This document shows, piece after piece, positions 1 through 64,000 of a stretch of DNA of 64,000 nucleotides (position 1 is the first letter of the stretch; the number at the start of each line of letters is the position of its first letter). A program made the position numbers and the translations under genes. The notes beneath the pieces were generated by a model. It saw only the letters and a list, made by a program, of their open reading frames with translations, did not search any database and was not told where the DNA came from. Where the stretch lies: positions 514,857 through 578,856 of the forward strand of contig CAVPHA010000021.1 of the NCBI GenBank assembly GCA_963704125.1, in the 5' to 3' direction. Origin of the DNA: an uncultured Acidobacteriota bacterium (GTDB lineage Bacteria > Acidobacteriota > Thermoanaerobaculia > Thermoanaerobaculales > Sulfomarinibacteraceae).

Positions 1-8
1 TTCTGGGT

Positions 9-407
9 GTGATCCGAGGTGTGGTTCAGGTCTGGCTCGAGGTCTGCGGTCTCGTCGCCGATCGGCGTCACGAGGTCGTTCTCGCCGTCGATGAGGCGTG
101 TTCCAATGCCATGCGCCATGCTTACGGAGGCCGCACCGATGAAACGGTCGAGCTGGTACTCTCGGCGTCGACGGAGTGGATCGAGATCACGGTGAGCGAC
201 CAGGGAACGCCCTGCCCGAGCGAGTGCAGCGAGTACCGACCCCTGGTCGCGCCCGCTCCGCACGAGGTCGTGCCTGGTGGGCTCGGCGTGAAACTCATCT
301 ACGAAGTCTTTGACGAGGTTCGCTTCTGTCCCGGGACGACCAGCGGAAACTGTGTCACCATGAGACTCCAGAGGACGGCGAAACACGAGGTTGACGGTGA
401 GGATTGA
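9..407 (+). CDS. anti-sigma regulatory factor, GHKL Ser/Thr protein kinase (RsbW/SpoIIAB-like); may be 5'-truncated by the window edge
   Basis: ORF 9..407. N-box-like 'EACSNAMRHAYGG' and G-box-like 'VPGGLGVKLI'. Overlaps the downstream STAS gene. Confidence 0.7.
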   Translation: MIRGVVQVWLEVCGLVADRRHEVVLAVDEACSNAMRHAYGGRTDETVELVLSASTEWIEITVSDQGTPCPSECSEYRPLVAPAPHEVVPGGLGVKLIYEVFDEVRFCPGTTSGNCVTMRLQRTAKHEVDGED

Positions 408-705
408 GAACAGCACTACGGCAGACGAGACCATCATCCGCGTCGAGGGTGATGTGGATCTCTACAGCTCACCCGAGTTGCGCAAGGCGGTGCTCAAAGC
501 GGTGCCGAAAGCCGCAACCGGGGTCGGGGTCCACCTCGGCTCGGTAACCTATATGGATTCTTCGGGGGTCGCGACCCTGGTCGAGGGTCTTCGAAGCGCC
601 AAGGAGCACGGCAAGAGCTTTACCTTGGTGGCGCCCTCGACCTCGGTGATGAAGGTCCTCGAGCTCGCCCGGCTGGACAGCATTTTCGTGGTGAGATCGG
701 ATTGA
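391..705 (+). CDS. STAS-domain protein (anti-anti-sigma SpoIIAA-like / MlaB-like)
   Basis: ORF 391..705. 'YMDSSGVATLVEGLRSAKEHGKSFTLV...VLELARLDSIF' is typical of STAS. Its stop overlaps the mlaE start (ATGA). Confidence 0.8.
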   Translation: MTVRIENSTTADETIIRVEGDVDLYSSPELRKAVLKAVPKAATGVGVHLGSVTYMDSSGVATLVEGLRSAKEHGKSFTLVAPSTSVMKVLELARLDSIFVVRSD

Positions 706-1497
706 TGATCGAGATCGTCGGGCGTCTCGGCCGGTGGACCCTCAGGCAGCTCGGGGCAGCCCTGAGGGTCTCGGTCCTTATGGTCGACACCGTCGCCTGG
801 CTGGTCGTTGCGCCGATCAAGGGAAAAGGCTTCAGGTGGCGCAACAGCGTCGAGAGCTTTGTCGAATTCGGGGTGCGCTCGCTGCCCATCGTCGGGATGA
901 TCTCCCTCCTCATCGGCGTGATCATCGCCCTGCAGGCTTCCTACACGCTCGGGCAGTGGGGCGCCAATCGTTATATCGCCGATCTCGTCGCGGTTTCGGC
1001 CATGCGCGAGCTGGCGCCGCTGATGACCGCGATTCTCATCGCCGGCCGGTGTGGTTCGGCGATCACGGCCGAGATCGGGACCATGAAGGTCAACGAAGAG
1101 ATCGATGCCCTGGAGGTCATGGGCGTCAACCCGATCAAGTACCTGGTGGCGCCGAAGTTCCTCGCCATGATCACCGCGGTGCCCTCGGTGACCGCCCTCG
1201 CCATCCTGATCATGATCGTCGGCGGTTGGGTGGCGGCGGTCTTCGTCGTCGGGGTCGACAGCCAGATTTATCGTGACTGAGACGCTGAGCGCCATCGTCG
1301 AGAAGGATCTCGTGACCGGGATGATCAAGAGCGTCTTTTTCGGCATCGCCATCTGCTGGGTCGGGGTCTATCGCGGATTCCAGGTCGAGGGTGGCGCCGA
1401 GGGGGTCGGTCGCCAAACCACCGCCTCGGTGGTGACCGCCATCTTCCTCATCATCGTCATTGACCTCGTTTTCACCGTTCTGTTCTACTACGTCTGA
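702..1497 (+). CDS. mlaE: MlaE-family ABC transporter permease (frameshift near 1265-1280)
   Basis: ORFs 702..1280 and 1273..1497 together give a full ~260 aa MlaE-like permease ('EIGTMKVNEEIDALEVMGVNP', C-terminal 'GAEGVGRQTTASVV'). Confidence 0.8.
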
Positions 1498-2294
1498 TGA
1501 ATGCCACCGAAGCGATCATCGTGGTCGAGGATCTCGAGGTCGCCTATGGCGACCGGGTGGTGATCGAGCACGTCAACTTCGCAGTCCGGCCGGGTGAGGT
1601 CTTCGTGATCCTCGGCGGCAGCGGCTCCGGCAAGACCACCCTGCTGCGAAATCTGGTCGGGCTCATGCGCCCGCGGTCGGGGAGGATCCTGATCCACGGC
1701 GAAGATTTCACCGCCATGTCGGAGAACGAGCGCTTGAAGATCCGGCGCAAGATGGGGATGTGCTTTCAGGGTTCTGCGCTGCTCGGTTCGATCTCCATCG
1801 CCGACAACGTCGCCCTGCCGCTGCGCGAACACACCAAGCTCGAGGAATCGACCATCGACATCATGACCCGGATCAAGCTCGAGCTCGTCGGTCTGAGCGG
1901 GGTCGAAGACTACCTCCCGTCCGAGCTCAGCGGCGGGATGAGAAAACGGGCCGGGATCGCCCGCGCCATGGCCATGGATCCGGAGATCATCTTCTACGAC
2001 GAACCGTCCGCCGGCCTCGACCCCATCGTGGCGGCCGGGCTCGACGAGCTCATCCGCACCATGCAGTCGACCTTCAATCTGACGAGCATCGTGGTCACCC
2101 ACGAAATGGAGAGCGTCAGGATCATCGCCGACAGGGTCTGCGTTCTGCACAAGGGCCGGGTCGTCGGCATCGGGTCCCTGGCCGAGCTCGAACAATCCGA
2201 CCACCCGTATGTCCAACAGTTTTTTGCCCGTCGTCCGGATTCTCTGGATTCGGCTGACACGGCCTACGCCCGTTCGCTCACCGACATCGACTGA
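1497..2294 (+). CDS. mlaF: MlaF-like ABC transporter ATP-binding protein
   Basis: Intact ORF with Walker A 'GGSGSGKTT', signature 'LSGGMRKR' and Walker B 'IIFYDEP'. Confidence 0.9.
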   Translation: MNATEAIIVVEDLEVAYGDRVVIEHVNFAVRPGEVFVILGGSGSGKTTLLRNLVGLMRPRSGRILIHGEDFTAMSENERLKIRRKMGMCFQGSALLGSISIADNVALPLREHTKLEESTIDIMTRIKLELVGLSGVEDYLPSELSGGMRKRAGIARAMAMDPEIIFYDEPSAGLDPIVAAGLDELIRTMQSTFNLTSIVVTHEMESVRIIADRVCVLHKGRVVGIGSLAELEQSDHPYVQQFFARRPDSLDSADTAYARSLTDID

Positions 2295-2306
2295 ATCGAG
2301 AGGACC

Positions 2307-3336
2307 ATGCCAGCGAAAAAGAGCAATTTCACTGCAACCGAAATCAAGGCCGGCCTCATGGTCCTGGCCAGCGTGTTCGTATTGGTGGCGTTTGTCGCCT
2401 CGATTCGCGGCTGTGGTTCGACGGGTGGGGCGCGCAATCGGTTCTCCGCCGATTTCACCAGCATCATCGGACTCGATCTCGGGGCCGATGTTCGTTTCGG
2501 GGGCGTCGAGGTCGGCAGGGTCGTGGACATCGAAACCGATCCTGATGACCGTTCGCGGATCCGCGTCCTCTTCGAGGTCCCGGTCAGCACACCGGTGAAT
2601 CACGGCAGCGTCGCATCCATCGAATCGATCAGCTTGACAACGGCCAAACACCTGGAAATCTCCACCGGTGGCAAGGACCAGCCGCTCCACGTTTCCGGCG
2701 ATCGGATCGCCTCCCGCACCAACAGCGGGGGCTTTGTCGAGATGCCGGATCTCGAAGGGGTGATCACTCGACTGGAGACCGTGCTCGACGGTCTCGTCGC
2801 GTTGCTCGGGGTTGAACGGGCACAGGCGGTCGCTGCGGCGACCGGGGAAGAGTATGGTGGATCTGACCATGGTCGCGGCGTCGCTCGAGAAGGTTCTGGA
2901 GTCGGGCGCCTCGACCATCGACAGCGTGCATTCGGTGATTTCGGAGAATCGCGACGGTCTGGGACTGATCATCGACCGGTTGGCGGCCCTCGAGGCGGCC
3001 GCTTCCGAGCTGCTGACGAATCTCAACAGTGCGGTCGAGGAGAATCGCGAGCCACTCAACGCAACCATGGTCAACTTCGAAAAACTGAGCGCGGAGGCCT
3101 CCCGCCAGGTGCAGGAGCTGACCGAGTCCCTGGCCGTGACGCTGCAGTATCTCCAGGAGGTCAGCGGCAACGCCAGCGATCTTGTCGAGAGTCAACGTCC
3201 GACCCTGGAACAGATCCTCCTCAACCTCGAGGAGACCACCCGGAACCTGAGGAAGTTTTCACAAACGCTGGCCGACCAGCCCAACGCTCTGGTCCGGGGG
3301 GCCAAACCCAAGGGCCGCTCTGGTGGAGGGAAGTGA
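2307..3336 (+). CDS. mlaD: MlaD/MCE-domain substrate-binding protein (frameshift near 2815-2860)
   Basis: N-terminal TM segment plus MCE fold in ORF 2307... The C-terminal helical part continues in ORF 2812..3336. Confidence 0.8.
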
Positions 3337-3885
3337 TGCGGATCAAGCTCGTCGTACCTCTGATGCTCCTGGTCCTCGGGGCCTGTGCATCGGCCCCCGA
3401 TATCGACTATTACACTCTCGACATGAGCCCGTCGGGGAAGGTGGAGACCTCGATCAATCTGGTGGTCGGAAGGTTCGCCACCACCGAATCTCTCGGGCGC
3501 AGTCAGATCCTCATCCACACGTCGCCGACTCGGATCGAGTACTACGCCACCGACCGGTGGGCGTCAGGGGTCGGTGAGTTGGTCGAGCGGAAGCTCGCCG
3601 CCGAGTTCGGTCCGGCCGAGGAAGGGCGACCGTCGTTCAAAGTGACCGGTAGGGTCATGGCCTTCGGAGCAGGCAGACGAAGCAACCGGCGTCAAAGCGC
3701 GAGTCGAATTGGCGGTGGTGATTCGCGACGGACAAGCCAAGAGCTACGAAGATCCGCTGCTGCAGAAGACCTACGAGGTGACCCGGAACGCCGATGGTTC
3801 CCAGCCCGACGCCGTGGTGGAGGCGTTGTCGGCGGCGATGGAGGAGATCGCCGCCGAGATCGCCGCGGATGCTGCAAACCTCTGA
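3336..3885 (+). CDS. ABC-type transport auxiliary lipoprotein (DUF330 / PqiC-YmbA-like), frameshift near 3665
   Basis: ATG overlaps the mlaD stop (ATGA). Lipobox 'LLVLGAC'. After 'RVMAF' the conserved reading continues in another frame to TGA at 3883..3885. Confidence 0.65.
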
Positions 3886-3977
3886 GCGTTTGAAGGTCCA
3901 GCCCCCTACAGAAATCAACACCGCCACAAGGGCGGGTATGAAAACCCGCCCCTACGAATGATGTGGAAGGTACCGCA

Positions 3978-3999
3978 GGGGAGGGTTTTACACCCTCCC
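3978..3999. repeat. solo copy of the 'GGGAGGGTTTTACACCCTCCC' hairpin that lies just 3' of the four-helix-bundle genes
   Basis: Near-identical hairpins at 17992..18012 and 59321..59340. The flanks 'atgat/atgaattgt' and 'ccgatgagg' are also shared. No 4HB gene is present here. Confidence 0.6.
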
Positions 4000-4246
4000 T
4001 GCCAGACCGATGAGGATTCAACCGACCAGCCGGAAGAGAATACTGCAGGAGGCTCAACCGCAGGCCAGAGTTCCCGTCCAGAAACGGCGCTTTTCGGCAA
4101 TCTCGGCGTCAGATTTCGGATTTCCTTGTGCGGCGTACAGGAGTACGCCTCCGCGTAAATCCTCATCTTCCTTGACCTTGCACGAAAACCCCTCGTTTCG
4201 CATCGGGAACGACGCTGTCCCCATCGGAGTTTCCGGATGGGACAGG

Positions 4247-6662
4247 CTAGAAGCGGAAAAGGGCTTCGAGCATGACCGTCCGTCGCGTGAGGTCGCCGAA
4301 GACATGCTGTTTCACGGGTTCGTCCAAGAGGTTGAGTACCTTCAGGTTGGTGGTCAGCCAGCCGTCCTTCCAGCGCCGACCGAAGCTTAAGCTCACCAGG
4401 GTGTAGGGATCGCTGTAGCCGTAGTAGAGGGGCTGCAGACCCTGGGCGAAGAACGCCTCGTCCGTGTGGTTGATGGTGAGGTTGCCGAGATAGGTCTGGC
4501 CGTTGTAGGTGGCGCCCACGTTGAACCGCTGGAGCGGCGGCGTGCTGATCGTCTGTGACTGTGGTCGGTAGGGGTCGCCGATCGGATCGAGCAGATCCGG
4601 CAAGGTCTGGTAGGAGTAGTTGCCGAAAATGGTCACGCCACGGCGAAAGGTATGGCTGATGGAGAGCTCGAGCCCGCTGTTGCGCATCGAACCGATGTTG
4701 AGGTACTGGGTGTTGGCCGGGAGGAAGATCCCCTGCAAAGCGAGAAAGTCGAGGACGATTGGGTTGAGCGGCCAGCCCGGGGGTGGGTTCTCGGAGGTGT
4801 AGTAGGGTTCGACTCCGGCGAGGATGAGCGCTTCCGGCGACGGCGAATACGAAATCGTGTCGTGGATCTCGTTGACGTAGAAGTTGGCGTCGAGCCTGGT
4901 CCGGCCGCCGCTCAGGACGGCCGAGTAGCCGAACTCGAGAGAGTCGATGGTCTCCGCCTTGAGATCCGGGTTGCCATAGTTGTTGACGATGAGGGGGAAC
5001 GGTTCCGTGACCCGTGGGTCGAAGTCGTTGAGGGGGATGTAGCCGCCGATGATCGAGAGTTCGAGGTAGTTTTCGACGGCCGATGGCGTTCGGAAAGCCC
5101 GGGCGGCCGAGAGCTTGAAGGAGTGGCCGGGAAAGTGCGTCCAGATCAGGGCGACGCGCGGCGAGAAGTTGATGTCGTCGAGGTTGGTGAAATAGTCGGC
5201 GCGGGCGGCAAGGGCGAGTTGGAACTCACCGAGATTGATCTCATCCTGGATATAGGCGCCGGTCTGGAACCGGTTGTCGGCCTCCTGGGCGATGGAGAGA
5301 TCGAAGGTGTTGTAGCGGAGGTTGCCCCCGAAGGAAAGGAGGTGCCTGCCACCGAAGAGATCGCTCCAACCGACATCGACGTCATAGACCCCGTTGGTGA
5401 AGTCGATGTTGAGAGGGTCGCCCTCGGCGTCGACGGAGATCAGGCTCGGCGCCTTGCCCTGGATGTAGTTGGCGAAGAGCTGGATCCTGAAGCTGCCGCG
5501 GTTGTAGCCGATCTGACCGTAGGCGAGGTTGGTTCCCGGTTGGGCGTCGAACGGTCCGATGGGGGTCTGGATGATGCCCTCGGTGAAGGCGATCCCGGCG
5601 GCGTAGAGGATCCGACCCTCGCCGGCGATTTCCTGATCGATCCGAAGATCGAACTTGGGCTGGACCGTGCCCCGGTTGTCGTAGGTGACGTTCTCGTACG
5701 AGCCGCCGCCGACGATCACCGGGAGGATCGATGGGTGTCGGGACCTCGGGGATGACGCCGGTGGGCCGTTCGAACGGATCGCTGGCATAGACCCCGGCGG
5801 AGAGCCGATAGGCGATCTTGTCGGTGGGCGCATCGGCCCAGCGGATGTTGAAGCTGCCCATGGCGCCGGTGCCGCCGGCCGCCTCGGATCGGCTGATGAG
5901 ACCGCCGACGACGGAAAACTCGAGCCCCTGCGAGGTGCGGGGCGCCCGGGTGACCATGTTGACCACCCCGGTGGCCGCGTTGGCGCCCCACATGGTCGAG
6001 GCGGGCCCACGGACCACCTCGATCTGCTCGATGTCGTTGGCCTGGACCGCGGCGAGATCCCAGAAGATCACGTTGAAGAAATCGAAATAGAGCGGTCGGC
6101 CGTCCACCAGTGCGAGTTGGCTGCCGGTGAGGAACGGGCTCGGGCCGCGGGTCGCGATGTTGACATCGCGGGCCGACGACTGGACGACGTTGGCGCCGGG
6201 AACCTCTCGAACGAGGTCGCCGATGTTCTGGGCCGCTCGGGTTTCGATGGTGTCGCGGCCGATGACGCTGATGGTCGTGGGGGTGTCCTCGAGCAGGACC
6301 TTTGTTCGTGAGGCCGAGACGACGACGGTCTCCTCGAAAGCGGGGTGCATCTGGAAGTCGATCTCGATGATCTCACCGGACGCCAGATCGACGGACTTTT
6401 CGATGGTGACGAATCCAGGCATGGCCACGGTGAGATCAAGTGTGCCGGGAGAGAGATTCACGGCTCTGAACCGACCGTCGACGGTGCTCAGGACCGAGCG
6501 GGTCGCCTGGCCCGCGATGGCGATGGTGACGCCGGGCAGCGGAAGATCGTTGAAATCGACAACCCGACCGAAGATCACGCCCGGTTCCTGGGCGGCGATC
6601 GGCGCGACGAAACTCATGATCAAAACAGCCACGAGGGCTGCTCGTGTGATAGCCCGCTTCAT
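4247..6662 (-). CDS. TonB-dependent receptor with N-terminal CarboxypepD_reg domain (frameshift near 5740)
   Basis: Signal peptide 'MKRAITRAALVAVLIMSFVAPIAAQ', a CarboxypepD_reg-like domain, a plug domain ('IEVVRGPASTMWGANA') and a beta-barrel ending in 'EALFRF'. Joined from ORFs 5382..6785 and 4247..6010. Confidence 0.85.
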
Positions 6663-6781
6663 GCTGGAAATCGGCTCCTTGTGACGTTCGGCCCTGCGCG
6701 ATTCATAGTATGGCAGGTCCACCGTGGCGACCGGTCGGGCGCCTCGGGTTCGAGGTCTCGACATCGATCGACGGTGGCGCC

Positions 6782-9121
6782 TCACATTTGTTCTTCGCCC
6801 GCGGACGAGTCCGACGACTCATCCTCTGCACCCGGCCGTTCCCTGAAGAAGATCCACAACGCCGCCGGCAGCGCCGTGAAGTCGGCCAGCATGGCCAGGG
6901 CGAAGGCCATGGAAGTGACGATGCCGAACTGCCGCATCGGCGGAAGATCGGAGATGGCGAGGGCGAGGAAGCCGCCCGCGTTGATGATCGTGGCAAAGAG
7001 GATGGCGTGGCCTGCGACCCGGATGGCGTGGGCCAATGCAGCTTCGGTGTTGGCGCCGTTGCGTTTCTCGAGGAAGTGGTAGAAGAAATGGATCTGATCG
7101 TTCTCGGTGACCCCGAGGACGGTGGTGGCGATGAGGATGGTGGCGATATTGAGCGGGATCCCCGTCAGCCGCATGACCAGAAACGTCACCAAGATGGCGA
7201 AGAGCGAGGGCACCATGGCGTTGACCCTCGCCGGACCGGACCGAAAGACAAAGATGAAGGTGACGAAGATGATCGAGAAGGTGATCGCGAAGCTCTCGAC
7301 CAGGGTGGGGGTCAGGTGACTCGCGATGGTCGCCTGAAGCACACCGGTGCCGGCGAGCCGGTAACTGCAGTCGGCGAGGGCGGGCTGGGCTTCGGCCGCC
7401 CGGCCCCACGCCCGCTCGATGGCCGCCGCGAGATTGCTGAGGCCGAACTCTGATCCGGCGGCCGTGGTGACCGTCAGGTAGGTCGACGAGAGGGAGTCGA
7501 GATCGACCCACTGGGAGATGGACGGTTCCGAGAGCATGAGTTGTTCGAGATCGGCGGCCATGCGGTCAAAGGTCGCGGGATCGGCCGGAAGTCCGTCGCC
7601 GAGACCGGCGAGATAGCGGCGGAGACGGAGAATCGAGGACAGGCCCACCACCGAGCCCACTTCGGGTTCGTCTTCGAGTTCCCGGGTCAGGATGTCGAGA
7701 CCGCGAAGGACCTCCGGGTCGAGCACGCCGTACTCGGGTGTGGTGATCCAGACTTTTGCCACGACGATGCCGAGGACATGATCCTGAAAGTAGCGGGTGT
7801 CCCTCGCCACCGGTTCGTCGGCGTCGATGTAGGCCAGGGGGTTGGTTTCGAGTTTCATTCCCGGAAGGACACCGGGGATGCCGAGCAGCGCGATGAGACC
7901 GGCGATGGCAAGTGCCAATGCCGTGAGAACCAGCGGCCAACGCCAGCGGTAGGACCAACGGGGAATCACATCGGCGGCGCGTTCGACCCAGGCGCCCGCG
8001 ACCTGGCGGTGGCGCCGGGTCGGCGCCCGAAAGAGGGTCTGGAGGGCGGGATAGAGGGTGAAGCAGACGATCCAGCCGAGCAACAGACCCCCGGAGGTCC
8101 AGATGCCGAGCTCGCGGATCGGTCGGATGTTCGAGACCGTCAGCGCGGCGAAACCGACGGCGGCGGCGAAGACCGAGGCCGTGACCGCGACGAACTTGTT
8201 GGCCAAAGCCCGAATCCGGTGGATTTCCAAATCGACGCCGAAGGGTTGATCGACAAAACGTGAGTGGAGGTAGACCAGGCTCGCTGTGGCGGTGACCAGC
8301 AGGGTCAGGGGGACGAGGGCCGAGACGATGGTGAAACCGAGCCCGACGAGCCCGGCGAAAGCCATCCCGAGCAGCACCGCCACCCCGAGTGAGAGCAGAA
8401 TCGCCGCCAACGCCCGCCAGGAGCGGTAGAGTCCGAGGATCAGGCTGACAATGAACGCAGCGAAGAGCGGGAAGTACTTCACGCTCGATGCGGTGGTTTC
8501 GCGTTCGAGCCAGGAGTCGATCCACGGTCGCCCGACCCGGCGGATGCGGTCGATGGATTCCAACCACTCGGGTGCGGCGAATACGATCTCGTTGATCCGA
8601 CTGAGGAGGTTGTCCCGGATCTCGGGCTCGGGCGCATCGAGGGCGAGGACGATGGCAAGGAAGTTGTCGCCGAGGAGCCCCTGGCGGCGGAAGAAGTCGC
8701 TCCCGCCGGCGAGCTCGCGGAAGGTCTCGAGATCGTTGGCTGGGGAACCCGCCCCCGGTCGGCTCCGGCGCCAGACGGTGGCCATGGAGAAGGCGTCAAC
8801 CCCATCGATGGCGTCGAGTTCTGCTTCGAGTCTCTCGAGATCATCGAGCGGGCCCGCGGCAAAGGGGTCGTCGGTTTCGAGCATGAGAAAGACGGTGGCC
8901 GCCTCGGGGAAAATTTGCTCGAACTCGTGCGACGCGGCGACATCGGGGTCCGACGAAACGACCATGTTCTCGAGCGAGTTGTCCCTCGGGATGTCGGAGG
9001 CGAGGATGGCTGCGACAGCCACCACCACCGAATAAACGGCGACCACCCACCACCGACGGGAAATCAGCCGGACAAAAAACGGTTCGAGCCGCTTCTCGAG
9101 GGATCGATCAACAAGCGCCAC
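6782..9121 (-). CDS. MMPL/RND-superfamily exporter (HpnN-like, 12-TM, two large periplasmic loops)
   Basis: Intact 779 aa ORF with two hydrophobic 6-TM blocks separated by soluble domains, an organisation typical of MMPL. Confidence 0.75.
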   Translation of the reverse strand: MALVDRSLEKRLEPFFVRLISRRWWVVAVYSVVVAVAAILASDIPRDNSLENMVVSSDPDVAASHEFEQIFPEAATVFLMLETDDPFAAGPLDDLERLEAELDAIDGVDAFSMATVWRRSRPGAGSPANDLETFRELAGGSDFFRRQGLLGDNFLAIVLALDAPEPEIRDNLLSRINEIVFAAPEWLESIDRIRRVGRPWIDSWLERETTASSVKYFPLFAAFIVSLILGLYRSWRALAAILLSLGVAVLLGMAFAGLVGLGFTIVSALVPLTLLVTATASLVYLHSRFVDQPFGVDLEIHRIRALANKFVAVTASVFAAAVGFAALTVSNIRPIRELGIWTSGGLLLGWIVCFTLYPALQTLFRAPTRRHRQVAGAWVERAADVIPRWSYRWRWPLVLTALALAIAGLIALLGIPGVLPGMKLETNPLAYIDADEPVARDTRYFQDHVLGIVVAKVWITTPEYGVLDPEVLRGLDILTRELEDEPEVGSVVGLSSILRLRRYLAGLGDGLPADPATFDRMAADLEQLMLSEPSISQWVDLDSLSSTYLTVTTAAGSEFGLSNLAAAIERAWGRAAEAQPALADCSYRLAGTGVLQATIASHLTPTLVESFAITFSIIFVTFIFVFRSGPARVNAMVPSLFAILVTFLVMRLTGIPLNIATILIATTVLGVTENDQIHFFYHFLEKRNGANTEAALAHAIRVAGHAILFATIINAGGFLALAISDLPPMRQFGIVTSMAFALAMLADFTALPAALWIFFRERPGAEDESSDSSAGEEQM

Positions 9122-9135
9122 GGTATGATGACCTC

Positions 9136-10000
9136 ATGGATGGATTATCGAAGATTGTCGGCCACCGCGCCATTCCGGCGGCGCTGGTTGTTCTGCTGGT
9201 CGGATCGCTCGGCCGGGCCGCGGATCTGACGATGGTTGTCTGCGCCCCCGGATACCCGGGTTCCACCGCCGAAGCGCAACCCGCCATGGATGGGTTCGCC
9301 ATCGCGGTGGCGACCTCCGGAGGATGGGACTCCGGCGAGTTCGGCGCCGAGTACTTCGAGAGCGAAGAACTGGGGATGACGAGGTTCGCCGATGACGATG
9401 TGGGTCTCGGCCTGGTCACCCTGCCGTTCTTTCTCGAGCACCGAGAGGAGCTCGATCTGCGGCCCGATATGCTGGCGGTGCCGACCGGTCGGAAAACCGA
9501 AGAACCATGGTCGCTGGTGGCCGGCAAGGGAGCGGTGCACGGGCCGGCTGACCTCGATGGGTGGCAGCTGGTCAGCCTCGCGGGCCACTCCGAGACCTTT
9601 GTTCGTGGACCGGCGCTCGGCGACTGGGGTGAGTTGCCGCCGACCCTGACCATCACCTTTTCGGGTGCGGTGCTGACCTCGCTCCGCAAGGCCGCGAGGG
9701 GCGAGAAGATCGTCGTGCTGCTCGACGCCGAACAGACCGAGGCGCTTGACCGGCTGCCGTTCGCCGGCGATCTCGAGATTGTCCACCAATCGCCGCCGCT
9801 CCCGGTGTCGGTCGTCTGCTCCGTCGGCGATCGTGTGAGCCCCGAACAAGAAGGCGGAACTCATCGAAATCCTGTTGGGGCTTTCCCAGCGACCGGATGC
9901 CGCCGAGGCGCTGACCGGGGTTCGGCTCGACCGATTCGAGCCCGTGAACAAGGCGGCGCTGGAATCAGCGGAGAAGGCGTTCAGCGGAGCCGCCAAGTGA
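9136..10000 (+). CDS. exported hypothetical protein (frameshift near 9845)
   Basis: Signal-like N-terminus 'AALVVLLVGSLGRAADL'. The C-terminus '...AELIEILLGLSQRPDAAEAL...FSGAAK' continues in another frame to TGA 9998..10000. Confidence 0.4.
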
Positions 10001-10818
10001 AACGAATCGTGGCGCGGGGTGCGGCCTGCCTCGCGGCCCTGTCCCTGGCCGTGGCCTGTACCTCGGCGCTCAAGGAACCGCCACCGGTTGCCGAGCTCGG
10101 AGCAGCGCAGCCGCCGACCGGGAGCACGCGCCGGAATGACCGCACGGCTCTCGCCGAGGCCGAGATCGAGTTCGCCAAGGTGCCGGACAGGGAGGCCGTT
10201 CGACGGGCGCAGGGGCTCTTCCTCGAGGCGGCGCAGGTCGACGGGGCTCCGGTCGAAGCCTTCATCGGGGCGGCCAGGGCAACCGCTTGGCTCGTGGAAC
10301 ACGAGGAGGACGGCACCCGCCGCGAGGAGCTCGCCACCACAGGCGTCCAGATCTCTCAGTGGTGCCGCCGGCTGTTCCCTGCCGACTCCGAGTGCACCTA
10401 TCGCCTGGCCCTGGCGGTCGGGCAGCAGGCCCGCGAGCGTCCGTCCACCGCCACCGACGGACTCGATGTGATGGTCGATCTCCTCAACCAGGTCATTGCG
10501 GCGGCGCCGGGGTTGGACTTCGCTGGGGGCCAGCGGGTGCTCGGGCTGGTCCTCCTCCGCGCCCCGGGTTGGCCCACCGGTCCCGGCGACCCGGAACTCG
10601 GGCTCGAGGCCGCCGAGGCGGCCGCCGAGGCTTTTCCGGACTATCCACCCAACCAGTTGGTTCTGGGTGAAGCGCTCGGCGACAACGACCGGCGAGACGA
10701 GGCGAAACCCGCCCTCGAACGAGGTCTCGAGCTGGCGCGAGCGGCGCTCACAGCCGGCGACCCCGAAGCGTCGGACTGGATCAACCAGGCCGAGGAAGCG
10801 CTGGCGAAGATCCGGTAG
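9997..10818 (+). CDS. helical-repeat (TPR-like) lipoprotein, possibly TatT-like
   Basis: GTG start overlaps the upstream stop. Lipobox 'LSLAVAC'. The rest is alpha-helical and Ala/Leu/Glu-rich. Confidence 0.4.
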   Translation: MKRIVARGAACLAALSLAVACTSALKEPPPVAELGAAQPPTGSTRRNDRTALAEAEIEFAKVPDREAVRRAQGLFLEAAQVDGAPVEAFIGAARATAWLVEHEEDGTRREELATTGVQISQWCRRLFPADSECTYRLALAVGQQARERPSTATDGLDVMVDLLNQVIAAAPGLDFAGGQRVLGLVLLRAPGWPTGPGDPELGLEAAEAAAEAFPDYPPNQLVLGEALGDNDRRDEAKPALERGLELARAALTAGDPEASDWINQAEEALAKIR

Positions 10819-10867
10819 CCCGAGGATTTGCCGCCGGATTTCGTCAGGCGTTGATTCACCGAGATCT

Positions 10868-11782
10868 CTACGGCTGGTACTGACAGTCGTAGGGGTCGTT
10901 GGGCGCGGCGTAGATGAACTCCGCGTCCCCGGTGCCGTCCGGGTTCCCGTCCACCTTCGAAACATAGGCGATGAACATGGTTCGGGAAGTTGGTTGCACA
11001 GGGATCGGCGAGCACGTCGTCCGGGTGCATCCAGAGCTCGATGGTGAGCGGACCGTCGCTTTGGGCACACCGAGGCTCTGCAACGACCACTGGCTGACCG
11101 AGGCGGGTAGCAGGGTCTTCGCCTTGACCGGGAGACCTCGTCGCCGTGCGGCGTCGAGCACCCTGATCTTGATCTGAGGTCGTCGATGAACGTCAGGTTC
11201 ATGGCGCCGAGATTGGACCGGAATCGGGTGCTGTTGATCACCCCCGTGACGACCGAATTGGTCGCGGGCGGCGTTGATGACCCTGCCGAGTGGCCGGGAC
11301 GGTCTGGCCGTAGGTGCCGGCCGGGTCGCCGGTGTTGTAGGTCCGGGTCGTGGCGAGGATCTCCGAGCCGACCGGGTTGCCGGAGCCCGGTACGAGCTGC
11401 GGATCGACGGTGACCACCATCGCGCCCTTGATATCGGTTTCGAAACCGAAGAGCTCGTTGACGCATCCTCGGTGAAGAGACGGGTTTCCCGCGCCCCGAG
11501 GGTGAAGCGGGTTGGGAAAGCTCGGGTTGAAGACGTTGGCCTTGTCGGCTTCGAGGAACTGAACACCCCGACCACGAGGTCGTTGTCGGAGTGATTGTGG
11601 ACCGTCATGTCGGTCACCCACTGGGTGCCGCCGGCGCCGGCGGTGCGGGCGAGGATGGGGAAGAACTGGGTGTGGGCGATCTCCTGAGCAGACAGCGGAA
11701 TTGTGGCGAACAGGGCGAGGACCGCCAGCCCGAATACCGTGGCGGTTCTTGCGGACAAACTGCGACTGCGCGTGCTTCTCAT
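10868..11782 (-). CDS. secreted hypothetical protein, several frameshifts
   Basis: SD 'ggaggga' then ATG at 11782. Signal peptide '...VFGLAVLALFATIPLSAQE'. Coherent sequence continues through ORFs 11238..11621 and 10868... Confidence 0.4.
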   Translation of the reverse strand: MRSTRSRSLSARTATVFGLAVLALFATIPLSAQEIAHTQFFPILARTAGAGGTQWVTDMTVHNHSDNDLVVGVFSSSKPTRPTSSTRAFPTRFTLGARETRLFTEDASTSSSVSKPISRARWWSPSIRSSYRAPATRSARRSSPRPGPTTPATRPAPTARPSRPLGRVINAARDQFGRHGGDQQHPIPVQSRRHEPDVHRRPQIKIRVLDAARRRGLPVKAKTLLPASVSQWSLQSLGVPKATVRSPSSSGCTRTTCSPIPVQPTSRTMFIAYVSKVDGNPDGTGDAEFIYAAPNDPYDCQYQP

Positions 11783-12283
11783 GGACTTTCCCTCCGATGT
11801 CGCGATCGACATCTGATCAAGTCGACCCGATCGGGTCGGTCGGTGACGGTATTCTAACCCGCGCGCGCGGCGAAGGCACGATTCATCGCAGCTGGCAACC
11901 ACGAAGACGCGGAGACCCGCAGGCCTCCCACGGTCATCGCGGTTGAGGTGAAGCATTCCGAACTGGCTGGGTCCACATCGTGATTGATTCGCCGAGGGCA
12001 GAACCACCCCGGCAGTCGCCCTGAGCGAACGAGTTCGACGCGGGAGTCGAAGGGTCCGCCGAGGGTTGGCAAGACGCGAGTTCTCTCTGTTTCGCTCTGA
12101 GCTTCGGGGAGTCTTCGACTCGGTACGCTCGCCCAGAATGACAGGTCTTGGATTTTTGCATGCGGCTCAGTGGCAGCGTCCGGGGCAGCGGCACAATGCC
12201 GTACCTGGCACGCCCGTTGGAGCGCGACTCCCGCGTGCCCTTTGCGCGCCGCGATTTCGGGCCCTCTCGAGAACGCGGACAAG

Positions 12284-12314
12284 AAAACGCCACCGGTTTC
12301 CCGGTGGCGTTTTG
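12284..12314 (-). terminator. rho-independent (bidirectional) terminator
   Basis: 'aaaacgccaccgg-tttc-ccggtggcgtttt': a perfect 10-bp GC stem with A/T runs on both sides, 19 nt downstream of the LPXTG-protein stop. Confidence 0.65.
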
Positions 12315-12332
12315 TTCTCGGTTCAACGAGTG

Positions 12333-13038
12333 CTAGAAGCGGCGGATGACACCGATGCCGAGGCCGACGGCGAGCGCCGCGAGGCCCAGGAGGCCGACGA
12401 GCGGCAGCGAGCTGCCGGTCTTGGGAAGAACCGGGGCCGGAGCCGGAGCCGGGGCCGGCTTCGGTGCTGCTGGCCTCGCCACAGGGGCGGGCTTGGCCTT
12501 GGGCGCCTTCGGCGCGGCGCCGGCGACACTCATCTCCTCTTCGGTGATCATGGTCTCTTCGGTGTGGACGATGTGCGCGGTGACCCGGTCGCCGCCGGCG
12601 AGGGCTTCGATGGGAACCGGCTTGCCGTTGCGGTAGAGGGTGAAGCCCTCGGGAATCCCGGTGATCTTGTGGATCTGACCGAGTTTGTCGCGATAGATCA
12701 GGGTCTGGCCGATCCGCTGGACGACCTCGGCTTCTCGGACCTCGGTGGTCTTGACCTCGAGGGCGTCGTGATGGTGGCGATGGTCTGGGTGAGCTTGGTG
12801 CCCGGCTTCAGCTCGGCTGACCGGGACCTTCTGGCCGTCAACCTCGAAGAGGAAGTCGGCGGGGACATCGGCATCCTTGACGGTGCCGTCGGCCATCTGC
12901 ACGACGAGGTGGTTGCCGTAGACACTGGAGCACGGTGCCCTGTTTGATTTCATAGGTGGTGGACTGGGCCATGGCCAGTCCGGCGCCCATGGCCACCACG
13001 GCGACCAGGGCAATGATCAGGTTCTTTTTCATCGACAT
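12333..13038 (-). CDS. exported protein with C-terminal LPXTG-type sorting signal (frameshifted)
   Basis: Signal peptide 'MSMKKNLIIALVAVVAMGAGLAMA', a Pro/Ala/Lys linker, then 'LPKTGSSLPLVGLLGLAALAVGLGIGVIRRF' (motif, hydrophobic span, basic tail). Confidence 0.55.
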
Positions 13039-13168
13039 TTCCTTCTCTCCTTTTGTTCGTTGTCGTCTCTCGGGTTCAGTGATTGACTTAAGGTCGAATT
13101 CTTCACGCTGGATGCTACCGACAGCTCGTTCCCCAGCCGTCCGGACCATATCTGGGGCCAGGGTGAAT

Positions 13169-13748
13169 CTACTCGTTGAGGTTGTCGTTGGCCCAGTACT
13201 TTGTGCCGGCGATATCGGCGTTGACCATCAGGCCTTTTTCGGTGAACTGGTAGATGGCGATCCCGTTGCTGAAGTCAGTCTTGGCGTCGGCCGCGTTCTT
13301 GCCGGCCGCGGCGGTGGCGCTGGCGTCGGCCTGCCAGCCCTTGGTGACGAAATTTTTCAGGGTGGTTTCATCCTGGAAGAGAAAGACGACCTGGTACTTG
13401 TTGACACCGATGCCGAGGCCAACCCCGGCGGTGCCCATCTTCATGTAGGTCTTCTCACCGGTGGTCTTGGACACGGCCACGCCGTTGCCGCCGCCGCCCG
13501 AGATCCCGAAGGCGACCTTGGCGTTGTCGAAGACCGCCCAGCCCACGGCCTTGTTGTAGAGATCTTTCGCCTTGGGACGCTCTTTGAAGAGCGTCTGCAG
13601 GGTTTCGTCGGCGACCTCATTGATCTTGGCCTGCTTCGCTTCGATCTTGAGCTCGGCCGAGGTCGGTTCGTCATCGGCGAGGGCCGACGGGGTGGTGAAT
13701 AGAATGGCTGCGACGCAGATCATCAGGCTCGTGATCAGTCTTCTTCAT
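13169..13748 (-). CDS. SYLF (Ysc84/DUF500) lipid-binding domain protein, frameshift in the signal peptide near 13737
   Basis: ORF 13169..13723 carries 'GISGGGGNGVAV...GVGLGIGVNKYQVVF'. Upstream, 'aggagg' then ATG AAG AAG at 13748 lies one base out of frame. Confidence 0.7.
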
Positions 13749-13804
13749 GGGGGCCTCCTGGGGTTGTTTGGTGGTTACTGCCGGCAGTATACGCCAGCGT
13801 TCTT

Positions 13805-14160
13805 CTACGGCTGATCCAACCGCTGGGTGATCGCGTTTATTTCATCCACCAGCACGATTTTCGGCCGGAATCCATCGGCCTCGGTTACATCGAGCTGGGC
13901 GTAGGCGGCGATGATCACCCGATCGCCGCGATGAACCAGCCGGGCCGCGGCGCCGTTGAGGCAGACTTCGCCGGGTTGGCCGAGGATGACGTAGGTGGTG
14001 AGGCGGGCGCCGTTGTCGATGTCGAGGACATCGACCTTTTCGAACTCCCGCAGACCCACGGCCTCGCAGAGCGCCGGGTCGATGGCCACCGAACCCGCAT
14101 AGTCGAGCTCGGCGCCGGTGACCGTGGCGCGGTGGATCTTGGATTTCAGCATCTCGATCA

Positions 14161-14164
<4 letters not shown>
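13805..14164 (-). CDS. panD: aspartate 1-decarboxylase
   Basis: 'MLKSKIHRATVTGAELDYAGSVAID' includes the pyruvoyl-forming G-S site. Confidence 0.95.
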
Positions 14165-16938
<2,774 letters not shown>

Positions 16939-16942
<4 letters not shown>

Positions 16943-17647
16943 CGGCCGACCTCCCGGGAGCCGGAGGCTCGCGCGATCGCCGCATAGACCTGGCGATACG
17001 GATCACCGGCGAGACCCTGGAGGTCGCGCTCGATGGTGCCGGTTTCGCCACGCGCGAGGGAACCGGTCATCGCCGCGCGGCCGTGGGCCAGGGTGTTGGC
17101 GGCGGTTTGTTCGAGAAATGGCCTGAGCATCTCCCGGGGAAGACCGAGCCGCATTTCGAAATCGTCCATCGCCTTGAGCCACAGGAGGGTGGTGAAGTTG
17201 CCGGCGAGGACGCAGAGCGCGTGGTAGAGGGGTTTGAGCTCGGGGTCGATGGTCCAGGACGGGTTGTGCAAGACCGGGGAAGATCTCCTGGAATCCCAGG
17301 CTCCCGGTCTCTGCGACGAACGGGATGGATCGATAGGTCCCGAGATCGTAGGTTTCGGGACCAAAGGTCATCAGGGGGTGGAGGCCGGACGCGCCGGCGA
17401 TGGTCAGGCTGCCCGAGAAATGGACCAACGGATGGTCTCGGAGCTCGGGGTTGTCGGCAATGAAGGGCGCGAGCGCATCATCGCTGATGGCGAGCAGGAC
17501 GATCTCCGCCTCGCCGAGGACCGCGCCGGGTGGGTCAGCCAATCCGCGATGCCAAGGGATGACGCGCTGGCCTTCGAGCTCGAGATAGCGAGCCATGTGG
17601 GTGGCCGTACGCCCGCGGCCGACCAGCCCATAGGTGGGAGCGTCCAT
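16939..17647 (-). CDS. Rossmann + DUF2520 protein, candidate PanG-type ketopantoate reductase (frameshift near 17280)
   Basis: N-terminal 'YGLVGRGRTATHMARYL' dinucleotide fold (ORF 17003..17647). A DUF2520-like C-terminus lies in ORF 16939..17364. It is the first gene of the pan operon. Confidence 0.55.
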
Positions 17648-17770
17648 GTCGGTACCTGTCCTTTCAGATCAAGTCCGTGTTTGTTCGTGTCTGCGGGTCT
17701 GTCGCGTCACCGTCGGTGATGATCGGTGCGCACCCGGCACGAGCGTAGAGCATTCGGCGCCCGCTGACAA

Positions 17771-17862
17771 CATGGCAGCCCGTGGCGGCGTCCGTGGCAG
17801 CGTCCGTGGCGGCGGCCTCGGTCACTGTTCAGGCAACGCGCCGTCGGGATCGGGATCGGGTC
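17771..17862. repeat. direct repeat H1 (12-mer 'ccgtggcNgcgN' units plus a unique tail)
   Basis: Aligns with 18528..18626 with 5 substitutions plus one fewer 12-mer unit. The two copies bracket the 4HB cassette. Confidence 0.85.
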
Positions 17863-18527
17863 CGGACTCGACCCAACAGCGGATTGAGGAATCGAGAGGT
17901 CGGCCGGGGAGGATTCGGTTTTCTTGGATCGAAGACCTTGGTTCTCCTGATGATTCAGGAGATACCTGTGCGACTCCTGTATGAATTGTCTGGGAGGGTT
18001 TTGCACCCTCCCGATGAGGTTATCGGGGTGAGGAAGGCTAAGGGTGGAGGAGACGCCAGGTCATGGCACGAACATCATCGAAGAGTTGGAGCGTGGTTTC
18101 GCTGCGGGACGGGTCGATTGCACCAGCCCCCATGAGGAGACGAAGATGAATGTCAACTTCCTTTGCTGACCCATACGCGATGCGGTATAGGTGCATGCGG
18201 TCTCTTCCAAAACGACCGGCGCCTTCGGCGAGATTCGCCGGTACCGAGGAAGCGGATCGAATCACCTGATCGGCGATGGGCTTGAGCGGAGCGGGCACCC
18301 GCATCACGAGGGAGATGGCGATGCCGGCTGCGGTGGTGGCTTTCTCGAGGGCGTAGAATCGGGTCGTTTGCTGTTGCTCGTGCATGGTTACCTCCGGGTT
18401 GTTCATGTCCTTCCCCCAGCCGCTGGGATGGCTCGTGTCAAGGGTCGCCTTCGAGGCGACTTGTCTTGCCCTTGACTCGAGCCATCCCAGCGGCTACACG
18501 CGCTTTCATGAACAACCCGGGGGTGAC
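17863..18527 (-). mobile_element. candidate four-helix-bundle gene cassette, copy 1 (mobility is hypothetical)
   Basis: Bounded by direct repeats H1/H2. Its internal modules (3' hairpins, gene, upstream palindrome) are shared with 59179..59798. Confidence 0.35.
18038..18406 (-). CDS. four-helix-bundle protein (TIGR02436 / 23S rRNA intervening-sequence protein family, Avd-like)
   Basis: 'QVIRSASSVPANLAEGAGRFGRDRMHLYRIAYGSAKEVDIHLRLL' is the family signature. SD 'gggggaagga' precedes the ATG. Confidence 0.85.
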   Translation of the reverse strand: MNNPEVTMHEQQQTTRFYALEKATTAAGIAISLVMRVPAPLKPIADQVIRSASSVPANLAEGAGRFGRDRMHLYRIAYGSAKEVDIHLRLLMGAGAIDPSRSETTLQLFDDVRAMTWRLLHP

Positions 18528-18530
18528 CAT
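18384..18530. promoter_or_regulatory. ~147-bp imperfect palindrome covering the 5' end and upstream region of 4HB copy 1
   Basis: Arms match 22/24 ('atggttacctccgggttgttcatg'), 18/18 ('agccgctgggatggctcg') and 8/8 ('gtcaaggg'). The core is 'tcgcc-ttcga-ggcga'. The proximal arm contains TTGACA. Confidence 0.6.
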
Positions 18531-18626
18531 GCCGTGGCAGCGACCGTGGCAGCGACCGTGGCAGCGACCGTGGCGGCGGCCTCGGTCACTGTTCAGGCAG
18601 CGCGCCGTCGGGATCGGGATCAGGTC
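18528..18626. repeat. direct repeat H2 (partner of H1)
   Basis: See H1. Confidence 0.85.
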
Positions 18627-18740
18627 GAGGCCGCGGATTCGGAAACGGCCGCGGCTACGGACTCGGATACGGTCACGGATACGGATACGGATACGGATAC
18701 GGAAACGGCCACGGCCACGGCTACGGTTTCGGACGTCGCC
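18627..18740. repeat. (NNNCGG)n hexamer-periodic tract
   Basis: 'gcggattcggaaacggccgcggctacggactcggatacggtcacggatacggatacggatacggatacggaaacggccacggccacggctacggtttcgg': CGG every 6 nt for ~19 units. Confidence 0.9.
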
Positions 18741-18741
18741 C

Positions 18742-19704
18742 CTAGCCCGCGGCCACCATCTCCCACACCGCGAGCCACACCGGCAGGCTGACGACGCACA
18801 GGATGTAACTCAGCAGCATGACGGCGCCGACCTTCTGCTCGTCGCCGCCGTAGGCTCGTACCTGGAGGATCAGGCCGACGGCGGGGGCCGAAGCGGCCTG
18901 CAGCACCAGGAACCGGGCGAGCAGCGGGTTGGTGGTTCCGATTTCGGTGAAAGAGAGCACTGCGACCGTGAGGGCCGGGAGCAGACCGTACTTCACCGTC
19001 ATGGCGCGGGCGGCGTCCCAAAGGTGGGGCCGGAGGCGCAGGCTCATGCCGCCGAGCATCGCGCCGAGGACCACGGTGGCCACCGGAACCGCCCCTTCGC
19101 CCACCAGCTCGACCGTCTCCAGCACCGGCGTCGGAATCAACCGACTCACCCCGGTCAAGACCAGAGCGATGGAGGAGAGGCAGGCGACGAGGGGCGGATT
19201 CGCGAACCCCCGCCAATCGGCCTGCCGCGGAGCGCCGTTGGTGGCGAGGAACTTGCCGAGGCTCCAGAGAATCGGGTTGAAACCGACGATGAAAAGCGAA
19301 ACATAGAGCGCGAACTCGTCGAACTGCCCGGGATAGAGCGCGGCGCCGATCGGCAGGACGAGGTAGCCCGCATTCTGCATGCTCGCGACGGCGAGCATGC
19401 TGCGTTTCGCGGGGAGTTCGCGGAAGAAGACAAGGGTGGCCAGGGCGAGCCCAACCAGGGTCATGGCGATGCTTGCCAACGGCAGGGTCCACCACAACGG
19501 AAACTCGGCCGGCGAGAGATTGGTCAGGATCTTGTCGAGGATCAAACAGGGGAGGAAGAGGACGATGGTCGCCTTGGTCAGGGCGGTCACCATGGCGTCC
19601 GTGAGGACCTTCCGCCGCACGAGGAAACCCGCCAGAAAGACCACCAGGAAGATCTTGAGAGTCGCGAGCAAGGTGGCTACGGCGGTGGTGGTGAAGGAGT
19701 CCAT
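18742..19704 (-). CDS. AEC-family (auxin efflux carrier-like) membrane transporter
   Basis: Intact 320 aa ORF, ~10 TM, two-repeat layout typical of PF03547. Confidence 0.75.
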   Translation of the reverse strand: MDSFTTTAVATLLATLKIFLVVFLAGFLVRRKVLTDAMVTALTKATIVLFLPCLILDKILTNLSPAEFPLWWTLPLASIAMTLVGLALATLVFFRELPAKRSMLAVASMQNAGYLVLPIGAALYPGQFDEFALYVSLFIVGFNPILWSLGKFLATNGAPRQADWRGFANPPLVACLSSIALVLTGVSRLIPTPVLETVELVGEGAVPVATVVLGAMLGGMSLRLRPHLWDAARAMTVKYGLLPALTVAVLSFTEIGTTNPLLARFLVLQAASAPAVGLILQVRAYGGDEQKVGAVMLLSYILCVVSLPVWLAVWEMVAAG

Positions 19705-19860
19705 GATGAACGGGGGTTATTGTAGCCCGATCGATTCTCCAAGATACCTGAACCCCGGCGCTGACAGGAGGTTGGCGACAGGACGCTTGGGTTGTGGTAA
19801 ACTGTATTGAAATCAGAAACTTATCGAATTTTTGGTACTGCTGTTCTGAGAAGGAGGAGT

Positions 19861-21408
19861 ATGCACCGCTACTTGAGTATGAGAAACCGAAACCACGGCC
19901 CCGGTTGGTTGTCGATTTTTGTTGTCGCGGCTGTACTGGCATGCCCGCTCGTCGTCAATTCGGCGGAGGTCGTTTATCTCGCTGAAGGTACTTCTGGTTC
20001 TTTTCTTGTCATGCAGTTGTACATCGTTGACACGGATAGCCCCCGCAACGCAACCAAGCTGAATGAAGAAGCCGGCTTTGCCAATGGAATCTGGCCGTTT
20101 GAAATCAGCCCTGACGGTCCGCGGGCTGTTTACGCGGGTGATCAGGACACTCCCGGCGACAGCGATCTGTATCTCGTCGAGATTGACCACCCCGGCGTCT
20201 CGCTGCGATTAGGGCAACTGACCAACATGCGTGAATCTCGGGGCGTATTCAGTCCAGACGGGACAAAGATCGCGTATGTGGCGTACGGCCAGGACTATTC
20301 GGGTCCGGATTTGTTTTTCGTCGATCTGGCCAATCCAGGTCAGACGACCCAACTGAATAGCACATTGCCGCAAGGTGGCTATGTAGATCGAGCTCGGTTG
20401 AGCTTTACGCCCAACAATAGATCGGTCGTTTATCTTGCCGACCAGGACGTCCAATTCAGGCGAGAATTGTATGTGGTGGATCTCGACAATCCCGGCCAGC
20501 CAAGGAAGCTCAACGGAGCTTTGCCAAACGACGGCAACGTCGACTCCCTGCACCCATTTCTGGTCACGCCGAACGGAACCGGAGTTGTGTACCGGGCCGA
20601 TCAGGACAAACGCGGGTTGCCGGAGTTGTATTTGGCTGACCTTAGTCATCCCGGCAATACCACCAAAATCAATCCGACTTTGGTGAGCAACGGCCAGACC
20701 TGGAGATTTGCTTTCATCAAGACCGGCACAGCGCTTGTCTATGGGGCGACCATCGGTGCGCAGGGTCGCGAGTTGTACCTGACCGAGTTCAATTCGCCGG
20801 GGACTGCCGTGAAACTGAGCGCGCCGTTGACCGGCAGTGAGTCCGAGGTTTGGTTGATTGGTCCGTCGCCGGACGGTGCAAGGGTCTACTACGCGACTCG
20901 TAATCCAGCTGGGAAGGTTCTCGGTCTGTATGTGATGGACTTGGCGAGCCCGGGCCGGGCCACGAGAATGACCCGGGGTTATGCCGGCTCCATCACCACC
21001 GACTGGCCTGTCTTAAGCCCGGATGGTCGGTACCTGGCGTTCACCGCGGAAGAGGCCGGTCTGAGTGAGGGCGTCTACGTGATCGACACGACGTCCCAGG
21101 ACTCCCCGTTCCGCCTTTCACCCCCGCATTCGAACAAGCTGCCGATCACCTACGAAGATTGGCTGAGGTGGAGTCCCGACAGTTCACAGGCGGTCTATTT
21201 GGCCTATGACGACGTGACCGGGGTGGTTGAGTTGTATCTATCAAACGTTGCGAATCCGGGCGTCTCGGAGCGGCTCAATGCGCCGTTGTCACCAGGCGCG
21301 TGGGTCGCTGTCCCCACGGACCTGCCGAGTTTCTCCTTCGTACCCGAGATCGGGTCGGGCCGCCAACCCCTCGTCAGATCCGGTGGTGACCGCCGATACC
21401 GACCGTGA
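19861..21408 (+). CDS. secreted TolB-like beta-propeller repeat protein
   Basis: SD 'aaggaggag' then ATG. Signal peptide. The motif 'SPDG../TPNG..VVY.ADQD....ELY..DL..PG' recurs about 8 times. Visibly lower GC than the neighbours and no frameshift. Confidence 0.6.
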   Translation: MHRYLSMRNRNHGPGWLSIFVVAAVLACPLVVNSAEVVYLAEGTSGSFLVMQLYIVDTDSPRNATKLNEEAGFANGIWPFEISPDGPRAVYAGDQDTPGDSDLYLVEIDHPGVSLRLGQLTNMRESRGVFSPDGTKIAYVAYGQDYSGPDLFFVDLANPGQTTQLNSTLPQGGYVDRARLSFTPNNRSVVYLADQDVQFRRELYVVDLDNPGQPRKLNGALPNDGNVDSLHPFLVTPNGTGVVYRADQDKRGLPELYLADLSHPGNTTKINPTLVSNGQTWRFAFIKTGTALVYGATIGAQGRELYLTEFNSPGTAVKLSAPLTGSESEVWLIGPSPDGARVYYATRNPAGKVLGLYVMDLASPGRATRMTRGYAGSITTDWPVLSPDGRYLAFTAEEAGLSEGVYVIDTTSQDSPFRLSPPHSNKLPITYEDWLRWSPDSSQAVYLAYDDVTGVVELYLSNVANPGVSERLNAPLSPGAWVAVPTDLPSFSFVPEIGSGRQPLVRSGGDRRYRP

Positions 21409-21463
21409 CCGGCGCCGACCCTCAGAGCTGAGAGAGCCATCGGCGGAACCAGAAACGAGAAAA

Positions 21464-21494
21464 GCCGCCCAACGGGCGGCGATTTCGATGTTCC
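21464..21494 (+). terminator. stem-loop terminator after the propeller gene
   Basis: 'gccgccc-aac-gggcggc' followed by the T-rich 'gatttcgatgttcc'. Confidence 0.45.
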
Positions 21495-21570
21495 TGGTGG
21501 AGCCGAAGGGGATCGAACCCTCGACTTCAGCATTGCGAACGCTGCGCTCTCCCAACTGAGCTACGGCCCC
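21495..21570 (-). tRNA. tRNA-Ala (anticodon CGC), CCA encoded
   Basis: The reverse complement folds as a cloverleaf: acceptor GGGGCCG/CGGCUCC with the G3:U70 Ala identity pair, D-arm GCUC/GAGC, anticodon loop UUCGCAA, T-arm GAGGGUUCGAUCCCC. Length 76 nt. Confidence 0.95.
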
Positions 21571-21649
21571 ACGCGCGGCGGATGGTACCGTGATCGGCAA
21601 CGAGGTTGCAAGGATGTCGCCGAAATCGGCGACTTGCGATGGTGAATCG

Positions 21650-21856
21650 CTAGTCGACTTTGAACGCGACGTTGAGCGTGGCCTGGTACTCGAGGCCTCC
21701 ATCGGGGCGGATACCGCCGCGAAATGCGGTGACCTCGAACCAGGCAAGTCCTCTGAGGCTCTCGGACGCCTTCTCGACCGCGGCCTCGATGGCCTTCTCG
21801 TAGCTCTCGGTTGAACATCCGGTCACGATGATCTGCTTGAATACTTTTTCGGGCAT
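21650..21856 (-). CDS. dodecin-family flavin-binding protein
   Basis: 68 aa, 'KVFKQIIVTGCSTESYEKAIEAAVEKASESLRGLAWFEV'. Confidence 0.75.
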   Translation of the reverse strand: MPEKVFKQIIVTGCSTESYEKAIEAAVEKASESLRGLAWFEVTAFRGGIRPDGGLEYQATLNVAFKVD

Positions 21857-21962
21857 TTTTCCTCCTGGTGCGTTTCTCGCAACTGTGACAACAACCGAAT
21901 CGAGGAAGCTCTTCCGACCCGGGGGAGCTGAGTCGAAATTCGTGATTCACGATACTCGCGAA

Positions 21963-22949
21963 TCACCCGCTTTCGTCTTCTCCCGACCAGCGCCGCCATG
22001 CCGAGTCGACGGGCTCGCCGCCGTACCACAGGGCGCGGGTGAAGCTCTCGACCCAGGGGTCGAAGCCCGGGACGACGCGGAGATTGTCCTCCATGGCGAG
22101 GACCGCCGGGTCGTTGGGCAGGCGGTCGAGGGCGGTCGCTGCGCGGCGCAGCCGCCAACCCCACGAGGACTCCTCGTGGCACTGATCGAGCCGGCGCGCC
22201 CACAGGCGGAGGACGGCGGCGGTTCGAACGGCGTTGGATTGATAGCTCTGGGGCACCATGCACGGGATGAAGGGGTCCATCCCGACTTCGCTGCAGCGTC
22301 ACGCCGGCCCGTCGTTCGAGGGCGTGCAGACCACGGCCGACATCGGCGTGGAAGAGCGCGTTCTCGAGCTCGTCGGCAACCCCGGTCCCGTCGCAGCCGT
22401 CGAGAATGCGGTGGCGGTCCTTGGGGGTGAGAAAAAGCGGCGCCGCCACGGCGAACCGAGCACCGTCGCCTTTGAGCTGTTTGATTCGTCGCTCGACCTC
22501 GGCGTCGGCCCCCGGGAACGGGAAGAGACCGAGGACCGCGCCCCATCGCCAGTCGGTCCAGGCGGCGGGAATTTTCAGACCCTCCGAGAGCGGAAAGGGC
22601 AGGACCGGCAGCAGGGCGCTCACCCGCAGGTCCCCGGGTGTTCCATCGAGGCCGAGCTCCTCCGGGGTGATGTTCGGGTCGTCGAGGACAAGCAGGACCG
22701 AACCACCCCGTTCGAGCACCCGATGCAGCACATCGCTGCGTTCGCGGGCGACGCGGGCGAAGGACATCGCCCTGACCGCTTCTCGCGGCACCGATCCCTC
22801 CGCCGGAAGAATCCGTTGCGGGGCATCCTCCCAGACGATGCCGAGCTTGATGGGATCGAGACTGACCTTGGGACCGGGCAGGTAGCCCGGTCGTTGGACA
22901 TGGGTGATGGGGAAGAGATCCGGGTAGGCGGGTTCGACTCTACGCACCA
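21963..22949 (-). CDS. hypothetical protein (frameshift near 22270)
   Basis: ORF 21823..23094 (N-terminal part, GTG overlapping the ribE stop) continues in ORF 21963..22280. No motif recognised. Confidence 0.3.
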
Positions 22950-23590
22950 CCACCTCCGAACATCTCCTCGATGGCGGATGGTGTCGATTGCTTCTCCCCC
23001 GGTTGATCGAGGCGTCGGGCGACGTATTTGGCGAGGACATCGGTCTCGAGATGGAGGCGGGCGCCGACCGCCAGCTTGCCGAGGGTTGTTGCATCGAGCG
23101 TCTGGGGGATCAGCGCGACCTCGAAGAAGTCGGCGCCGAGGGCCGAGACGGTGAGCGACACCCCGTCGAGGGCGACGCTGCCCTTGGCGGCGATCTCTCG
23201 GCTGTGCGCTGCCGGCAGCGACAGTCGCCAGCGCTGGAAACCGCCCTCGGGGAGGATGGACACGAGCCGGACGTGGGCGTCGACATGACCCTGGACGAGA
23301 TGGCCGCCGAAACGGTCGCCGAGTCTGAGGGCGCGCTCGAGGTTGACGGCATTGCCCGGTCGCAGCTCTCCGAGGAGGGTGCGGTCGAGGGTTTCGGGTG
23401 ACAGATCGGCGGCGAAGGATCGGGCCGACGGTTCGAGCGCGGTGAGACACGCGCCGTTGACGGCCACGCTGTCGCCCCGTTTAGGCGGCGACGCGTCGGG
23501 CCAATCGACCTCGACTTCGAGGCGGGCGCCGCCGCCGGAGCGGACCATGCGTCGGGCGGTGCCGATGGTCTCAATCAGACCCGTAAACAT
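22940..23590 (-). CDS. ribE: riboflavin synthase alpha subunit
   Basis: 'MFTGLIETIGT...GDSVAVNGACLT...GGHLVQGHVD' shows the two lumazine-binding repeats. Confidence 0.9.
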   Translation of the reverse strand: MFTGLIETIGTARRMVRSGGGARLEVEVDWPDASPPKRGDSVAVNGACLTALEPSARSFAADLSPETLDRTLLGELRPGNAVNLERALRLGDRFGGHLVQGHVDAHVRLVSILPEGGFQRWRLSLPAAHSREIAAKGSVALDGVSLTVSALGADFFEVALIPQTLDATTLGKLAVGARLHLETDVLAKYVARRLDQPGEKQSTPSAIEEMFGGGGA

Positions 23591-24672
23591 CCGCATCCTC
23601 CGGGCGTACGCAGTGGAGCTCGAGGTCGTCGCCGTGGCGGCGCACCTCGTCGAAGTGAAAGCGACGCGCGAGCTCGAGATCGCCGGCTCCGAAGCCGCCG
23701 ACAGCGGCGGGCGCCTCCCCGCCGATGATCAGGGGGGCAACAAAGAAGAACAGCTCGTCGACGAGATCCCCATCGAAGAACGAGCCGTGGACGGTGGCCC
23801 CGCCCTCGACCAGGAGAGCGGCGATGCCGCGCTGCCCCAGGTGGTCGAGGAGCGCGCCGAGATCGACTCGTCCGAGATCGTCGGCGGGAAGCTCCACCAC
23901 TTCGACCCCGGCGTCGGCGAGGCGTCGTGCGATCCTCATCCGCGGCTTCGGCGGTGTGGGCGACGACGGTCATCTCGGGATCGGACGCCACGACGACGGC
24001 ATCGGTTGGAATCCGCAACCTGGAGTCGAGGATCACCCGTCGCCAATCATCACCGAGGTTGAGACCGAGACGGCGGGTCAGACGGGGGTTGTCGGCGATG
24101 ACGGTGCCGACGCCGACCAGGATGGCGTCGTGTTCTTCGCGAAGTTCGAGCCCGCGGTTGCGCGCCGCCTCGCCGGTGATCCACTTCGAGCGGCCGGTCC
24201 GGGTGGCGATACGACCATCGAGGGACACCGCGGCCTTGGCGCTGACCCACGGCCGGCGGGTCTGCGCCCAGCGCAACCACCGGCGGTTGAGGATTCGACC
24301 GCTCTCGGACTTGATTCCCTCGGCGACATCGATGCCTTCGGCGCGGAGGCGCTCGAGTCCGCCTGAAGCGATGGGGTTCGGGTCTTTCATGGCCACCACG
24401 ACGCGTCTCAGACCGGCGGCGATGATGGCTTCGACGCACGGCGGGGTCCGACCCTGGTGGGCGCAGGGTTCGAGGGTGACGTACATGGTGCCGCCGCGGG
24501 CGCTCTCACCCGCCTGGGCGAGTGCGTGCACCTCGGCGTGGGGGCCGCCGCAGCGAGCGTGGTGCCCCTCGCCGACGAGGCGACCCGCGGGGTCGAGCAC
24601 CACCGCACCCACCATGGGGTTGGGGGAGGCGCCGTATCGACCTCTGGCGGCGAGCTCGATGGCGTGCTGCAT
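23571..24672 (-). CDS. ribD: bifunctional diaminohydroxyphosphoribosylaminopyrimidine deaminase / 5-amino-6-(5-phosphoribosylamino)uracil reductase (frameshift near 23940)
   Basis: Deaminase zinc motifs 'HAEVHAL' and 'PCAHQGRTPPC'. The reductase C-terminus is in ORF 23571..23939. Confidence 0.9.
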
Positions 24673-24880
24673 CCATTTTGTGTCAATCACATCAACAGCA
24701 TTGTCTCGACCCGCCGCGTGGGTCGGTTCCGGTGGGAGAGAGCGCCAGATGGGCTCCGACTTGGTGTCCCGGGCGCCGCGTCCCCCATGTTCATCATCTG
24801 GTGAATTCAACCCAATTCGTTCCCGATCCGAGGTACACACCAGTGTATCGGAGTCGGAGTCAAGCCTCAACGTCGAGTGT

Positions 24881-25858
24881 TCACGCCTCCGACTCGAGCA
24901 GCGAGTCGACGAAATCAACCGGATCGAAGGGCAGGAGATCGTCGATGCCTTCGCCGACCCCGATCCAGCGCACGGGCAGCTTGAGGGTCTCGGCGATGGC
25001 GAGGACCACGCCGCCCTTGGCGGTTCCGTCGAGCTTGGTGAGGACGACGCCGTCGACCCCGGCGGTGGCGCCGAACTTCTGCGCCTGCTCGATCCCGTTG
25101 GACCCGGTGGTGGCGTCGAGCACCAGGAGAACCTCGTGTGGAGCGCCGTCGACCTCGCGGGCGGCAATGCCCTTGACCTTCTCGAGCTCCTTCATGAGAT
25201 TGGCTCGGTTGTGGAGGCGCCCGGCGGTATCGATCAGAACCTCGTCGATGTTGCGTGATTTGGCGGCGGCGATGGCGTCGTAGACGACGGCCGCGGGATC
25301 GGCGCCTTCCCGCTGGTGGATCACCGGCGCGTCGACCCGCTCGGCCCAGACCATGAGCTGTTCCACCGCGGCGGCGCGGAAGGTGTCGGCAGCTGCGAGG
25401 ATCACCGAGGACCCGGCTTCTTGACGCCGTTTGGCCAGTTTGGCGATGGTCGTGGTTTTCCCGGTGCCGTTGACCCCAACGACGAGGGTCACAGTCGGTC
25501 GTCCGCCGCCCGAGAAACGAGGGTTGTCGGCGTCGTTGAGGAGTTTCAGGAGACGCTGCCTGACCGCTGGACGGAGCTCCTCGGCGGTGGTGATTCGACC
25601 GGCCCTGACCTCGGCGCGAAGCTCGTCGGCGAGCCGAACTGAAAGCCCGACCCCGGCATCCGCGGCGATGAGAGCCTCCTCGAGACGGTCGATCTGCGCG
25701 GGTTCGACGGGCCCGGTTCGTTGCAGAGCCTCGCCGACCTTTTCGAGGAACTCGGTGTGGGTCATGAAGAGGCCGCGTTTGAGTTTCTTCAGGAATGTTC
25801 CGGCCATTGTGTCTCCCGGTTCGCGCCGGCCGATGGTCGGCGGAAGCTTGGTTGTCAT
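24881..25858 (-). CDS. ftsY: signal recognition particle receptor FtsY
   Basis: 'GVNGTGKTTTIAKLA', 'DTAGRLH' and 'TKLDGTAKGG' are the SRP GTPase motifs. The true start may be the internal Met near 25807. Confidence 0.9.
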   Translation of the reverse strand: MTTKLPPTIGRREPGDTMAGTFLKKLKRGLFMTHTEFLEKVGEALQRTGPVEPAQIDRLEEALIAADAGVGLSVRLADELRAEVRAGRITTAEELRPAVRQRLLKLLNDADNPRFSGGGRPTVTLVVGVNGTGKTTTIAKLAKRRQEAGSSVILAAADTFRAAAVEQLMVWAERVDAPVIHQREGADPAAVVYDAIAAAKSRNIDEVLIDTAGRLHNRANLMKELEKVKGIAAREVDGAPHEVLLVLDATTGSNGIEQAQKFGATAGVDGVVLTKLDGTAKGGVVLAIAETLKLPVRWIGVGEGIDDLLPFDPVDFVDSLLESEA

Positions 25859-25905
25859 CGGATCGGCCCGTGCCGGCCGGTCGTGGATTCTCGGTGATCG
25901 CTGAG

Positions 25906-26268
25906 CTACTCGAGTTCGCGGGCGAGCATTTTTGCGGTTTGGCGAAGATGATGCTGCGCCCGAGCTCGTGCGACGGGTTTGCGCGCGACGAGCACCACAT
26001 AGTAGCCATCGGGAAGGAGGTGCGTCAACGTCGCGAGCTCGCTGGCCTCGGCCATGAAGAACTCGAGGCTGCCGATGCCTGCTGTGGCGAAGGCCGAACC
26101 CAGTCGACGGGTGAAGAGGCCCTGGTAGGCGCCCTCGACCTTGAGGTCGAACGGCTCACCGTGGCGGGTCACGAAATCGACGGTCTCGCCCTCGTCATCG
26201 ACAAAGACCGCACCGACCGCTTCCGGAACGTCGATGAGGAGGTTGGTGAGCAGGTAGTTGAAGGGCAT
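25906..26268 (-). CDS. Roadblock/LC7 (MglB-like) domain protein
   Basis: 120 aa. The N-terminal '...LLIDVPEAVGAVFVDDEGETV' pattern is typical of Robl/LC7. Confidence 0.6.
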   Translation of the reverse strand: MPFNYLLTNLLIDVPEAVGAVFVDDEGETVDFVTRHGEPFDLKVEGAYQGLFTRRLGSAFATAGIGSLEFFMAEASELATLTHLLPDGYYVVLVARKPVARARAQHHLRQTAKMLARELE

Positions 26269-27062
26269 CAGGGGAGGCCGAGAAGCAGCCGAGCCTCTGT
26301 AGCCAATGGCGATCCGGGATCGGAGGCGATGACATCCTCGAGAAGCGGCCGCGCCTCATCCGGGCGACCCGCATCAATCAGCAGCCGGCCGTAAGCGAGG
26401 ATTCCGTCGAGCCGTTCGGGGAATTTGAAGTGCGCCTCTTCCAAGAGACCGAGGGCCGAGTCGATCCGCCCCTGCGACTGTGCGATCTCGGCGAGACGCA
26501 GGTAGGCTTCGAAGACCGGGTTCGTCGCGGTGATCGCCTTGGTGAAGTTTTCTTCGGCCGCTCCGGCTTGACCGCGGCCCAAATAGGTCAAACCCAGGTT
26601 GTAGTAGACCTTCCAGCGGTGGGGATAGGTGGAGTCGGAGAGAACGGCGATGAAATCGACCTCCGCAAGACGGTATTGCTCGAGGGCGAGGTAGGTCGTG
26701 CCGCGGTTGTTTCGGGCATCGGTGAAACCCGGGATCATTCCGAGCGCCGTGTCGAAGCTCTCGAGAGCTTTGTCCAGCTGGTGGAGGCTGAGGTAGCAGA
26801 GCCCGGACATGTTGTAGGTCGTGGCGTTGCCCGGGTTGGCGGCATCGGCCTGGCGGAAACGCTCGAGAGCTTCTTCGTACCGCTGCTGCTGCATGAAGAC
26901 ATAGCCCTGCCGCATCAGCGACTGGGCGAGCAAGGGATCGGTGGCGCTCTGTTTCTTGTTCTTCTTCGGATCCGGGGACGGCGAGGCGTGGACGGCAACG
27001 ATTCCGGTTGCACACACCACGAACATGACGAAGCAGACGGCGTACGGCGAAAGGCGTTTCAT
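26268..27062 (-). CDS. TPR-repeat exported protein
   Basis: Signal peptide followed by about 5 TPR units ('YEEALERFRQA...', 'LDKALESFDTAL...'). Confidence 0.7.
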   Translation of the reverse strand: MKRLSPYAVCFVMFVVCATGIVAVHASPSPDPKKNKKQSATDPLLAQSLMRQGYVFMQQQRYEEALERFRQADAANPGNATTYNMSGLCYLSLHQLDKALESFDTALGMIPGFTDARNNRGTTYLALEQYRLAEVDFIAVLSDSTYPHRWKVYYNLGLTYLGRGQAGAAEENFTKAITATNPVFEAYLRLAEIAQSQGRIDSALGLLEEAHFKFPERLDGILAYGRLLIDAGRPDEARPLLEDVIASDPGSPLATEARLLLGLP

Positions 27063-28801
27063 GATTCCTCCTGGTGCGACCCGGTGTCTTCCCCATGGGA
27101 TGCGACCTCCGGCGGCATGATGTCGCCCGCCGCAACGGCTGCGGCGAAGGCGCCGACCACCGTGGGATCGAAACGGGTGCCGGCCATGGACTTCATCTTT
27201 TCGGCCACATGGGTGAAAGGCATGGCGTTCTGGTAGGGTCGGTTGGTGGTCATGGCGTCGAAGGTGTCGGCAACTCCGATGATCCTGGCCACCATGGGGA
27301 TCTGTTCTCCAACGAGCTTGTCCGGGTAGCCCTTGCCATCCCAGGTTTCATGGTGGTTGCGGATGCCGGGGATGATGGATTTCAGTTTGCTGATGGGCGC
27401 CATGATCTGCGCCCCGATTCCAGGATGGCGACGCATGATCTCGTACTCTTTGTCAGTGAGACCACCCGGTTTGTTGAGGATCCCATCCTCGATGCCGAGC
27501 TTGCCGACGTCGTGCAGAATCGCGGCGATGCGAATGTGGAAGACATCTTCGAAACCGAGCCCGAGGTGGCGGGCGATGGCCATGGAGTAGGCGCTCACAC
27601 GCTCCGAGTGACCTTTGGTGTAGGGGTCTTTGGCATCGATGGCGGCGGCCAGCGTGCGGATCGTCTCTAAAAAGAGTTCTTGGTTCTGCCGCAGGGCGTG
27701 CTTGAGCTTGCGGACCAGAGATTCGATGCTCTCCGCCATGTGGTTGAAGTTACCGCCGAGTTGGGCGATCTCATTCTCGCCGTGGACCTCCGAACGAACG
27801 CTGAGCTTGCCATCGGAGATCTCGCTCGAGATTTGGGCCAGGGCCTGCAGGGGATTGATCAGTCGGCGGCTCAGAATGATGCCCAATCCGAGGGCCACCA
27901 GACCGGCGACCGCGCTGACCATGAGCGTGCGCTGTTGCATGACTCGGACCGGTGCGAAGGCGATGGAGGTCGGTCGCTCGAGAATGACGCCCCACCCCAG
28001 GCTGGTCACCGGCGCCGCCGATCCGAGAACCTGACCGGCGTCGGGGTTGAGCGGATTGGTATACGTCGAGGTCAGCGCGAGGGGGCGGGTGAGAAAGTCG
28101 CGGACCAGGGGCGACTCCGAAAGGGATTCTCCTCGAAGGGAAGGCGCCGAACTCAGGATCACCTGTCCACCGCCGTCGATGACGCATACAAAAAGACCGC
28201 TGAAGGTGTTGTCGTTGAACTCCTGCTCGAGGTCGGCGAAGTCAAGCACACCCGCCAGGCTCCCCCAGGTCGTACCATCCGCCGCCCGGAACGGGAATAC
28301 CAGGATCGCCCACGGGGAACGGTCGGCCGAGAGTTCGAGCCGAAACTCGGGGGACGGCTCGCCGGCCAAAGCGATGTCGTGGGTCGATCGGACGATCTCG
28401 GAGAGCTGCTCGACCTTGGCGGCCTCGAGCTGAGGATCGTAGACGTAGCTCCCTTCGCCATCTCGGTTGAGGATTTGGAGATAGGAATAGGACGGACCGA
28501 CCGCTCTCGCCATTTCTTCGAGGAAGGGCTCGAAGGAGGCGACGTTCACGTCGGCGGAGACCGCCAGAGCGCGTGCGGTGCTTTCGAGATAGCTGCTCCG
28601 GCTGGAAAAGAAGAAATCGAGTTCGTTGGCCAGGCTCACCGCCTGGCGGTTGAGGTAGAGCTTTTCGACGGTGGTGAGGTGCTCGCGGTTGTAGGATGCA
28701 AACAGCCAACCGGAGAGAACCACCGGTGCGACCGTTACCAACACCAGAGTCGCGGCGATGGGGTAGGTCAGGCTCGATTTGAAACGTGTCAGAAGGCTCA
28801 T
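27059..28801 (-). CDS. membrane sensor HD-GYP phosphodiesterase (Cache-like periplasmic domain, HAMP, HD-GYP)
   Basis: 'HDVGKLGI', 'HHETWDGKGYP' and a HAMP segment after TM2. Intact 580 aa ORF. Confidence 0.85.
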   Translation of the reverse strand: MSLLTRFKSSLTYPIAATLVLVTVAPVVLSGWLFASYNREHLTTVEKLYLNRQAVSLANELDFFFSSRSSYLESTARALAVSADVNVASFEPFLEEMARAVGPSYSYLQILNRDGEGSYVYDPQLEAAKVEQLSEIVRSTHDIALAGEPSPEFRLELSADRSPWAILVFPFRAADGTTWGSLAGVLDFADLEQEFNDNTFSGLFVCVIDGGGQVILSSAPSLRGESLSESPLVRDFLTRPLALTSTYTNPLNPDAGQVLGSAAPVTSLGWGVILERPTSIAFAPVRVMQQRTLMVSAVAGLVALGLGIILSRRLINPLQALAQISSEISDGKLSVRSEVHGENEIAQLGGNFNHMAESIESLVRKLKHALRQNQELFLETIRTLAAAIDAKDPYTKGHSERVSAYSMAIARHLGLGFEDVFHIRIAAILHDVGKLGIEDGILNKPGGLTDKEYEIMRRHPGIGAQIMAPISKLKSIIPGIRNHHETWDGKGYPDKLVGEQIPMVARIIGVADTFDAMTTNRPYQNAMPFTHVAEKMKSMAGTRFDPTVVGAFAAAVAAGDIMPPEVASHGEDTGSHQEES

Positions 28802-28882
28802 CTGATCGGCGACAAATATATCATGACGCGAGAGATGGAATCATTCTTGTTGAACCGGGTCACACCGAGGGGGAACCTCTGA

Positions 28883-30541
28883 ATGGACCGAAATACAGCT
28901 GCCGAAACCCTCCGTGAAATCGCCCGTCTCCTCGAGGTCGCGGGCGAGAACCCCCACCGCGTCCGGGCATTTGCGACGGCCGCGCGAGCGGTGAAAGCCG
29001 CCCCGGCCGATCTCGATGAACTGGTTGCCTCGGGCTCCGTCCTCGATCTCAAGGGGGTGGGGAAGGGGATCGCAGCGGTTCTCGAAGAGCTTGTGTCGGG
29101 TCATCGGCCGCGAGCCTTGATCGACGCCGAAGTCCGGGTGCCGCCGGGCGTGCGCGAGATCATGGACCTGCCGGGCCTCGGACCGAAGAAGGTGCGGATC
29201 TTGTGGCAGGGGTTGGGGGTGGAGACCCTCGGCGAGCTCGAATACGCCTGTCGGGAGAATCGTCTGCTCGGTCTCAAGGGTTTCGGACCCGCCTCTCAGG
29301 CCGCGGTACTGGAGGCGGTCATCTTCCACAACCGATCGGGAGAAAAGAGGCTCCTGCACGAGGCGTGGGCGGCCGCGGAGGGACACCGTCAGCTCCTGGC
29401 GGGGTTGCCGGGTGTGGTGTCCGTCGGTGTGGCCGGCGAGCTCCGCCGAATGTGCGAAACCATCGGCGAGATCGCTTTTGTGGTGACGATGGACGGCTCC
29501 GGCGATGCGGGCAGGGTGGCTCGATCGCTCGGCGACGCGGAGATGATCGTCGAGGGCCAGTGGTTGTCTCGACCCGACCACGGTCTCGCGCTGCGGCTCT
29601 GGTTCGCCCCGCCCCTCGATCAGGGTGCGACGTGGATTCGCGCCACGGGGAGCGATGCCTTCACCGCAGCTTTGCTTGACCTCGCGGAGAATCGAGGCGG
29701 CGGCGACGTCCTCTCCGGTGAGGACGAGGCATCGGTCTTTCAAGGGCTCGGTCTGCCGTGGATCCCGCCGGAACTTCGGGAGGAACCGCGGTGGTTGGAT
29801 CGAGCCGGCGGCGCCGTGCCCTTGTTGGTCGAGTTCGCCGATCTTCGCGGCGTGCTCCACAACCACACCACCGACTCGGATGGCATTGCCTCGCTTCAGG
29901 AAATGGCGGCTGCCTCGGCGGGTCTCGGGTGGTGCTTTTTCGGCGTGGCCGACCACTCGCCCGCAGCCACCTACGCCAACGGAGTCGATGCGGAGCGACT
30001 TCGGAATCAGTGGGCGAGGGCCGACGCCTGGAATGCGGCCAACCCCGGTCTGCGCATTGTCAAAGGACTCGAGGCGGACATTCTCGGCGACGGCCGTCTC
30101 GATATTCCCGAGGGCTGTGAGTCCGGTCTCGACTATGTCGTGGCGTCGGTCCATTCGTCGTTCCGGCTCAGCGAAGAGGCCCAAACCGAGAGGATCGTGG
30201 CGGCGGTTCGCCATCCGGCATGCCGGGTCCTCGGTCATCCCACAGGTCGCCTGCTTCTGGCCCGACCCGGCTACGCCGTCGATCTCGAGCGGGTCCTGGA
30301 CGCTTGTGCGGAAAACCGGGTGGCGGTGGAGATCAACGCCAGCCCGTACCGCCTCGACCTCGATTGGCGGTGGGCGCGGCGGGCGCTCGAGAAGGAGCTG
30401 AAACTGGTCATCAACCCTGATGCGCACTCCATTGATGGGCTCGACAATGTCCGCTGGGGAGTCGCCGTCGCCCGCCGCGCCGGTGCAAGGGCGGACGAAA
30501 TCGTCAATTGCCGTGAAATCGACGAGTTTGTCGCGGGCTGA
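28883..30541 (+). CDS. polX: PolX-family protein (pol-beta-like N-terminal part plus PHP phosphoesterase domain)
   Basis: HhH motifs 'LKGVGKGIA' and 'LPGLGPKKV'. PHP 'LHNHTTDSDG...ADH'. The palm motif reads 'GELRRMCETIGEIAFVV' instead of GS.RR..ET.GD.D. Confidence 0.8.
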   Translation: MDRNTAAETLREIARLLEVAGENPHRVRAFATAARAVKAAPADLDELVASGSVLDLKGVGKGIAAVLEELVSGHRPRALIDAEVRVPPGVREIMDLPGLGPKKVRILWQGLGVETLGELEYACRENRLLGLKGFGPASQAAVLEAVIFHNRSGEKRLLHEAWAAAEGHRQLLAGLPGVVSVGVAGELRRMCETIGEIAFVVTMDGSGDAGRVARSLGDAEMIVEGQWLSRPDHGLALRLWFAPPLDQGATWIRATGSDAFTAALLDLAENRGGGDVLSGEDEASVFQGLGLPWIPPELREEPRWLDRAGGAVPLLVEFADLRGVLHNHTTDSDGIASLQEMAAASAGLGWCFFGVADHSPAATYANGVDAERLRNQWARADAWNAANPGLRIVKGLEADILGDGRLDIPEGCESGLDYVVASVHSSFRLSEEAQTERIVAAVRHPACRVLGHPTGRLLLARPGYAVDLERVLDACAENRVAVEINASPYRLDLDWRWARRALEKELKLVINPDAHSIDGLDNVRWGVAVARRAGARADEIVNCREIDEFVAG

Positions 30542-30577
30542 GCGTGGTAATTTTGTAGGTGCTCGGAGGGAAGACCA

Positions 30578-31009
30578 ATGTCGGAAACGGTGCTCGTCGT
30601 CGAGGATGATCCTGCCAACGCCCTGTTGGTGGAGACGATCCTTCGACGTCTGGGCGGGTACGACGTCATCAGCAGCGACGACGGCGACGAGATCCTCGAG
30701 ATCATCATGTCGCGGCCGATCAGCGCCGCGTTGATGGATGTTTCGTTGAAGGACACGCGGGTGGGCGGCACCAAAGTCGATGGCGTCGAGTTGACCCGCC
30801 GGATTCGTTCGCTGCCCGGTGGGGTGGGATTGCCCGTCATCCTGCTGACCGCCCACGCCATGAAGGGCGATCGAGAGCGCCTGCTCTTTTCCTCGGGCGC
30901 GAACGACTATGTCGCGAAGCCGATCGCGGACCAACACGAACTGGTCAATCTGGTTCGTCGGCACATCGAGACGGTTCAGGACTACGAGGAAAATCGTGCC
31001 GAGGACTGA
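30578..31009 (+). CDS. stand-alone response regulator receiver protein
   Basis: 'VLVVEDDPANA', phospho-acceptor 'ALMDVSL', and 'LTAHAMKGD...DYVAKP'. Confidence 0.85.
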   Translation: MSETVLVVEDDPANALLVETILRRLGGYDVISSDDGDEILEIIMSRPISAALMDVSLKDTRVGGTKVDGVELTRRIRSLPGGVGLPVILLTAHAMKGDRERLLFSSGANDYVAKPIADQHELVNLVRRHIETVQDYEENRAED

Positions 31010-31664
31010 CGTCCGGCCGGCCGATTTCTTCAGCGGCGAGGGCTGGATCGACATCAGCAGACCATTGAGTCCCACGACTCCCGTGTGGCCGGGGGACCGG
31101 GTCTTCGAGCTGAGCCGGACGATGTCGGATGGTCTCATGGTCACCGCGTTGACCACCACGTGTCACGTGGGCACCCACGTCGATGCGCCCCTCCACCTCA
31201 CGCCGATGGGAATCGCGACCCATGAGATTCCCTTCGGCCGGCTCATCGGCCCGGCGGAGGTGGTACGCGTGTACGTCAGTGGCGTCGGCGCCCGTCCCGA
31301 GAACCTGCCGTTGGGTTGGGTTCCCCGTGACCCCAAGGTCCTGCTGCGAACCGACAGCCACGACGTCGATGCCCCGATCGAGGATGGTTTTTCCGGGATT
31401 TCGGCCGCGTTGGTGCACTGGCTGGCCGACCATGGGGTGTCGACCCTCGGGGTCGATACGCCGTCCGTCGACGTCTTCTCGTCGACCGAGCTCGAGGCCC
31501 ACAATGCCCTGATCGAGCGCGAGATGACGTGGATCGAAGGTCTTCACCTCGAGGGCGTCGACGCCGGCCGCTACATCCTGGTGGCGCTCCCCATGCCGCT
31601 GCATGGGACCGAGGCCGCGCCGGTTCGGGCGCTGCTCAAGAAAATACCGGAGGACCCTCGCTGA
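30996..31664 (+). CDS. cyclase-family protein / kynurenine formamidase-like
   Basis: 'CHVGTHVDAPLH' is the metal-binding motif of PF04199. The GTG start overlaps the receiver gene end. Confidence 0.7.
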   Translation: MPRTDVRPADFFSGEGWIDISRPLSPTTPVWPGDRVFELSRTMSDGLMVTALTTTCHVGTHVDAPLHLTPMGIATHEIPFGRLIGPAEVVRVYVSGVGARPENLPLGWVPRDPKVLLRTDSHDVDAPIEDGFSGISAALVHWLADHGVSTLGVDTPSVDVFSSTELEAHNALIEREMTWIEGLHLEGVDAGRYILVALPMPLHGTEAAPVRALLKKIPEDPR

Positions 31665-32705
31665 GGCCGTCGGGATCGGCCTGCTTGAGGTGGCGGGCTG
31701 CCTCTTCCGGAGCGGTCGGGTTGATGGTGTAGCCGGATCCCCATTCGAAACCCGCCCGCCGGCTGATTCGCGGGACCAGTTCCAGGTGCCAGTGAAAGTC
31801 GTGCTCGATGGTCGACCAGTCATCCGGGTGGCCGGGTCGGGGGTGGGGACTCGGAGCGGTGTGGAGCACGAGGTTGAATGGAGGATCCTCGAGCAGCCAG
31901 CGAAGCCGGCGAAGGAGATCGCGAAGGATCACCGCCAACCCTCGGAGTTCAGCATCATCGGCGGTCGCGAAATCGTGCCCGTGGCGCCGCGGGAGGATCC
32001 AGGTTTCGAACGGCAGCGCCGAGGCGTAGGGGTTGAGGGCGACGAAGCGATCGGTTTCGATGGCGACCCGGGCGCCGAGCTCGAGTTCCTGGTGGATGAG
32101 GTCGCAGAAAAGGCAGCGCTCCTTGCTCTTGAAGTGCTCGCGGGCCGACTTGAGTTCCTGCGCGACCACCGAGGGGATGATCGGCGTTGCGATGAGCTGC
32201 GAGTGGGCGTGATTGACCGAGGCGCCGGCCTCCTGGCCTTGATTTTTGAAGATCAGAACATAGCGCAGCCGGGTGTCCCGGCGAAGATCGACGATGCGGG
32301 CGCGCCACGCCATGAGCACCTGCAGCAATTCGTCGACCCGAAAATCCGCCATTTCCCGGGTCGATTCGGGGCACTCGACGATGACTTCGTGGGCCCCGAC
32401 ACCGCTGACGCTGTCGTTGAGACCGACCCCCTCGCGGACGACCTCGCCCTCGACGCGCAGAGCGGGGAACTTGTTGGCGAAGACCCTCACCTGCCACCGC
32501 GAGCCGGCGGTGGCGTCGAGGGCCGGGAGCGAGAAGATCTCGGGCGTGGTCTGGTCCTCGTTGCCCGGCGCGAAGGGGTCGATCTCGGGAGATGGAGGCA
32601 TTGCCGCGCGGCGTTGGGATGCAGGAACTCGAGCGGCCGCATCCGTCGCTCGGGAGCGATGATGGCCCAGCGGCCCTTGATCGGACAGTAGCGAAGCTCG
32701 GACAT
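31636..32705 (-). CDS. GalT-family nucleotidyl transferase (galactose-1-phosphate uridylyltransferase-like), frameshift near 32620
   Basis: N-terminal 'RYCPIKGRWAIIAPERR' (ORF 32487..32705). HIT-like 'VNHAHSQLIATP' and 'CLFCDL' lie in ORF 31636.... Confidence 0.8.
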
Positions 32706-32708
32706 GTC

Positions 32709-34737
32709 TCACTCCTCGTTTGATGGTCTCGTCCACTCGTCCACGGGCGTGGGCTCGAGGAGGATGACCGCGCCCCCAAGGGCACTCCGCTCGCCGCTGC
32801 GGACATCGAGACGAGCCCTGCGACGGGTGTCCCACGGCAGGGCCAGCTCGGCGACCCGTCCGACGGCGCACTCGACACCATCGCCGGACCAACCATCACC
32901 ATCGATGACGAGGGTGGCCGGAGGGTCCGTTCTCGGGTTCGAACTGAACCGTCAGACCCTGGTCGGCCACGATGTCCTGCATCGCCCGCGCGCCCTCGAT
33001 GAGCAGAAAGAGCCGGCCGCTCCCGCCCCAGATGGAGAGCCGCCGGATCGGCTGGTCGTCGTCGGTCTCCACCTGAGCGGCAATGCACCACTCGAAATAG
33101 GAGGTGACCCGGCCGTCGAACCGCGGCGGCTGCCACTGACTCGAGACCGGAACCGCAACGGTTCTGGCGATGGTCTTGAGCGGTATCTCGATATCCCCTC
33201 GGCGGTGCGATGCCGGCTTGGGTGCACGCATCTGCGAGGTGAAGGCGGAAGATCTCGTCATAGAGCGGCGCGAGTTCGGTTGGGTTGTCGTCGCCGAGCC
33301 ACCAGAACCAGTCCGAGGCTTCGGCCACCAGGAGGGATGGTGGGCGTGGGACGCCGGATTGCTCGATGGCACTGCGAACCTCGGCCAGCAGTCGCCAGGC
33401 CGCGGTCTTTTCGGGGTGGCCGATCCAGGTGGCGAAGACGCCGTTGATCCACGAGCCTGGGTGAAGCCGTTCGAGGACGGTGGGTCGGGCGGCGCCGGCC
33501 AGGGTGGCGAGGGTCTCGGGCTCGAGATCGTCGCCGGTCTCACCGAGGGCCGCCATGAGTTCGCGGAGAAACCGGCCGCCGCTGTCCGGATAGTGGAGCC
33601 ACGGGTTTTCGCCATCGAGGGCGAGGACGATGGTCGCGTCCTCCGCGAGGGTGCGGCCGAGCTTGACGAGATCGTCGACCAACGAGCGGGCGGCGCGCGC
33701 TTCATCGTCCCAGCGGCCATAGGTGAAACCGATGGCATCGGACAAGGTGCGATCGCGGAAGAAGAGCACCGGACTCGACCCTGAGAGCGTCCACGGTCGG
33801 TAGAGTTCGATCGCCGCCGCCCCGCCGTCGCGCAGCGGTCTGCCGAGGCTCTTTTCCAGGATTCCCTCGTCGGTGACCAACCACTCGACGCCCGCATCGG
33901 CGTAGATCCCCATCGACCTCGGTGGAGACCGAGCCCTCGGGCGGCCAACAGCCGACGGGGTCGAGGCCTGCGGACCGCATGAGGGCGAGTCCCTGCTCGA
34001 GCTGCCATGCGGCGTCATCCGGGTGAACGAAGTGCGGGACCGCCGGAGCCGGGTGCGGGGCCCAGCTTTCGACGACGATTCCGGTGTCGGCGAGGAGCGG
34101 CATGATGGGGTGGGCGTAGGGGCTGGTCGAAATTTCCACGCCCGGCAGCCCGGCCAAGCTGCTGCCAGAGGCCGATCAGCTCACCCGGCTGAGCCTCGAG
34201 CCACGCCGTGACCGCCTCGTGATCTCTCGGTGAGAATCCACGTCCCTGTGCAGCGAGTCCACTCAGCCGGTCGTCGAGCCACGCCTGTTCACCCGCCTGG
34301 GCGAGAACAAAGAGCACCTGCAGATCGCGGAGATCGCCCGGGCCGAAGGCCTCGGAGAGCCGGAACCGGTCATTCGAGACCTGGCGCAGCCGGCCGAGTT
34401 CGGCGAGTCGAGGGTACCGCCTCATCTGCCGCGAGCTGACGTGAAAGCCCCACGCAACCAGGAGTCCCCGTTGCGCCTCGGTGAGATCGCCGGCGGGCGT
34501 CGTCAATGCCTCGATCACCGGGTCGTGAACCGTCGCGTCGCGGTAGGCGATGAGCTGCTCGAGGAGGGTGGGGACGATGTTGACCACCTGCCCGCGGCCG
34601 CCGGTTGAGAGGATGGCCTGGGCGAGGGTTCGGTAGGCGCCGCCGGCGTGCACCGCTGCCCAGGGTGCGTGAGACACACGGTCCGCGGTGCGATAGGACG
34701 GCTGGTGCAGGTGCCAGAGGAAGCTCAGTTTCGCCAT
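32709..34737 (-). CDS. glycoside hydrolase family 57 protein (multiple frameshifts)
   Basis: 'LSFLWHLHQPSY', 'EISTSPYAHPIMPLL', 'WPPEGSVS' and 'LALDGENPWLHY' are spread over ORFs 34015..34737, 33702..34157, 31955..34018 and 32896..34008. Confidence 0.75.
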
Positions 34738-34748
34738 TCGATGGTTGG

Positions 34749-34949
34749 CTAATCCTCAGGTGTCGCCGTTAGGGTTCGATCGAAACGCCGGTCCATGCTG
34801 AGGTCCTCGTACTCGTCCTCGGTGGCGAACTGCTGCGCGTCGTCGTTGCCGCAGACCTCGCAGACGGCTTCCTTGATGAGGCCGTCCTTCCACTCGAAGA
34901 CATAGGTCGGGCTTTCGCACTCGAGGCAGATGACATAGTCGGGAGTCAT
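34749..34949 (-). CDS. small zinc-ribbon protein
   Basis: 66 aa with 'CLEC...CEVC' and an acidic tail. Confidence 0.4.
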   Translation of the reverse strand: MTPDYVICLECESPTYVFEWKDGLIKEAVCEVCGNDDAQQFATEDEYEDLSMDRRFDRTLTATPED

Positions 34950-35039
34950 GATCGGTACACCATTTGTCGCACCCTACCACAACGCGGCCGCCAACTCATC
35001 TCTCCCCGGAACGACCGATCGCGGGCGCCGGCACGACGG

Positions 35040-37771
35040 TCAGGAGTCGACCTCGATCCCGAGGAGGGCCGCGAGCTCGTGCCGGTCGAATGCGCGGAGG
35101 ACGTTCTCGGTGGGCGCGACGACCTGTTCCATCAGCTCGAGCTTGGATCGGATGAGTTCGTCGATCCGTTCCTCGACGGTGTCGCGGGTCACGAGCTTGA
35201 AGACCTGAACGAATTTCTTCTGACCGATGCGGTGAACGCGATCGGTGGCCTGGTTCTCCTTGGCCGGATTCCACCAACGGTCGTAGTGGATGACCACGGA
35301 AGCGCCGGTGAGATCGATGCCGACCCCGCCGGCGAGGAGGCTCGCGAGGAGCACCCGTTCGTGCTGCTCCGAGTTGAAGCGTCGGATGATCCGACCGCGG
35401 TCCCTGGTGGAGCCGGTCAGCGTGAGGTGCCCAATTCGCCGTTTTCCGAGGTGGCTGGACAAAAAGTCGATCATGGTGACGTACTGCGAGAAGACCACCA
35501 CGCTGCAATCGCCGGCGAGAGCCTCATCGAGAATTTGATCGAGGACGTCGATCTTGCCGGAATCTGAGCTCGATGACAGATTGTCGTCGACCAGGCAAGG
35601 GTGATCGCAGACCTGCTTGAGCCGCGTCAGCAGCGCGAAGATGTGGATGTAGGGGACATTCGAGGCGGGATCCCGGAGCTGATTGGCGATCTGCTGCGAA
35701 CCGAGCTCACGAATCGATCTCGTAGAGCGCCCGTTGTTTTGCGACCATCCGGCAGAAGCGGATGTCCTCGACCTTTTCCGGCAGATCGGCCAGGACCTGG
35801 TCTTTGATCCGTCTCAGGGTGAGCACCGAGAGCCGGCTTCGGAGGCGGTGGAGCTGGTGGTGGGTCGGGTTGCGGTGGTTCGTGCGAAACTCCCGCTCCG
35901 AACCGAGATAGCCGGGGAGGATCAGATCGACCACCGACCAGAGCTCGGTGAGGCGGTTTTCCAGCGGCGTGCCCGAAAGCGCGATGCGAAAGGCGGCGGG
36001 GATCTTGCGGGCGGCGCGGGCGGCCTTGGTCCGCGAGTTCTTGATGCGCTGGGCCTCGTCGAAGACCGCGACCTCCCAGATCCGATCCTGGAGCTCATCC
36101 GCCGACCGGAAGAGGATGTCGTAGGTGGTGAGCACCACGACGCCGCCGTCGATCTTGGCGAGGGAACGACCCGGGCCGTGATAGAGGTGGACCTCGAGAT
36201 CGGGGGCGTATCGGCGGAGCAGGGTGTGCCAGTGTTCGAGGACCCCGCGCGGGCAGACCACCAGGAGCCCTTCGGATCGCTGAACCTCGTGGACCAGGCA
36301 GAGCAGCCCCATGACCTGGTGGGTCTTTCCGAGCCCCATGTCATCGGCGAGCAGGGCGCCGATCCCGGCCAGGTAGCGGTTCCAGAGCCAGGCCACGCCC
36401 TCGCGCTGGTAGGGGCGGAGCCGGGAACGAAGACCGGGTGGCTCCGGACACTCCGGCGACGATCGTCCCTGCAGGAGATCGGCGAGGGAAGACAGCCCTT
36501 CGTTGCCGCCGCTGACCGGGAGCCCGGTCTCGGAGACCAGGCGGATCAGGGCGATCCGGGTACCCAGGAGTCCTTTGGCCGGCTGTCGTCTTCGGCAGCC
36601 TGAACCCGGCCTCCTCGAAGAGCCCGAGATCGGGTGCGCGAACGATGGCGTCGCCGATGCGGGTGAATCCCTTGTCGAGGAGTTCGTAGGCTTCGGGCCA
36701 CTCGAGAGGGCAGCCGGCGGCCTTGAAAACCGGTCGGATGCGGACCCTTCCGTTCGGCGTCAGTTCGGCCTCGAGCGAAACCGGCTTCGGCGCGATGGGT
36801 TGCCGAAACGCGGCCAACTGGCCCTGGGGCAGATACCAGGGGTGCTGCAGCAGCTGCGGGTGATCGAGGTTGAGAAAACGGAGGGCATCCTGGCCTGTGA
36901 GCACCTGGGTTCCGCGGCGGTGGAAGGGAACCAGCGGCGTCGCCGGGTCGAGTACGCGGCACAGGTGGTTGGCGATCCGGGCCCAGCGCCCGAAGATGTG
37001 GCCCTCGAGGCTCGAACCGCGCAGGACCTTGCCGCTGCCCAGACGGTAGCCCGGCTCGAGGGTGATGCCGGTCTCGTTCCACGATGCGATCAGCACCGGG
37101 TGGAGTCGCGCCTCGGAGAGCTCGAGTCCGGTGAGATCGCCGGCGAGCTTGATCCCCGGAAGCGAGCGCAGCAGCGGCAGCGCGGATGGCAGCAGGGTGG
37201 CGCTGAAGACCACCACCCGCCGACCGCCGGATGGCAGAATGATGTGGATCTCGACCTCGTGGCCCGAGATCCGGGCGGTGGCGGCGCCGGTCTTCTGCAA
37301 CGAGAGCTGGAGCTCGAGCGCGGAGCGGAGATCGTGACCGGTGAGATGGCTGAGATCGAGGCGTTCCGCGGTCGCCCGGCCGGGCGCGATGAAGGGGTGG
37401 CGGGAGTTGGCGCGCCAGGCGGCGCCGGGACCCAAGCGCTGCATCGTCGGGCGGACATCGAGCCACTGGAGGAGGGTAGCGACCGCGTGCGGGCACGGAC
37501 CGTCATCATCGTCGCAGGCGGTGCAGCGGCAACCGGTGAACGGACCCCCGGTGTCGGTGAGCCGGACGGTGCAGGCCGGTTGCGAGATCTCGGACTCGAG
37601 CCCGTCGCCGGTCCAGACGATGCGGGTGACCCGTCGTTCCTGGTAGAGGTGGTAGCCGCGCTCGGCGATCCCTCGGGGCAGATCGCCGAGAATCTCACCG
37701 CTCTTGATGTGAAAGAGACCAGCCGGTCGCGACGACGAACCGGCGTGATGAGAGTCGCGAGTCATAGCCAC
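35040..37771 (-). CDS. SWIM zinc-finger + SNF2-family helicase (frameshifts near 35700 and 36400-36600)
   Basis: SWIM 'CRCTACDDDDGPCPH'. SNF2 motifs 'LADDMGLGKT' and 'DEAQRIKN'. The helicase C-domain 'HYDRWWNPAKENQATDRVHRIGQ' is in ORF 35040..35501. Confidence 0.8.
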
Positions 37772-37810
37772 TCATCATATCAAGAACGGATTCGAGAATC
37801 GAATCCGTCA

Positions 37811-37965
37811 ATTATGAATTTTGAATTATGAATTTTGAATTACATCACACCATCACACCATCGCAACGTCGCAACGTCGCAACGCCGCACCTGCACACAG
37901 ACGCAGACGCTATCGGGGCTTATGCGATGAAAATTAAGAATTGAGAATTCAAAATCGAGAATTTC
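37811..37965. repeat. AT-rich heptamer-built palindrome enclosing 8-mer tandem repeats
   Basis: Left arm 'attatgaattttgaattatgaattttgaatt'. Centre '(atcacacc)2 atcgcaac (gtcgcaac)2 gccgcacc'. Right arm 'aattaagaattgagaattcaaaatcgagaatt'. Confidence 0.85.
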
Positions 37966-37966
37966 T

Positions 37967-40213
37967 TCAGTCGATGGCCATGCGGGTGTCGGCGCAGACG
38001 AAGAGAACATCCTGGAGTTCGGGGTGGCGCTGCAGCAGTTCGGCGCCCTTGGAGTTCAACCGCGGCATGGTGAATCCGAGGATGACGAGATCGGCCGTCG
38101 TCGAGTGCTCGGCCACCAGTTGACCGAAGTCGACCTTGGCGTCGGTCGGGAAGATCCGGACGTTGCGCGGGCTGACCGGAATCCGTCCGGTGGCCAGCGT
38201 CTCCTCGATCTTGGCTTCTTCGCCCGCGGCGCGTTCCTCGGGAGCGGCGACCAGGATCTCGATCTCGGCATCGCTCCAATCCGGGGTGGCCGAGGAGGAT
38301 GTAGGCGAGGAGGATCATCAGGCTCGCGTTCTTGTAGTCGTGCCAGGTGAGCCAGATGTGGATCCGATCGCGGTTGCCGAAGAAGACGTCGGAGTGGCGC
38401 AGCACCAGAATGTCCATCTCGGTCGCGGCGGCGAAGAGACTGCCGTCGTAGACCTCCTGGAGGACCTCGGGCGGGTCGTGTTTGGAAAACTCGAAGAGCA
38501 CGACGTTGTTCTCCATGCCCGAGATCCCGGGCACCTGGAGGCTCTGGGCGAGGGCCGAGCTCATCGACGGGCTGATGATGGTGTCGACGAAGACTCCACC
38601 GGCCCGCTCGTGGGCCAGTTTGACGAGCTTCTTCATCGTCTTCTTGGATTCGCGGTAGTTCTCGGGATCGAGGAGCCCGGGGATGAAGTGGAGATAGGTC
38701 CCGACGGCGTGGCGGTGGCACAACCAGGCCATCAGCTGGAGCGGCGCCGCACGATCGAAGGTGCGGCCGTCGACCATGATGATGCTCGGCCGCCACTGGT
38801 CCGCCGTCGACTCGGCTCCGACGCTCTGGAGGCCGATCTGCATCTGCCGGGTGGCCTGGACCATCACCGCCCGGAAAATCGCCCCGAGATCGTCGCCGTC
38901 GGCGGTCCTCGAGGCTCGAATGAAACGGTAGAGCAGAGCGATGGCGATGATCGCCAGCAGCGCGAAGACCGGGTCCATCTGGAACATCAGCAGCAGACAC
39001 CCGACGGCGCCGAGAAGGCTCAGGTACCAGCGCGAGTGGAAGGTCGGACGGTAGCTCGGCCGGGCCGCGAAGTGCTCGAGGAAGGAGATGGCGCAGAGGG
39101 ATCCGTAGGTGACCATGAAGAACATGGAGATGATCCGGGCGACGAAGTCGACGTTGCCCGCGGCGACGAAGGTGACGGCGATGACGCCGGTAATGATGGT
39201 GGCGTTGCGCGGTTCGTTGGCGCCGCCGGTGCCGCGGCCGAGGAAATCGGTGATGGATCGCCAGCGAACCACCCGGTCGTTGGCGATGGCCTGGAGCGTC
39301 CGCGGGGCCACCAGCACCGAACCCACGGCCGACGAGATGGTGGCGCAGGCGAGACCGATGGGGATGATCGGACCCCAGAGGGCGATTCGGCCCATGATGA
39401 GCTGATCCGCGGCCATCGCGTCGGGCGACGCCGAGGCGGCGAGCTTGACGACGACGAGGACGTAGACCACCATGCCGGCGAGGGTCGCGGACAGCGTGCC
39501 GAGGGGGATCGATTTTCGCGGATTGGCGAGGTCGCCGGAGAGCCCGACGCCGGCGGTCATCCCGGTGAAGGCCGGGAAGACGATGGCGAAGACCACGAAG
39601 AAACCGTCGGCATCGGCGACCTTCGTCAGCAGCGAGATGCCGTGCGGCGCGCCCTCCATGGGGGGGCCGAGAAAGAAGAGCAGCAGCGCAGACGGCGAGC
39701 ACGGCGGCGACGAGGTAGAGCCCGACGACTCCGGCGTCGGCGCCGCGCATGATCATCAGAGCCAGCAGCAGCACGACGAACGGCAGCGAGACCATCCGCG
39801 GGTCGAAGACCAACCCGGTCGAGGCCCTCGAGCCAGGGCGCCAGCGGCTGGAAGGCCTCGGCGAAGGCGATGGAGTAGAAGGCGACCGAGATCGACTGCG
39901 AGAGATAGAGCGCGACGCCGATGGTCGCGCCGATGGTGGTGCCGAAGGAGCGCGAGATGATGAAGTACTCGCCGCCGCCCTCGACCCGGCGGTTGGTGGC
40001 GATCTCGGAGATGGCCAGTGCGGTGGGGATGGTGACGGCGTGGCCGATGAGGATGATGAGGCAGGCCCCGAGCAGGCCGACGTTCGCGACCGCGTAGCCG
40101 AAGCGCAGGAAGAGGACCGCGCCGAGGATGGTGCTGATGGCGGCGAGGAAGACCGGCGCGGTGCCGAAGCCGTGCCCGGAGGATCGTGGTTGCGGTTGGT
40201 GGCCATGGCGCAA
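37967..40213 (-). CDS. SLC12/APC-superfamily cation-chloride cotransporter-like protein (frameshifts near 38270 and 39650-39760)
   Basis: TTG start after SD 'gggagag'. The N-terminal permease part is in ORFs 39626..40213, 38056..40506 and 37920..39659. The C-terminal cytoplasmic domain ends '...VLFVCADTRMAID' at 37967. Confidence 0.65.
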
Positions 40214-40240
40214 TCATACTCTCCCGTCCTGGCCGCGTCC

Positions 40241-40270
40241 GCGGCTGCGGTCTCGGTCTCGGTTACGGGA
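40241..40270. repeat. short (NNNCGG)n tract 5' of R1
   Basis: 'gcggctgcggtctcggtctcggttacggg'. Confidence 0.7.
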
Positions 40271-40277
40271 CCCGCAG

Positions 40278-40546
40278 CACCGGCCTTCCGGGACGCTGTG
40301 ACGCGATGGCGTCCCAGCGCCCCAGCGTCGCACCATCGGCGTGGTCGCTCCTGGGATGATTGGGGGGCTGCGACCACGCCGATGGTACGCCGGCGGCCTC
40401 CCTCTGAGCCGGGAGAGCAGACCGCATCGCGCCTCCCGGGGGAGCCCGGTATGACATTGTGCGGGGCGTGACGCGGTGCCGGGAGGTCGATCGGGCACAA
40501 TGTCATACCCCGACATCCCGAGGAGGGCGGATCCTGCGTGCCCGGT
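40278..40546. repeat. R element copy 1 (solo): ~270-nt hairpin-rich repeat, candidate structured RNA or DNA element
   Basis: Helix A 40333..40347/40371..40385 (15-16 bp perfect). Helix B 40448..40462/40495..40509 (15 bp perfect). Homologous to 43859.., 44713.., 58904.. and 59799... Confidence 0.85.
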
Positions 40547-40599
40547 GATGGCCGCTTGACCCCAATGCACCGCGGGTCGGTAACCAGGCTCCGCAGATT

Positions 40600-40768
40600 G
40601 GTCGTTCATTGACACGGCTTGCTCTCTTAACGTCTGACGAAAAGTGTGAATAGCTTGACACAAAATCTGATAACAACGTACTAAAAATATTGATTTCTGA
40701 GACTTGACAATTAATCACGCAGGTATTACATTGTGCTTGCGTGTGAAATTGATAAGGAGGTACTCAAA
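40600..40768 (+). promoter_or_regulatory. AT-rich hsp20 upstream region with three TTGACA boxes
   Basis: TTGACA at 40609, 40655 and 40704. Possible -10 boxes are TACTAA (40679) and TACATT (40727). SD 'aaggagg' lies 7 nt before the ATG. Confidence 0.4.
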
Positions 40769-41230
40769 ATGAGAAACATGATTCGTTGGCAGCCCATCAA
40801 CCGTCCCGCAAACTGGAACACCGGCATCGACCGACTCTTCAACGAGTTCATGGGCCGTTCCATCCGCCAGATGGAGGAAGAGACCGCGGCCTGCGCGTGG
40901 ACGCCCGCCGTCAACATCCTCGAGCGAGAAGACGGCATCGTCATCACCGCCGATCTCCCCGGTCTCAAGGCCGAGGATGTCGAGGTCACCATCGACAACG
41001 GCGTGCTCACCCTCAAGGGCGAGCGCACCCTCGAGGAGATCGCCGAGGGCGAGACCTACCACCGGGTGGAGCGTTCCTACGGCAAGTTCGAGCGCAGCTT
41101 CTCGGTCCCGAACTCGGTTGATACCAAGAAGATCGAGGCCCGCTTCGTCAACGGCGAGATGACCCTCACGCTCCCCAAGCGCGACGAGTCCAAGCCGCGG
41201 TCGGTCAAGATCAAGGTCGCCACCGCGTAA
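40769..41230 (+). CDS. Hsp20/alpha-crystallin family small heat-shock protein
   Basis: 'WTPAVNILEREDGIVITADLPGLKAEDVEVTIDNGVLTLKGER...ERSYGKFERSFSVP...NGEMTLTLPK'. Confidence 0.9.
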   Translation: MRNMIRWQPINRPANWNTGIDRLFNEFMGRSIRQMEEETAACAWTPAVNILEREDGIVITADLPGLKAEDVEVTIDNGVLTLKGERTLEEIAEGETYHRVERSYGKFERSFSVPNSVDTKKIEARFVNGEMTLTLPKRDESKPRSVKIKVATA

Positions 41231-41331
41231 TCGATCCGACCGACACATTCACATCTCGGTACGGAAAGACCCCGGCGGTCGGCCGGGGTCTTTTCTTGAC
41301 CTGGTCCTCGTCCGCAACGTAGCGTTGACCC

Positions 41332-42261
41332 ATGACAGATCATGTGATCACGTTGGCCTTGGGCGGTGGGGCGGCCAAGGGACTGGCCCACATCGGTGTC
41401 CTCAAGGGCCTCGAGGAGGACGGTTTCGAGGTCGCGGCCATCGCCGGGACATCCATGGGTTCCATCATCGGCGCGATGGCGGCTCAAGGCCTGAGCGCAC
41501 GTGAAATGGAGGGCCTCTTCCGAGCCATCGATTGGGTTCGACTCGGCCGGATCATGGTGACATCGGTGAGCGGCGCCGCCTTCCATGACATGTTGCGTGA
41601 GAGCTTTGGCGGGATCCTCATCGAAGACCTGGGGATCGCGTTCGCGGCGGTCTGCGCCGATCTCGACACCGGCGAGATGGTCGTCCTCGATGCCGGTGAT
41701 CTCGCCGAGGCGGTCTGCGCCTCGTCTTCGATTCCCGGCATCCTGCCGTCACGCCAGCTCGACGGACGTCGGCTGGTGGACGGAGCGGTGGTCGAACCTG
41801 TTCCGGTGACCGCTGCCTCCGCCATGGCGGTGGGCACGGTGCTCGCCGTCAACGTGGTTCGTCCGCCCACCCGCCAGGAACAGAGCGGGGCCATCATGAC
41901 CACCATGCCGATTTCGGTCGAGTGGCCGTCGGCCTTTCGTCGGGTCGAAGCCTGGCTTCGTCGTCAGCGCACCGAAGAGGTCGAGGGGGAGATCAGCGCG
42001 CGGGTGTCGCGCTGGGAGACGGTCTTCCGTTCCTTCCACATCATGCAGCACCGCCTCGCCACGTGCAGTCAGATCGATGTGCCCATGATCGAGCCGCAGG
42101 TCGGCCGGTTCGGCTGGTTCGATTTTCACCGGGTCGACGAGATCATCGCCGCCGGTTACGACGCGTACCGCGAGTGGGCGGACGACATCATCAATTCTGA
42201 ATTCTTAATTTTGAATTCTAAATTTCATCGCACCATCGCAACGGGCGCCTTGCGACGGTAA
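41332..42261 (+). CDS. patatin-like phospholipase
   Basis: Oxyanion 'GGGAAKG', nucleophile 'GTSMGS' and catalytic 'DGA'. The last ~20 codons run into the AT-rich palindrome. Confidence 0.85.
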   Translation: MTDHVITLALGGGAAKGLAHIGVLKGLEEDGFEVAAIAGTSMGSIIGAMAAQGLSAREMEGLFRAIDWVRLGRIMVTSVSGAAFHDMLRESFGGILIEDLGIAFAAVCADLDTGEMVVLDAGDLAEAVCASSSIPGILPSRQLDGRRLVDGAVVEPVPVTAASAMAVGTVLAVNVVRPPTRQEQSGAIMTTMPISVEWPSAFRRVEAWLRRQRTEEVEGEISARVSRWETVFRSFHIMQHRLATCSQIDVPMIEPQVGRFGWFDFHRVDEIIAAGYDAYREWADDIINSEFLILNSKFHRTIATGALRR

Positions 42262-42292
42262 TTAAGAATTAAGAATTAAAAATTGAGAATTC
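42192..42292. repeat. AT-rich heptamer-built palindrome between convergent genes
   Basis: Left arm 'tcaattctgaattcttaattttgaattctaaattt'. Centre 'catcgcaccatcgcaacgggcgccttgcgacgg'. Right arm 'taattaagaattaagaattaaaaattgagaattc'. Confidence 0.85.
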
Positions 42293-42294
42293 CC

Positions 42295-42871
42295 CTAGAG
42301 ATTGCTCTCCACGAACTCCCAGTTCACCCAGCCCCAGAAATCCTGGAGGTACTTGGCGCGAGCGTTCCGGAAGTCGATGTAGTAGGCGTGCTCCCAGACG
42401 TCGCACGTCAGCAGCGGGGTGGCGCCATCCCGCATGGGGTTTTCGGCGTTGGCGGTGGTGGTGATGGCGAGTGAACCGTCAGGGTTCTTGACCAGCCACG
42501 CCCAACCCGAGCCGAACCGGCCCACGCCGGCTTTGTTGAACGCCTCCTTGAATGCAGTCGAAGCCGCCAAAGGCCTCGCTGAGCCGGGCTTCGATCGCGG
42601 CGCTCGGATTGCTTCCGCCGCCGCCCTTCAGGCAGTTCCAGTAGAACGTGTGGTTCCAAACCTGCGCCGCGTTGTTGAAGACGCCTCCGTCGGTGGTCTT
42701 GATGAGTTCCTCGAGGGTGGCGCCGTCGCGGGGAGTGCCGGCCGTCAGCTTGTTGAGGTTGTCGACATAGGCTTTGTGGTGTTTGCCGTGGTGGTAGTCG
42801 AGGGTCTCGGCGGACAGGAAGGGTTCGAGGTCGTTGGGGCCAAACGGAAGCCGCGGGAGTTCATATGCCAT
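42295..42871 (-). CDS. sodB: Fe-type superoxide dismutase (frameshift near 42560)
   Basis: 'LDYHHGKHH', '[17 protein letters not shown]' and '[13 protein letters not shown]'. Joined from ORFs 42479..43861 (part) and 42295..42570. Confidence 0.9.
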
Positions 42872-42950
42872 CTGTTCCTCCAAGGTTTGCGTGATCGCGC
42901 ACATTGTACGCCAACCCATCGCGAAGACCCCGGTGGGAATAGGGTTTTTA

Positions 42951-43811
42951 TTAAGACTGTGTCTCGAACAAGGAGGGAGTGCGATCCCTGATCTCGCGTG
43001 CCTTTTCAAGCCCGCCCGAGAGCGCGTCCGGCACATCAGCGGCCGGACAGATGGCATTGAACCCGCACCAGGCGCAGAGGACGCCGGGCCGCGGTTCGAA
43101 CTCGGAGGCGGAGTTGACCTCCACGGCAAGCTCGTGAAATCGGTCGAGGAGCTCTCGTGCCCGCGCTGCATCGACCGACTGCCACCGGGTGCTCTCGTGC
43201 CGGAGGTAGTGATATCCGGCAAGGGCTTCTTCTTCGCCGTTGTGCCGCATTGCGCAGGCCGCGTAGAGCGGCGCCTGGAGCCCTTCCGAGAATTCGGATG
43301 GGTCGCCTTCCTTTTTTGAAGTCTTGTAGTCGACGACAAAGAGCCGGCCGCTCTCGGTCCGCCCGATCCTATCGGCGAAACCGGTGAAGACGATCTCATC
43401 GGATAGGGTGTGGTTGAGTCGCTGCTCGAGGGCGATGGTTTCGGAACGATCCTTGCTGAAGGTGCCGCGGTGGAACCGTTCGAGCATTTCACGGCCGGTG
43501 ACGAGATAGCCGTCGGCGTGATCGCCGCAGCGGATGACGGTGATCTCCTCGTCGAGTCCGGCAGTCCATCGGTCGGCCAACAACTGGAGGGCGGCCTCGA
43601 GAGGAGGGCTCTCGCTCTTCTCGCGCTCGCTGTACAGCCACTCGAGGACATCGTGCACGATGCTGCCAAGATAGGACTCGATGGAACGAAAGACCTCTTT
43701 GAAGCCCTTGAGGTAGCGATAGCGATAGCGCAACGGACACTGGTGGTAGGTCTTGACCCGGGAGAAGGAGAACTGATTTCGCGGGGTCGGGGCGTGTCCG
43801 GTTTCAGGCAT
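42951..43811 (-). CDS. PD-(D/E)XK nuclease family protein (RecB/Cas4-like, with cysteine cluster)
   Basis: N-terminal 'FSFSRVKTYHQCPLRYRYRYL', 'VVDYKTSKK' and C-terminal 'CAWCGFNAICP'. Confidence 0.7.
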   Translation of the reverse strand: MPETGHAPTPRNQFSFSRVKTYHQCPLRYRYRYLKGFKEVFRSIESYLGSIVHDVLEWLYSEREKSESPPLEAALQLLADRWTAGLDEEITVIRCGDHADGYLVTGREMLERFHRGTFSKDRSETIALEQRLNHTLSDEIVFTGFADRIGRTESGRLFVVDYKTSKKEGDPSEFSEGLQAPLYAACAMRHNGEEEALAGYHYLRHESTRWQSVDAARARELLDRFHELAVEVNSASEFEPRPGVLCAWCGFNAICPAADVPDALSGGLEKAREIRDRTPSLFETQS

Positions 43812-43858
43812 CCGTGGAGTGTAGCGTACGCGCGGTGCGGGTCACCGGTTTCTCGCAA

Positions 43859-44085
43859 CACCGGCCTTCTGGGCGCTGGGACGCTCTGGCGCAGCGCCCC
43901 AGCGTCGCCCCATCGGCGTGGTCGCTCGGGTGGTGGATTTGAGGGGCTGCGACCACGCCGATGGGACGCCGGCGGCTCCTTCGTTGGGAGAGCCAGGCGA
44001 GGCGCGTCCGGAGCCCGGACGCCAGGCGCAGCTGTCGCGTTGCCGGTGGGTGGACTGGCACCGGCCCGGCACCCGAGGGAGGTCC
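43859..44085. repeat. R element copy 2 (divergent; long helix B lost)
   Basis: Shares 'caccggccttctggg...ccccagcgtcgccccatcggcgtggtcg...cgaccacgccgatggg acgccggcgg' with the other copies. Confidence 0.7.
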
Positions 44086-44112
44086 TTTCCCGCGTGACCT
44101 CGAGGATTGATT

Positions 44113-44479
44113 CGGATGCAGCAGCCGCCAGGTCATCGCGCGGACGTCGTCGAAGAGTTGGATTGCGGTTGTGGCCCGTGTGGCATCGACGGCGTTTGCT
44201 TCAGCGAGGAGACGCAGGTGGGTGTCGACCTCTTTCGCTGAGCCGTAGGCGATGCGCCAGTGGTGCATGCGGTGGCGGCCTGATCGGCCGTGACCTTCGG
44301 AGAGATTGGCGGGCACCGACGAAGCGGAACGAATCACCTGATCGGCGAGACTCTTCAGAGGAGCCGGCACCCGTAAGACGAGAGCGATTGCGCATGCCGG
44401 CGGCTTCGAGAGCTTTGTGGTGGGCGATGAGGCCGGTGGATGGTAGGGCGTTGCGCATGATCACCTCCTGGTTGTTCAT
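44113..44479 (-). pseudogene. four-helix-bundle protein, copy 2 (one frameshift near 44395; stop codon missing, reads through R2)
   Basis: 'MNNQEVIM...' then '...PAPLKSLADQVIRSASSVPANLSEGHGRSGRHRMHHWRIAYGSAKEVDTHLRLL...AMTWRLLHP' with no stop until 43804. Confidence 0.6.
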
Positions 44480-44482
44480 GCC

Positions 44483-44570
44483 CCCTCCACCAGCCGCTGA
44501 AATGGCCGAGGTCAAGGGTCGCCGTCGAGGGCGATGCATTCGCTCTTGACCCTTGACATCGGCCACGTCT
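44483..44570. promoter_or_regulatory. palindrome upstream of 4HB copy 2
   Basis: 'agccgctgaaatggccgaggtcaaggg-tcgccgtcgagggcga-...-ccttgacatcggcca': same design as at 18418.. and 59740... Confidence 0.5.
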
Positions 44571-44712
44571 CTAGAGCGGCAGGACGTGCGTGAACATCGG
44601 GTCAGGAGACCACACCGGACGCTGACCGCGGCCCGCTGACGCTGTCGCCTGCGCAGTTGTCTGCCGCAGTCCCGGACGCTGTCCCGGAGACTGCCCCTGC
44701 GGTTTCCCGCAT

Positions 44713-44974
44713 CACCGGCCTTCTGGGACGATGGAACGCGGTGGCTTCCCATCGCCCCAGCGTCGCCCGAGCAGCGTGGTCGTTTAGGTGGAGAATTTGA
44801 GGGCTTCGACCACGCTGCTCGGGCGCCGGCGGCCTGCCTCTGAGCCGGGAGAAAAGACCGCATCGTGCCTCCCGGGGGAGCCCGGTATGACATTGTGCGG
44901 GAGGCACCGCGGTGCCGGGAGGTCGATGGGGCACAATGTCAAACCCACGCCCGAGGGAGGCTCCAGTCCCTCGG
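44713..44974. repeat. R element copy 3
   Basis: Helix A 44766..44782/44807..44823 (17 bp perfect, three compensated pairs versus R1). Helix B 'ggtatgacattgtgc/gcacaatgtcaaacc'. Confidence 0.85.
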
Positions 44975-44980
44975 ACCCGG

Positions 44981-45080
44981 AGCGGCCTCGGTTTCGGTTG
45001 CCGGATGCTGATGCTGCCGCTGTCCCGGACGCTGTCCCGGACGCTGCCGCTGCCGCTGTCGCTGTCGCGGCGGTGCCGCT
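44981..45080. repeat. 6-/12-mer periodic tract 3' of R3
   Basis: '...cggtttcggttgccggatgctgatgctgccgct(gtcccggacgct)2gccgctgccgctgtcgctgtcgcggcgg'. Confidence 0.8.
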
Positions 45081-45226
45081 GAACATCCTCATGACTGTAA
45101 AGGCGAAGATCCGCAGGGTCGCTACGCGGAATCTCAACGGATTGGTCGCGGGCGTAAACGACCCGCCTACAGCTCTGAATCACCCAGCGTCATCCTGCAC
45201 GGTTGTGCCGGGCGCTGTCCCGGCCG

Positions 45227-45573
45227 CTAGAGGACCTCCAGGATCTTCTCCGTCGGTCGACCGAGGACGGTGCCCTGGGACCAACGACGATGGGGCGTTC
45301 GATGAGTCGCGGATGCGCGGCCATGGCGGCGACGAGCTCGGCACGGCTCAGGGTGTTGTCGGCGAGACCGAGTTCCTTGTACTCCTTCTCCTTCTTCCGC
45401 ATGAGCTTCGCGGGGATCCATCCCGAGCTGCGAGAGCAGATTCTCGATGGTGGCCGCATCCGGCGGTGACTCGAGGTATTTGATGATCTCGGGCTCGATG
45501 CCCTGCTCGCGCAGCAACTGCAGCGCCTGCCTGGACTTCGATCAACCGGGGTTGTGATAGATGACGACGCTCA
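45227..45573 (-). CDS. arsC: ArsC/Spx-family arsenate reductase with in-frame TGA at the catalytic Cys codon (candidate selenocysteine); two frameshifts near 45275 and 45420
   Basis: SD 'ggaggt' then ATG. 'MSVVIYHNPG-TGA-SKSRQALQLLREQGIEPEIIKYLE...HPRLIERPIVV...GRPTEKILEVL' parallels E. coli ArsC 'YHNPACGTSR...INRPIVV'. Confidence 0.7.
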
Positions 45574-45619
45574 TCGTGGGTACCTCCATCGATGCCGAAG
45601 AACAGCAAGGAGAGGGCGG

Positions 45620-46579
45620 CTATTGCCCAATCCCGAGGTCCTCGATCTCGATCCAACCGGCGGTGATCTCGGAGCGGGCGCGTTCGAGGGCTTCGCGAAG
45701 ATCGCTGTCACGTCCCGCCGGCGCGATGCCGAGATTGAACTCGACATCGAGCACCCCCGACCCGAGGTCGAAGGCGTAGACCTTGCCGCTGAAGGTCCGG
45801 TCGTGGACCTCGCGGGCGATCCTCAGCATCGCCTCGGCGACATCGACGTCGACAGCGGCGATGACGATGTCCGGTTCGTCGTCGAGCAGGGATGGGTCGG
45901 CGCCGACGAGAAACAGCCCGGCGTCGTGGGCGGCGGCGAGAACCTGGGAGTCAACCTGATCGGTCGAATACAGCGCCACCTCGACCCCGGCGGCGCTGAG
46001 CTGCCAGGGACCGTCCAGCCCTTGGGCCGAGATGACTTCGGCGTCGGGTACGGCCGATCGAAAACCGGCGATGAAACCGGCCTCGAGACGCTCCAACCAG
46101 GGCCGCCCGGCGCCGCGAAGCAGACCGACGGCCGTGGCCTCGGTGGCGGCGGCCGCGACCGCTCCCGCCAGGAATCCGGCCTCCTCCGGCATGAAGACGA
46201 TGCTGCCGACGTTGGCGCCGTGAATCTCGCCGGGAATGATGACGAAGTCGGTGTTCGGGAAGGTGGCCGCCTCGGTGTAGACCAGGGCCTCGACCTCCGG
46301 GCCGACGCAGAAGACGAGGTCGATTCCATCCCGAGCCAGGGCGCGAAGCATGGATCGCTGCTCGGCGGCGCCTGCGGCGCGCGACCGGGCGATCTCGGCG
46401 TCGAGTTCGGCGGCGATGAGCCCGAGGCCTCTCTCCGCGGCCCTTTCCCAACGTCCGCTCAGGCTGGCGGAGGTCAGGAGACGGACGCGGAATCCCTTGT
46501 CCTGCGGCGGGTCGGCAGGCGTGCAGGAGACCGCACCGAGGGCGAGGCATCCAAGCAGGAGGAGTCGTTTCAATTGCAC
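45620..46579 (-). CDS. BMP-family (PnrA-like) ABC transporter substrate-binding lipoprotein
   Basis: Lipobox 'LALGAVSC'. Periplasmic-binding-protein-like alternation. Intact 319 aa ORF. Confidence 0.65.
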   Translation of the reverse strand: MQLKRLLLLGCLALGAVSCTPADPPQDKGFRVRLLTSASLSGRWERAAERGLGLIAAELDAEIARSRAAGAAEQRSMLRALARDGIDLVFCVGPEVEALVYTEAATFPNTDFVIIPGEIHGANVGSIVFMPEEAGFLAGAVAAAATEATAVGLLRGAGRPWLERLEAGFIAGFRSAVPDAEVISAQGLDGPWQLSAAGVEVALYSTDQVDSQVLAAAHDAGLFLVGADPSLLDDEPDIVIAAVDVDVAEAMLRIAREVHDRTFSGKVYAFDLGSGVLDVEFNLGIAPAGRDSDLREALERARSEITAGWIEIEDLGIGQ

Positions 46580-46623
46580 TTCAACTCCATCATTCTACCC
46601 CCGCGGTGAGTTACCATGGTGGC

Positions 46624-47382
46624 ATGGATCTCCTTCAACTGGTCGCCGATCTCGATGAAATCCTCGAGGCAGACGCCGTGCGGGACTACTGCCCGAACGG
46701 GTTGCAGGTCGAGGGGTCGGCAGAGGTGCGGAGGGTCGTCACAGCGGTGTCGGCATCGAGGGCGCTCTTCACCCGGGCCGTCGACCGCGAGGCCGATGCC
46801 ATCATCGTTCACCACGGCGTCTTGTGGAACGCCAGCGAACCGCCGCGACTGGTGGGGTCCTTTCGCGAGCGGATCCGAATCCTCCTGGCCAACGACGTAT
46901 CGTTGATCGCCTACCATCTGCCCCTCGATCGGCACATGGAGCTGGGCAACGCCGCCCAGCTCGGTCTTCGACTCGGGCTGAGCGAACTCGAGCCCTTTGC
47001 CGAGCACCAGGGGGTTTCGGCCGGCGTCTGCGGGGTTTTCCGGGAACCGGTCGATGCCGACGAGTTCTTCGCCGCCGTGGCCGAGGCCACCGATCGTGAA
47101 CCGCAGATCTTCCAGGGCAACCGGCGAGAGATCTCATCGGTGGGGATCGTGACCGGCGCCGCCGAGCGCGAGTACCACCAGGCGGTGGCGGCGGGGCTCG
47201 ACGCCTACATCACCGGTGAGGCGACCGAGTGGGTGCTGCACCAGGCCGCCGAGGACGGCGTCCACTTCGTCGCCGCCGGGCACTATGCGACGGAGCGCTT
47301 CGGCGTGCGCGCCGTCGGGCGCTGGCTCGCCGAGCGCCACGATCTCGAGGTCGAGTTCATCGAGATGCCCAACCCGGTCTGA
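46624..47382 (+). CDS. Nif3-like dinuclear metal centre protein (YbgI family)
   Basis: 'DYCPNGLQVEG', 'DAIIVHHG', 'AYHLPLD' and 'AGHYATERFG'. Confidence 0.85.
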   Translation: MDLLQLVADLDEILEADAVRDYCPNGLQVEGSAEVRRVVTAVSASRALFTRAVDREADAIIVHHGVLWNASEPPRLVGSFRERIRILLANDVSLIAYHLPLDRHMELGNAAQLGLRLGLSELEPFAEHQGVSAGVCGVFREPVDADEFFAAVAEATDREPQIFQGNRREISSVGIVTGAAEREYHQAVAAGLDAYITGEATEWVLHQAAEDGVHFVAAGHYATERFGVRAVGRWLAERHDLEVEFIEMPNPV

Positions 47383-47402
47383 GGCGGCTCCGACGGACCG
47401 AA

Positions 47403-47530
47403 CCGCAAAGGCGCAAAGAACGCCAAGCATCACATTCGCAAGTCAGGGGTTTGAGAGCGGCGTGCCGCCCCAGAACCCCTGCTCGCATGCGATGATTGCG
47501 ATGTCTCTTTGCGACCTTAGCGTCGCTACG
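47403..47530. repeat. 8-mer ('CGCAAAGG'-type) repeat palindrome with a central GC hairpin, between convergent genes
   Basis: Left arm 'ccgcaaaggcgcaaagaacgccaagcatcacattcgca'. Centre 'caggggtt...aacccctg'. Right arm 'tgcgatgattgcgatgtctctttgcgaccttagcg'. Confidence 0.7.
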
Positions 47531-47647
47531 TAGGCTGGGCCTGGGCCCGAGCTTCAGATCCTCCCGGTGTGTTGACCCGCTCCAACGAGAGTCAGACAGC
47601 CTCGAAGGTCCGCCGAGTCAGCTTATGATATGCGATGCCTGGCGTTC

Positions 47648-48890
47648 CTAGCGTCCTTGCGGTTCAACTTTCGACGCCTGGTCGATCACGCACCGCCAGA
47701 CGCGCTCGACTCGCTCGAAGACCGCGGACCAGGTGAATGGCTCCAGCGCCGCGGATTGGTCCCCCAGCGGGGGCGCCTCGAGGGCGCGCCGGAGCCCGGC
47801 TTCGAGCCGGTCGACAAAGGCCGGGAGCTCGTCCTCGACCGGGGTGTCGACCCCGGCCATGGCGGGTGGTTCGACGAGCTCGAGGGCGGCGCCGAGCCGC
47901 GGCGCGAGCTCGTCGGCGACTCCGGGGAGAGCGGTGGCCACGAGCCGGCAGCCGCAGGCCAGGGCTTCGACAAGCACCAAGGGCAACCCCTCGAAGAAGG
48001 AGGGCAGGACGCAAACGGTCGACCGACGCATCAGATCGGAGAGCTCGGTCTGTGCCAGCTGACCGTGAAGCACGATCTTCGGCGCCATGGCGGCCATCCG
48101 CTCGCGGAGTGACTCCGCCTCGGCGCCCGATCCGTCGCCTGCGACGTGAAGTCGGAGATCGGGATGAGTTGGGCGTCAGTCGCTCGAACGCATCGAGGAG
48201 CCACGGCAGACCCTTGGCGGCGCTGTACTTGCCGATGTAGAGCAGCGCCGGCGCCGGGTTCGTCTCGCGTCCTCGTGCGTGGAAGAGATCGTCGCGGTAG
48301 CCCGCCCCGACAACGTGGATCCGGGTCTCGGGGACACCCAGGATCCGAGCCAGGTCGTCGGCGTGGCCCCGGTGCAGCACGACAAAGGCGTCGTTGCGGG
48401 CGCAACCCGAGCGGGCCTCGTCGGCAAGTTTGGGGACGAGCGCCATCTGGCGCAGCCCGGTGGCGTGGCACTGGGTCACCACCGGGGTGTCGGGGGCGAT
48501 GTCCTTGAGCAGCGACGACATGAGCCAGATGTGGTGGGAGTGGATGATGTCGGGATTGAAGGCGCCGATGACGGATTGCAGGTGGTCGCGCCAGCCGGAT
48601 CGGTAGCACTCGACCTCCCGTTCGGTCATGGCGCTGAAGACGGTGCTCGGGTAGGGCATGACATCGCTCATCCCGGGCACGGGAAACGGCAGCCGGCTCC
48701 CGCCGAAGACGAGGGGGTGGATGCGCTCGGCGCCGAGGCCGCCGATCTCGGGTGTGAGGTCGTCCTTCGGCACCCCGACCACCACCCGCTGCTCCCAACC
48801 CACGGCGGCGGCGTGTCGCACCATGGCGTCGAGAGTGATTCCGCTGCCGGTCAGCGACGGTCGTTGGGAAAGTAGTTGAAGCACCTTCAT
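47648..48890 (-). CDS. GT4-family glycosyltransferase (frameshifts near 48100-48170)
   Basis: The N-terminal GT-B domain is in ORF 47664..48890. The C-terminus 'VLPSFFEGLPLVLVEALACG' (E-x7-E region) is in ORF 47648..48097. Confidence 0.8.
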
Positions 48891-48958
48891 GGCCGCGTCA
48901 TCGTAACGTGGAATCCCACCGCGGTGATGGAAGGTTGTGTAGCGGGGAGGGACCGGTC

Positions 48959-49561
48959 ATGGAGACGATTCGCGACCAACTGCTCGATCTCTGGTTCGGC
49001 ACCAGCGACGACGACGCCGACGTCGGTAGGAGGCAATCCTCGCTGTGGTGGGGCTCGAGCGCCGAGACCGACGATCTGCTCGGCGCCCGGTTCGGTCAGG
49101 CGGCCACGGCCGCCGCCGCGGGCATCCTCGATCACTGGAGCGGATCACCGCGGGGCCGATTGGCACTGATCCTCCTTCTCGACCAGCTGCCGCGGGTGAT
49201 CCACCGGGGAGCCCCGGGCGCGTTCGCCGAGGATGCCAAGGCCCGCCGGTTGGCGGATCAGGGCCTCGCCTCCGGCGCCGATGGTCTGCTGCGGCCCATC
49301 GAGCGGGTCTTTTTCTACCTGCCCTTCGAGCACTCGGAGGATCCGGCGGATCAGCAGCGCAGCGTCGGACTGTTCTCCCAACTTGCGGACTCGGTTCCCG
49401 AAAAGTGGAAAGAGACCTTTGCTCTCTATCTCGATTTCGCCCTCCGGCACCAGGCGATCATCGACCGGTTCGGCCGTTTTCCGCACCGCAACGCCATCCT
49501 CGGCCGCGAATCGACGGCGGAGGAGATCGAGTTCCTCAAGCAGCCGGGATCGGGGTTCTAG
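48959..49561 (+). CDS. DUF924-family protein
   Basis: 'LILLLDQLPR...FFYLPFEHSE...IIDRFGRFPHRNAILGRESTAEE'. Confidence 0.75.
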   Translation: METIRDQLLDLWFGTSDDDADVGRRQSSLWWGSSAETDDLLGARFGQAATAAAAGILDHWSGSPRGRLALILLLDQLPRVIHRGAPGAFAEDAKARRLADQGLASGADGLLRPIERVFFYLPFEHSEDPADQQRSVGLFSQLADSVPEKWKETFALYLDFALRHQAIIDRFGRFPHRNAILGRESTAEEIEFLKQPGSGF

Positions 49562-49609
49562 CCTGTCCCCGTTTGCCCTCGGGTGATCGATGAAGGTTAT
49601 ACTCACCAC

Positions 49610-50361
49610 ATGACTGATAGAACCACCGAAACCCAGACCTGCTCCCTCTGCGACGGCACCGGCTGGATCCTCGTCGAGGAGAACGGGATCGAGATGGCGA
49701 GACGCTGCGAGTGCGCCGAAGCCCGCGTGCGCGAGCGGTCGGTCTCGCGGGCGGCGATTCCGGATCGCTACCGGCACTGCACCCTCGACAACTTCGATCT
49801 GTGGAACTCTGAAGATCCGACCCTCGGCAAGGCCCTGCGTCTGGTTCAGGAGTTTGTCGACCTGTATCCGAATGTCGACAAGGGGCTGGTGCTCATGGGA
49901 CCGGTGGGCACCGGCAAGACCCACCTCGCCGTGGCCGCCCTGCAGCAGATCCTGCGGGAAAAGCGGCCGCCGGTGCGTGGTCGATTCGCGGACTTCACCT
50001 CACTGGTGCTCGAAATCCAGATGACCTTCGACGGTTCGGGGAGCAGCCGACGAGATTCTGCGAGCCCCTCGTGGACTGCGATCTCCTCGTGCTCGACGAG
50101 CTCGGCGCCGGCAAGACCAGCCCATGGGTGATGGACCTGCTCTACTACCTGGTCAACACCCGGTACCTCGAAAACCGGCTGACCGTCTTCACCACGAACT
50201 ACTCCGATTTTCCCAAGAAGACGGGCGAAGAGAGCCTCACCGACCGCGTGTCCCAGCGGATCCGCTCCCGGCTGTGGGAGATGTGCAGCCGGATCGAGCT
50301 TCGCGGGCGCGACTTTCGCGCCGAACGTCTGGCCTCGCGCGAAGGGGGACTGTCTCAGTGA
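49610..50361 (+). CDS. DnaC/IstB-like AAA+ ATPase with N-terminal zinc-binding motif (frameshift near 50050)
   Basis: 'CSLCDGTGW...CEC', Walker A 'GPVGTGKTH' and Walker B 'LLVLDELG'. The C-terminus is in ORF 50071..50361. Confidence 0.7.
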
Positions 50362-52457
50362 AGTTTCCCTGGCCCCTCCTGCTCGCCGTGGCGGCAGGCT
50401 GTGCGACAAGCGGCACCACGCAACCGACACCGATTTCGAGAGCGACGGCCACCCCGACTCCCGCAGCCGCCGCACCGACGCCGACGCCGATCCCAACCCC
50501 GGCGCCGATGGGACCGGTGCCATCCGGTGTCGTTGCGACGGCCGGGACTCAGCCGATCCGGGTGCTCCTGCACACCACCAAGGGAGCCGTGACCCTGCCG
50601 CAACCGGGCCGCGCCTACCGGGCCGAAACCGGGGACGAGGCGGTCTGGTTGTGGGGTCCTCTGGAGATCACCGCGGCGGGGTCGATGGCCTGGCAGGTGG
50701 GCGCGTGGTCGAGTTCCGAGGCCGCCGCCTCGGTGGTTGACGGCCTCGCCCGGCAGCTCGGAGACGGCGCCCGGGTGTGGCAGGAACCCGCGAGCGGCGG
50801 CCTCGTCCGGGTCCGGGTGAGTTGGCCGGGCGGCGAACCCGCCGACGCCAAGGCGCAGCTCGTGGCGGCGGGTTTTGCCGACGCCTTTCGAGTGTCGGGC
50901 GCCGGGACCGTTCGGATCACCGGCGCCGCGGGGGTTTTCGAGAGCGCCTCGGAGATCGTGCTCACCCCGGCCGGTGATTGGCCGACCGCCGTCGGCGGCC
51001 GGCGCTATCGCGGCCGGTTCCGGACCAGGAGCAGTGGCGAGGAGCTGGTGTTCATCAACGAGCTGGCCATGGAGGAGTACCTCCGCGGCGTCGTGCCGGT
51101 GGAAATGGGTCCGTCACAGTTCCCCGAGCTCGAGGCCCTCAAGGCCCAGGCGGTGGCGGCCAGGACCTACGCCGTGGCCCATCTCGGCGACCACGAGAAC
51201 GAGGGTTGGGACATCTGCGCGACCCCGGCATGCCAGGCCTATTGGGGCGCCGGCGCCGAGCACTCGCTGTCGGATCGGGCGGTTCGGGAGACCGCCGGGC
51301 TCATCGCCATCTATGACGGCCAACCCATCGACGCCATGTACACCTCGACCTGTGGTGGTCATACCGAAGATTCCGCCGAGCTCTTCTCGGGTCGCGGCAC
51401 CCCCTATCTCACGGGCGTCGTCTGCGCCTGGGACCGCGCCATCCTGCTCGCCGGAGAGGGATCGGCGACGCCGATCGGTGATGTGCGGGCATTCCGGCGT
51501 CGATTGGCCCGACGCGCCCTCGGGCTGGCTGAGGGCGAGATCGATCCCGTCGATCTCCTGCCGTCGGTGGCCGCGCTCTGCGACGGCGAGGCCCTTCCGC
51601 TGCCCGGTGAACCCGGTTTGACGGAGTGGATCGATGCGCTGTTCGCCGCGGCCGGGCTCGACGAATCGAGCCCCCTGGTCACCGACGTGGGGGCCGGTCG
51701 GCTGCTCGAGCTCGCCGATCTCTTCGAGATCCCTCTGCCGCCGACCACCCCGAGTTCCTGGCGGGACGGGTGGCACCTCGAGGCGGTTTCGGCGGTGCTC
51801 GAGATCCAGGAGGTGATTCTCAGCGACAGCGGCGATCTCGTGCCCCATCCCGATGGCGCCGCCATCTACCCGCGGCGGGCCGATCAATCGGAGGCGTTGC
51901 CGCAGCCCCTACCGCTGGTCTGGCGGTGGGGTGGAAGCTACAGCGGCGCTTCGGGACTCCGGGTGCTTCCCGGCACCACCCTCGAGCGCTATCGTCTGGG
52001 AGACCGGATCCTGGCCCTGGTGGTGGTCCAATCGGCGGGTGGCGGAGAGGCCGATCGCCGGTCGGCCTGGCGGAGCTGGAGACGCGAGCGGAGCTGGAAT
52101 CGAGCTCGAGGATGACCCTCGGCGAACCCGGATCTCGAGAGGCTGGAGATCGTTCGCCGAGGCGCGATCCGGCCGGGTCGTGAGCTGGCCGTCATCGACG
52201 GCAACGGCGGCCGCCGGCTGGTGAAGGGATTCGATGTCCGTCGGGTGCTGGATCTCCCGGAGACCCTCTTCGAGATGCAGATCCGGACCCTTCCCGACGG
52301 CCAACGAACGGCCCATTTCCTCGGTCGTGGGTGGGGGCACGGGGTCGGTCTGTGTCAGAACGGCGCCTACGGTCTCGCCCGAGCCGGGATGACCTACGAT
52401 GCGATTCTGACTCACTACTACACCGGTATCGAGATTGCCGAATGGAGCCCGGAGTAG
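50358..52457 (+). CDS. SpoIID/LytB-domain protein (frameshifts near 52090-52220)
   Basis: Lipobox 'LLAVAAGC'. 'LEEYLRGVVPVEMG...EALKAQAVAARTYA...YTSTCGGHTED'. The C-terminus 'GWGHGVGLCQNGA' is in ORF 52221..52457. Confidence 0.8.
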
Positions 52458-52513
52458 ATTCCCGGTGGCGTAGAATGTGCGCGCCGGTCGATCGAATTGG
52501 AGTGGAGGTGTCC

Positions 52514-53660
52514 GTGGATCTGCAGCTTTCAGATGATCAGCTTTCCATCCGAGACATGGTTCGCGATCTGGCGCGCAACGAGATCGCGCCCAACGCGGTG
52601 CAATGGGATCGCGAGCAGCACTTCCCACGCGAGCTCTTCGGCCAACTCGGCGAACTCGGCCTGCTCGGCGTCCTGATACCGGAAGAGTACGGCGGGGCCG
52701 GGCTCGGCTATGTCGAGTACGTTTTGATTCTCGAGGAGATCGGCGCCGCCGACGGCGGGGTCGGCCTCGGGGCTGCTGCGCACAACTCGCTGTGCACCAA
52801 CCATCTCTTTCTCTTCGGCTCGGACGAACTCAAATCGCGATACCTGCCCAAGCTCGCCTCGGGAGAGTGGATCGGCGCCTGGGGCCTGACCGAGGCGGAG
52901 GCGGGTTCGGATGCCGGCGGCACCCGCACGACCGCGGTTCGCGACGGCGGTGAGTGGGTCCTCAACGGCTCGAAGAACTTCATCACCCACGCCACCGTCG
53001 GTTCCGCTTCGGTGGTGATGGCGCGGACCTCCAAGGAGGGAGGCCACCACGGGATTTCGGCCTTCTTCGTGCCTTTCGACCGTCCCGGAGTGAGCCCGGG
53101 AAAGAAGGAGGACAAGCTCGGAATGCGCTGCTCCGACACCTCGTCGCTGGTGCTCGAGGATTGCCGGGTGCCGGCCGACCACCAGCTCGGCAACGAGGGC
53201 GAGGGTTTCATCCAGGCGATGAAGGTGCTCGACGGCGGCCGGATCTCCATCGCCGCCCTGTCGCTCGGGATCGCCCGCGGCGCCCTCGACGCCACGCATC
53301 GACTACGCCGGGGTTCGGCAGCAGTTCGGCAAACCCATCGCCTCGTTCCAGCTCATCCGGGCCAAGCTCGCCGACATGGCCACCGGGGTCGAGGCGGCAC
53401 GGCTGCTGACCATGCAAGCGGCGAGGCTCAAGGACCGCGGCGAGACCACCACCCTCGAGTCTTCCATGGCCAAGGTCTTCGCCTCGGAGACCGCGGTCAG
53501 GGTCGGCGAAGAGGCGGTCCAGATCCACGGCGGCTACGGCTACACCACCGACTACCCGGTCGAGCGCGCGTGGCGCGACGCCAAACTCTGCACCATCGGC
53601 GAGGGCACCTCCGAGATCCAGCGGATGGTCATCGCGCGCGAGATCCTGAAGGCTCGTTGA
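52514..53660 (+). CDS. acyl-CoA dehydrogenase (frameshift near 53290-53380)
   Basis: '[14 protein letters not shown]', '[13 protein letters not shown]' and C-terminal '[35 protein letters not shown]'. Confidence 0.9.
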
Positions 53661-53675
53661 CCGGAGACTCAAATC

Positions 53676-54095
53676 ATGACCAAACCCACCCTCGATCACA
53701 TCGGAATCGCGGTCTCCTCGCTCGCCGAGGGCGCCGAGTTCTATCAGGCCCTGGGCCTCGAGCTCGAAGGGGTCGAGGAAGTGTCCGAACAGGGTGTCAA
53801 GGTCGGCTTCCTGCCGCTGGGCGACACCCGACTCGAACTCCTGGAACCCACCGGGGAGTCGTCTCCCATCGCCAAGCACCTCGAGCGCCGCGGTCCCGGT
53901 CTCCATCACCTCTGCGTCCGTGTCGACGACATCCGCGCGTCCATGGCCGCGCTTTCCGAGCAGGGATACCGGCTCCTCTCCGACGAGCCGCAGCAGGGTG
54001 CGCACGGTTGCCTGGTTTGTTTTGTCCATCCCAAGTCCACGGGGGGTGTGCTGCTCGAGCTTTCTCAGCCGGGAGGGGAGAGCCATGGCGGCTGA
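53676..54095 (+). CDS. mce: methylmalonyl-CoA epimerase (VOC superfamily)
   Basis: 'LDHIGIAV...LELLEP...SPIAKHLERRGPGLHHLC..V'. Confidence 0.8.
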   Translation: MTKPTLDHIGIAVSSLAEGAEFYQALGLELEGVEEVSEQGVKVGFLPLGDTRLELLEPTGESSPIAKHLERRGPGLHHLCVRVDDIRASMAALSEQGYRLLSDEPQQGAHGCLVCFVHPKSTGGVLLELSQPGGESHGG

Positions 54096-54441
54096 CGACC
54101 ACCCGGCCCTGAGCATCGAGGTCGGCTCGTTGGTGGTGCTCCACTGCGCCAACCCGAGGGAGAAACACTGGGGTCTTCTGCTCCAGATCGACGCACTCGG
54201 TGTCGTCGTACGCGGTCTCGACCTCGAGTCGGTCGAGGATTGGCTGACGCAGGAGCGGGCCGGGAGCGCCGCCTTGATCGCACCATCGACGTTTTTCGTG
54301 CCCACCCACCGATTGGTCCGGATCGATCTCGACGAAAGCGGGCCGGTGGTCGCGGGCTATGGCGACCGTTTCCGGCGCGAGTGCGACCGGGACGTCCGGC
54401 TGGCCTTGCTCGGGAAGATCGACCGCGACGAGGCCAACTGA
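54085..54441 (+). CDS. hypothetical protein
   Basis: ATG overlaps the mce end. 118 aa with no recognised motif. Confidence 0.35.
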   Translation: MAADDHPALSIEVGSLVVLHCANPREKHWGLLLQIDALGVVVRGLDLESVEDWLTQERAGSAALIAPSTFFVPTHRLVRIDLDESGPVVAGYGDRFRRECDRDVRLALLGKIDRDEAN

Positions 54442-54442
54442 G

Positions 54443-55322
54443 ATGTCTCGGACGAACTGGTTTCCTCGTGCTCGCGATCTGCGCCGCAGTCGGAGCTGCG
54501 GTCGGGTGGTCGACCCGGCCGGCGGCGGCCCAGTACTCGGGTCAGGTCGATGTCGATGCCGTCGTGGTGCCGGTGACGGTGCGCGACGCCAAGGGTCGGG
54601 TTGTCAGAGGTGTTGCCGAGAGCAAGTTCCACCTCTTGGTCGACGGCTACGCGGTGCCGATCCGCGACCTCCACCTCGAGAGCGATCTGCCGATCAGCCT
54701 CGGCTTCATCCTCGACACCTCGGGTTCCATGGCCGGTCGCAAGCTCGAGGGCAGCCGGAACCTGATCATGGCTTTTCTTGCCGAACGTCGCCAGGAAGAC
54801 CAGCTCGCGTTGTGGACCTTCGGCAACGATCAGGTCGTCGAGCGGTTTCCGTTCGGAATGGGCTGGTACCTGCTGCCGAGAATGCTCGAGACCATCAAAC
54901 CTTGGAGCACCACCGCCCTGTATGACATGGTGCTCCGGGTTCCGGAGGCGATGGAGAAGGCCGATCACCACCGACGAGCGGCGATTCTCCTCACCGATGG
55001 CGTCGACAACGCGTCGCAGATCTCGGCGGCCGAGGCGACCGAAATCGCCAGGGGTCTCGAGACCCCCATCTATGTGCTTGGGGTCGAGCCGCCGCCGGAG
55101 AAGGACGCCGCCGGACCGTCATATGAGGAGATTCTGACCCTCATCGCCGACGGTTCGGGGGGGCTCTATCGCCGGATCCCGCGTGCCGAGGACATGCCCG
55201 AGGTCGCCCGAACCCTGCTCGACGAGCTCTCCTCGCGCTACATTCTCACCTTCACCACATCGGGTGTCGGCCAGCGCAAGTGGCGATCCCTTGAGGTCAG
55301 GATCGATGGACACCAGGCGTGA
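54443..55322 (+). CDS. vWA-domain protein (TIGR03436-like 'VWFA-related acidobacterial domain'), frameshift near 54460
   Basis: N-terminal TM/signal, '...VVPVTVRDAKGR...', MIDAS 'DTSGSM', 'LLTDGVDNAS' and 'IYVLG'. Confidence 0.7.
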
Positions 55323-55351
55323 CAAGGACCGGCTATGTCGGGACGTTGCCG

Positions 55352-55486
55352 TGAAGAGTGAGGGTGAAGAGTGAAGAGTGAAGAGTGAAGAGTGAAGAGT
55401 TAAGGGTGAGCTTAGGGTGACGGGTGAGACACACTCTCTGCCTAACTCCTAACTCCTAACTCTCTAACCCTTCACTCTTTACTCGT
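55352..55486. repeat. long imperfect palindrome built from tandem heptamers
   Basis: Left arm '(gtgaaga/gtgaggg)n ...ttaagggtgagcttagggtgacgggtgag'. Turn 'acacac'. Right arm 'tctctgcctaactcctaactcctaactctctaacccttcactctttactc'. Confidence 0.85.
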
Positions 55487-55594
55487 TGGCCCCCGAGATC
55501 ACATTCTCCCGGCCGGACATGTACTACAATGATCGTGTTGGACTTGCGACCGAATCATTGAAGAATCCGAAAACAGAGCCCCTTGGAGGTGAAG

Positions 55595-56140
55595 ATGCGC
55601 AGAGTGTTCCTGTTGATGGCCGCTTGCTGTGTGCTCGCGAGCCCCGCCCTGGCGGGTGGTGGAGTCGATGTTTACGGCGTTTATGGCGACGTGGTTGACG
55701 GCGAATGGGAGTTCGGTCTCGGTCTCCGTCTCAGTCTCGGCGGGACCCACTGGATGGTCGACGCCGCCGCTACGGGGTTTCTCGAGGCGGAAGGCGTCGA
55801 GGTCATCCCCGAGGTTTCTCCCTCCGACGAGTCCGTGAAGTACCGTTCATTCGACCTCGGCCTGCGTTACATCTTCTATGACGGCCACAAGCTGCGCCCC
55901 TACCTCGGTGCGGGCCTCAGTTACGCCCAGATCAACGCTGTCAACGTCAATCTCAGCGGTGGCGTTGGTTTCTACGGACTCGCCGGTCTTCGCTACGGCA
56001 AGCCGACGGGGATCAACTTCATGGCCGAGCTCATCTATCGCTGGGCCGAGGTCCAGGCGAAGTACAACCTCATCGACGAGCAAGACGTGACCGTTGGCGG
56101 GCTCGGGCTCCAGATCGGTATTTCGTTCGTCTTTCGCTGA
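55595..56140 (+). CDS. small outer-membrane beta-barrel protein
   Basis: SD 'ggaggtgaag'. Signal peptide 'MRRVFLLMAACCVLASPALA'. Alternating beta-strand pattern. C-terminal 'GISFVFR'. Confidence 0.55.
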   Translation: MRRVFLLMAACCVLASPALAGGGVDVYGVYGDVVDGEWEFGLGLRLSLGGTHWMVDAAATGFLEAEGVEVIPEVSPSDESVKYRSFDLGLRYIFYDGHKLRPYLGAGLSYAQINAVNVNLSGGVGFYGLAGLRYGKPTGINFMAELIYRWAEVQAKYNLIDEQDVTVGGLGLQIGISFVFR

Positions 56141-56344
56141 GCCGCGAAAACCGACAATCTGAGCCGCTCTCGGATTTGACCCGCCGCGCCTGTGGTGTGT
56201 CTCGGCGTCGCTGCCTGCGACCGCCCCGGAAGAGCCGGCGTTGCGGCCGATTGCGCGAACCCCCGTGTTTACCGACAGGCTTTGCATCGAGCAAGGCCTG
56301 TTTGTGAGAAGGGGTAGAATCTCGCGGCAGATGAAGGAGTCCCG

Positions 56345-58513
<2,169 letters not shown>

Positions 58514-58560
58514 GGGGGCCGAGCGCCGCCCGGTGAACCGCGAGGGGCAAGGACTCAAGG

Positions 58561-58630
58561 ACATCACACCATCGCAGCGTCGCAAACGCGAAGGCGCAAA
58601 GACGCAAAGCGGTCGCGAAGGCATCGCGGT
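58561..58630. repeat. 8-mer tandem repeats of the 'ATCACACC / GTCGCAAA / CGCAAAGA' family
   Basis: 'acatcacaccatcgcagcgtcgcaaacgcgaaggcgcaaagacgcaaagcggtcgcgaaggcatcgcgg'. Related strings occur at 37844.., 42227.. and 47403... Confidence 0.75.
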
Positions 58631-58815
58631 TGAGAGTGGGCGAGGTGCAGATTGATGGTGCTGGGAGTGGTTTGGCGGCCAGGTTCTCAGGACTGTAGGC
58701 GGGGCCTTCAGGCCCCGCGACCCTCCCGCTGACGTTCGGTGTGGCGATTCGGCGGCTCTTCGCTTCGAGGGTCGTGACGATGTTCGGGTCGGCGGGGCGG
58801 TTGACGGCGTGGGTT

Positions 58816-58890
58816 GCGGATTCGGCCTCGGCCTCGGTCACGGCTACGGACGCGGACTTCGGTCTCGGCCTCGGTTACGGTTTCGGTTCT
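58816..58890. repeat. (NNNCGG)n tract 5' of R4
   Basis: 'gcggattcggcctcggcctcggtcacggctacggacgcggacttcggtctcggcctcggttacggtttcggtt'. Confidence 0.9.
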
Positions 58891-58903
58891 TGATTCTCTC
58901 GTC

Positions 58904-59178
58904 TCCGGCCTTCTGGGGCGCTTGGACGCCCTGGCGTCCAAGCGCCCCAGCGTCGCACCATCGGCGTGGTCGTGCATGGGTGGATTGGAGGGCGGCGACC
59001 ACGCCGATGGCGCGCCGGCGGCCTACCTCTGCGCCGGAACAGAAGACCGCATCGCGCTTCCCGGGGAGTGCCCGGCACGCAATTGTGCGCGGCGTGCCGC
59101 GGTGCCGGATGGTTGATGGGGCACAATTACGTGCACGTCCCAATGAACGCGGATTCCGCGTGCCCTGGTCGGCATCGG
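58904..59178. repeat. R element copy 4
   Basis: First hairpin 'tggggcgcttggacgc/gcgtccaagcgcccca'. Helix A 'accatcggcgtggtcg/cgaccacgccgatgg'. Helix B 59075..59088/59121..59134. Positions 58946..59178 are duplicated at 59799..60139. Confidence 0.9.
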
Positions 59179-59798
59179 TCCGGAAATGGAGGCGGAGTGA
59201 TCCCAACTGGGAATTGAGGAATCGAGAAGTCAGCCGACAACCCACGGATTTCGTTGGATCGAAGACGTGACCCTCCTGATGACTCAGGAGATACCTGTGC
59301 ATTTCCGGTATGGGTTGTAGGGGAGGGTTTACACCCTCCCGATGCGATCCTAACCATGGAGAAGCCGCCAGGTCATGGCGCGGACGTCGTCGAAGAGCTG
59401 GAGCGAGGTATCGGTACGCGGAGCGTCGATTGCACCTGCGCCGACGAGGAGTCGCAGGTGGGTGTCGACCTCCTTGGCCGAACCGTAGGCGATGCGGCAA
59501 TGGTGAATGCGGTCTCTTCCTGACCGTCCAGCACCTTCGGCGATATTGGCAGGAACCGATGAGGCGGAGCGAATCACCTGATCTGCAATGGGTTTGAGTG
59601 GTGCTGGAACCCGCATGACGAGGGAGATCGCGATGCCGGCTGCGGTGGTCGCTTTCTCAAGGGCGTCGAATCGGGTCAGTTGCTGTTCGTCGTGCATGGT
59701 CACCTCCGGGTTGTTCATGCACTCCCAACCAGCCGCTGAGATGACCCATGTCAAGGGTCGCCTCCGAGGCGATTCGTCATGCCCTTGACATGGGTCAT
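59179..59798 (-). mobile_element. candidate four-helix-bundle gene cassette, copy 3 (mobility is hypothetical)
   Basis: Lies exactly between the duplicated R segments. Shares 'attgaggaatcgaga...', hairpin 'tctcctga..tcaggaga', hairpin 'gggagggtttacaccctccc', the gene and the upstream palindrome with copy 1. Confidence 0.35.
59350..59718 (-). CDS. four-helix-bundle protein (TIGR02436 / 23S-IVS protein family, Avd-like), copy 3
   Basis: 'MNNPEVTMHDEQQ...QVIRSASSVPANIAEGAGRSGRDRIHHCRIAYGSAKEVDTHLRLL...AMTWRLLHG'. SD 'gggag'. Very similar by eye to copy 1. Confidence 0.85.
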   Translation of the reverse strand: MNNPEVTMHDEQQLTRFDALEKATTAAGIAISLVMRVPAPLKPIADQVIRSASSVPANIAEGAGRSGRDRIHHCRIAYGSAKEVDTHLRLLVGAGAIDAPRTDTSLQLFDDVRAMTWRLLHG

Positions 59799-59799
59799 C
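59740..59799. promoter_or_regulatory. palindrome upstream of 4HB copy 3
   Basis: 'gatgacccatgtcaaggg-tcgcctccgaggcga-ttcgtcatg-cccttgacatgggtcatc': 18-bp perfect arms. TTGACA lies in the gene-proximal arm. Confidence 0.6.
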
Positions 59800-60139
59800 C
59801 CAGCGTCGCACCATCGGCGTGGTCGTGCATGGGTGGTTGCTAGTGCGCCTTGCGCACCGCGACCCACCCTCGCCTGGCTGCGGTCAGAGCCGTCCTCGCT
59901 TCGCGACGACGGCCTGACTCGCTCGCCAGCCGAGCGCGGGTTGGAAGGGCGGCGACCACGCCGATGGCGCGCCGGCGGCCTACCTCTGCGCCGGGAACAG
60001 AAGACCGCATCGCGCTTCCCGTGGAGTGCCCGGCAACGCAATTGTGCGCAGCGCGCAGCGGTGCCGGATGGCTGATGAGGCACAATTACGTGCCCACGTC
60101 CCAATGAACGCGGATTCCGCGTGCCCTGGTCGGGATCGG
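59799..60139. repeat. R element copy 5 (lacks the first hairpin; carries a ~104-bp insertion in the helix-A loop, 59837..59940)
   Basis: Aligns with 58946..59178 with about 9 substitutions and 4 small indels by eye, plus the insertion. Confidence 0.9.
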
Positions 60140-60218
60140 GCACGGATTCGGAGGAGGCGACGGCCACGGCCACGGATACGGAAACGGTCGCGGATTCGGA
60201 TACGGAAACGGCCCCGGT
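60140..60218. repeat. (NNNCGG)n tract 3' of R5
   Basis: 'cacggattcggaggaggcgacggccacggccacggatacggaaacggtcgcggattcggatacggaaacggccccgg'. Confidence 0.9.
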
Positions 60219-60241
60219 ATGATATCCCCCGGGATGGATAC

Positions 60242-60717
60242 ATGAACGACGAAGCCCTCACCAAACTCTTTACCCGGATTCACGATCAGCTCGCCGAGCT
60301 CATTGCCAAGACCGATGACCCCGGTGGCCCACCGGGCGACGGCGGTCGCGTTGCTCCACCACAAGGTGCCCGGGGTCTCATGGACCGGTTTCTACATGCT
60401 CCGGGGCGATGATCTCGTGGTCGAGGCCTATCAGGGGCCGGTCGCGTGTCTCGTGCTCGAGCGTCACGTCGGCGTGTGCTGGGCGGGGGTCGATCGCAAC
60501 GAGACCCTCGTGGTGGACGATGTCGAGGCCTTCCCCGGCCACATCGCCTGCGAGATCGCGGAGTCGCTCCGAAGTCGTGGTACCGATGCGTGAGGCCGGT
60601 GGCGGGATCGTGGGCGTGCTCGACGTCGACTCGCATCATGCGAACCACTTCAGCGAGACCCACCGCAGCGGCTACGAGACCATCGTCCGCCTCCTCGAAG
60701 AGCGCTGGCGGGGCTGA
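60242..60717 (+). CDS. GAF-domain protein, free methionine-(R)-sulfoxide reductase-like (frameshifts near 60310 and 60575)
   Basis: '[32 protein letters not shown]...[13 protein letters not shown]' then 'EVVVPM...IVGVLDVDS'. Fragments lie in ORFs 60026.., 60303.. and 60409... Confidence 0.7.
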
Positions 60718-60836
60718 GATTCAGCTCCCCCCGCGGATCTCGGAGCCGGTCCCGGTTTTGGCTTGGCAAAGCCCTTTGCGAAGGGTACGATGCCGACGCT
60801 GTGCGGGAATTCACAAAGTCCCGCCTGGAGGCTCTC

Positions 60837-61817
60837 ATGGCAGGCAATCTCCGCGGTCGTCATTTCCTCAAGCTGCTTGATTTCACCTCGGCCGAACTGG
60901 CCGATCTGCTCGAGCTCGCGGCCACCCTCAAGGCCAACAAGCGTGCCGGTGTGCGCGGCAAGACCCTCGAGGGCAAGAGCATCGCGCTGATCTTCGAAAA
61001 ACCCTCGACCCGCACCCGGTGCGCGTTCACGGTCGCCTGCATCGACGAAGGCGCCCACCCCGAGTACCTGGGCAAGGGCGATATCCAACTCGGCAAGAAG
61101 GAGACCGTGGCCGACACGGCGCGGGTCCTCGGCCGGATGTTCGACGGCATCGAGTTCCGCGGTTTTTCCCACGCGACGGTGGAGACCCTGGCCGAGTTCG
61201 CCGGCGTACCGGTGTGGAACGGGCTCACCGACACCTGGCACCCGACGCAGATCCTCGCCGATCTGCTCACCGTCAAGGAGGATTTCGGTCGTCTCGAGGG
61301 TCTGGCGCTCGCCTATGTCGGCGACGGACGCAACAACATGGCCAACTCGCTCATGGTGGGATGCGCGAAGTTCGGGATGGATGTCCGGATCGTGGCGCCC
61401 GAGTCGCTTCACCCGGAGGTCACCCTGGTCAATACGGTGGCTGAGATCTGCCGTGGGACGGGTGGCTCGGTCACCGTTACCGCCGATGTGAACGCCGGCG
61501 TCGCCGGCGCCCACGCCGTTTATGCCGACGTCTGGGCCTCCATGGGCGAGGAAGCACTCATCGCCGAGCGCGCCGCATTGCTCAAGCCGTACAAGATCAC
61601 CCCCGGTCTGATGGCGGCAACCGGGCGCCGGGAGACGATCTTCCTGCATTGCCTGCCCGCGTTCCACAATCTCGAAACCGAGGTTGCCCGGCAGTTCCCC
61701 GAAATCTGCGAGGTCTCGGACGAGGTCTTCGAGGGACCGCAGTCGCGGGTCTTCGACGAGGCGGAGAACCGTCTCCATACCATCAAGGCCGTGATGGTCG
61801 CGACTCTCGGTCGCTGA
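60837..61817 (+). CDS. argF: ornithine carbamoyltransferase
   Basis: 'FEKPSTRTR', 'HPTQILADL', '[10 protein letters not shown]' and 'FLHCLPA'. Confidence 0.9.
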
Positions 61818-61835
61818 TCCTCGCGAGGTCAACAA

Positions 61836-63183
61836 ATGAGACGAATTCTGATCCTCGGTGCAGGTCGGTCAGCCCCCTATCTCATCCAGCGTCTGCTCGA
61901 AGACGCGGCTGTCCACGGCTGGCAGGTGACGGTTGCCGATCGCGAGCTCGAGCTTGCCCAGGACGCGTGTCGCCGGCCACCCCAACGGCCGCGCAATCGC
62001 CCTCGATGCCTCGGACGAGCAGCAGATGGCGGGTTGGATCGGCACCGCGGACGTGGTCGCCAACGTGCTTGCCCCGGTTTTTCAAGGACGGGTGGCGCGG
62101 CTCTGCGTCGAGGCCGGGGTCCACATGGTCTCGGTTTCCTATCTCCAGAACGAGGTGAGGAATCTGGATTCGTGGGCGCGCGAGCGGGGCGTCCTTTTGC
62201 TCGCCGAGATGGGGCTCGACCCCGGGATCGACCACATGATGGCCGCCGAAGCGGTGCGGGCCACGGTCGAGGCGGGTGGAGTCGTGCGCGCATTCCGGTC
62301 GTTCGGCAGCGGGGTACCGGCGCCCGATTCGCTGTCCAACCCTCTGCAGTATCTGGTGACGTGGAACCCGTGGAACGTCGCCACATCGGGCGGGGCGGGC
62401 GCCCAGTACCTGCTCGACGGTCGGATTCGGGTAGTCCCCCACAACCGGCTCTTCCAACACACCTGGCCGGTGGATGTGGATGGAGTCGGTCGCCTCGAGG
62501 CCTATCCCAACCGAGACTCACTGTCCTATCTCGAGCACTTCGGACTCAACGGAGTCCACACGATGATCCGCGGCACTCTTCGCCATCCGGGTTTCTGCGA
62601 GACCTGGGCGAAGGTGGTGGCCCTGGGTCTGACCAATGATTCGATCCACATCCCCAACCTCGGCGAGCGGTCGCCGCGCGAGGTGGTGGAGATGATGTTG
62701 CCGATCCCGGTGCCGTTCGATAGGGTGGAGGCGGCGGCGACCCTGTTTCTCGAGCTCAACCCCACCGGCCGGCTGATGGAGAACCTCCGGTTCCTCGGTC
62801 TCTTCGACACCGAGCCCACCGGGTGTGCCGGCGACACCGCTGCAGCCATGTTGTCGCACCTCCTCGAGACCCGGTTGGCGCCGCTGCCCAAGTCGCGCGA
62901 CATGGTGATCATCGTCCACGAGATGGAGGTCGAGTACCCGGGGAGCGACCGGGCATCGGAACGGCAGACCTTCACCATGGTCGAGTACGGCGAGCCGGTG
63001 CGGATGTCGGCCATGGCCAAGACGGTCGGGCTGCCGGCTGCCATCGCGGTGGAGATGTTGTTGACGGGTGAGCTCGAACTGCGCGGCTGTCTGTTGCCGA
63101 GCCACCCGGAAATCTGCGATTCGATCCTCGCGCGACTGCGTGCCGAGGGTCTCGAGTTCATGGAGAGAATCGAGCCGCTGTGA
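61836..63183 (+). CDS. saccharopine dehydrogenase-family oxidoreductase (frameshift near 61960)
   Basis: N-terminal 'ILILGAGRSA' Rossmann fold. 'GLDPGIDHMMA'. The C-terminal Sacchrp_dh_C-like part is in ORF 61933..63183. Confidence 0.75.
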
Positions 63184-63217
63184 GATCGGCGGCACCGACC
63201 GTGAAAGGGGATTCAGT

Positions 63218-64000
63218 ATGAAGAAAGTCGTCGTTTTCGGGGCCGGCCTGGTGGTTCGCGCCCACGTCCGCTACCTGCTCGATCATGGTTTTGCCGTCAC
63301 CGTCGCGAGCCGGACGGTTTCCAAGGCCGAGGAGATCATCGACGGTCACCCGAACGGGACCCCAATGGCCTTCGACATTACCACCGAACCCGACAAGCTC
63401 GCAGCCATTATCGCCGAGCACGACCTGGCCGTGAGCCTGCTGCCGTGGCAGTACCACCCGCAGGTGGCCAGGGCCTGTCTGGACGAGGGCAAGCACATGG
63501 TCACCACGTCCTACGTCAAGGACGACATGATGGCCCTCGACAACGAGGCGAAGGAAAAGGGCATCATCCTCCTCAACGAGTTGGGAGTCGACCCGGGCAT
63601 CGACCACATGACCGCCATGAAGGTCATCGACCGTGTCCGCGCCGAGGGCGGTAAGATCACCACCTTCCAGTCCTACTGCGGCGGTCTGCCGGCGCCCGAA
63701 GCCAACGACAATCCATACGGCTACAAGTTCTCGTGGAGCCCGCGCGGCGTTCTTCTCGCAGGGTCTCAACAACGCCCGCTACAAGCGCTACGGGGATATC
63801 GTCGAGGTGCCCGGCAAAGAGCTCTTCGACCATGTCTGGAAGGTGAACGTGGAACTCGAAGGCGTTCCCACCGAGCTCGAGGGCTACCCGAACCGCGATT
63901 CCATGCCCTACGAGGAGGTCTATGGCATCCACCCGCGTGATGTCATGTTCCGCGGCACGCTGCGCAACCCGGGCTGGTGCGCCTCCATGAAACAGGTCGC
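63218..64000 (+). CDS. saccharopine dehydrogenase-family oxidoreductase, paralog 2 (frameshift near 63760; 3' end outside the window)
   Basis: 'VVVFGAGLVV', 'GVDPGIDHMTA' and 'YKFSWSPRGVLLAG'. Continues in another frame as '...YPNRDSMPYEEVYG...FRGTLRNPGW'. Confidence 0.75.

Follow-up and report, generated by a model that had tools for sequence, protein, structure and literature searches.

Cassette A (17863-18532) lies within the 64-kb stretch of DNA analysed here (the window) and is best explained as a whole as a single representative of an expression module that is present in many copies across the clade and encodes an Avd-like four-helix-bundle (4HB) protein of family PF05635. In this explanation, a large palindrome over the start site would insulate the gene or occlude its translation, and the long direct repeats that bracket the cassette would go back to its own upstream tract; we put the probability of this combined reading at about 0.5. 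The anatomy of the module is fixed and consists of a repeat tract, a two-helix palindrome of ~150 bp, the gene, and 3' hairpins. What is new is that the start site of a PF05635 gene is always covered by a large covarying palindrome, and that the gene is the constant cargo of bona fide TIR elements with 8-bp duplications and dozens of copies per genome. Every item that the original prediction listed for this region is present, far beyond chance, and only small coordinate corrections were required (Table 1).

Anatomy of the cassette and its four-helix-bundle protein

The window gene is a PF05635/TIGR02436 four-helix-bundle protein, of the family that includes Avd and the "S23p" protein of 23S IVS. 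Copy A scores 52.7 bits against PF05635 (curated cut-off 33.8) and 52.7 bits against TIGR02436 (cut-off 24), and copy B, elsewhere in the window, scores 60.2 and 63.4 bits. Copy A encodes 115 amino acids from the second of two in-frame ATG codons (ATG2), or 122 from the first (ATG1, at 18406), and ends with a TAG stop codon (18040-18038). The gene is under purifying selection, as copies A and B differ synonymously at 42 codons and non-synonymously at 17. An AF2 monomer model of the protein (pLDDT 94) contains helices at residues 2-27, 32-56, 60-86 and 92-113. Its best PDB matches in Foldseek are 2GSC (TM 0.83) and 2RLD (TM 0.84-0.86), both structures of five chains, and the Avd structure 4DWL (TM about 0.76) and 8UB7 are also fold matches.

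Table 1. Positions of cassette A, its parts and flanking repeats, and the two other copies in the window
Feature	Coordinates	Strand	Basis or description
Four-helix-bundle protein gene	18038-18385	-	PF05635 and TIGR02436 profile scores
Proximal outer arm (translation-initiation region)	18382-18407	-	Inverted repeat; 92% complementary to distal arm
Inner hairpin	18418-18495	-	Inverted repeat I1; arms 18418-18444/18469-18495, 96% complementary
Distal outer arm	18507-18532	-	Inverted repeat I2; inverted copy of Shine-Dalgarno/start region
H2	18535-18626		55-nt tail and 3.9 units of the 12-mer CCGTGGCAGCGA; abuts distal palindrome arm
CGG-periodic (period 6) tract	18610-18740		TRF and repeat family D1; directly past transporter stop codon
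3' non-coding module	17863-18037	-	Alignment to cassette B 59193-59352
H1	17773-17862		Second copy of tail and 12-mer segment, 2.9 units; downstream of cassette A
Cassette B	59193-59805	-	Same gene, 3' module and inner hairpin; without distal outer arm
Cassette C	44100-44565	-	Frameshifted pseudogene copy; inner hairpin kept

This relationship to Avd raises the reading that the window gene is the Avd accessory subunit of a DGR, which we consider exceedingly improbable. The two share a four-helix-bundle fold (TM about 0.76-0.8 for 4DWL and 8UB7) and a Pfam clan-level family with bAvd (PMC10053308), but their sequence identity is 12% and copies of the window gene are stand-alone, with dozens in a genome. 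Moreover, the neighbours of cassette A are a Mem_trans transporter gene (18742-19704), PanB, a PD40-repeat protein and ArgRS, with no reverse transcriptase among them, and a self-BLAST of the window yielded no TR/VR-like pair.

The modules said to be common to cassettes A and B are indeed common to both. The two align from 17863-18492 to 59193-59805 at 79% identity (E 3e-113), the motif attgaggaatcgaga is exact at 17883-17897 and 59213-59227, and the hairpins are present in each. Read on the gene strand as tctcgattcctcaat, this 3' motif was found again outside the window only at locus L002. The 3' module of cassette A, which folds at -59.6 kcal/mol (z = -3.1), contains a terminator-like hairpin (17992-18012) and a second hairpin (17943-17962). 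The predicted gatcgg(g)tccgga strings were located at 17854-17866 and about 59174-59186. The palindrome GTCAAGGG..CCCTTGAC occurs at 18437-18476 and 59750-59789 as well as at a third site, 44511-44557, giving three occurrences where 0.01 are expected. A third copy, cassette C (about 44100-44565), had gone unnoticed; we dropped its initial description as a degraded copy, as it is a frameshifted member of another sub-lineage with the start MRNA..., like that of L020.

In gene orientation, the CGG-periodic tract is upstream of cassette A. TRF delimits its repeats at 18634-18726 (period 6, 15.5 copies); in each 6-nt period, CGG is constant and the remaining three bases vary. Of 70 related loci, about 60 have a comparable tract no more than about 50 nt away from the outer arm.

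The palindrome over the start site

The palindrome described earlier as 147 bp long (18384-18530) is real, but it spans 151 nt (18382-18532) and is not peculiar to copy A. Among 80 related loci from Thermoanaerobaculia MAGs, 73 have it in front of the gene, and 76 have its core about 52 nt ahead of the start. The arms of the inner hairpin are 27 nt long and carry near-invariant GTCAAGGG/CCCTTGAC boxes, and its 24-nt loop holds a small hairpin, TCGCC..GGCGA. As a single strand, the palindrome folds at -115.5 kcal/mol (z = -12.2). The far arm had been read as a mirror of codons 1-8 (MNNPEVTM). The inverted copy exists, but the segment it mirrors is the translation-initiation region, in which ATG1 (18406-18404) is followed by GGAGGT (18395-18390) placed 5 nt before the second in-frame ATG, ATG2 (18385-18383). 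Both ATG codons are nearly invariant across 74 copies, and the translation of the first 8 codons is ambiguous. The distal arm also forms the left edge of the family-wide homology, which in L001-L020 begins at window positions 18532-18534.

Pairing within the palindrome is conserved by compensatory change. Across 74 aligned copies, paired cells make up 97.1%, compared with 85.2% in shuffled alignments, and pairing falls to 26-51% in slid controls. Double changes occur in 22 of 36 pairs, a number reached by none of 500 shuffles. Compensatory changes affect 11 of the 17 pairs of the inner helix, whose arms include a lineage-specific, covarying variable block of 8-9 bp. The outer helix is paired in 98.5% of cells and has double changes in 7 pairs. 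Complementarity is never seen between the two 10-12-nt spacers that separate the helices, yet the outer arms keep it, indicating that the outer arm is selected and is not the decaying remnant of an inverted duplication. On the same grounds we rejected an origin of the outer arm by fold-back (snap-back) synthesis, with the exception of L064, where the palindrome centre has seeded a full inverted duplication with 424-nt arms. Thus, an inverted repeat that is complementary to the Shine-Dalgarno sequence and start codon and conserved by covariation is present, as in RBS-occluding hairpins of the IS type.

These observations suggest, as the best reading, that the palindrome insulates the gene or occludes its translation in the manner of IS10 and IS200. 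The palindrome would be the cis-control element of the gene, with its distal arm pairing to the Shine-Dalgarno/start region. Any transcript reading in from outside would mask the ribosome-binding site by folding back on itself, whereas one begun inside the palindrome, past the distal arm, would be open to translation. Folding is equally favourable on either strand, and the palindrome could thus block or insulate transcription from both sides. Read-through transcripts of IS10 are likewise subject to fold-back inhibition, in which the ribosome-binding site is hidden. At the left end of IS200, a bidirectional terminator hairpin acts against impinging transcription and a 5'-UTR stem sequesters the Shine-Dalgarno sequence (PMC4513863). 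As in these elements, an inverted repeat near the element edge pairs with the Shine-Dalgarno/start region of the sole gene, and a stable hairpin can act on both strands. The window palindrome differs in that the gene behind it is not a transposase, and in that its two-helix structure (about -115 kcal/mol) far exceeds theirs in size and lacks a wobble-pair signature.

An RNA-level stem is expected to tolerate wobble pairs, yet G:U is not enriched in the palindrome: among 2585 cells, 16 are G:T and 22 are A:C. Selection on both strands may account for this lack of bias, and a role at the DNA level would fit equally well. A DNA-level alternative is a symmetric double-stranded operator for a repressor that acts as a dimer or oligomer and might be the 4HB protein, regulating its own gene, with the variable 8-9 bp setting paralogue specificity. 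Strict Watson-Crick pairing without G:U bias is what duplex half-site symmetry predicts, and near-invariant GTCAAGGG/CCCTTGAC boxes around a covarying variable block are consistent with such a site. Avd-type proteins are nucleic acid binders, and 8UB7 and 4DWL match the fold of the window protein. An operator, however, leaves unexplained the exact coincidence of the outer half-site with the Shine-Dalgarno/start region. In addition, the Avd homologues are pentamers rather than dimers (2GSC and 2RLD have five chains), arms of 26-27 bp set 100 bp apart would be unusual, and covariation with paralogue identity is inseparable from shared descent. We regard an operator as a possible but doubtful alternative to occlusion of the start site.

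The palindrome might instead be an RNase III-type processing site at which long co-directional transcripts (X RNA, tract, 4HB mRNA, X RNA) are cut at a perfect duplex, in the way that IVS are excised from 23S rRNA. Stems of IVS that flank a homologous ORF are cut by RNase III (PMC4990558), the window palindrome offers two near-perfect helices of 26-27 bp, and all 38 copies of the X element, a structured 280-nt repeat, were found co-oriented with the gene, with an RNA-like G:U bias on that strand (G:U 81, A:C 11). Cleavage of the outer helix would nevertheless destroy the Shine-Dalgarno/start region, and cassette A has no X neighbour; we judge a processing site unlikely. Rfam searches of the palindrome and X, at gathering and E-value thresholds, returned only generic hairpin (miRNA) matches.

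The far arm had further been credited with creating a divergent ORF. This ORF exists mechanically (18466-19725), but it is not conserved and runs antisense through the Mem_trans gene. The proposal that a mirrored initiation region drives a real divergent gene for an Arg-rich repeat peptide (MPWQRPWQR...RIRIRI) can appeal to the distal arm, which mirrors both Shine-Dalgarno sequence and ATG, with an ORF entering the tract, in the window and about 30 loci, and to the constancy of CGG in each 6-nt period, with variation confined to the remaining three bases. What is conserved in the distal arm, however, is the anti-Shine-Dalgarno stretch CACCTCCGGGTYGTTC, and the mirrored ATG is lost in 20 loci. 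The would-be products are wholly different between loci, with RS, PWQR, VP or GH repeats, many tracts have a 13-nt period, and in the window the frame continues antisense through a real transporter gene. Lack of conservation largely refutes the divergent-gene reading, which on this sequence evidence appears highly improbable. Counting against occlusion of the start site by the palindrome, a consensus promoter scan in and upstream of it found no sigma-70-like promoter; -10 boxes read by eye after TTGAC boxes on both strands were rejected, as the -7 T is missing.

Flanking repeats and mobile relatives

The direct repeats that bracket cassette A, H1 and H2, were confirmed with corrected edges and match at 92.4% over 92 nt (BLAST, E 2e-30). 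Their 12-mer arrays (TRF) comprise 2.9 copies at 17780-17814 and 3.9 copies at 18532-18578, so that H2 is one unit longer. Directly next to the palindrome, L006 has the 12-mer unit of H2 and L002 has the tail motif CTGxCTGAACAGTGACCG; because these motifs recur beside the palindrome at non-orthologous loci, H2 appears cassette-borne rather than target-derived. H1 ends at the -35 box of the promoter of the next gene (TTGTCA-17 nt-TACGCT, 17770-17742, minus strand), a promoter that is conserved in L085, L081 and L084. The last ~25 nt of H1 align with a degenerate stretch of ~2 units at the cassette-less orthologous site of L085. This alignment would favour a native H1 of which H2 is the copy and conflicts with the evidence from L002 and L006. 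With low confidence, we favour H2 as the upstream tract of the cassette itself and H1 as a second copy of it, which may have arisen by unequal or homologous recombination in repeat arrays, through a tandem-unit intermediate or integration of a circle, rather than by the staggered cut of a transposase. Homology-driven integration or recombination among repeats, the second option of the original prediction, is viable. In the TIR elements described below, the 5' and 3' tracts are inverted relative to each other, a mismatch in orientation with the direct H1 and H2. A derivation of the 12-mer and 6-mer tract units from the outer-arm sequence was dropped as over-reading.

Cassette B has a co-oriented X element on either side (58902-59184 and 59799-60146), and cassette C sits between X copies at 43846-43979 and 44700-44946. 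Co-oriented X copies flank cassettes B, C, L001, L007 and L168. The long repeats around the window cassettes are copies of modules that habitually adjoin cassettes, either CCG-periodic tracts (H1/H2) or X, and are not the footprint of a transposase.

This result bears on the model in which the cassette moves by way of its palindrome or hairpins and generates long (90-240 nt) target duplications on insertion. Both intact window cassettes are bracketed by different direct repeats with inner borders that match those of the cassettes, the end of H1 appears to belong to its locus, and the palindrome centre can seed a full inverted duplication, as in L064. However, flanking direct repeats of any kind are confined to 9 of 65 loci, and the real ones are dispersed X copies or the single H pair; the "repeat" of cassette B belongs to a multicopy family rather than to unique target DNA, and H2 motifs travel with the cassette in other genomes. 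Where transposition can be demonstrated in the family, it uses TIRs and an 8-bp rather than a 90-240-bp duplication, and the palindrome is internal. Long repeats as a general mark of target duplication are not supported, and the model as a whole is quite improbable.

True transposable elements with target-site duplications do occur among the relatives of the cassette, in agreement with the mobility first proposed. The elements that contain the module in a sister subfamily (in the order tract, palindrome, gene, tract) measure 0.8-0.9 kb and have 28-bp TIRs and 8-bp target duplications. Among 69 distinct TIR-bounded elements in relatives, the palindrome core is present in 58; the 8-bp flanks are identical in 18 and match at 7 of 8 positions in 20, compared with 1 and 2 in the control. 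One MAG contains about 40 copies, and internal-deletion derivatives and tandem arrays occur. At about 160 nt inward of the left TIR, the palindrome is not the transposition end. No ORF in the elements is conserved besides the 4HB gene, which is not needed in cis, because recently amplified copies are pseudogenes. These sister-subfamily elements (~0.85 kb) are non-autonomous transposons with a passenger gene and would require a transposase in trans. Among 60 TIR loci, we found no autonomous IS with the same ends, and the IS3-family element at L179 looks nested. In the best explanation, the family spreads through such TIR elements, with the module as cargo.

The window copies belong to a subfamily without recognizable ends, within arrays of other intergenic repeats. 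The TIR GGYTCATCCGGAAT... has no match in the window (up to 3 mismatches; regex; nhmmer profile, all E > 5), and no short target duplication is found at the window cassettes, which are flanked only by the 92-nt H pair and the X pair. Alignments by eye had suggested the tccgga strings at the cassette ends as TIR relics; the nhmmer profile found nothing there, and the string at B belongs to the X/tract unit.

Comparison of orthologous sites upheld the description of a discrete repeated cassette in insertion-prone intergenic sites. The B site measures 47-279 nt in relatives, where it is empty or holds only short repeat tracts, compared with 1.7 kb here; the A site has no 4HB gene in four relatives and carries other repeat elements or possible relics in related species. 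The family comprises at least 431 genomic matches and 3758 protein clusters, and single MAGs contain 9-15 or more copies. A scan of viral contigs recovered no relative, a metagenome scan for the exact A-locus flank gave 0 matches, and no PADLOC defence model matched.

Relation to known elements and significance

MICs and MITEs are non-autonomous, TIR-bounded elements, sometimes with a passenger gene, that are mobilized in trans (PMC3129680). The sister subfamily resembles them in its 28-bp TIRs, 8-bp duplications, single passenger ORF, lack of a transposase and many copies per genome, as well as in its internal-deletion derivatives and in ends that are shared with an unrelated MITE interior. 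It differs in that the passenger is always the same PF05635 gene, accompanied by an elaborate conserved palindrome and subterminal repeat tracts, and neither inverted repeats nor short duplications were detected at window copies A, B and C. Integron attC cassettes are likewise small single-gene units with an imperfect covarying palindrome, in arrays with repeated structured elements. The window palindrome, however, is 5' of the gene and overlaps its start, without R''/R' cores (GTTRRRY/RYYYAAC); no integrase is found among the window neighbour genes, and the relatives move by inverted-repeat ends with 8-bp duplications.

Proteins of PF05635/TIGR02436 are widespread, and to our knowledge they have no known function outside the Avd of DGRs. 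They are known mainly as an ORF inside 23S rRNA IVS, for which a transposon-remnant origin is only a hypothesis (PMC4990558). Such IVS encoding S23p/PF05635 are found in Coxiella and Leptospira, and it was suggested long ago that they arose from transposons and that the ORF plays a part in their mobility (PMC4990558). The IVS and the elements described here share a protein family and are both small (~0.4-0.85 kb), selfish-looking units bounded by ~28-bp inverted repeats. The window element, however, is not in rRNA, the sole Rfam match in the 64-kb window being one tRNA, and its long stem lies wholly upstream of the ORF instead of bracketing it, although the sister-subfamily elements do have bracketing 28-bp repeats. 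For the window element, RNase III excision of the IVS kind is a candidate process.

One conceivable, though rather unlikely, extension is that the 4HB protein acts on its own element, for instance as a binder of the palindrome, the co-oriented X RNA or the subterminal CCG/CAGCG tracts that promotes or controls copying, and that the elements represent a free-living form of the 23S IVS. If true, this would be the first function of the S23p/Avd-like family outside DGRs. The moving transposase, the binding of the 4HB protein to its own element and insulation by the palindrome are now testable. Long "target duplications" in repeat-rich intergenic islands constitute an annotation trap, and these genomes contain further undescribed repeat classes, among them the X RNA-like element, CGG-periodic tracts and 7-8-mer arrays.

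Cassettes of the window and the protein they encode

Cassette A is an end-less member of a family of elements built around a gene for a four-helix-bundle (4HB) protein, and it is set in an island of repeats. Comparison of regions 17400-19200 and 58800-60200 agrees with the original prediction that cassettes A and B contain the same modules; the two have in common a unit of ~630 nt (79% identity, E 3e-113) comprising a minus-strand ORF, two 3' hairpins, the 15-mer attgaggaatcgaga, which is exact in both, and a GTCAAGGG...CCCTTGAC palindrome. The window contains three occurrences of this last pattern versus 0.01 expected, and the third reveals an additional cassette, C, overlooked by the earlier reading.

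Features of the cassettes and their surroundings (window coordinates unless a related locus, L, is named)
Feature	Coordinates	Strand	Remark
Cassette A, unit in common with B	17863-18492	minus
Cassette B	59193-59805	minus
GTCAAGGG...CCCTTGAC of cassette C	44511-44557
H1; H2	17773-17862; 18535-18626		direct repeats flanking cassette A
Palindrome A, outer arms	18382-18407; 18507-18532
Palindrome A, inner arms	18418-18444; 18469-18495
Likely promoter of gene starting 17647	17742-17770	minus	TTGTCA, 17 nt, TACGCT
Mem_trans transporter gene	18742-19704		neighbour of copy A
X element	40271-40546; 43846-43979; 44700-44946; 58902-59184; 59799-60146	plus
Period-6 tracts	18610-18740; 58800-58890; 60140-60217; 40230-40270; 44960-45081		also at many loci
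AT-rich 7-8-mer arrays	37810-37889; 42193-42291; 55351-55468
8-9-mer arrays, ATCGCA/TTGCGAT type	58540-58660; L114:7190-7320		CGCAAAG, TTTGCGATG; also 3' of the gene in L006 and L061
tRNA gene	21498-21570	minus	only Rfam match in the window at gathering threshold

Profile HMMs place copies A and B in PF05635 (23S rRNA intervening-sequence protein) and TIGR02436 (four helix bundle protein), with scores above the curated cut-offs. The AlphaFold model is a four-helix bundle (pLDDT 94) whose top PDB matches are 2GSC and 2RLD (TM 0.83-0.86), followed by Avd (4DWL and 8UB7, TM about 0.76-0.8), the accessory protein of diversity-generating retroelements. Such a retroelement is rejected as the identity of the cassettes, since neither a reverse transcriptase nor a template/variable repeat pair lies near them. 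A and B differ synonymously at 42 codons and non-synonymously at 17, so the protein is under purifying selection; copy C (start 44458) is frameshifted. The gene matches none of the PADLOC defence models, and the neighbouring genes are ordinary (the transporter; PanB; ArgRS adjoining copy B). There are at least 431 confirmed genomic matches to the gene, with 9-15 or more copies within single metagenome-assembled genomes (MAGs), and 3758 clusters in the protein database at E <= 1e-5. At 66-85% amino-acid identity, the nearest genomic relatives come from Acidobacteriota MAGs of Thermoanaerobaculia (Thermoanaerobaculales, Sulfomarinibacteraceae, 'Holophagae').

The palindrome over the translation start

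Palindrome A has a fold energy of -115.5 kcal/mol (z = -12.2) and, as predicted, reaches into the coding sequence. It is not peculiar to copy A. Of 80 loci examined, 76 have the GTCAAGGG..CCCTTGAC core ~52 nt 5' of the start, and 73 of those 76 have the complete architecture: a distal outer arm, an unpaired spacer of 10-12 nt, an inner arm of 27 nt, a loop of ~24 nt, the second inner arm, a purine-rich spacer and the proximal outer arm. The large palindrome is a character of the family. The outer edge of the distal arm (window 18532-18534) is the exact point at which homology between copies begins; cassette B is exceptional, with an X element, a repeat of ~280 nt, in place of that arm. For 74 aligned copies RNAalifold predicted 38 pairs, and compensatory double changes are present in 24. 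With the structure fixed, 97.1% of cells are paired versus 85.2% in shuffles, and double changes affect 22 of 36 pairs, a number reached by none of 500 shuffles; sliding the partner by 1-3 columns lowers pairing to 26-51%. The spacers between the two helices are never complementary, with L064 the sole exception, and on this ground the outer arm is no decaying remnant but is kept by selection. In L064 (2473-3344), from a MAG labelled Methylomirabilota, the entire palindrome and gene form a head-to-head inverted duplication centered on the usual 24-nt center, with 424-nt arms 94% complementary and a resulting palindrome of 872 bp.

The outer arm had been described as an inverted copy of codons 1-8. 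The inverted copy is present; the mirrored segment is the translation-initiation region, and its coding status depends on which ATG is used. The proximal arm, CATGAACAACCCGGAGGTAACCATG, contains ATG1 and a perfect GGAGGT five bases 5' of an in-frame ATG2, and both ATGs are nearly invariant among the aligned copies. Shine-Dalgarno spacing favors ATG2, yet the choice is ambiguous because an intact relative (L066) has ATG1 only. In the distal arm the conserved portion is the anti-Shine-Dalgarno stretch. The proposed divergent Arg-rich ORF is rejected as a gene: the mirrored ATG is absent from 20 loci, the product is set by the local tract (RS, PWQR, VP or GH repeats, or none), and in the window it runs antisense across the transporter gene. 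Many tracts beside the palindrome have a 13-nt period.

Among 2585 cells of paired positions, 2495 are Watson-Crick, 16 G:T and 22 A:C, so that neither wobble tolerance nor strand bias is evident; constraint acts on the palindrome either through both strands or through the DNA itself. For the proposed mechanism, the best-fitting known design is that of insertion sequences that shield their single gene from outside transcription. Insertion sequence IS10 uses fold-back inhibition. At the left end of IS200, a hairpin terminates impinging transcription in both directions and a stem in the 5' UTR sequesters the Shine-Dalgarno sequence (PMC4513863). A mobile module can land in either orientation beside active genes, and a palindrome folding on both strands would hide the ribosome-binding site in read-through transcripts, to the benefit of the module; selection on both strands would account for the absence of wobble pairs. 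Counting against this insulation model, a consensus promoter scan of the palindrome region identified none. Insulation has two serious rivals, in which the palindrome would be a duplex-DNA operator or an RNase III processing site.

Relatives with terminal inverted repeats

Seven copies in MAG MFD03804.bin.1.132 share 95-98.5% identity over 670-800 nt, and their sharp boundaries are 28-bp terminal inverted repeats (TIRs), GGYTCATCCGGRAWWNCGTGAGGTSGGG. Both ends are found in 20 of the first 80 loci, 810-857 bp apart, and an exact-match scan for them yielded 60 further stretches, ~40 in the same MAG. Of 69 distinct bounded elements, 18 have identical 8-bp flanks on the two sides and another 20 have flanks that agree at 7 of 8 positions (shifted control: 1 and 2, respectively), with a target duplication consensus of nAA(C/a)(G/t)TTn. 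From left end to right end, the interior consists of a CCG-hexamer tract, a 13-mer tract, the palindrome, the gene and an inverted tract; this order makes the tracts subterminal components of the element and places the palindrome, whose core lies inside 58 of the 69, in its interior. Five recently amplified copies have no start codon or reading frame, and transposition therefore does not depend on the gene in cis. Shorter elements are internal deletions or have an unrelated interior. Among the latter is a 340-bp MITE (L171:792-1131) with the same ends around an unrelated hairpin, so these ends are common to more than one non-autonomous element. Three internally deleted elements lie head-to-tail in L177 (423-1916), 5 nt apart.

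As non-autonomous transposons with a passenger gene, the TIR elements are mobile insertion cassettes (PMC3129680). The TIR loci examined include no autonomous partner; an IS3-family element in L179 appears nested. Our literature search found no paper describing these 4HB elements. The Coxiella intervening sequence, 428 nt bounded by a 28-bp inverted-repeat stem, encodes S23p, a homolog of the 4HB protein; the suspicion that it is what remains of a transposon, and that its ORF may serve mobility, is an old one (PMC4990558). The 4HB elements make this idea testable.

Flanks and repeat islands

Neither the 64-kb window nor the subfamily-1 loci, which have window-type copies, contain the TIR, and diverged subfamily-1 copies hold in common only the stretch from distal arm to stop codon. 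In about 60 of 70 loci a repeat tract, with a unit that varies by locus, comes within ~50 nt of the distal arm. The predicted direct repeat of different sequence does flank cassette A: H1 and H2 are 92.4% identical over 92 nt, with 2.9 and 3.9 12-mer units, respectively. Long flanking repeats are nevertheless no general signature of the cassettes, as direct repeats occur on both sides in only 9 of 65 loci with enough flank, the convincing cases being X pairs and the H pair.

No relative examined has a 4HB gene at the A locus, which separates the transporter from the next gene. The interval measures 307 nt in L085, where it contains inverted 12-mer-like tracts, and 552 nt in L082, where a tract and the beginning of a distal arm may survive as a relic; in L081 and L084 it is occupied by a (GGCAGC)n tract, an X element and an extra gene. 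H1 ends exactly at the -35 box of the next gene, whose promoter motif is conserved at the sites of L085, L081 and L084. The last ~25 nt of H1 can be aligned to a degenerate pair of units in L085, whereas the 12-mer unit of H2 lies directly beside the palindrome in L006, and its tail motif does so in L002, both non-orthologous loci of other genomes; the two observations disagree as to which copy is original. Tentatively, the duplication arose by recombination within repeat arrays. At the B locus, the interval from ArgRS to the next gene is 47 nt in L088, 165-279 nt in L090, L114 and L091, with tracts or other short repeats only, and 1.7 kb in the window, where the -10 box of the downstream gene, TATGAT, marks the exact end of the block.

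X copies flank cassettes B and C and those of L001, L007 and L168; the element, with three or four long hairpins, is also present at L004-L010, L020, L037, L081 and L084, and forms arrays with ~170-nt spacers in L004-type loci. Its orientation is that of the 4HB gene in all 38 copies found (15 loci), and on the gene-sense strand G:U pairs outnumber A:C by 81 to 11 (32 copies, 54 predicted pairs), so that X is probably a transcribed structured RNA; it matches no Rfam family.

In the period-6 tracts CGG (or CCG) recurs at six-base intervals, with the other three bases variable, and related 12-, 13- and 18-mer arrays are also present. These repeats occupy intergenic regions, vary from species to species at orthologous sites and end exactly at neighboring promoter boxes. 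A fixed CGG with variable filler differs from what simple slippage followed by decay predicts. The AT-rich arrays (AATTATG, AATTCTG/AATTAAG, GTGAAGA/CCTAACT) surround very short GC-rich centers, e.g. CATCGCACCATCGCAACGGGCGCCTTGCGACGG; similar arrays adjoin TIR elements in relatives, and the arrays may represent hotspots of insertion or footprints left by excision. Arrays of the ATCGCA/TTGCGAT type form a separate repeat class, common to orthologous intergenic regions.

Follow-up and report, generated by a model that had tools for sequence, protein, structure and literature searches.

The question raised by this locus is what kind of element a repeated, hairpin-forming sequence, here called R, represents in the genome of an uncultured Acidobacteriota bacterium. 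The first-pass annotation of the 64-kb window (the whole stretch of DNA analysed here) had described five copies, and all five are indeed there. A core motif, GCCGCCGGCG-N8-GCGTGGTCG, has exactly 5 minus-strand matches against 0.28 expected from shuffles, and a second R motif matches 4 copies against 0.00 expected. Searches with nhmmer and with a covariance model return the identical five copies, and neither finds a sixth in the 64 kb. All are in minus-strand orientation and measure ~280-290 nt each. The span first proposed, 40241-40546, located the element correctly and misjudged its size, the element being slightly larger, at ~290 nt.

The copies are less uniform than they had been taken to be. 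R1 (40263..40553, minus strand) is full length (nhmmer 283.9 bits; covariance model 267 bits, E 3e-82), and an AA_permease/SLC12-like gene (Pfam) begins with TTG (40213) 56 nt past its 3' end. R2 (43844..44109, minus strand; nhmmer 103 bits, covariance model 143.5 bits) retains an intact 3' domain and has a divergent 5' domain without a normal helix B; 17 nt separate it from the stop codon of a four-helix-bundle (4HB) gene upstream, designated 4HB copy 2, and 37 nt from the ATG of a PD-(D/E)XK nuclease gene downstream. R3 (44698..44988, minus strand), R4 (58888..59175, minus strand) and R5 (59797..60134, minus strand) were each found by both searches. The first two of these are full length, R3 carrying three compensated helix A pairs relative to R1 and R4 the GCACGYAATTGTGC variant of helix B. 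R4 lies 186 nt 3' of 4HB copy 3. In R5 the loop of helix A is enlarged by a hairpin insertion of 106 nt (59835-59940), and the copy breaks off on its 3' side at model position ~231, at which the leader palindrome of the adjacent 4HB unit starts.

Read on the minus strand, R is predicted to fold as a 5' domain formed by helix B and a 3' three-way junction of a closing stem, P1, with helix A and hairpin C. In R1, helix B (40448..40509, minus strand) pairs arms 40495-40509 and 40448-40462 around a conserved loop of ~32 nt. Helix A (40326..40392, minus strand), of ~18 bp, joins arms 40373-40392 and 40326-40345 and also has a conserved loop, and hairpin C (40288..40325, minus strand) joins arms 40316-40325 and 40288-40297. 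P1 (40283..40397, minus strand), in which GCC at 40395-40397 pairs with GGC at 40283-40285, encloses helices A and C. The helix sequences originally reported proved correct when the letters were re-read. Helix A is CCATCGGCGTGGTCG/CGACCACGCCGATGG in R1, R2, R4 and R5 and CGAGCAGCGTGGTCG/CGACCACGCTGCTCG in R3; R1 and R3 share GGTATGACATTGTGC/GCACAATGTCATACC as helix B, and R4 and R5 share GCACGCAATTGTGC/GCACAATTACGTGC, with a plus-strand C.A in the latter two that becomes G.U when read on the minus strand.

The proposal that these helices are upheld by compensatory substitution was borne out in two independent alignments, A2, with 70 copies, and A5, with 89 sequences that are mostly metagenome copies. 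In A2, 97.4% of cells are paired (33-50% with slid partners) and two-sided changes occur in 22 of 45 pairs, the observed values being reached in 0 of 500 shuffles. In A5, the corresponding figures are 95.3% and 30 of 45 pairs, with 343 compensated cells. Across both sets, helices B, A and C are 95-97% paired as opposed to 30-50% in slid controls. The outer part of helix B is hypervariable across the R family and keeps its pairing; its pair 49/98, for example, is AU in 50 copies, CG in 44 and GC in 18. Helix A behaves similarly at pairs 168/219 (CG 98, GC 34) and 172/215 (GC 96, AU 45), and hairpin C has two-sided changes in 6-7 of its 10 pairs. P1 is invariant, and covariation therefore speaks neither for nor against it. 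An all-against-all scan for two-sided covariation recovered B, A and C only, with no pseudoknots or extra helices, and RNAalifold gave no reliable extra helices on 5' sub-blocks, where the hairpins CGCGG-AAAA-CCGCG and CCCC-AUC-GGGG are plausible and weakly supported. Recent substitutions private to single copies occur 2.2-fold less often in stems, where 67% of them leave the pairing intact, source lineages outside the sample being possible for such changes. These data support R as a structured single-stranded nucleic-acid element kept by compensatory substitution.

The strand on which R folds can be read from the tolerated mismatches. In the R alignment, G.U and U.G pairs number 142 against 22 A.C and C.A, and the folding strand is therefore the minus strand of the window, in keeping with an earlier hint at a minus-strand transcript. 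Some pairs are mostly G.U (pair 208/268 is GU in 38 of 70 copies), and predominantly G.U pairs are typical of RNA. Selection would accordingly be expected to act on the fold in its single-stranded sense form. Furthermore, R is non-coding, as its unconserved reading frames had led the annotation to suppose: a protein-coding R is ruled out by the absence of 3-periodicity in its variation (p=0.45) and by deletion runs that are not multiples of 3 in 170 of 191 cases. Small Gly-X ORFs antisense to the neighbouring hexamer tracts likewise showed no consistent open frame. Thus R combines the general marks of a structured RNA, namely covariation, an excess of G.U over A.C and the lack of a coding signal. 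Rfam 15 at gathering thresholds found only a tRNA in the window (21498-21570), with no R family and no rRNA. A permissive search (E<=10) of R1, R4/R5 and a six-copy array gave hairpin noise far below threshold. The annotation had assigned R to no RNA family, and R appears to be a new one.

R is present hundreds of times in related uncultured Acidobacteriota, and Acidobacteriota MAGs and metagenomes yielded 203 copies. Most are single copies, dozens of them scattered through each genome; R also occurs truncated and in tandem arrays of up to six copies with non-coding spacers of 150-220 nt. Truncated and deletion forms recur at several loci, with truncation points clustering at a module boundary, ~107-109. 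Copies truncated at the 5' end outnumber those truncated at the 3' end by 30 to 11, an excess that we do not count as evidence because of ascertainment bias, both search patterns lying in the 3' half. No R was found in phage, plasmid or viral collections, three viral pattern matches being due to chance.

Many copies belong to mosaic clusters that also contain (CCGNNN)n tracts and GTAG-headed, REP-like palindromes, and the simple-repeat tracts adjoining R share its orientation. In the window, on the minus strand, a (CCGNNN)5 tract abuts the 3' end of R1 (40239..40268), tracts of 7 and 5 units abut the 3' end of R4 (58814..58886) and tracts of 4 and 10 units the 5' end of R5 (60128..60217). R3 has one type of 12-nt-period tract on both flanks, a period-6/12 tract of GTCCGGGACAGC type (repeat families D12 and D14; 44661..44700, minus strand) on its 3' side and a partner at 45002-45065 on its 5' side. 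The period-6 tracts around R copies create spurious direct repeats. Whole clusters come and go at orthologous sites while the flanking genes remain unchanged. At locus L096, a cluster of ~2.07 kb ordered mini-R, REPIN, R, R, 4HB and microsatellite occupies a position where the syntenic spacer in the window is 33 nt, and the orthologous R clusters of L015 and L094 differ by ~1.7 kb. This polymorphism is of whole clusters, no clean empty/filled pair having been recovered for a solo R.

The only gene family that recurs beside R is PF05635, which we take to be an Avd-related family and which is represented here by small four-helix-bundle (4HB) genes, annotated as 23S rRNA intervening-sequence proteins. 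Of 137 flanking ORFs in one census and 150 in a second, independent one, 5 and 7 belong to it, the remaining neighbours among these 287 ORFs being diverse housekeeping genes. In 16 of 17 cases the 4HB gene is followed by R on the same strand, 12-276 nt downstream, a frequency that is conditional on R since the loci were chosen for containing it. In all 16 linked cases R folds on the strand that codes for the neighbouring 4HB protein, and gaps as short as 12-35 nt leave no room for a separate promoter. A scan for sigma-70-like promoters and intrinsic terminators found none attached to any R copy in the window.

Two 4HB genes in the window precede R. Copy 3 (59353..59721, minus strand) is intact, encodes 123 aa and matches PF05635 (23S_rRNA_IVP; Pfam E 2.7e-16) and PDB 2gsc (1e-4); Pfam E values for the window 4HB genes are 1.7e-14 and 2.7e-16. 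Copy 2 (44116..44480, minus strand) has its N-terminal part in another frame, either through a frameshift or through an assembly indel. Copy 1 (18047..18406, minus strand) is the sole one of the 17 without a downstream R. Its unit lies between direct repeats of ~80 nt (18545-18630 and 17785-17865), with a (CCGNNN)17 tract (18631..18732, minus strand) right after a stop codon upstream of it and a shorter (CCGNNN)n tract at 17842-17865. A long palindrome, read directly from the sequence, precedes copy 3 (59722..59800, minus strand), its 3' arm extending over the first codons of the ORF, the start codon included; equivalents lie ahead of the other two genes at ~44481-44580 and 18407-18530. A palindrome that includes the 4HB start codon is thus found in all three window copies and at L096 and L158. 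The 4HB subfamily is large, with more than 3600 close homologues, the top 120 at >=79% identity. Literature searches returned no description of an RNA partner for PF05635 proteins or of R itself.

Judging from sequence, we would give an even chance to the reading of R as the non-coding RNA part of a selfish cassette whose gene is 4HB, accompanied by derivatives that have lost the ORF. A complete unit would comprise, on one strand, a palindrome that sequesters the start codon, the 4HB ORF as the cassette's only gene, and R. From this arrangement it would follow that R is transcribed together with 4HB and makes up the 3' portion of its mRNA. The fold may then serve as a platform for binding or processing, for example by a basic 4HB pentamer or by RNase III acting on the 15-18-bp helices, and we infer that 4HB and R interact and that the cassette colonises new loci. 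The ORF-less, 5'-less short and mini forms of R would be non-autonomous derivatives accumulated in intergenic DNA, and local multiplication into tandem arrays may proceed through unequal recombination. Since solo copies occur in every orientation to host genes, many of them may lack transcription. Against the cassette count the lack of sigma-70-like promoters and intrinsic terminators at the window copies, the failure to find an enzyme able to move R near its loci, and the fact that one of the three 4HB genes in the window has no R.

Two other readings start from the position of R and can be given very little credence. The first-pass annotation had pointed to R lying directly 5' of minus-strand genes, and R1, R2, R3 and R5 do precede such genes at 56, 37, ~220 and ~76 nt, which, with the size of the structured element and its conserved unpaired blocks, would suit a cis-regulatory leader (riboswitch-like or an attenuator) of the next minus-strand gene. 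Among 64 clusters, however, all four classes of neighbour orientation occur (19, 19, 15 and 11), and in 38 the gene downstream lies on the other strand. The neighbours are unrelated housekeeping genes without a common function and in every orientation, and R is therefore not their leader; the consistent relation is that of 4HB upstream of R. Tandem copies with non-coding spacers, the lack of an expression platform (a terminator or a stem sequestering an SD) at the window copies, and clusters that come and go beside unchanged genes also speak against a leader. Equally remote is an attC-like recombination site with integron-like R-4HB-R arrays. Like integron attC/CALIN, R is a strand-specific folded repeat, as are attC bottom strands, and its R-ORF-R layouts and short-spacer tandem arrays resemble arrays of short cassettes. 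An attC site is an imperfect palindrome of 57-141 nt with core sites RYYYAAC and GTTRRRY, in an array next to an intI tyrosine recombinase gene. R, in contrast, has neither core site (R' or R'') on either consensus strand, is 280 nt long (2-5 times larger) with three helices instead of a single imperfect hairpin, and keeps invariant blocks of primary sequence where attC sites conserve structure only. No integron integrase or tyrosine recombinase family recurs among the flanking ORFs, and dozens of dispersed single copies per genome are unlike a cassette array.

More serious, though still an unlikely explanation in our estimation, is that R is a DNA-level selfish repeat, a giant REP/BIME- or MITE-like element, with 4HB a mere passenger of the mosaic clusters; the hairpins would act in single-stranded DNA at replication forks, where they would be recognised by a transposase or recombinase encoded in trans, or simply tolerated. 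At 54 of 68 loci R is oriented in line with replication-type GC skew (p=1e-6), irrespective of gene orientation, which points to a process at the level of DNA or replication and tells against the cassette. The GTAG palindromes in the spacers, a hallmark of repeats driven by single-stranded-DNA transposases, do so as well. Like REP/BIME/REPIN and ERIC/IRU sequences, which are often transcribed passively, R is high-copy, intergenic and hairpin-forming, and occurs in mosaic clusters, together with microsatellites and REP/REPIN-like palindromes, that vary between relatives. It shows no orientation preference to host genes (19 of 64 clusters are in convergent spacers), truncated or deleted derivatives are common, promoters and terminators were not found, and G.T is the best-tolerated mismatch in DNA hairpins too. 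The comparisons with REP, MITE and attC that had been suggested nevertheless all fail on defining features. REP/REPIN sequences are imperfect palindromes of 20-40 nt with a 5' GTAG head and a cognate Y1 (HUH) RAYT transposase; unlike these, or ERIC at 127 nt, R is ~280-290 nt long, contains a junction and three helices that covary, is strand-specific and tied to a protein gene, and carries GTAG only internally and on the antisense strand, with none in the sense consensus. There are no MITE-like TIRs, the longest exact terminal inverted match averaging 5.1 nt against 5.3 nt in shuffles. No RAYT lies nearby, and no enzyme able to move R was found near R loci: a crude regular-expression search of 1.5 Mb gave no HUH/Y1 motif, and neither this nor any other transposase recurs among the 287 neighbours. 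In IS200/IS605-type elements the active strand is on the lagging-strand template, whereas the G.T-tolerant strand of R is C-rich and, by the usual convention, not that template. A junction of several helices in 280 nt, with unpaired blocks that never vary and positions that are mostly G.U, looks like RNA, and 16/16 co-orientation with 4HB at 12-35 nt would be unexpected for an unrelated passenger. Appreciably less probable again is a retro-mobile element for which R would serve as template or primer RNA, an Avd-like 4HB protein recruiting a reverse transcriptase encoded elsewhere and R cDNA integrating intergenically to leave ORF-less, 5'-truncated copies with slippage-generated hexamer tracts. 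The order and strand of 4HB and R mirror those of avd and TR in DGRs, where the gene for a small, basic four-helix bundle directly precedes a co-oriented non-coding segment whose RNA must fold; PF05635 is related to Avd and is listed in a DGR context (PMC10053308). The folding strand is the transcript-sense strand, and co-oriented simple-repeat tracts and the confounded excess of 5' truncations would also fit. Unlike in a DGR, there is no VR or target gene, R differs by compensatory changes, and variation is not adenine-specific (A takes part in only 50% of mismatches between nearest neighbours, and each of the six mismatch classes is frequent). A crude regular-expression search of 1.5 Mb of R loci found no reverse transcriptase motif, no RVT family recurs among the 287 neighbours, truncations cluster at ~107-109 and are not spread as in abortive reverse transcription, and the arrays are explained by unequal recombination. 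A dedicated ribonucleoprotein (RNP) of a stand-alone, Avd-like PF05635 protein and R as its cognate ~280-nt RNA, spreading R, and on occasion the gene, by way of an RNA intermediate and a reverse transcriptase supplied in trans, is to be regarded with the same degree of doubt.

The cassette that we favour has partial counterparts elsewhere. PF05635 ORFs sit inside the intervening sequences (IVSs) of 23S rRNA; these are called selfish, and RNase III cuts them out at a long stem (PMC4990558). Like the IVSs of Leptospira and Coxiella, which are regarded as selfish and as spread horizontally, the units described here combine a PF05635 ORF with a long stem and with long perfect helices suited to RNase III (PMC4990558). 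They differ in lying between ordinary protein-coding genes, with no rRNA in the window, in having a palindrome wholly 5' of the ORF instead of enclosing it, and in the structured R that follows the ORF and has many ORF-less copies, an IVS module for which we found no precedent in the literature. An insertion in helix 25 or 45 of a 23S rRNA gene is accordingly rejected. R also recalls HEARO/omegaRNA of IscB and the TnpB reRNA of IS200/IS605, large structured RNAs tied to one protein gene with ORF-less copies scattered about. Unlike these, it has no Rfam match and no transposon ends, lies 3' of its gene, and has as its partner a 120-aa helical bundle without a nuclease domain.

To our knowledge, the very widespread PF05635 family (S23p, "four helix bundle protein", Avd-like) has had no role assigned to it outside DGRs since its discovery in an rRNA IVS in 1993. 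A covarying, RNA-like module of ~280 nt directly 3' of the gene is a concrete candidate partner for these proteins, and its many ORF-less copies amount to a large natural mutagenesis set. Hypotheses of binding, processing and retro-mobility are thereby now open to experiment. Should the doubtful RNP prove true, it would be a bacterial SINE-like system, with (CCGNNN)n tracts as integration scars or targets, and would give the 23S rRNA intervening-sequence protein family its first function beyond DGRs. Irrespective of mechanism, R is an unusually large and complex bacterial intergenic repeat with a strand-specific fold and a replication-strand orientation bias, and lends itself to the study of how structured repeats spread and are maintained. 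In the annotation of Acidobacteriota MAGs, R arrays could pass for CRISPR-like or coding sequence.

Our analysis firmly establishes the ~290-nt repeat R as a new family of large, strand-specific, covarying non-coding elements. The family is tied to PF05635 genes and has the behavior of a repeat, being dispersed and forming arrays. Exactly five copies, sharing one orientation, are present in the window: R1 (40263-40553), R2 (43844-44109), R3 (44698-44988), R4 (58888-59175) and R5 (59797-60134), all on the minus strand. The motif GCCGCCGGCG-N8-GCGTGGTCG has five minus-strand matches where shuffles predict 0.28, a second motif, placed in the opposite half of R, matches four copies where 0.00 are predicted, and nhmmer and the covariance model both return the same five copies and no others in 64 kb. 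The five-copy element described in the first-pass annotation is thus upheld, and the helix sequences quoted there are correct. R2 is divergent in its 5' domain; in R5 the 3' end is missing and a 106-nt hairpin is inserted into the loop of helix A (59835-59940). Of this hairpin, 85 nt are 100% identical to an R copy in MAG CAVWAW01 (locus L032, 4523-4607), a genome otherwise ~75-84% identical to that of the window; this suggests either a conserved expanded-helix subfamily of R or a recent exchange.

For 70 full-length copies with a median pairwise identity of 75% (range 53-98%; alignment A2), RNAalifold gives a 5' helix B, a three-base closing stem P1, an ~18-bp helix A and a hairpin C, the last three being predicted to form a three-way junction. 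In this alignment the paired fraction of cells is 97.4% and falls to 33-50% if partners are shifted by 1-3 columns; two-sided changes occur in 22 of 45 pairs (178 cells), and none of 500 column shuffles matched the observed pairing values. A further 89 mostly metagenomic copies (alignment A5), aligned by the covariance model built from A2 and so fitted in a way that somewhat favors structure, had 95.3% of cells paired and 30 of 45 pairs compensated (343 cells), again with no match in 500 shuffles. These counts bear out the initial claim that the helices are maintained by compensatory changes. An all-against-all search for two-sided covariation in 148 copies (alignment A6) recovered helices B, A and C only, with no pseudoknot; P1 is invariant across copies, so that covariation carries no information on it, and the small 5' hairpins are weakly supported. 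Because G.U/U.G cells exceed A.C/C.A cells (142 versus 22), with a few pairs in A2 being mostly G.U, the folding strand is the minus strand of the window. Given the position of R relative to GC skew, this excess would be the opposite of the outcome of strand-biased cytosine deamination. Substitutions specific to one copy, a result to which unsampled source lineages may add, hit stems 2.2-fold less often than unpaired columns, and pairing is kept by two-thirds of the stem substitutions.

R is non-coding. Entropy along the columns lacks 3-periodicity (p=0.45), the length of 170 of 191 deletion runs is not divisible by three and no reading frame is open in most copies, in agreement with the earlier remark that frames are not conserved. 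Nor does R match any Rfam family at curated or permissive thresholds. No consensus promoter or terminator was found accompanying the window copies.

Beyond the window, a scan of representative genomes with a 19-base core motif, which yielded many chance matches besides multi-hit loci, located such loci in the Microflora-Danica Acidobacteriota MAGs CAVWAW01, CAWGLT01 and CAVQJV01, in a Thermoanaerobaculales MAG, in Acidobacteria bacterium Ww181 and in one short Gemmatimonadetes-binned contig. Within these genomes R is spread over many contigs, often as tandem arrays, among them a six-copy array with a period of 430-500 nt (L028). Two invariant 3' motifs scanned against metagenomes matched 120 loci, 83 of which contain R. 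The total collection amounts to 203 non-overlapping copies, including 136 full-length, 30 5'-truncated and 11 3'-truncated copies and 7 internal fragments; two reduced forms recur across several loci, a short one covering model positions ~104-283 and a mini one that joins 105-160 to 233-282. Searches of phage, plasmid and viral-contig collections turned up no copy.

The sole Pfam family recurring beside R is PF05635 (23S_rRNA_IVP), the four-helix-bundle (4HB) family, with 5 of 137 and 7 of 150 ORFs in two independent neighbor censuses. In all fetched DNA, R lies downstream of 16 of the 17 PF05635 genes on the same strand, at 12-35 nt in seven cases, at 186-276 nt in eight, where a conserved ~240-nt spacer intervenes, and at 1,278 nt in the one remaining case. 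In the window, R4 comes after 4HB copy 3 (59353-59721) and R2 after the frameshifted copy 2 (44116-44480); copy 1 (18047-18406) is without R. A long imperfect palindrome precedes each 4HB ORF (window 18407-18530, 44481-44580 and 59722-59800; L096 3300-3420; L158 30-180), whose 3' arm spans the start codon and roughly the first eight codons, with an inverted copy of ATGAACAACCCGGAGGTGACCATG upstream. Such a palindrome would sequester the ribosome-binding region, and it is reminiscent of the stems on which RNase III acts in rRNA intervening sequences. The 23S rRNA intervening sequences harbor PF05635 ORFs and are viewed as selfish elements that RNase III cuts out at a long stem (PMC4990558). Structural matches of the 4HB protein are 2gsc and 2rld, both pentameric four-helix bundles, and its subfamily is extremely abundant, with >3600 homologues (E<=1e-10), the best 120 all at least 79% identical. 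The R-less unit at ~18 kb lies between two direct repeats of ~80 nt (17785-17865 and 18545-18630; GATCCCGATCCCGACGGCGCG.TGCCTGAACAGTGACCGAGGCCGCCGCCACGG...), which look like a duplication arising from insertion of the unit or its recombination into the site. Directly after 4HB copy 2 and R2 lies a PD-(D/E)XK nuclease gene (42951-43811; PDDEXK_1, Cas4/RecB-like, with a C-terminal Cys cluster), an adjacency not repeated in other R loci; PF05635 genes have been noted beside Cas4/Cas6 nucleases in cas loci (PMC3936711).

With about even confidence, we prefer to read R as the RNA module of a selfish 4HB cassette. R would be co-transcribed with the 4HB gene, its RNA would provide a platform for protein binding or RNase-III-type processing, and ORF-less copies would be non-autonomous derivatives. 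The consistent position of R behind 4HB genes and the strand-specific fold speak for this cassette. It is possible, if rather unlikely, that R is instead a DNA-level REP-like repeat with 4HB as a mere fellow passenger; the orientation of R along GC skew and the REP/REPIN-like palindromes in its clusters would suit such a repeat, the 16 of 17 4HB genes followed by R would not. R itself is no REP, having no GTAG head and ten times the length, and no MITE, its terminal inverted matches averaging 5.1 nt versus 5.3 nt in shuffles. A retro-mobile, Avd-like RNP appears improbable: PF05635 is linked to the Avd of DGRs (PMC10053308), and R was rejected as a DGR repeat, A being involved in only 50% of mismatches.

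We give very little credence to an attC-like recombination site, for which the strand-specific fold might be cited, as the core sites are absent; the REP- or attC-type comparison proposed in the first-pass annotation ended with R failing the defining features of both. Equally remote is a cis-regulatory leader, suggested by the position of window copies 5' of minus-strand genes. That position proved not to be meaningful: in 64 clusters with two scorable neighbors the four orientation classes number 19, 19, 15 and 11, and the neighbors are diverse housekeeping genes.

R also has an apparent replication-strand bias. After masking of R and 1 kb to either side, R-sense coincides with the C-rich strand at 54 of 68 loci, the window among them (79%; p=1.1e-6). 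Coding bases are evenly split over the strands relative to R (252 versus 232 kb) and coding-strand skew is nearly nil (-0.015), so gene orientation does not explain the bias. Period-6 tracts distant from R share the tendency (16 of 23). The bias may reflect selection that keeps the more stable hairpin strand, the one tolerant of G.T, off the lagging-strand template, or else a replication-coupled insertion step.

R clusters are mosaic, combining R with period-6 tracts, REP/REPIN-like palindromes, other hairpin modules and the 4HB unit, and the intergenic regions of R-bearing genomes seem to be BIME-like mosaics. Degenerate (CCGNNN)n tracts in the window lie almost only beside R/4HB units (0.18 in shuffles), always on the R-sense strand (40239-40268, 44661-44700, 45002-45065, 58814-58886 and 60128-60217; further 18631-18732 and 17842-17865); another is in L096 (3010-3290). 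Over 793 kb their density is ~12-fold higher within 300 nt of R, and 41 of 50 share its orientation. Each has its own unit (GTATCC, GTGACC, GCGGAC and others), one in L096 being a perfect microsatellite, (CGGTCA)~45; none is coding, and an insertion target, a slippage scar and a rut-like C-rich RNA are candidate origins. Other repeat families in the clusters include a hairpin module (CGTCGACAGCCAGGATGGCTGTCGCTACAC...GTGTAGCGATAGGCTTCCAGCCTGTCGACG) and GTAG-headed REP/REPIN-like palindromes (GCGCTACAA...TTGTAGCGC; GTAGCGCCCACGTCTCGTGGGCGCTA), occurring in the spacers of L091, L096, L032, L051 and L073 and in the 3' flanks of R in L009, L015, L033 and L094. L096 is syntenic with window 46750-52573; its cluster of ~2.07 kb (mini-R, REPIN, R, hairpin module, R, 4HB, (CGGTCA)~45) corresponds in the window to an orthologous spacer of 33 nt that separates the DUF924 gene from the one following it. 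The orthologous clusters L015 and L094 differ by ~1.7 kb, comprising extra R units and one 4HB unit, as expected from unequal recombination.

The window, of 65% G+C, encodes an OMP beta-barrel protein and is colinear with contigs of the R-bearing MAGs at 74-84% nucleotide identity. Its source is therefore a diderm of Acidobacteriota type related to them and no actinobacterium. Several of its genes are split or truncated: an AA_permease/SLC12-like gene (37920-40213) is in two frames near 39626-39752, an ArsC gene (45190-45517) is split over two frames, Fe/Mn SOD (42295-42627) retains the C-terminal domain only, and 4HB copy 2 (44116-44480) has its N-terminus in a different frame. Either these genes are pseudogenes or they reflect the indel errors to which long-read MAG assemblies are prone, and the same caution applies to indels inside R copies. 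A 36-nt inverted repeat in the NIF3-GT4 intergenic region (47400-47435/47630-47665; 83% complementary, arms 194 nt apart) is unrelated to R and has elsewhere only a weak 35-nt match (L208). Between R1 and a divergent HSP20 gene lies an unusually AT-rich stretch of ~170 nt (40560-40732) containing the sole sigma-70-like promoter match of the region (TTGACA-17-TACATT, plus strand, 40704-40732), presumably the HSP20 promoter.

Follow-up and report, generated by a model that had tools for sequence, protein, structure and literature searches.

The argS-GAF spacer of the 64,000-nt stretch of DNA analyzed here (hereafter, the window) is a repeat island of a Thermoanaerobaculales-type acidobacterium and is composed of independent reusable modules: hexamer tracts (T), a hairpin-built element (R), a tail module (Q), a 104-nt module (ins104), and a cassette (C) that carries a gene for a four-helix-bundle (4HB) protein. 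R is an independent, abundant, interspersed intergenic element of ~275 nt that occurs in high copy number across genomes of this lineage and is not part of the 4HB cassette, and the two R copies that flank the gene, R4 and R5, are members of a genome-wide family and not ends made by the insertion of the gene. On balance, and with moderate confidence, we favor an overall explanation in which the locus is a mosaic of modules with R as an independent member, the repeats recombine with one another, and the R4/R5 pair is a local by-product.

Our profile searches and ORF translation mapped the 4HB gene (PF05635/TIGR02436) to 59350..59718 on the minus strand, in agreement with the original prediction of a TIGR02436-type gene at this position. 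The ORF at 59353-59718 scored 60.2 bits against PF05635 (Pfam cut-off, 33.8) and 63.4 bits against TIGR02436 (NCBIfam cut-off, 24), and the 4HB genes of two further sites in the window (sites 1 and 2) likewise scored above the cut-offs of both families. The true start of the gene is likely the ATG at 59697, which has a GGAGG ribosome-binding site upstream; the ORF would then span 59350..59697. Proteins of this family have a four-helix-bundle fold and form a pentameric barrel, and those of the Avd and 23S intervening sequence (IVS) type are very common and frequently present in multiple copies; to our knowledge, neither a function nor a mode of gene movement has been established for them outside diversity-generating retroelements (DGRs). 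The nearest and sole solved structure retrieved by sequence for the 4HB protein was 2gsc (XCC0516; E=9e-5). The protein carries an RxxxSxxxNxxE motif (IRSASSVPANIAEG), and in DQVIRSASSVPANIAEG the R, S, N, and E residues are correctly spaced, with Q replacing the leading G of the GxxRxxxSxxxNxxE motif that is conserved in the four-helix-bundle (23S IVS protein, Avd) family (PMC3936711). A search with PADLOC yielded no match for the 4HB proteins, and a defense-system reading of the gene was dropped.

The 4HB cassette consists of a leader hairpin of ~145 nt, which pairs the ribosome-binding site and the start codon, followed by the 4HB ORF. The intact leader hairpin at site 1 had a computed folding energy of -114.5 kcal/mol (z=-12.2). 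In the argS-GAF spacer, the leader (59698..59805, minus strand) contains the inner hairpin, with arms at 59734-59757 and 59782-59805, and the outer arm able to pair with the ribosome-binding site and AUG is absent. As read from the sequence, the 5' arm of this leader shares with R the junction heptamer CCCAGCG (59799..59805), which is CGCTGGG on the sense strand. Q is a 170-nt tail module located between the 4HB stop codon and R4 (59179..59349, minus strand), and it is 78% identical to 17863-18016 of the window; in the related locus L153 it lies between a pair of inverted R copies with no 4HB gene, and it is also present in L204.

R4 is a full-length R copy at 58896..59178 (nhmmer, E=1e-86) with its structure-bearing strand on the minus strand, that is, the 4HB-sense strand. 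Its true start lies about 50 nt before position 58946, from which the repeat had originally been drawn, and that part is absent from R5. R5 (59799..60139, minus strand) is missing ~50 nt from the end of the structured strand, which hold the closing stem and the invariant CCAGAAGGCCGG. It is interrupted in the loop of the long hairpin of R by ins104 (59836..59939), a separate 104-nt repeat module that recurs in related loci with an identity of 100% in L154, 99% in L208, and 87-92% in L005, L084, L151, and L200. When 58946..59178 was aligned with 59799..60139, the first 38 nt were the same, the 104-nt insertion in R5 (59836-59939) came next, and the remaining 202 nt were 93.6% identical (E=3e-84). 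The differences comprised 10 substitutions and 3 small indels (1, 1, and 2 nt, with the extra bases all in R5), which corresponds well to the roughly 13 small differences and the 104-bp insertion of the original prediction. That the duplication is an artefact of assembly is extremely unlikely. The assembly seems to carry indel errors, since two +1 indels set the adjacent GAF gene apart from its orthologues; however, R4 and R5 differ by 10 substitutions, the 104-nt insert, and the 50-nt truncation, the independent assembly of L204 holds R-Q-4HB at the same site, and similar sandwiches occur on independent contigs. The identity of R4 and R5 was 95.4%, whereas adjacent R pairs had a median identity of 78%. 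For R pairs on one contig, the medians were 78% (adjacent) and 80% (non-adjacent), and homogenization of adjacent copies as a rule was rejected on this basis. The 95%-identical R4/R5 pair would represent an unusual recent local event, a by-product of recombination among repeats.

The predicted multi-helix fold of R is conserved on one strand, the 4HB-sense strand. In an alignment of 48 diverse copies, 97.0% of the cells of 55 pairs were paired and 24 pairs showed compensatory change; none of 500 shuffles reached the observed values, and slid controls gave 31-58% pairing. The z score of the R4 fold was -6.4. On the 4HB-sense strand, G·U pairs outnumbered A·C pairs by 180 to 5, and within the hairpins that can form on either strand the ratio was 90 to 5; one U·G pair was invariant. 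This strand test was settled with 48 copies and not with 9. As judged from these pair counts, the asymmetry fits the use of R as single-stranded DNA as well as RNA. We weighed the doubtful alternative that R acts at the DNA level, in the manner of REP/BIME or attC elements: one of its strands would fold as single-stranded DNA and serve as the substrate of a HUH (RAYT-like) enzyme or tyrosine recombinase encoded in trans, which would cut and join it, with the 4HB ORF as a passenger. The strand-specific excess of G·T over A·C is also expected of hairpins read as single-stranded DNA, the many copies are intergenic and form mosaics with other small motifs, discrete subfamilies co-exist with linked compensatory changes (helix 5 is CCATCGG in 28 copies and CGAGCAG in 17), and the invariant unpaired motifs AGGCCGCCGGCG and CCAGAAGGCCGG could be protein recognition sites. 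However, neither REP units nor attC sites come near the size of R, which has 275 nt, several helices, and a closing stem, and no candidate enzyme gene was found in the ~1.1 Mb around R copies. The distance from the 4HB stop codon to R is also variable (about 5-40 nt, or 170-260 nt where Q intervenes), which argues against a precise recombination point. Furthermore, in all 17 cases in which they adjoin, R and the 4HB gene were convergent in the R(+) convention, with R starting shortly after the stop codon or beyond Q. The mRNA strand is in every case the structured strand of R; this constancy is more simply explained by co-transcription.

The distribution of R bears out its independence from the 4HB gene. 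One conserved 29-nt core pattern of R matched at least 120 metagenome contigs, and a 4HB gene was present on only 24 contigs among the matches listed. In the 684 kb of contigs among the matches listed, nhmmer detected 167 R matches; among these listed matches, only 17 of the 108 near-full copies adjoined a 4HB gene, and the other 91 had none nearby. The window itself contains five copies in 64 kb. R is intergenic, with neighboring genes in all four orientation combinations, and because solo copies showed no bias for sites downstream of co-oriented genes, it is not simply a 3' UTR element. The copies adjacent to 4HB genes clustered only weakly (35% versus 13% expected, p about 0.04), and orthologous contigs account for part of this clustering; their treatment as a separate subfamily was rejected. 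Our Rfam scans assigned R to no known RNA family: a gathering-threshold scan of the whole window against Rfam 15 returned tRNA only, and an E-value scan of 58600-60300 returned only a chance miRNA match (E=1.1). In the ~1.1 Mb of related loci, no enzyme family, including RT, RAYT-like, integrase, and transposase families, recurred beside R or the 4HB cassette.

Three other sites in the window contain members of the same module set. Site 1 (17780..18740, minus strand) is composed of T (18627-18740), X (18544-18626), the leader hairpin (18383-18531), a 4HB gene (18038-18385/18406), Q (17863-18037), and X' (17780-17862), where X and X' are tract-like repeats of 83 nt with 5 mismatches. Site 2 (43853..44990, minus strand) is composed of a partial R (43853-44100), a 4HB pseudogene (~44110-44478), a hairpin (44490-44566), a 12-mer tract (44661-44700), and a full R (44706-44990). 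The original prediction had assigned to 17771..18626 and 43859..44974 the same layout as at the argS-GAF site; direct repeats do flank both, but those of site 1 are X and not R, and at site 2 the gene is frameshifted and the left R, a partial copy, has only 72% identity to the right R. The third is a solo R site (40242..40546, minus strand), where a short T tract (40242-40268) is followed by R (40271-40546), confirming the lone R placed at 40278..40546. The flanking repeats differ from site to site in both sequence and length (83 nt of X, ~233 nt of R, and a partial R).

The presence of flanking direct repeats at all three cassette sites of the window raises the possibility that such repeats are made by, or needed for, insertion of the cassette, through a long target duplication, obligatory Campbell integration, or an LTR-like terminal redundancy left when more than one unit of a circular or tandem donor is copied, with solo R as the remnant after cassette loss. 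We consider this unlikely. R4 and R5 are 95% identical, the end of R5 and the start of the leader meet at one heptamer, as expected for a circle or tandem junction, X/X' (83 nt, 94% identical) is not in L208/L209 and so entered with the cassette, and further R-4HB-R sandwiches were found in L003, L026, L093, and L114. However, long flanking repeats were present at just 4 of 40 related 4HB loci, and the preferential flanking of 4HB genes by direct repeats that the original prediction implied does not hold among the relatives. The paired R copies of the other sandwiches show 67-82% identity and resemble each other no more than unlinked copies do; 91 of the 108 near-full R copies among the matches listed have no 4HB gene nearby; and repeat length and identity vary by site. 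Inspection showed no terminal inverted repeats, and no linked transposase recurred beside the cassettes in the related loci. A transposon or LTR-type element was rejected on similar grounds, namely, flanking repeats that vary by site and are lacking from 36 of the 40 related cassettes, and no linked enzyme in the ~1.1 Mb of related loci. R is a far more numerous and independent family, and a reading of it as the LTR of the cassette, with a solo R as a solo-LTR, is not supported.

Comparison of orthologous loci revealed both the empty sites and the solo repeats that the original prediction had proposed to look for. The argS-GAF spacer, which is 1728 nt in the window, is empty (45-57 nt) in three relatives (L202, L205, and L207), contains only a tract in L201, contains only R in L203 and L206, and contains R-Q-4HB in the closest relative, L204. 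The short tract of L201 is located at the same place as the tract at 60125..60220 of the window, where L207 has a seed of 2-3 units. At site 1, where the flanks of the relatives are locally 97-100% identical to those of the window, L208 and L209 have T-R-spacer-T in place of the 4HB module, and the left breakpoint falls inside the tract. The X/X' duplication is missing from both of these loci; therefore, it arrived with the cassette. No synteny was detected between the window flanks and 80 genome loci. Of the LTR/solo-LTR, Campbell, or cassette insertion originally envisaged, the 4HB unit as a cassette that is gained and lost is upheld by the argS-GAF states and the site 1 swap, and a Campbell-type event fits this one locus; R as an LTR is not supported by the counts given above (17/108 near-full copies beside a 4HB gene among the matches listed, 4/40 loci flanked, and sandwiches of 67-82% identity).

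In the explanation that we favor, the modules would spread and be swapped by host recombination between repeats, without an element-encoded enzyme. Recombination among repeats fits R4/R5 best, possibly through integration of an excised circle, and a two-step route would be the most economical. A segment bounded by the CGCTGGG of the leader and the one close to the end of R would first be excised as a circle, which would then recombine with a resident solo R at the argS-GAF site. This would leave R5 and the leader both truncated and fused to each other, with 4HB, Q, and a full-length R4 after them; ins104 would have entered R5 later or come from the resident copy. The R5/leader junction is the common heptamer CGCTGGG, at which the truncated R5 and the truncated leader are fused, and relatives (L203 and L206) hold a solo R at the argS-GAF site. 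Against this route, it depends on a single 7-nt junction, and R truncations in the wider set are not clustered at the heptamer, which was rejected as a general R breakpoint. The site 1 polymorphism could reflect allelic replacement and not movement between loci, and the X/X' duplication, having come with the cassette, looks more like an insertion-linked duplication.

The T tracts are (NNNCGG)n microsatellites of period 6, and they lie outside both R copies as originally described, one at about 58793..58893 with one phase shift and the other at about 60125..60220, directly upstream of the TATGAT box of the GAF gene; the (NNNCGG)n repeats span 58793-58886 and 60131-60217. A period-6 tract was located within 80 nt of 30% of R copies versus 3.9% of random windows (7.6-fold enrichment), and in 14 of 42 relatives a tract abutted the leader hairpin. 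The tracts have no constant orientation with respect to R. The tracts of the window share exact matches of only 8-17 nt, a poor substrate for RecA-type exchange between different loci, and exchange through tract homology was judged a weak candidate. Two coding readings of the tracts were also rejected: the Gly-X repeat suggested by the codon-like xxC-GGx pattern has a G-X frame without a start codon, and the mirrored start in the outer hairpin arm enters the tract in frames that differ by locus, giving (HG)n, (RP)n, (VP)n, or PG.

The tracts also bear on a retroelement-type reading, in which the 4HB gene and R would form a module like Avd and its template/spacer RNA, with an RT encoded elsewhere, R spreading via RNA, and the tracts arising as by-products of priming or reiterative copying. 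This is very unlikely. The 4HB protein is in the Avd family, R has an RNA-type strand asymmetry and subfamily structure, R5 is truncated with microhomology at its junction, the tracts adjoin R and the cassette leader, and the avd genes of DGRs precede a structured RNA that Avd binds (bioRxiv 10.1101/2023.10.23.563531). However, RT was not among the families recurring beside R or the cassettes in the related loci, and the R4/R5 substitutions are not adenine-specific (A is in R5 for 4, in R4 for 1, and in neither for 5). In addition, a variable repeat inside a gene is absent, tract orientation relative to R is inconstant, and tracts are found where R is absent (L201) and appear to expand in situ (L207). 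With no RT adjacent to the locus either, the Avd/DGR hint in the original prediction lost its footing.

In the explanation that we favor, the 4HB mRNA would carry R as a structured 3' region, and the Avd-family 4HB protein would bind such RNA stem-loops, as Avd contacts a stem-loop in the DGR RNA (bioRxiv 10.1101/2023.10.23.563531). A bolder and decidedly unlikely proposal casts R as the nucleic acid to which stand-alone Avd/IVS-type 4HB proteins are dedicated. The 4HB gene, its leader hairpin, and R RNA would then form a minimal selfish module, which would spread as RNA or in a single-stranded form with the help of a polymerase or recombinase encoded in trans, and the (CCGNNN)n tracts would serve as its landing pads or arise as its by-products. 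If this were true, the lineage would show, still free-living, the kind of element that gave rise to 23S rRNA intervening sequences and to the accessory half of DGRs. Our analysis offers a concrete, testable pairing of a 4HB gene, with a predicted translation-blocking leader hairpin, and a same-strand structured element of ~275 nt that is itself widely scattered. The presence and absence states at the same chromosomal sites provide direct material on how 4HB cassettes come and go, and R, taken apart from the 4HB gene, constitutes a large and well-supported family of structured repeats that has no match in Rfam.

Among known systems, R resembles REP/BIME, ERIC, and Correia-type MITEs in its high copy number, its strictly intergenic location, its construction from hairpins, its occurrence singly or in tandem in variable mosaics with short motifs, and its lack of a gene of its own. 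REP units are 20-40 nt in length and have an associated RAYT gene. R shares with REP/BIME the abundant intergenic palindromic units in mosaics; however, it is ~275 nt in length, and no RAYT-like family was found among the ORF families that recur in the related loci. R further differs from these elements in its multi-helix fold closed by a long-range stem, its invariant unpaired motifs, its strong one-strand G·U bias, and its regular joining to a protein-coding cassette and period-6 microsatellites; neither terminal inverted repeats nor short target duplications were seen, and no RAYT or transposase was linked in the ~1.1 Mb of related loci.

Like the 23S rRNA IVSs of Leptospira and Coxiella (S23p), the 4HB cassette is a small, sporadic element with a PF05635 protein and a long, stable stem. 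Mobility of the IVSs has long been suspected and may depend on the ORF (PMC4990558). However, the 4HB cassette is not located in an rRNA gene, its stem lies upstream of the ORF and hides the ribosome-binding site whereas the IVS stem encloses the ORF, and it is associated with R and hexamer tracts. The IVS reading was rejected, given that the window contains no rRNA (tRNA only by Rfam) and that the hairpin is wholly upstream of the ORF.

The locus resembles the accessory module of DGRs (avd, then the TR-Spacer RNA) in that an Avd-family gene is followed by a structured non-coding segment on the same strand, and the direct repeats on both sides of the 4HB gene recall the VR-avd-TR order. It differs in that no RT is adjacent, no coding variable repeat is present, the differences are not adenine-specific, and very many R copies have no gene. 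The DGR reading was rejected: the flanking genes are argS and GAF, the substitutions are mixed, R4 and R5 are non-coding hairpin arrays, and no RT-like family recurred in the ~1.1 Mb of related loci.

In comparison with integron cassettes (an ORF with a folded attC), R is conserved in sequence and far longer than attC, most R copies are without an ORF, and the junction distances vary; neither IntI nor attI recurred beside R or 4HB cassettes in the ~1.1 Mb of related loci. The locus nevertheless resembles an integron cassette in that a promoter-poor small ORF is followed by a strand-specific structured element and is present or absent at a fixed site, and a circular intermediate, another integron-like trait, would be plausible for the 4HB cassette.

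The gene at 59350..59718 (minus strand; site 3, in the spacer between argS and a GAF-domain gene) proved to be a clear member of the PF05635/TIGR02436 four-helix-bundle (4HB) family, with a likely start at the ATG at 59697, which is preceded by GGAGG. The flanking segments R4 (58946-59178) and R5 (59799-60139), both copies of a structured repeat of ~275 nt (R), form a direct pair as originally predicted: their first 38 nt are identical, a 104-nt insertion follows in R5, and the 202 nt after it align at 93.6% (E=3e-84). Against an estimate of about 13 small differences plus the insertion, we counted 10 substitutions and three 1-2-nt indels plus the 104 nt, and (NNNCGG)n tracts were seen outside both copies. 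R4 in fact starts at 58896, and the corresponding ~50 nt are absent from R5. An assembly duplication, the artefact considered in the original prediction, was rejected because the copies differ too much; R, the tail and the 4HB gene also occupy the same site in L204, a separately assembled close relative. A gene between repeats was likewise recovered at sites 1 (17780..18740) and 2 (43853..44990), with two corrections: the site-1 repeats (17780-17862 and 18544-18626; X and X') are not R, and the site-2 gene (~44110-44478) is a frameshifted pseudogene, whose N-terminal part is out of frame with the rest and which has lost its stop codon.

To the right of the island, two +1 insertions, one of them within a C/G run, divide the GAF-domain gene (60242-60717) among three frames when it is compared with intact 157-aa orthologues. 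This leaves two readings, a pseudogene or indel errors of a long-read assembly. The source assembly may contain such errors, and a simple GC3-based gene call over positions 1-64000, which gave many gaps and short neighbouring ORFs, is consistent with frequent frameshifts. The single tRNA in the window is a tRNA-Ala (21495-21570).

R is an independent, abundant element. Long direct repeats, expected to flank 4HB genes regularly, were present in only 4 of the 40 closest relatives, which come from Thermoanaerobaculales and other Acidobacteriota MAGs. A 29-nt pattern from the conserved R core matched at least 120 metagenome contigs (684 kb), in which a profile search found 167 matches and only 24 contigs carried a 4HB gene; many of these counts derive from contigs picked for R content. 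Some contigs hold three copies within 12-14 kb, and the window holds five in 64 kb, a density that would extrapolate to hundreds per genome. R is almost always intergenic, between genes in all four orientation combinations, and across ~1.1 Mb of related loci 4HB was the only protein family to recur close to R or the cassettes. Tandem amplification occurs at L004 (4616-6155), where R, a short tract and a 130-nt spacer make up a 459-nt unit present in 3.4 copies that are 97% identical; after these, at 6329-6575, come 2.6 copies of a 96-nt tandem repeat. Past the solo R of the window (40271-40546), an AT-rich sequence containing several TTGACA motifs (40600-40750) closely resembles that after the R of L156, so this solo R seems conserved at an orthologous locus.

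Alignment on the 4HB-sense strand of 48 R copies with pairwise identities below 86% yielded a consensus fold of 55 pairs in 7 helices; hairpins of 14 and 21 bp and a closing GGCC/GGCC stem are among its parts. Pairing was kept in 97.0% of cells, with compensatory change in 24 pairs (200 cells); none of 500 shuffles reached these values, and slid controls gave 31-58% pairing. G·U outnumbered A·C by 180 to 5 on this strand, and by 90 to 5 inside hairpins able to form on either strand; one U·G pair was invariant. This excess and the invariant U·G argue that R is constrained as a single strand running the same way as the 4HB mRNA, be it RNA or single-stranded DNA. The motifs AGGCCGCCGGCG, GCGACGCUGG and CCAGAAGGCCGG are unpaired and invariant, subfamilies marked by linked compensatory changes co-exist, and the core motifs are present in otherwise dissimilar repeats flanking or following 4HB genes at L026 and L014. 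No Rfam match was found that would place R in a characterised family. A further hairpin repeat (…gtgcctggca…ttcgccgcgaa…gtgcctggc…) adjoins R at L094, L117, L159, L174, L185 and L190, and partial tandem copies of the first R hairpin (…caccggggcgtgccgg…) occur at L096, L103, L131 and L169.

When the three cassettes of the window were aligned with the relatives nearest to them, the conserved unit was seen to open with a long hairpin that covers the 4HB translation start: its 3' arm holds the ribosome-binding site and the AUG, which the outer 5' arm mirrors. The complete site-1 leader has a predicted fold of -114.5 kcal/mol (z=-12.2). Downstream of the 4HB stop, R follows at once or after a tail of 170-260 nt (Q). 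The relative orientation is fixed: in 17 of 17 adjacent cases the structured strand of R is the 4HB strand, and R begins ~5-40 nt past the stop or past Q.

Of 42 related loci, 14 have a period-6 tract (CCGNNN on the gene strand) adjoining the leader hairpin. The mirrored RBS/ATG creates an opposite-strand start codon reading into the tract, for example MPTPLTTLTP(HG)27 at L004 3668-3860 (minus); such starts also occur in L003, L005, L014 and the window (18466-18740), in frames that vary by locus. A coding role was considered, but the tracts are probably non-coding: no start codon opens the frame in which codon usage is good, and the mirrored start enters the tract in locus-dependent frames.

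The island is modular in composition. Of the R copies, 30% have a period-6 tract within 80 nt, versus 3.9% of random windows, and the tracts vary in orientation relative to R. Q occurs without a 4HB gene in L153, between two inverted R copies. The R5 insert (ins104; 59836-59939) is a separate repeat family: it is 100% identical in L154 (1983-2086), although the R around it matches at just ~80%, and 99% identical in L208 (5341-5444). Identity is 87-92% in four more loci, among them L005 (3563-3667) and L200 (2-106 and 172-276), with two occurrences lying outside R altogether. This near-identity within a diverged R points to very recent spread or to strong constraint. GGTTG stands at both junctions in R5.

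Comparison of orthologous loci bore out the expected empty sites and solo repeats; presence and absence are polymorphic. The argS-GAF spacer is empty in L202, L205 and L207 (57, 48 and 45 nt, respectively), holds a short tract ahead of the same TATGAT box in L201 (163 nt) and tract-R-tract in L206 (699 nt), and reaches 1728 nt with the full island in the window. L203 has a solo R, its contig ending before the GAF gene, and L204 (91% ArgS identity) has R-Q-4HB, its contig ending inside the 4HB gene. Just past the argS stop, a short kept stretch (58540-58590; gaaccgcgaggggc...atcacaccatcgcagcgtcgc) resembles L204 3830-3870, where the argS flank joins an R truncated at CCCAGCG, the heptamer (CGCTGGG on the sense strand) at which R5 also ends; it may be a remnant of an older insertion. 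At site 1 (permease-DUF2520), L208 and L209 have tract-R-spacer-tract versus tract-X-4HB-Q-X' in the window, with the left breakpoint within the tract and L208 flanks 97-100% identical over ~300 and ~190 nt. X is absent from L208 and L209, and the X/X' duplication therefore came in with the cassette. The L208 contig is a mosaic, ~89% identical to the window overall; identity between L208 2251-5053 and window 18652-21464 swings from 75% to 99% per 150-nt step, which suggests inter-lineage recombination or a chimeric metagenome contig.

R-4HB-R sandwiches occur at L093, L114, L145 and L003, as well as at sites 2 and 3 of the window. In the other sandwiches the paired R copies share just 67-82% identity, which does not exceed that between unlinked copies. 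R4 and R5, at 95.4%, are therefore unusual, and only recently amplified arrays compare with them. The site-3 leader lacks its outer hairpin arm and starts with CGCTGGG, the heptamer that ends R5; R5, without its fold end, is joined to the leader there. R4 is full-length, and in relatives a solo R occupies the site. A circle excised from the leader CGCTGGG to the R CGCTGGG, then recombining with a resident R, would explain both truncations, the junction and the complete R4 by one event. Alternatively, in two steps, an older R-tract-cassette-Q-R arrangement could have suffered a deletion at a 7-bp microhomology and conversion of one R copy by the other. Either route may have produced the pair, the circle being the more economical. 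CGCTGGG was also considered as a general R breakpoint, which the wider R set did not bear out.

The 4HB mRNA would run into R, and the 4HB protein would bind stem-loops of R-bearing RNA, by analogy with the contact that Avd makes with a stem-loop in DGR RNA (bioRxiv 10.1101/2023.10.23.563531). The leader hairpin would hold read-through transcripts untranslated, a control that would be lost at site 3, and the modules would move through host recombination or an enzyme encoded elsewhere. Full-text literature searches returned no description of the 4HB-R arrangement; one earlier paper noted 4HB genes lodged within cas operons. Tests of the features that define DGRs, 23S rRNA intervening sequences, LTR elements or transposons and Rfam families were negative, and the LTR/solo-LTR-like reading was abandoned, R being independent and abundant. 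No integrase, as an integron would have, recurred near the modules in the ~1.1 Mb of related loci. DGRs have in common with the island the order of gene then structured RNA. The 23S rRNA intervening sequences, long suspected to be mobile (PMC4990558), share the protein family and are likewise small, sporadically present elements that have a long stem. Bacterial interspersed mosaic repeats are the system most alike in working, although the island is set apart from them by the size and fold of R, by the constraint on one strand of R and by having a protein-coding cassette attached.
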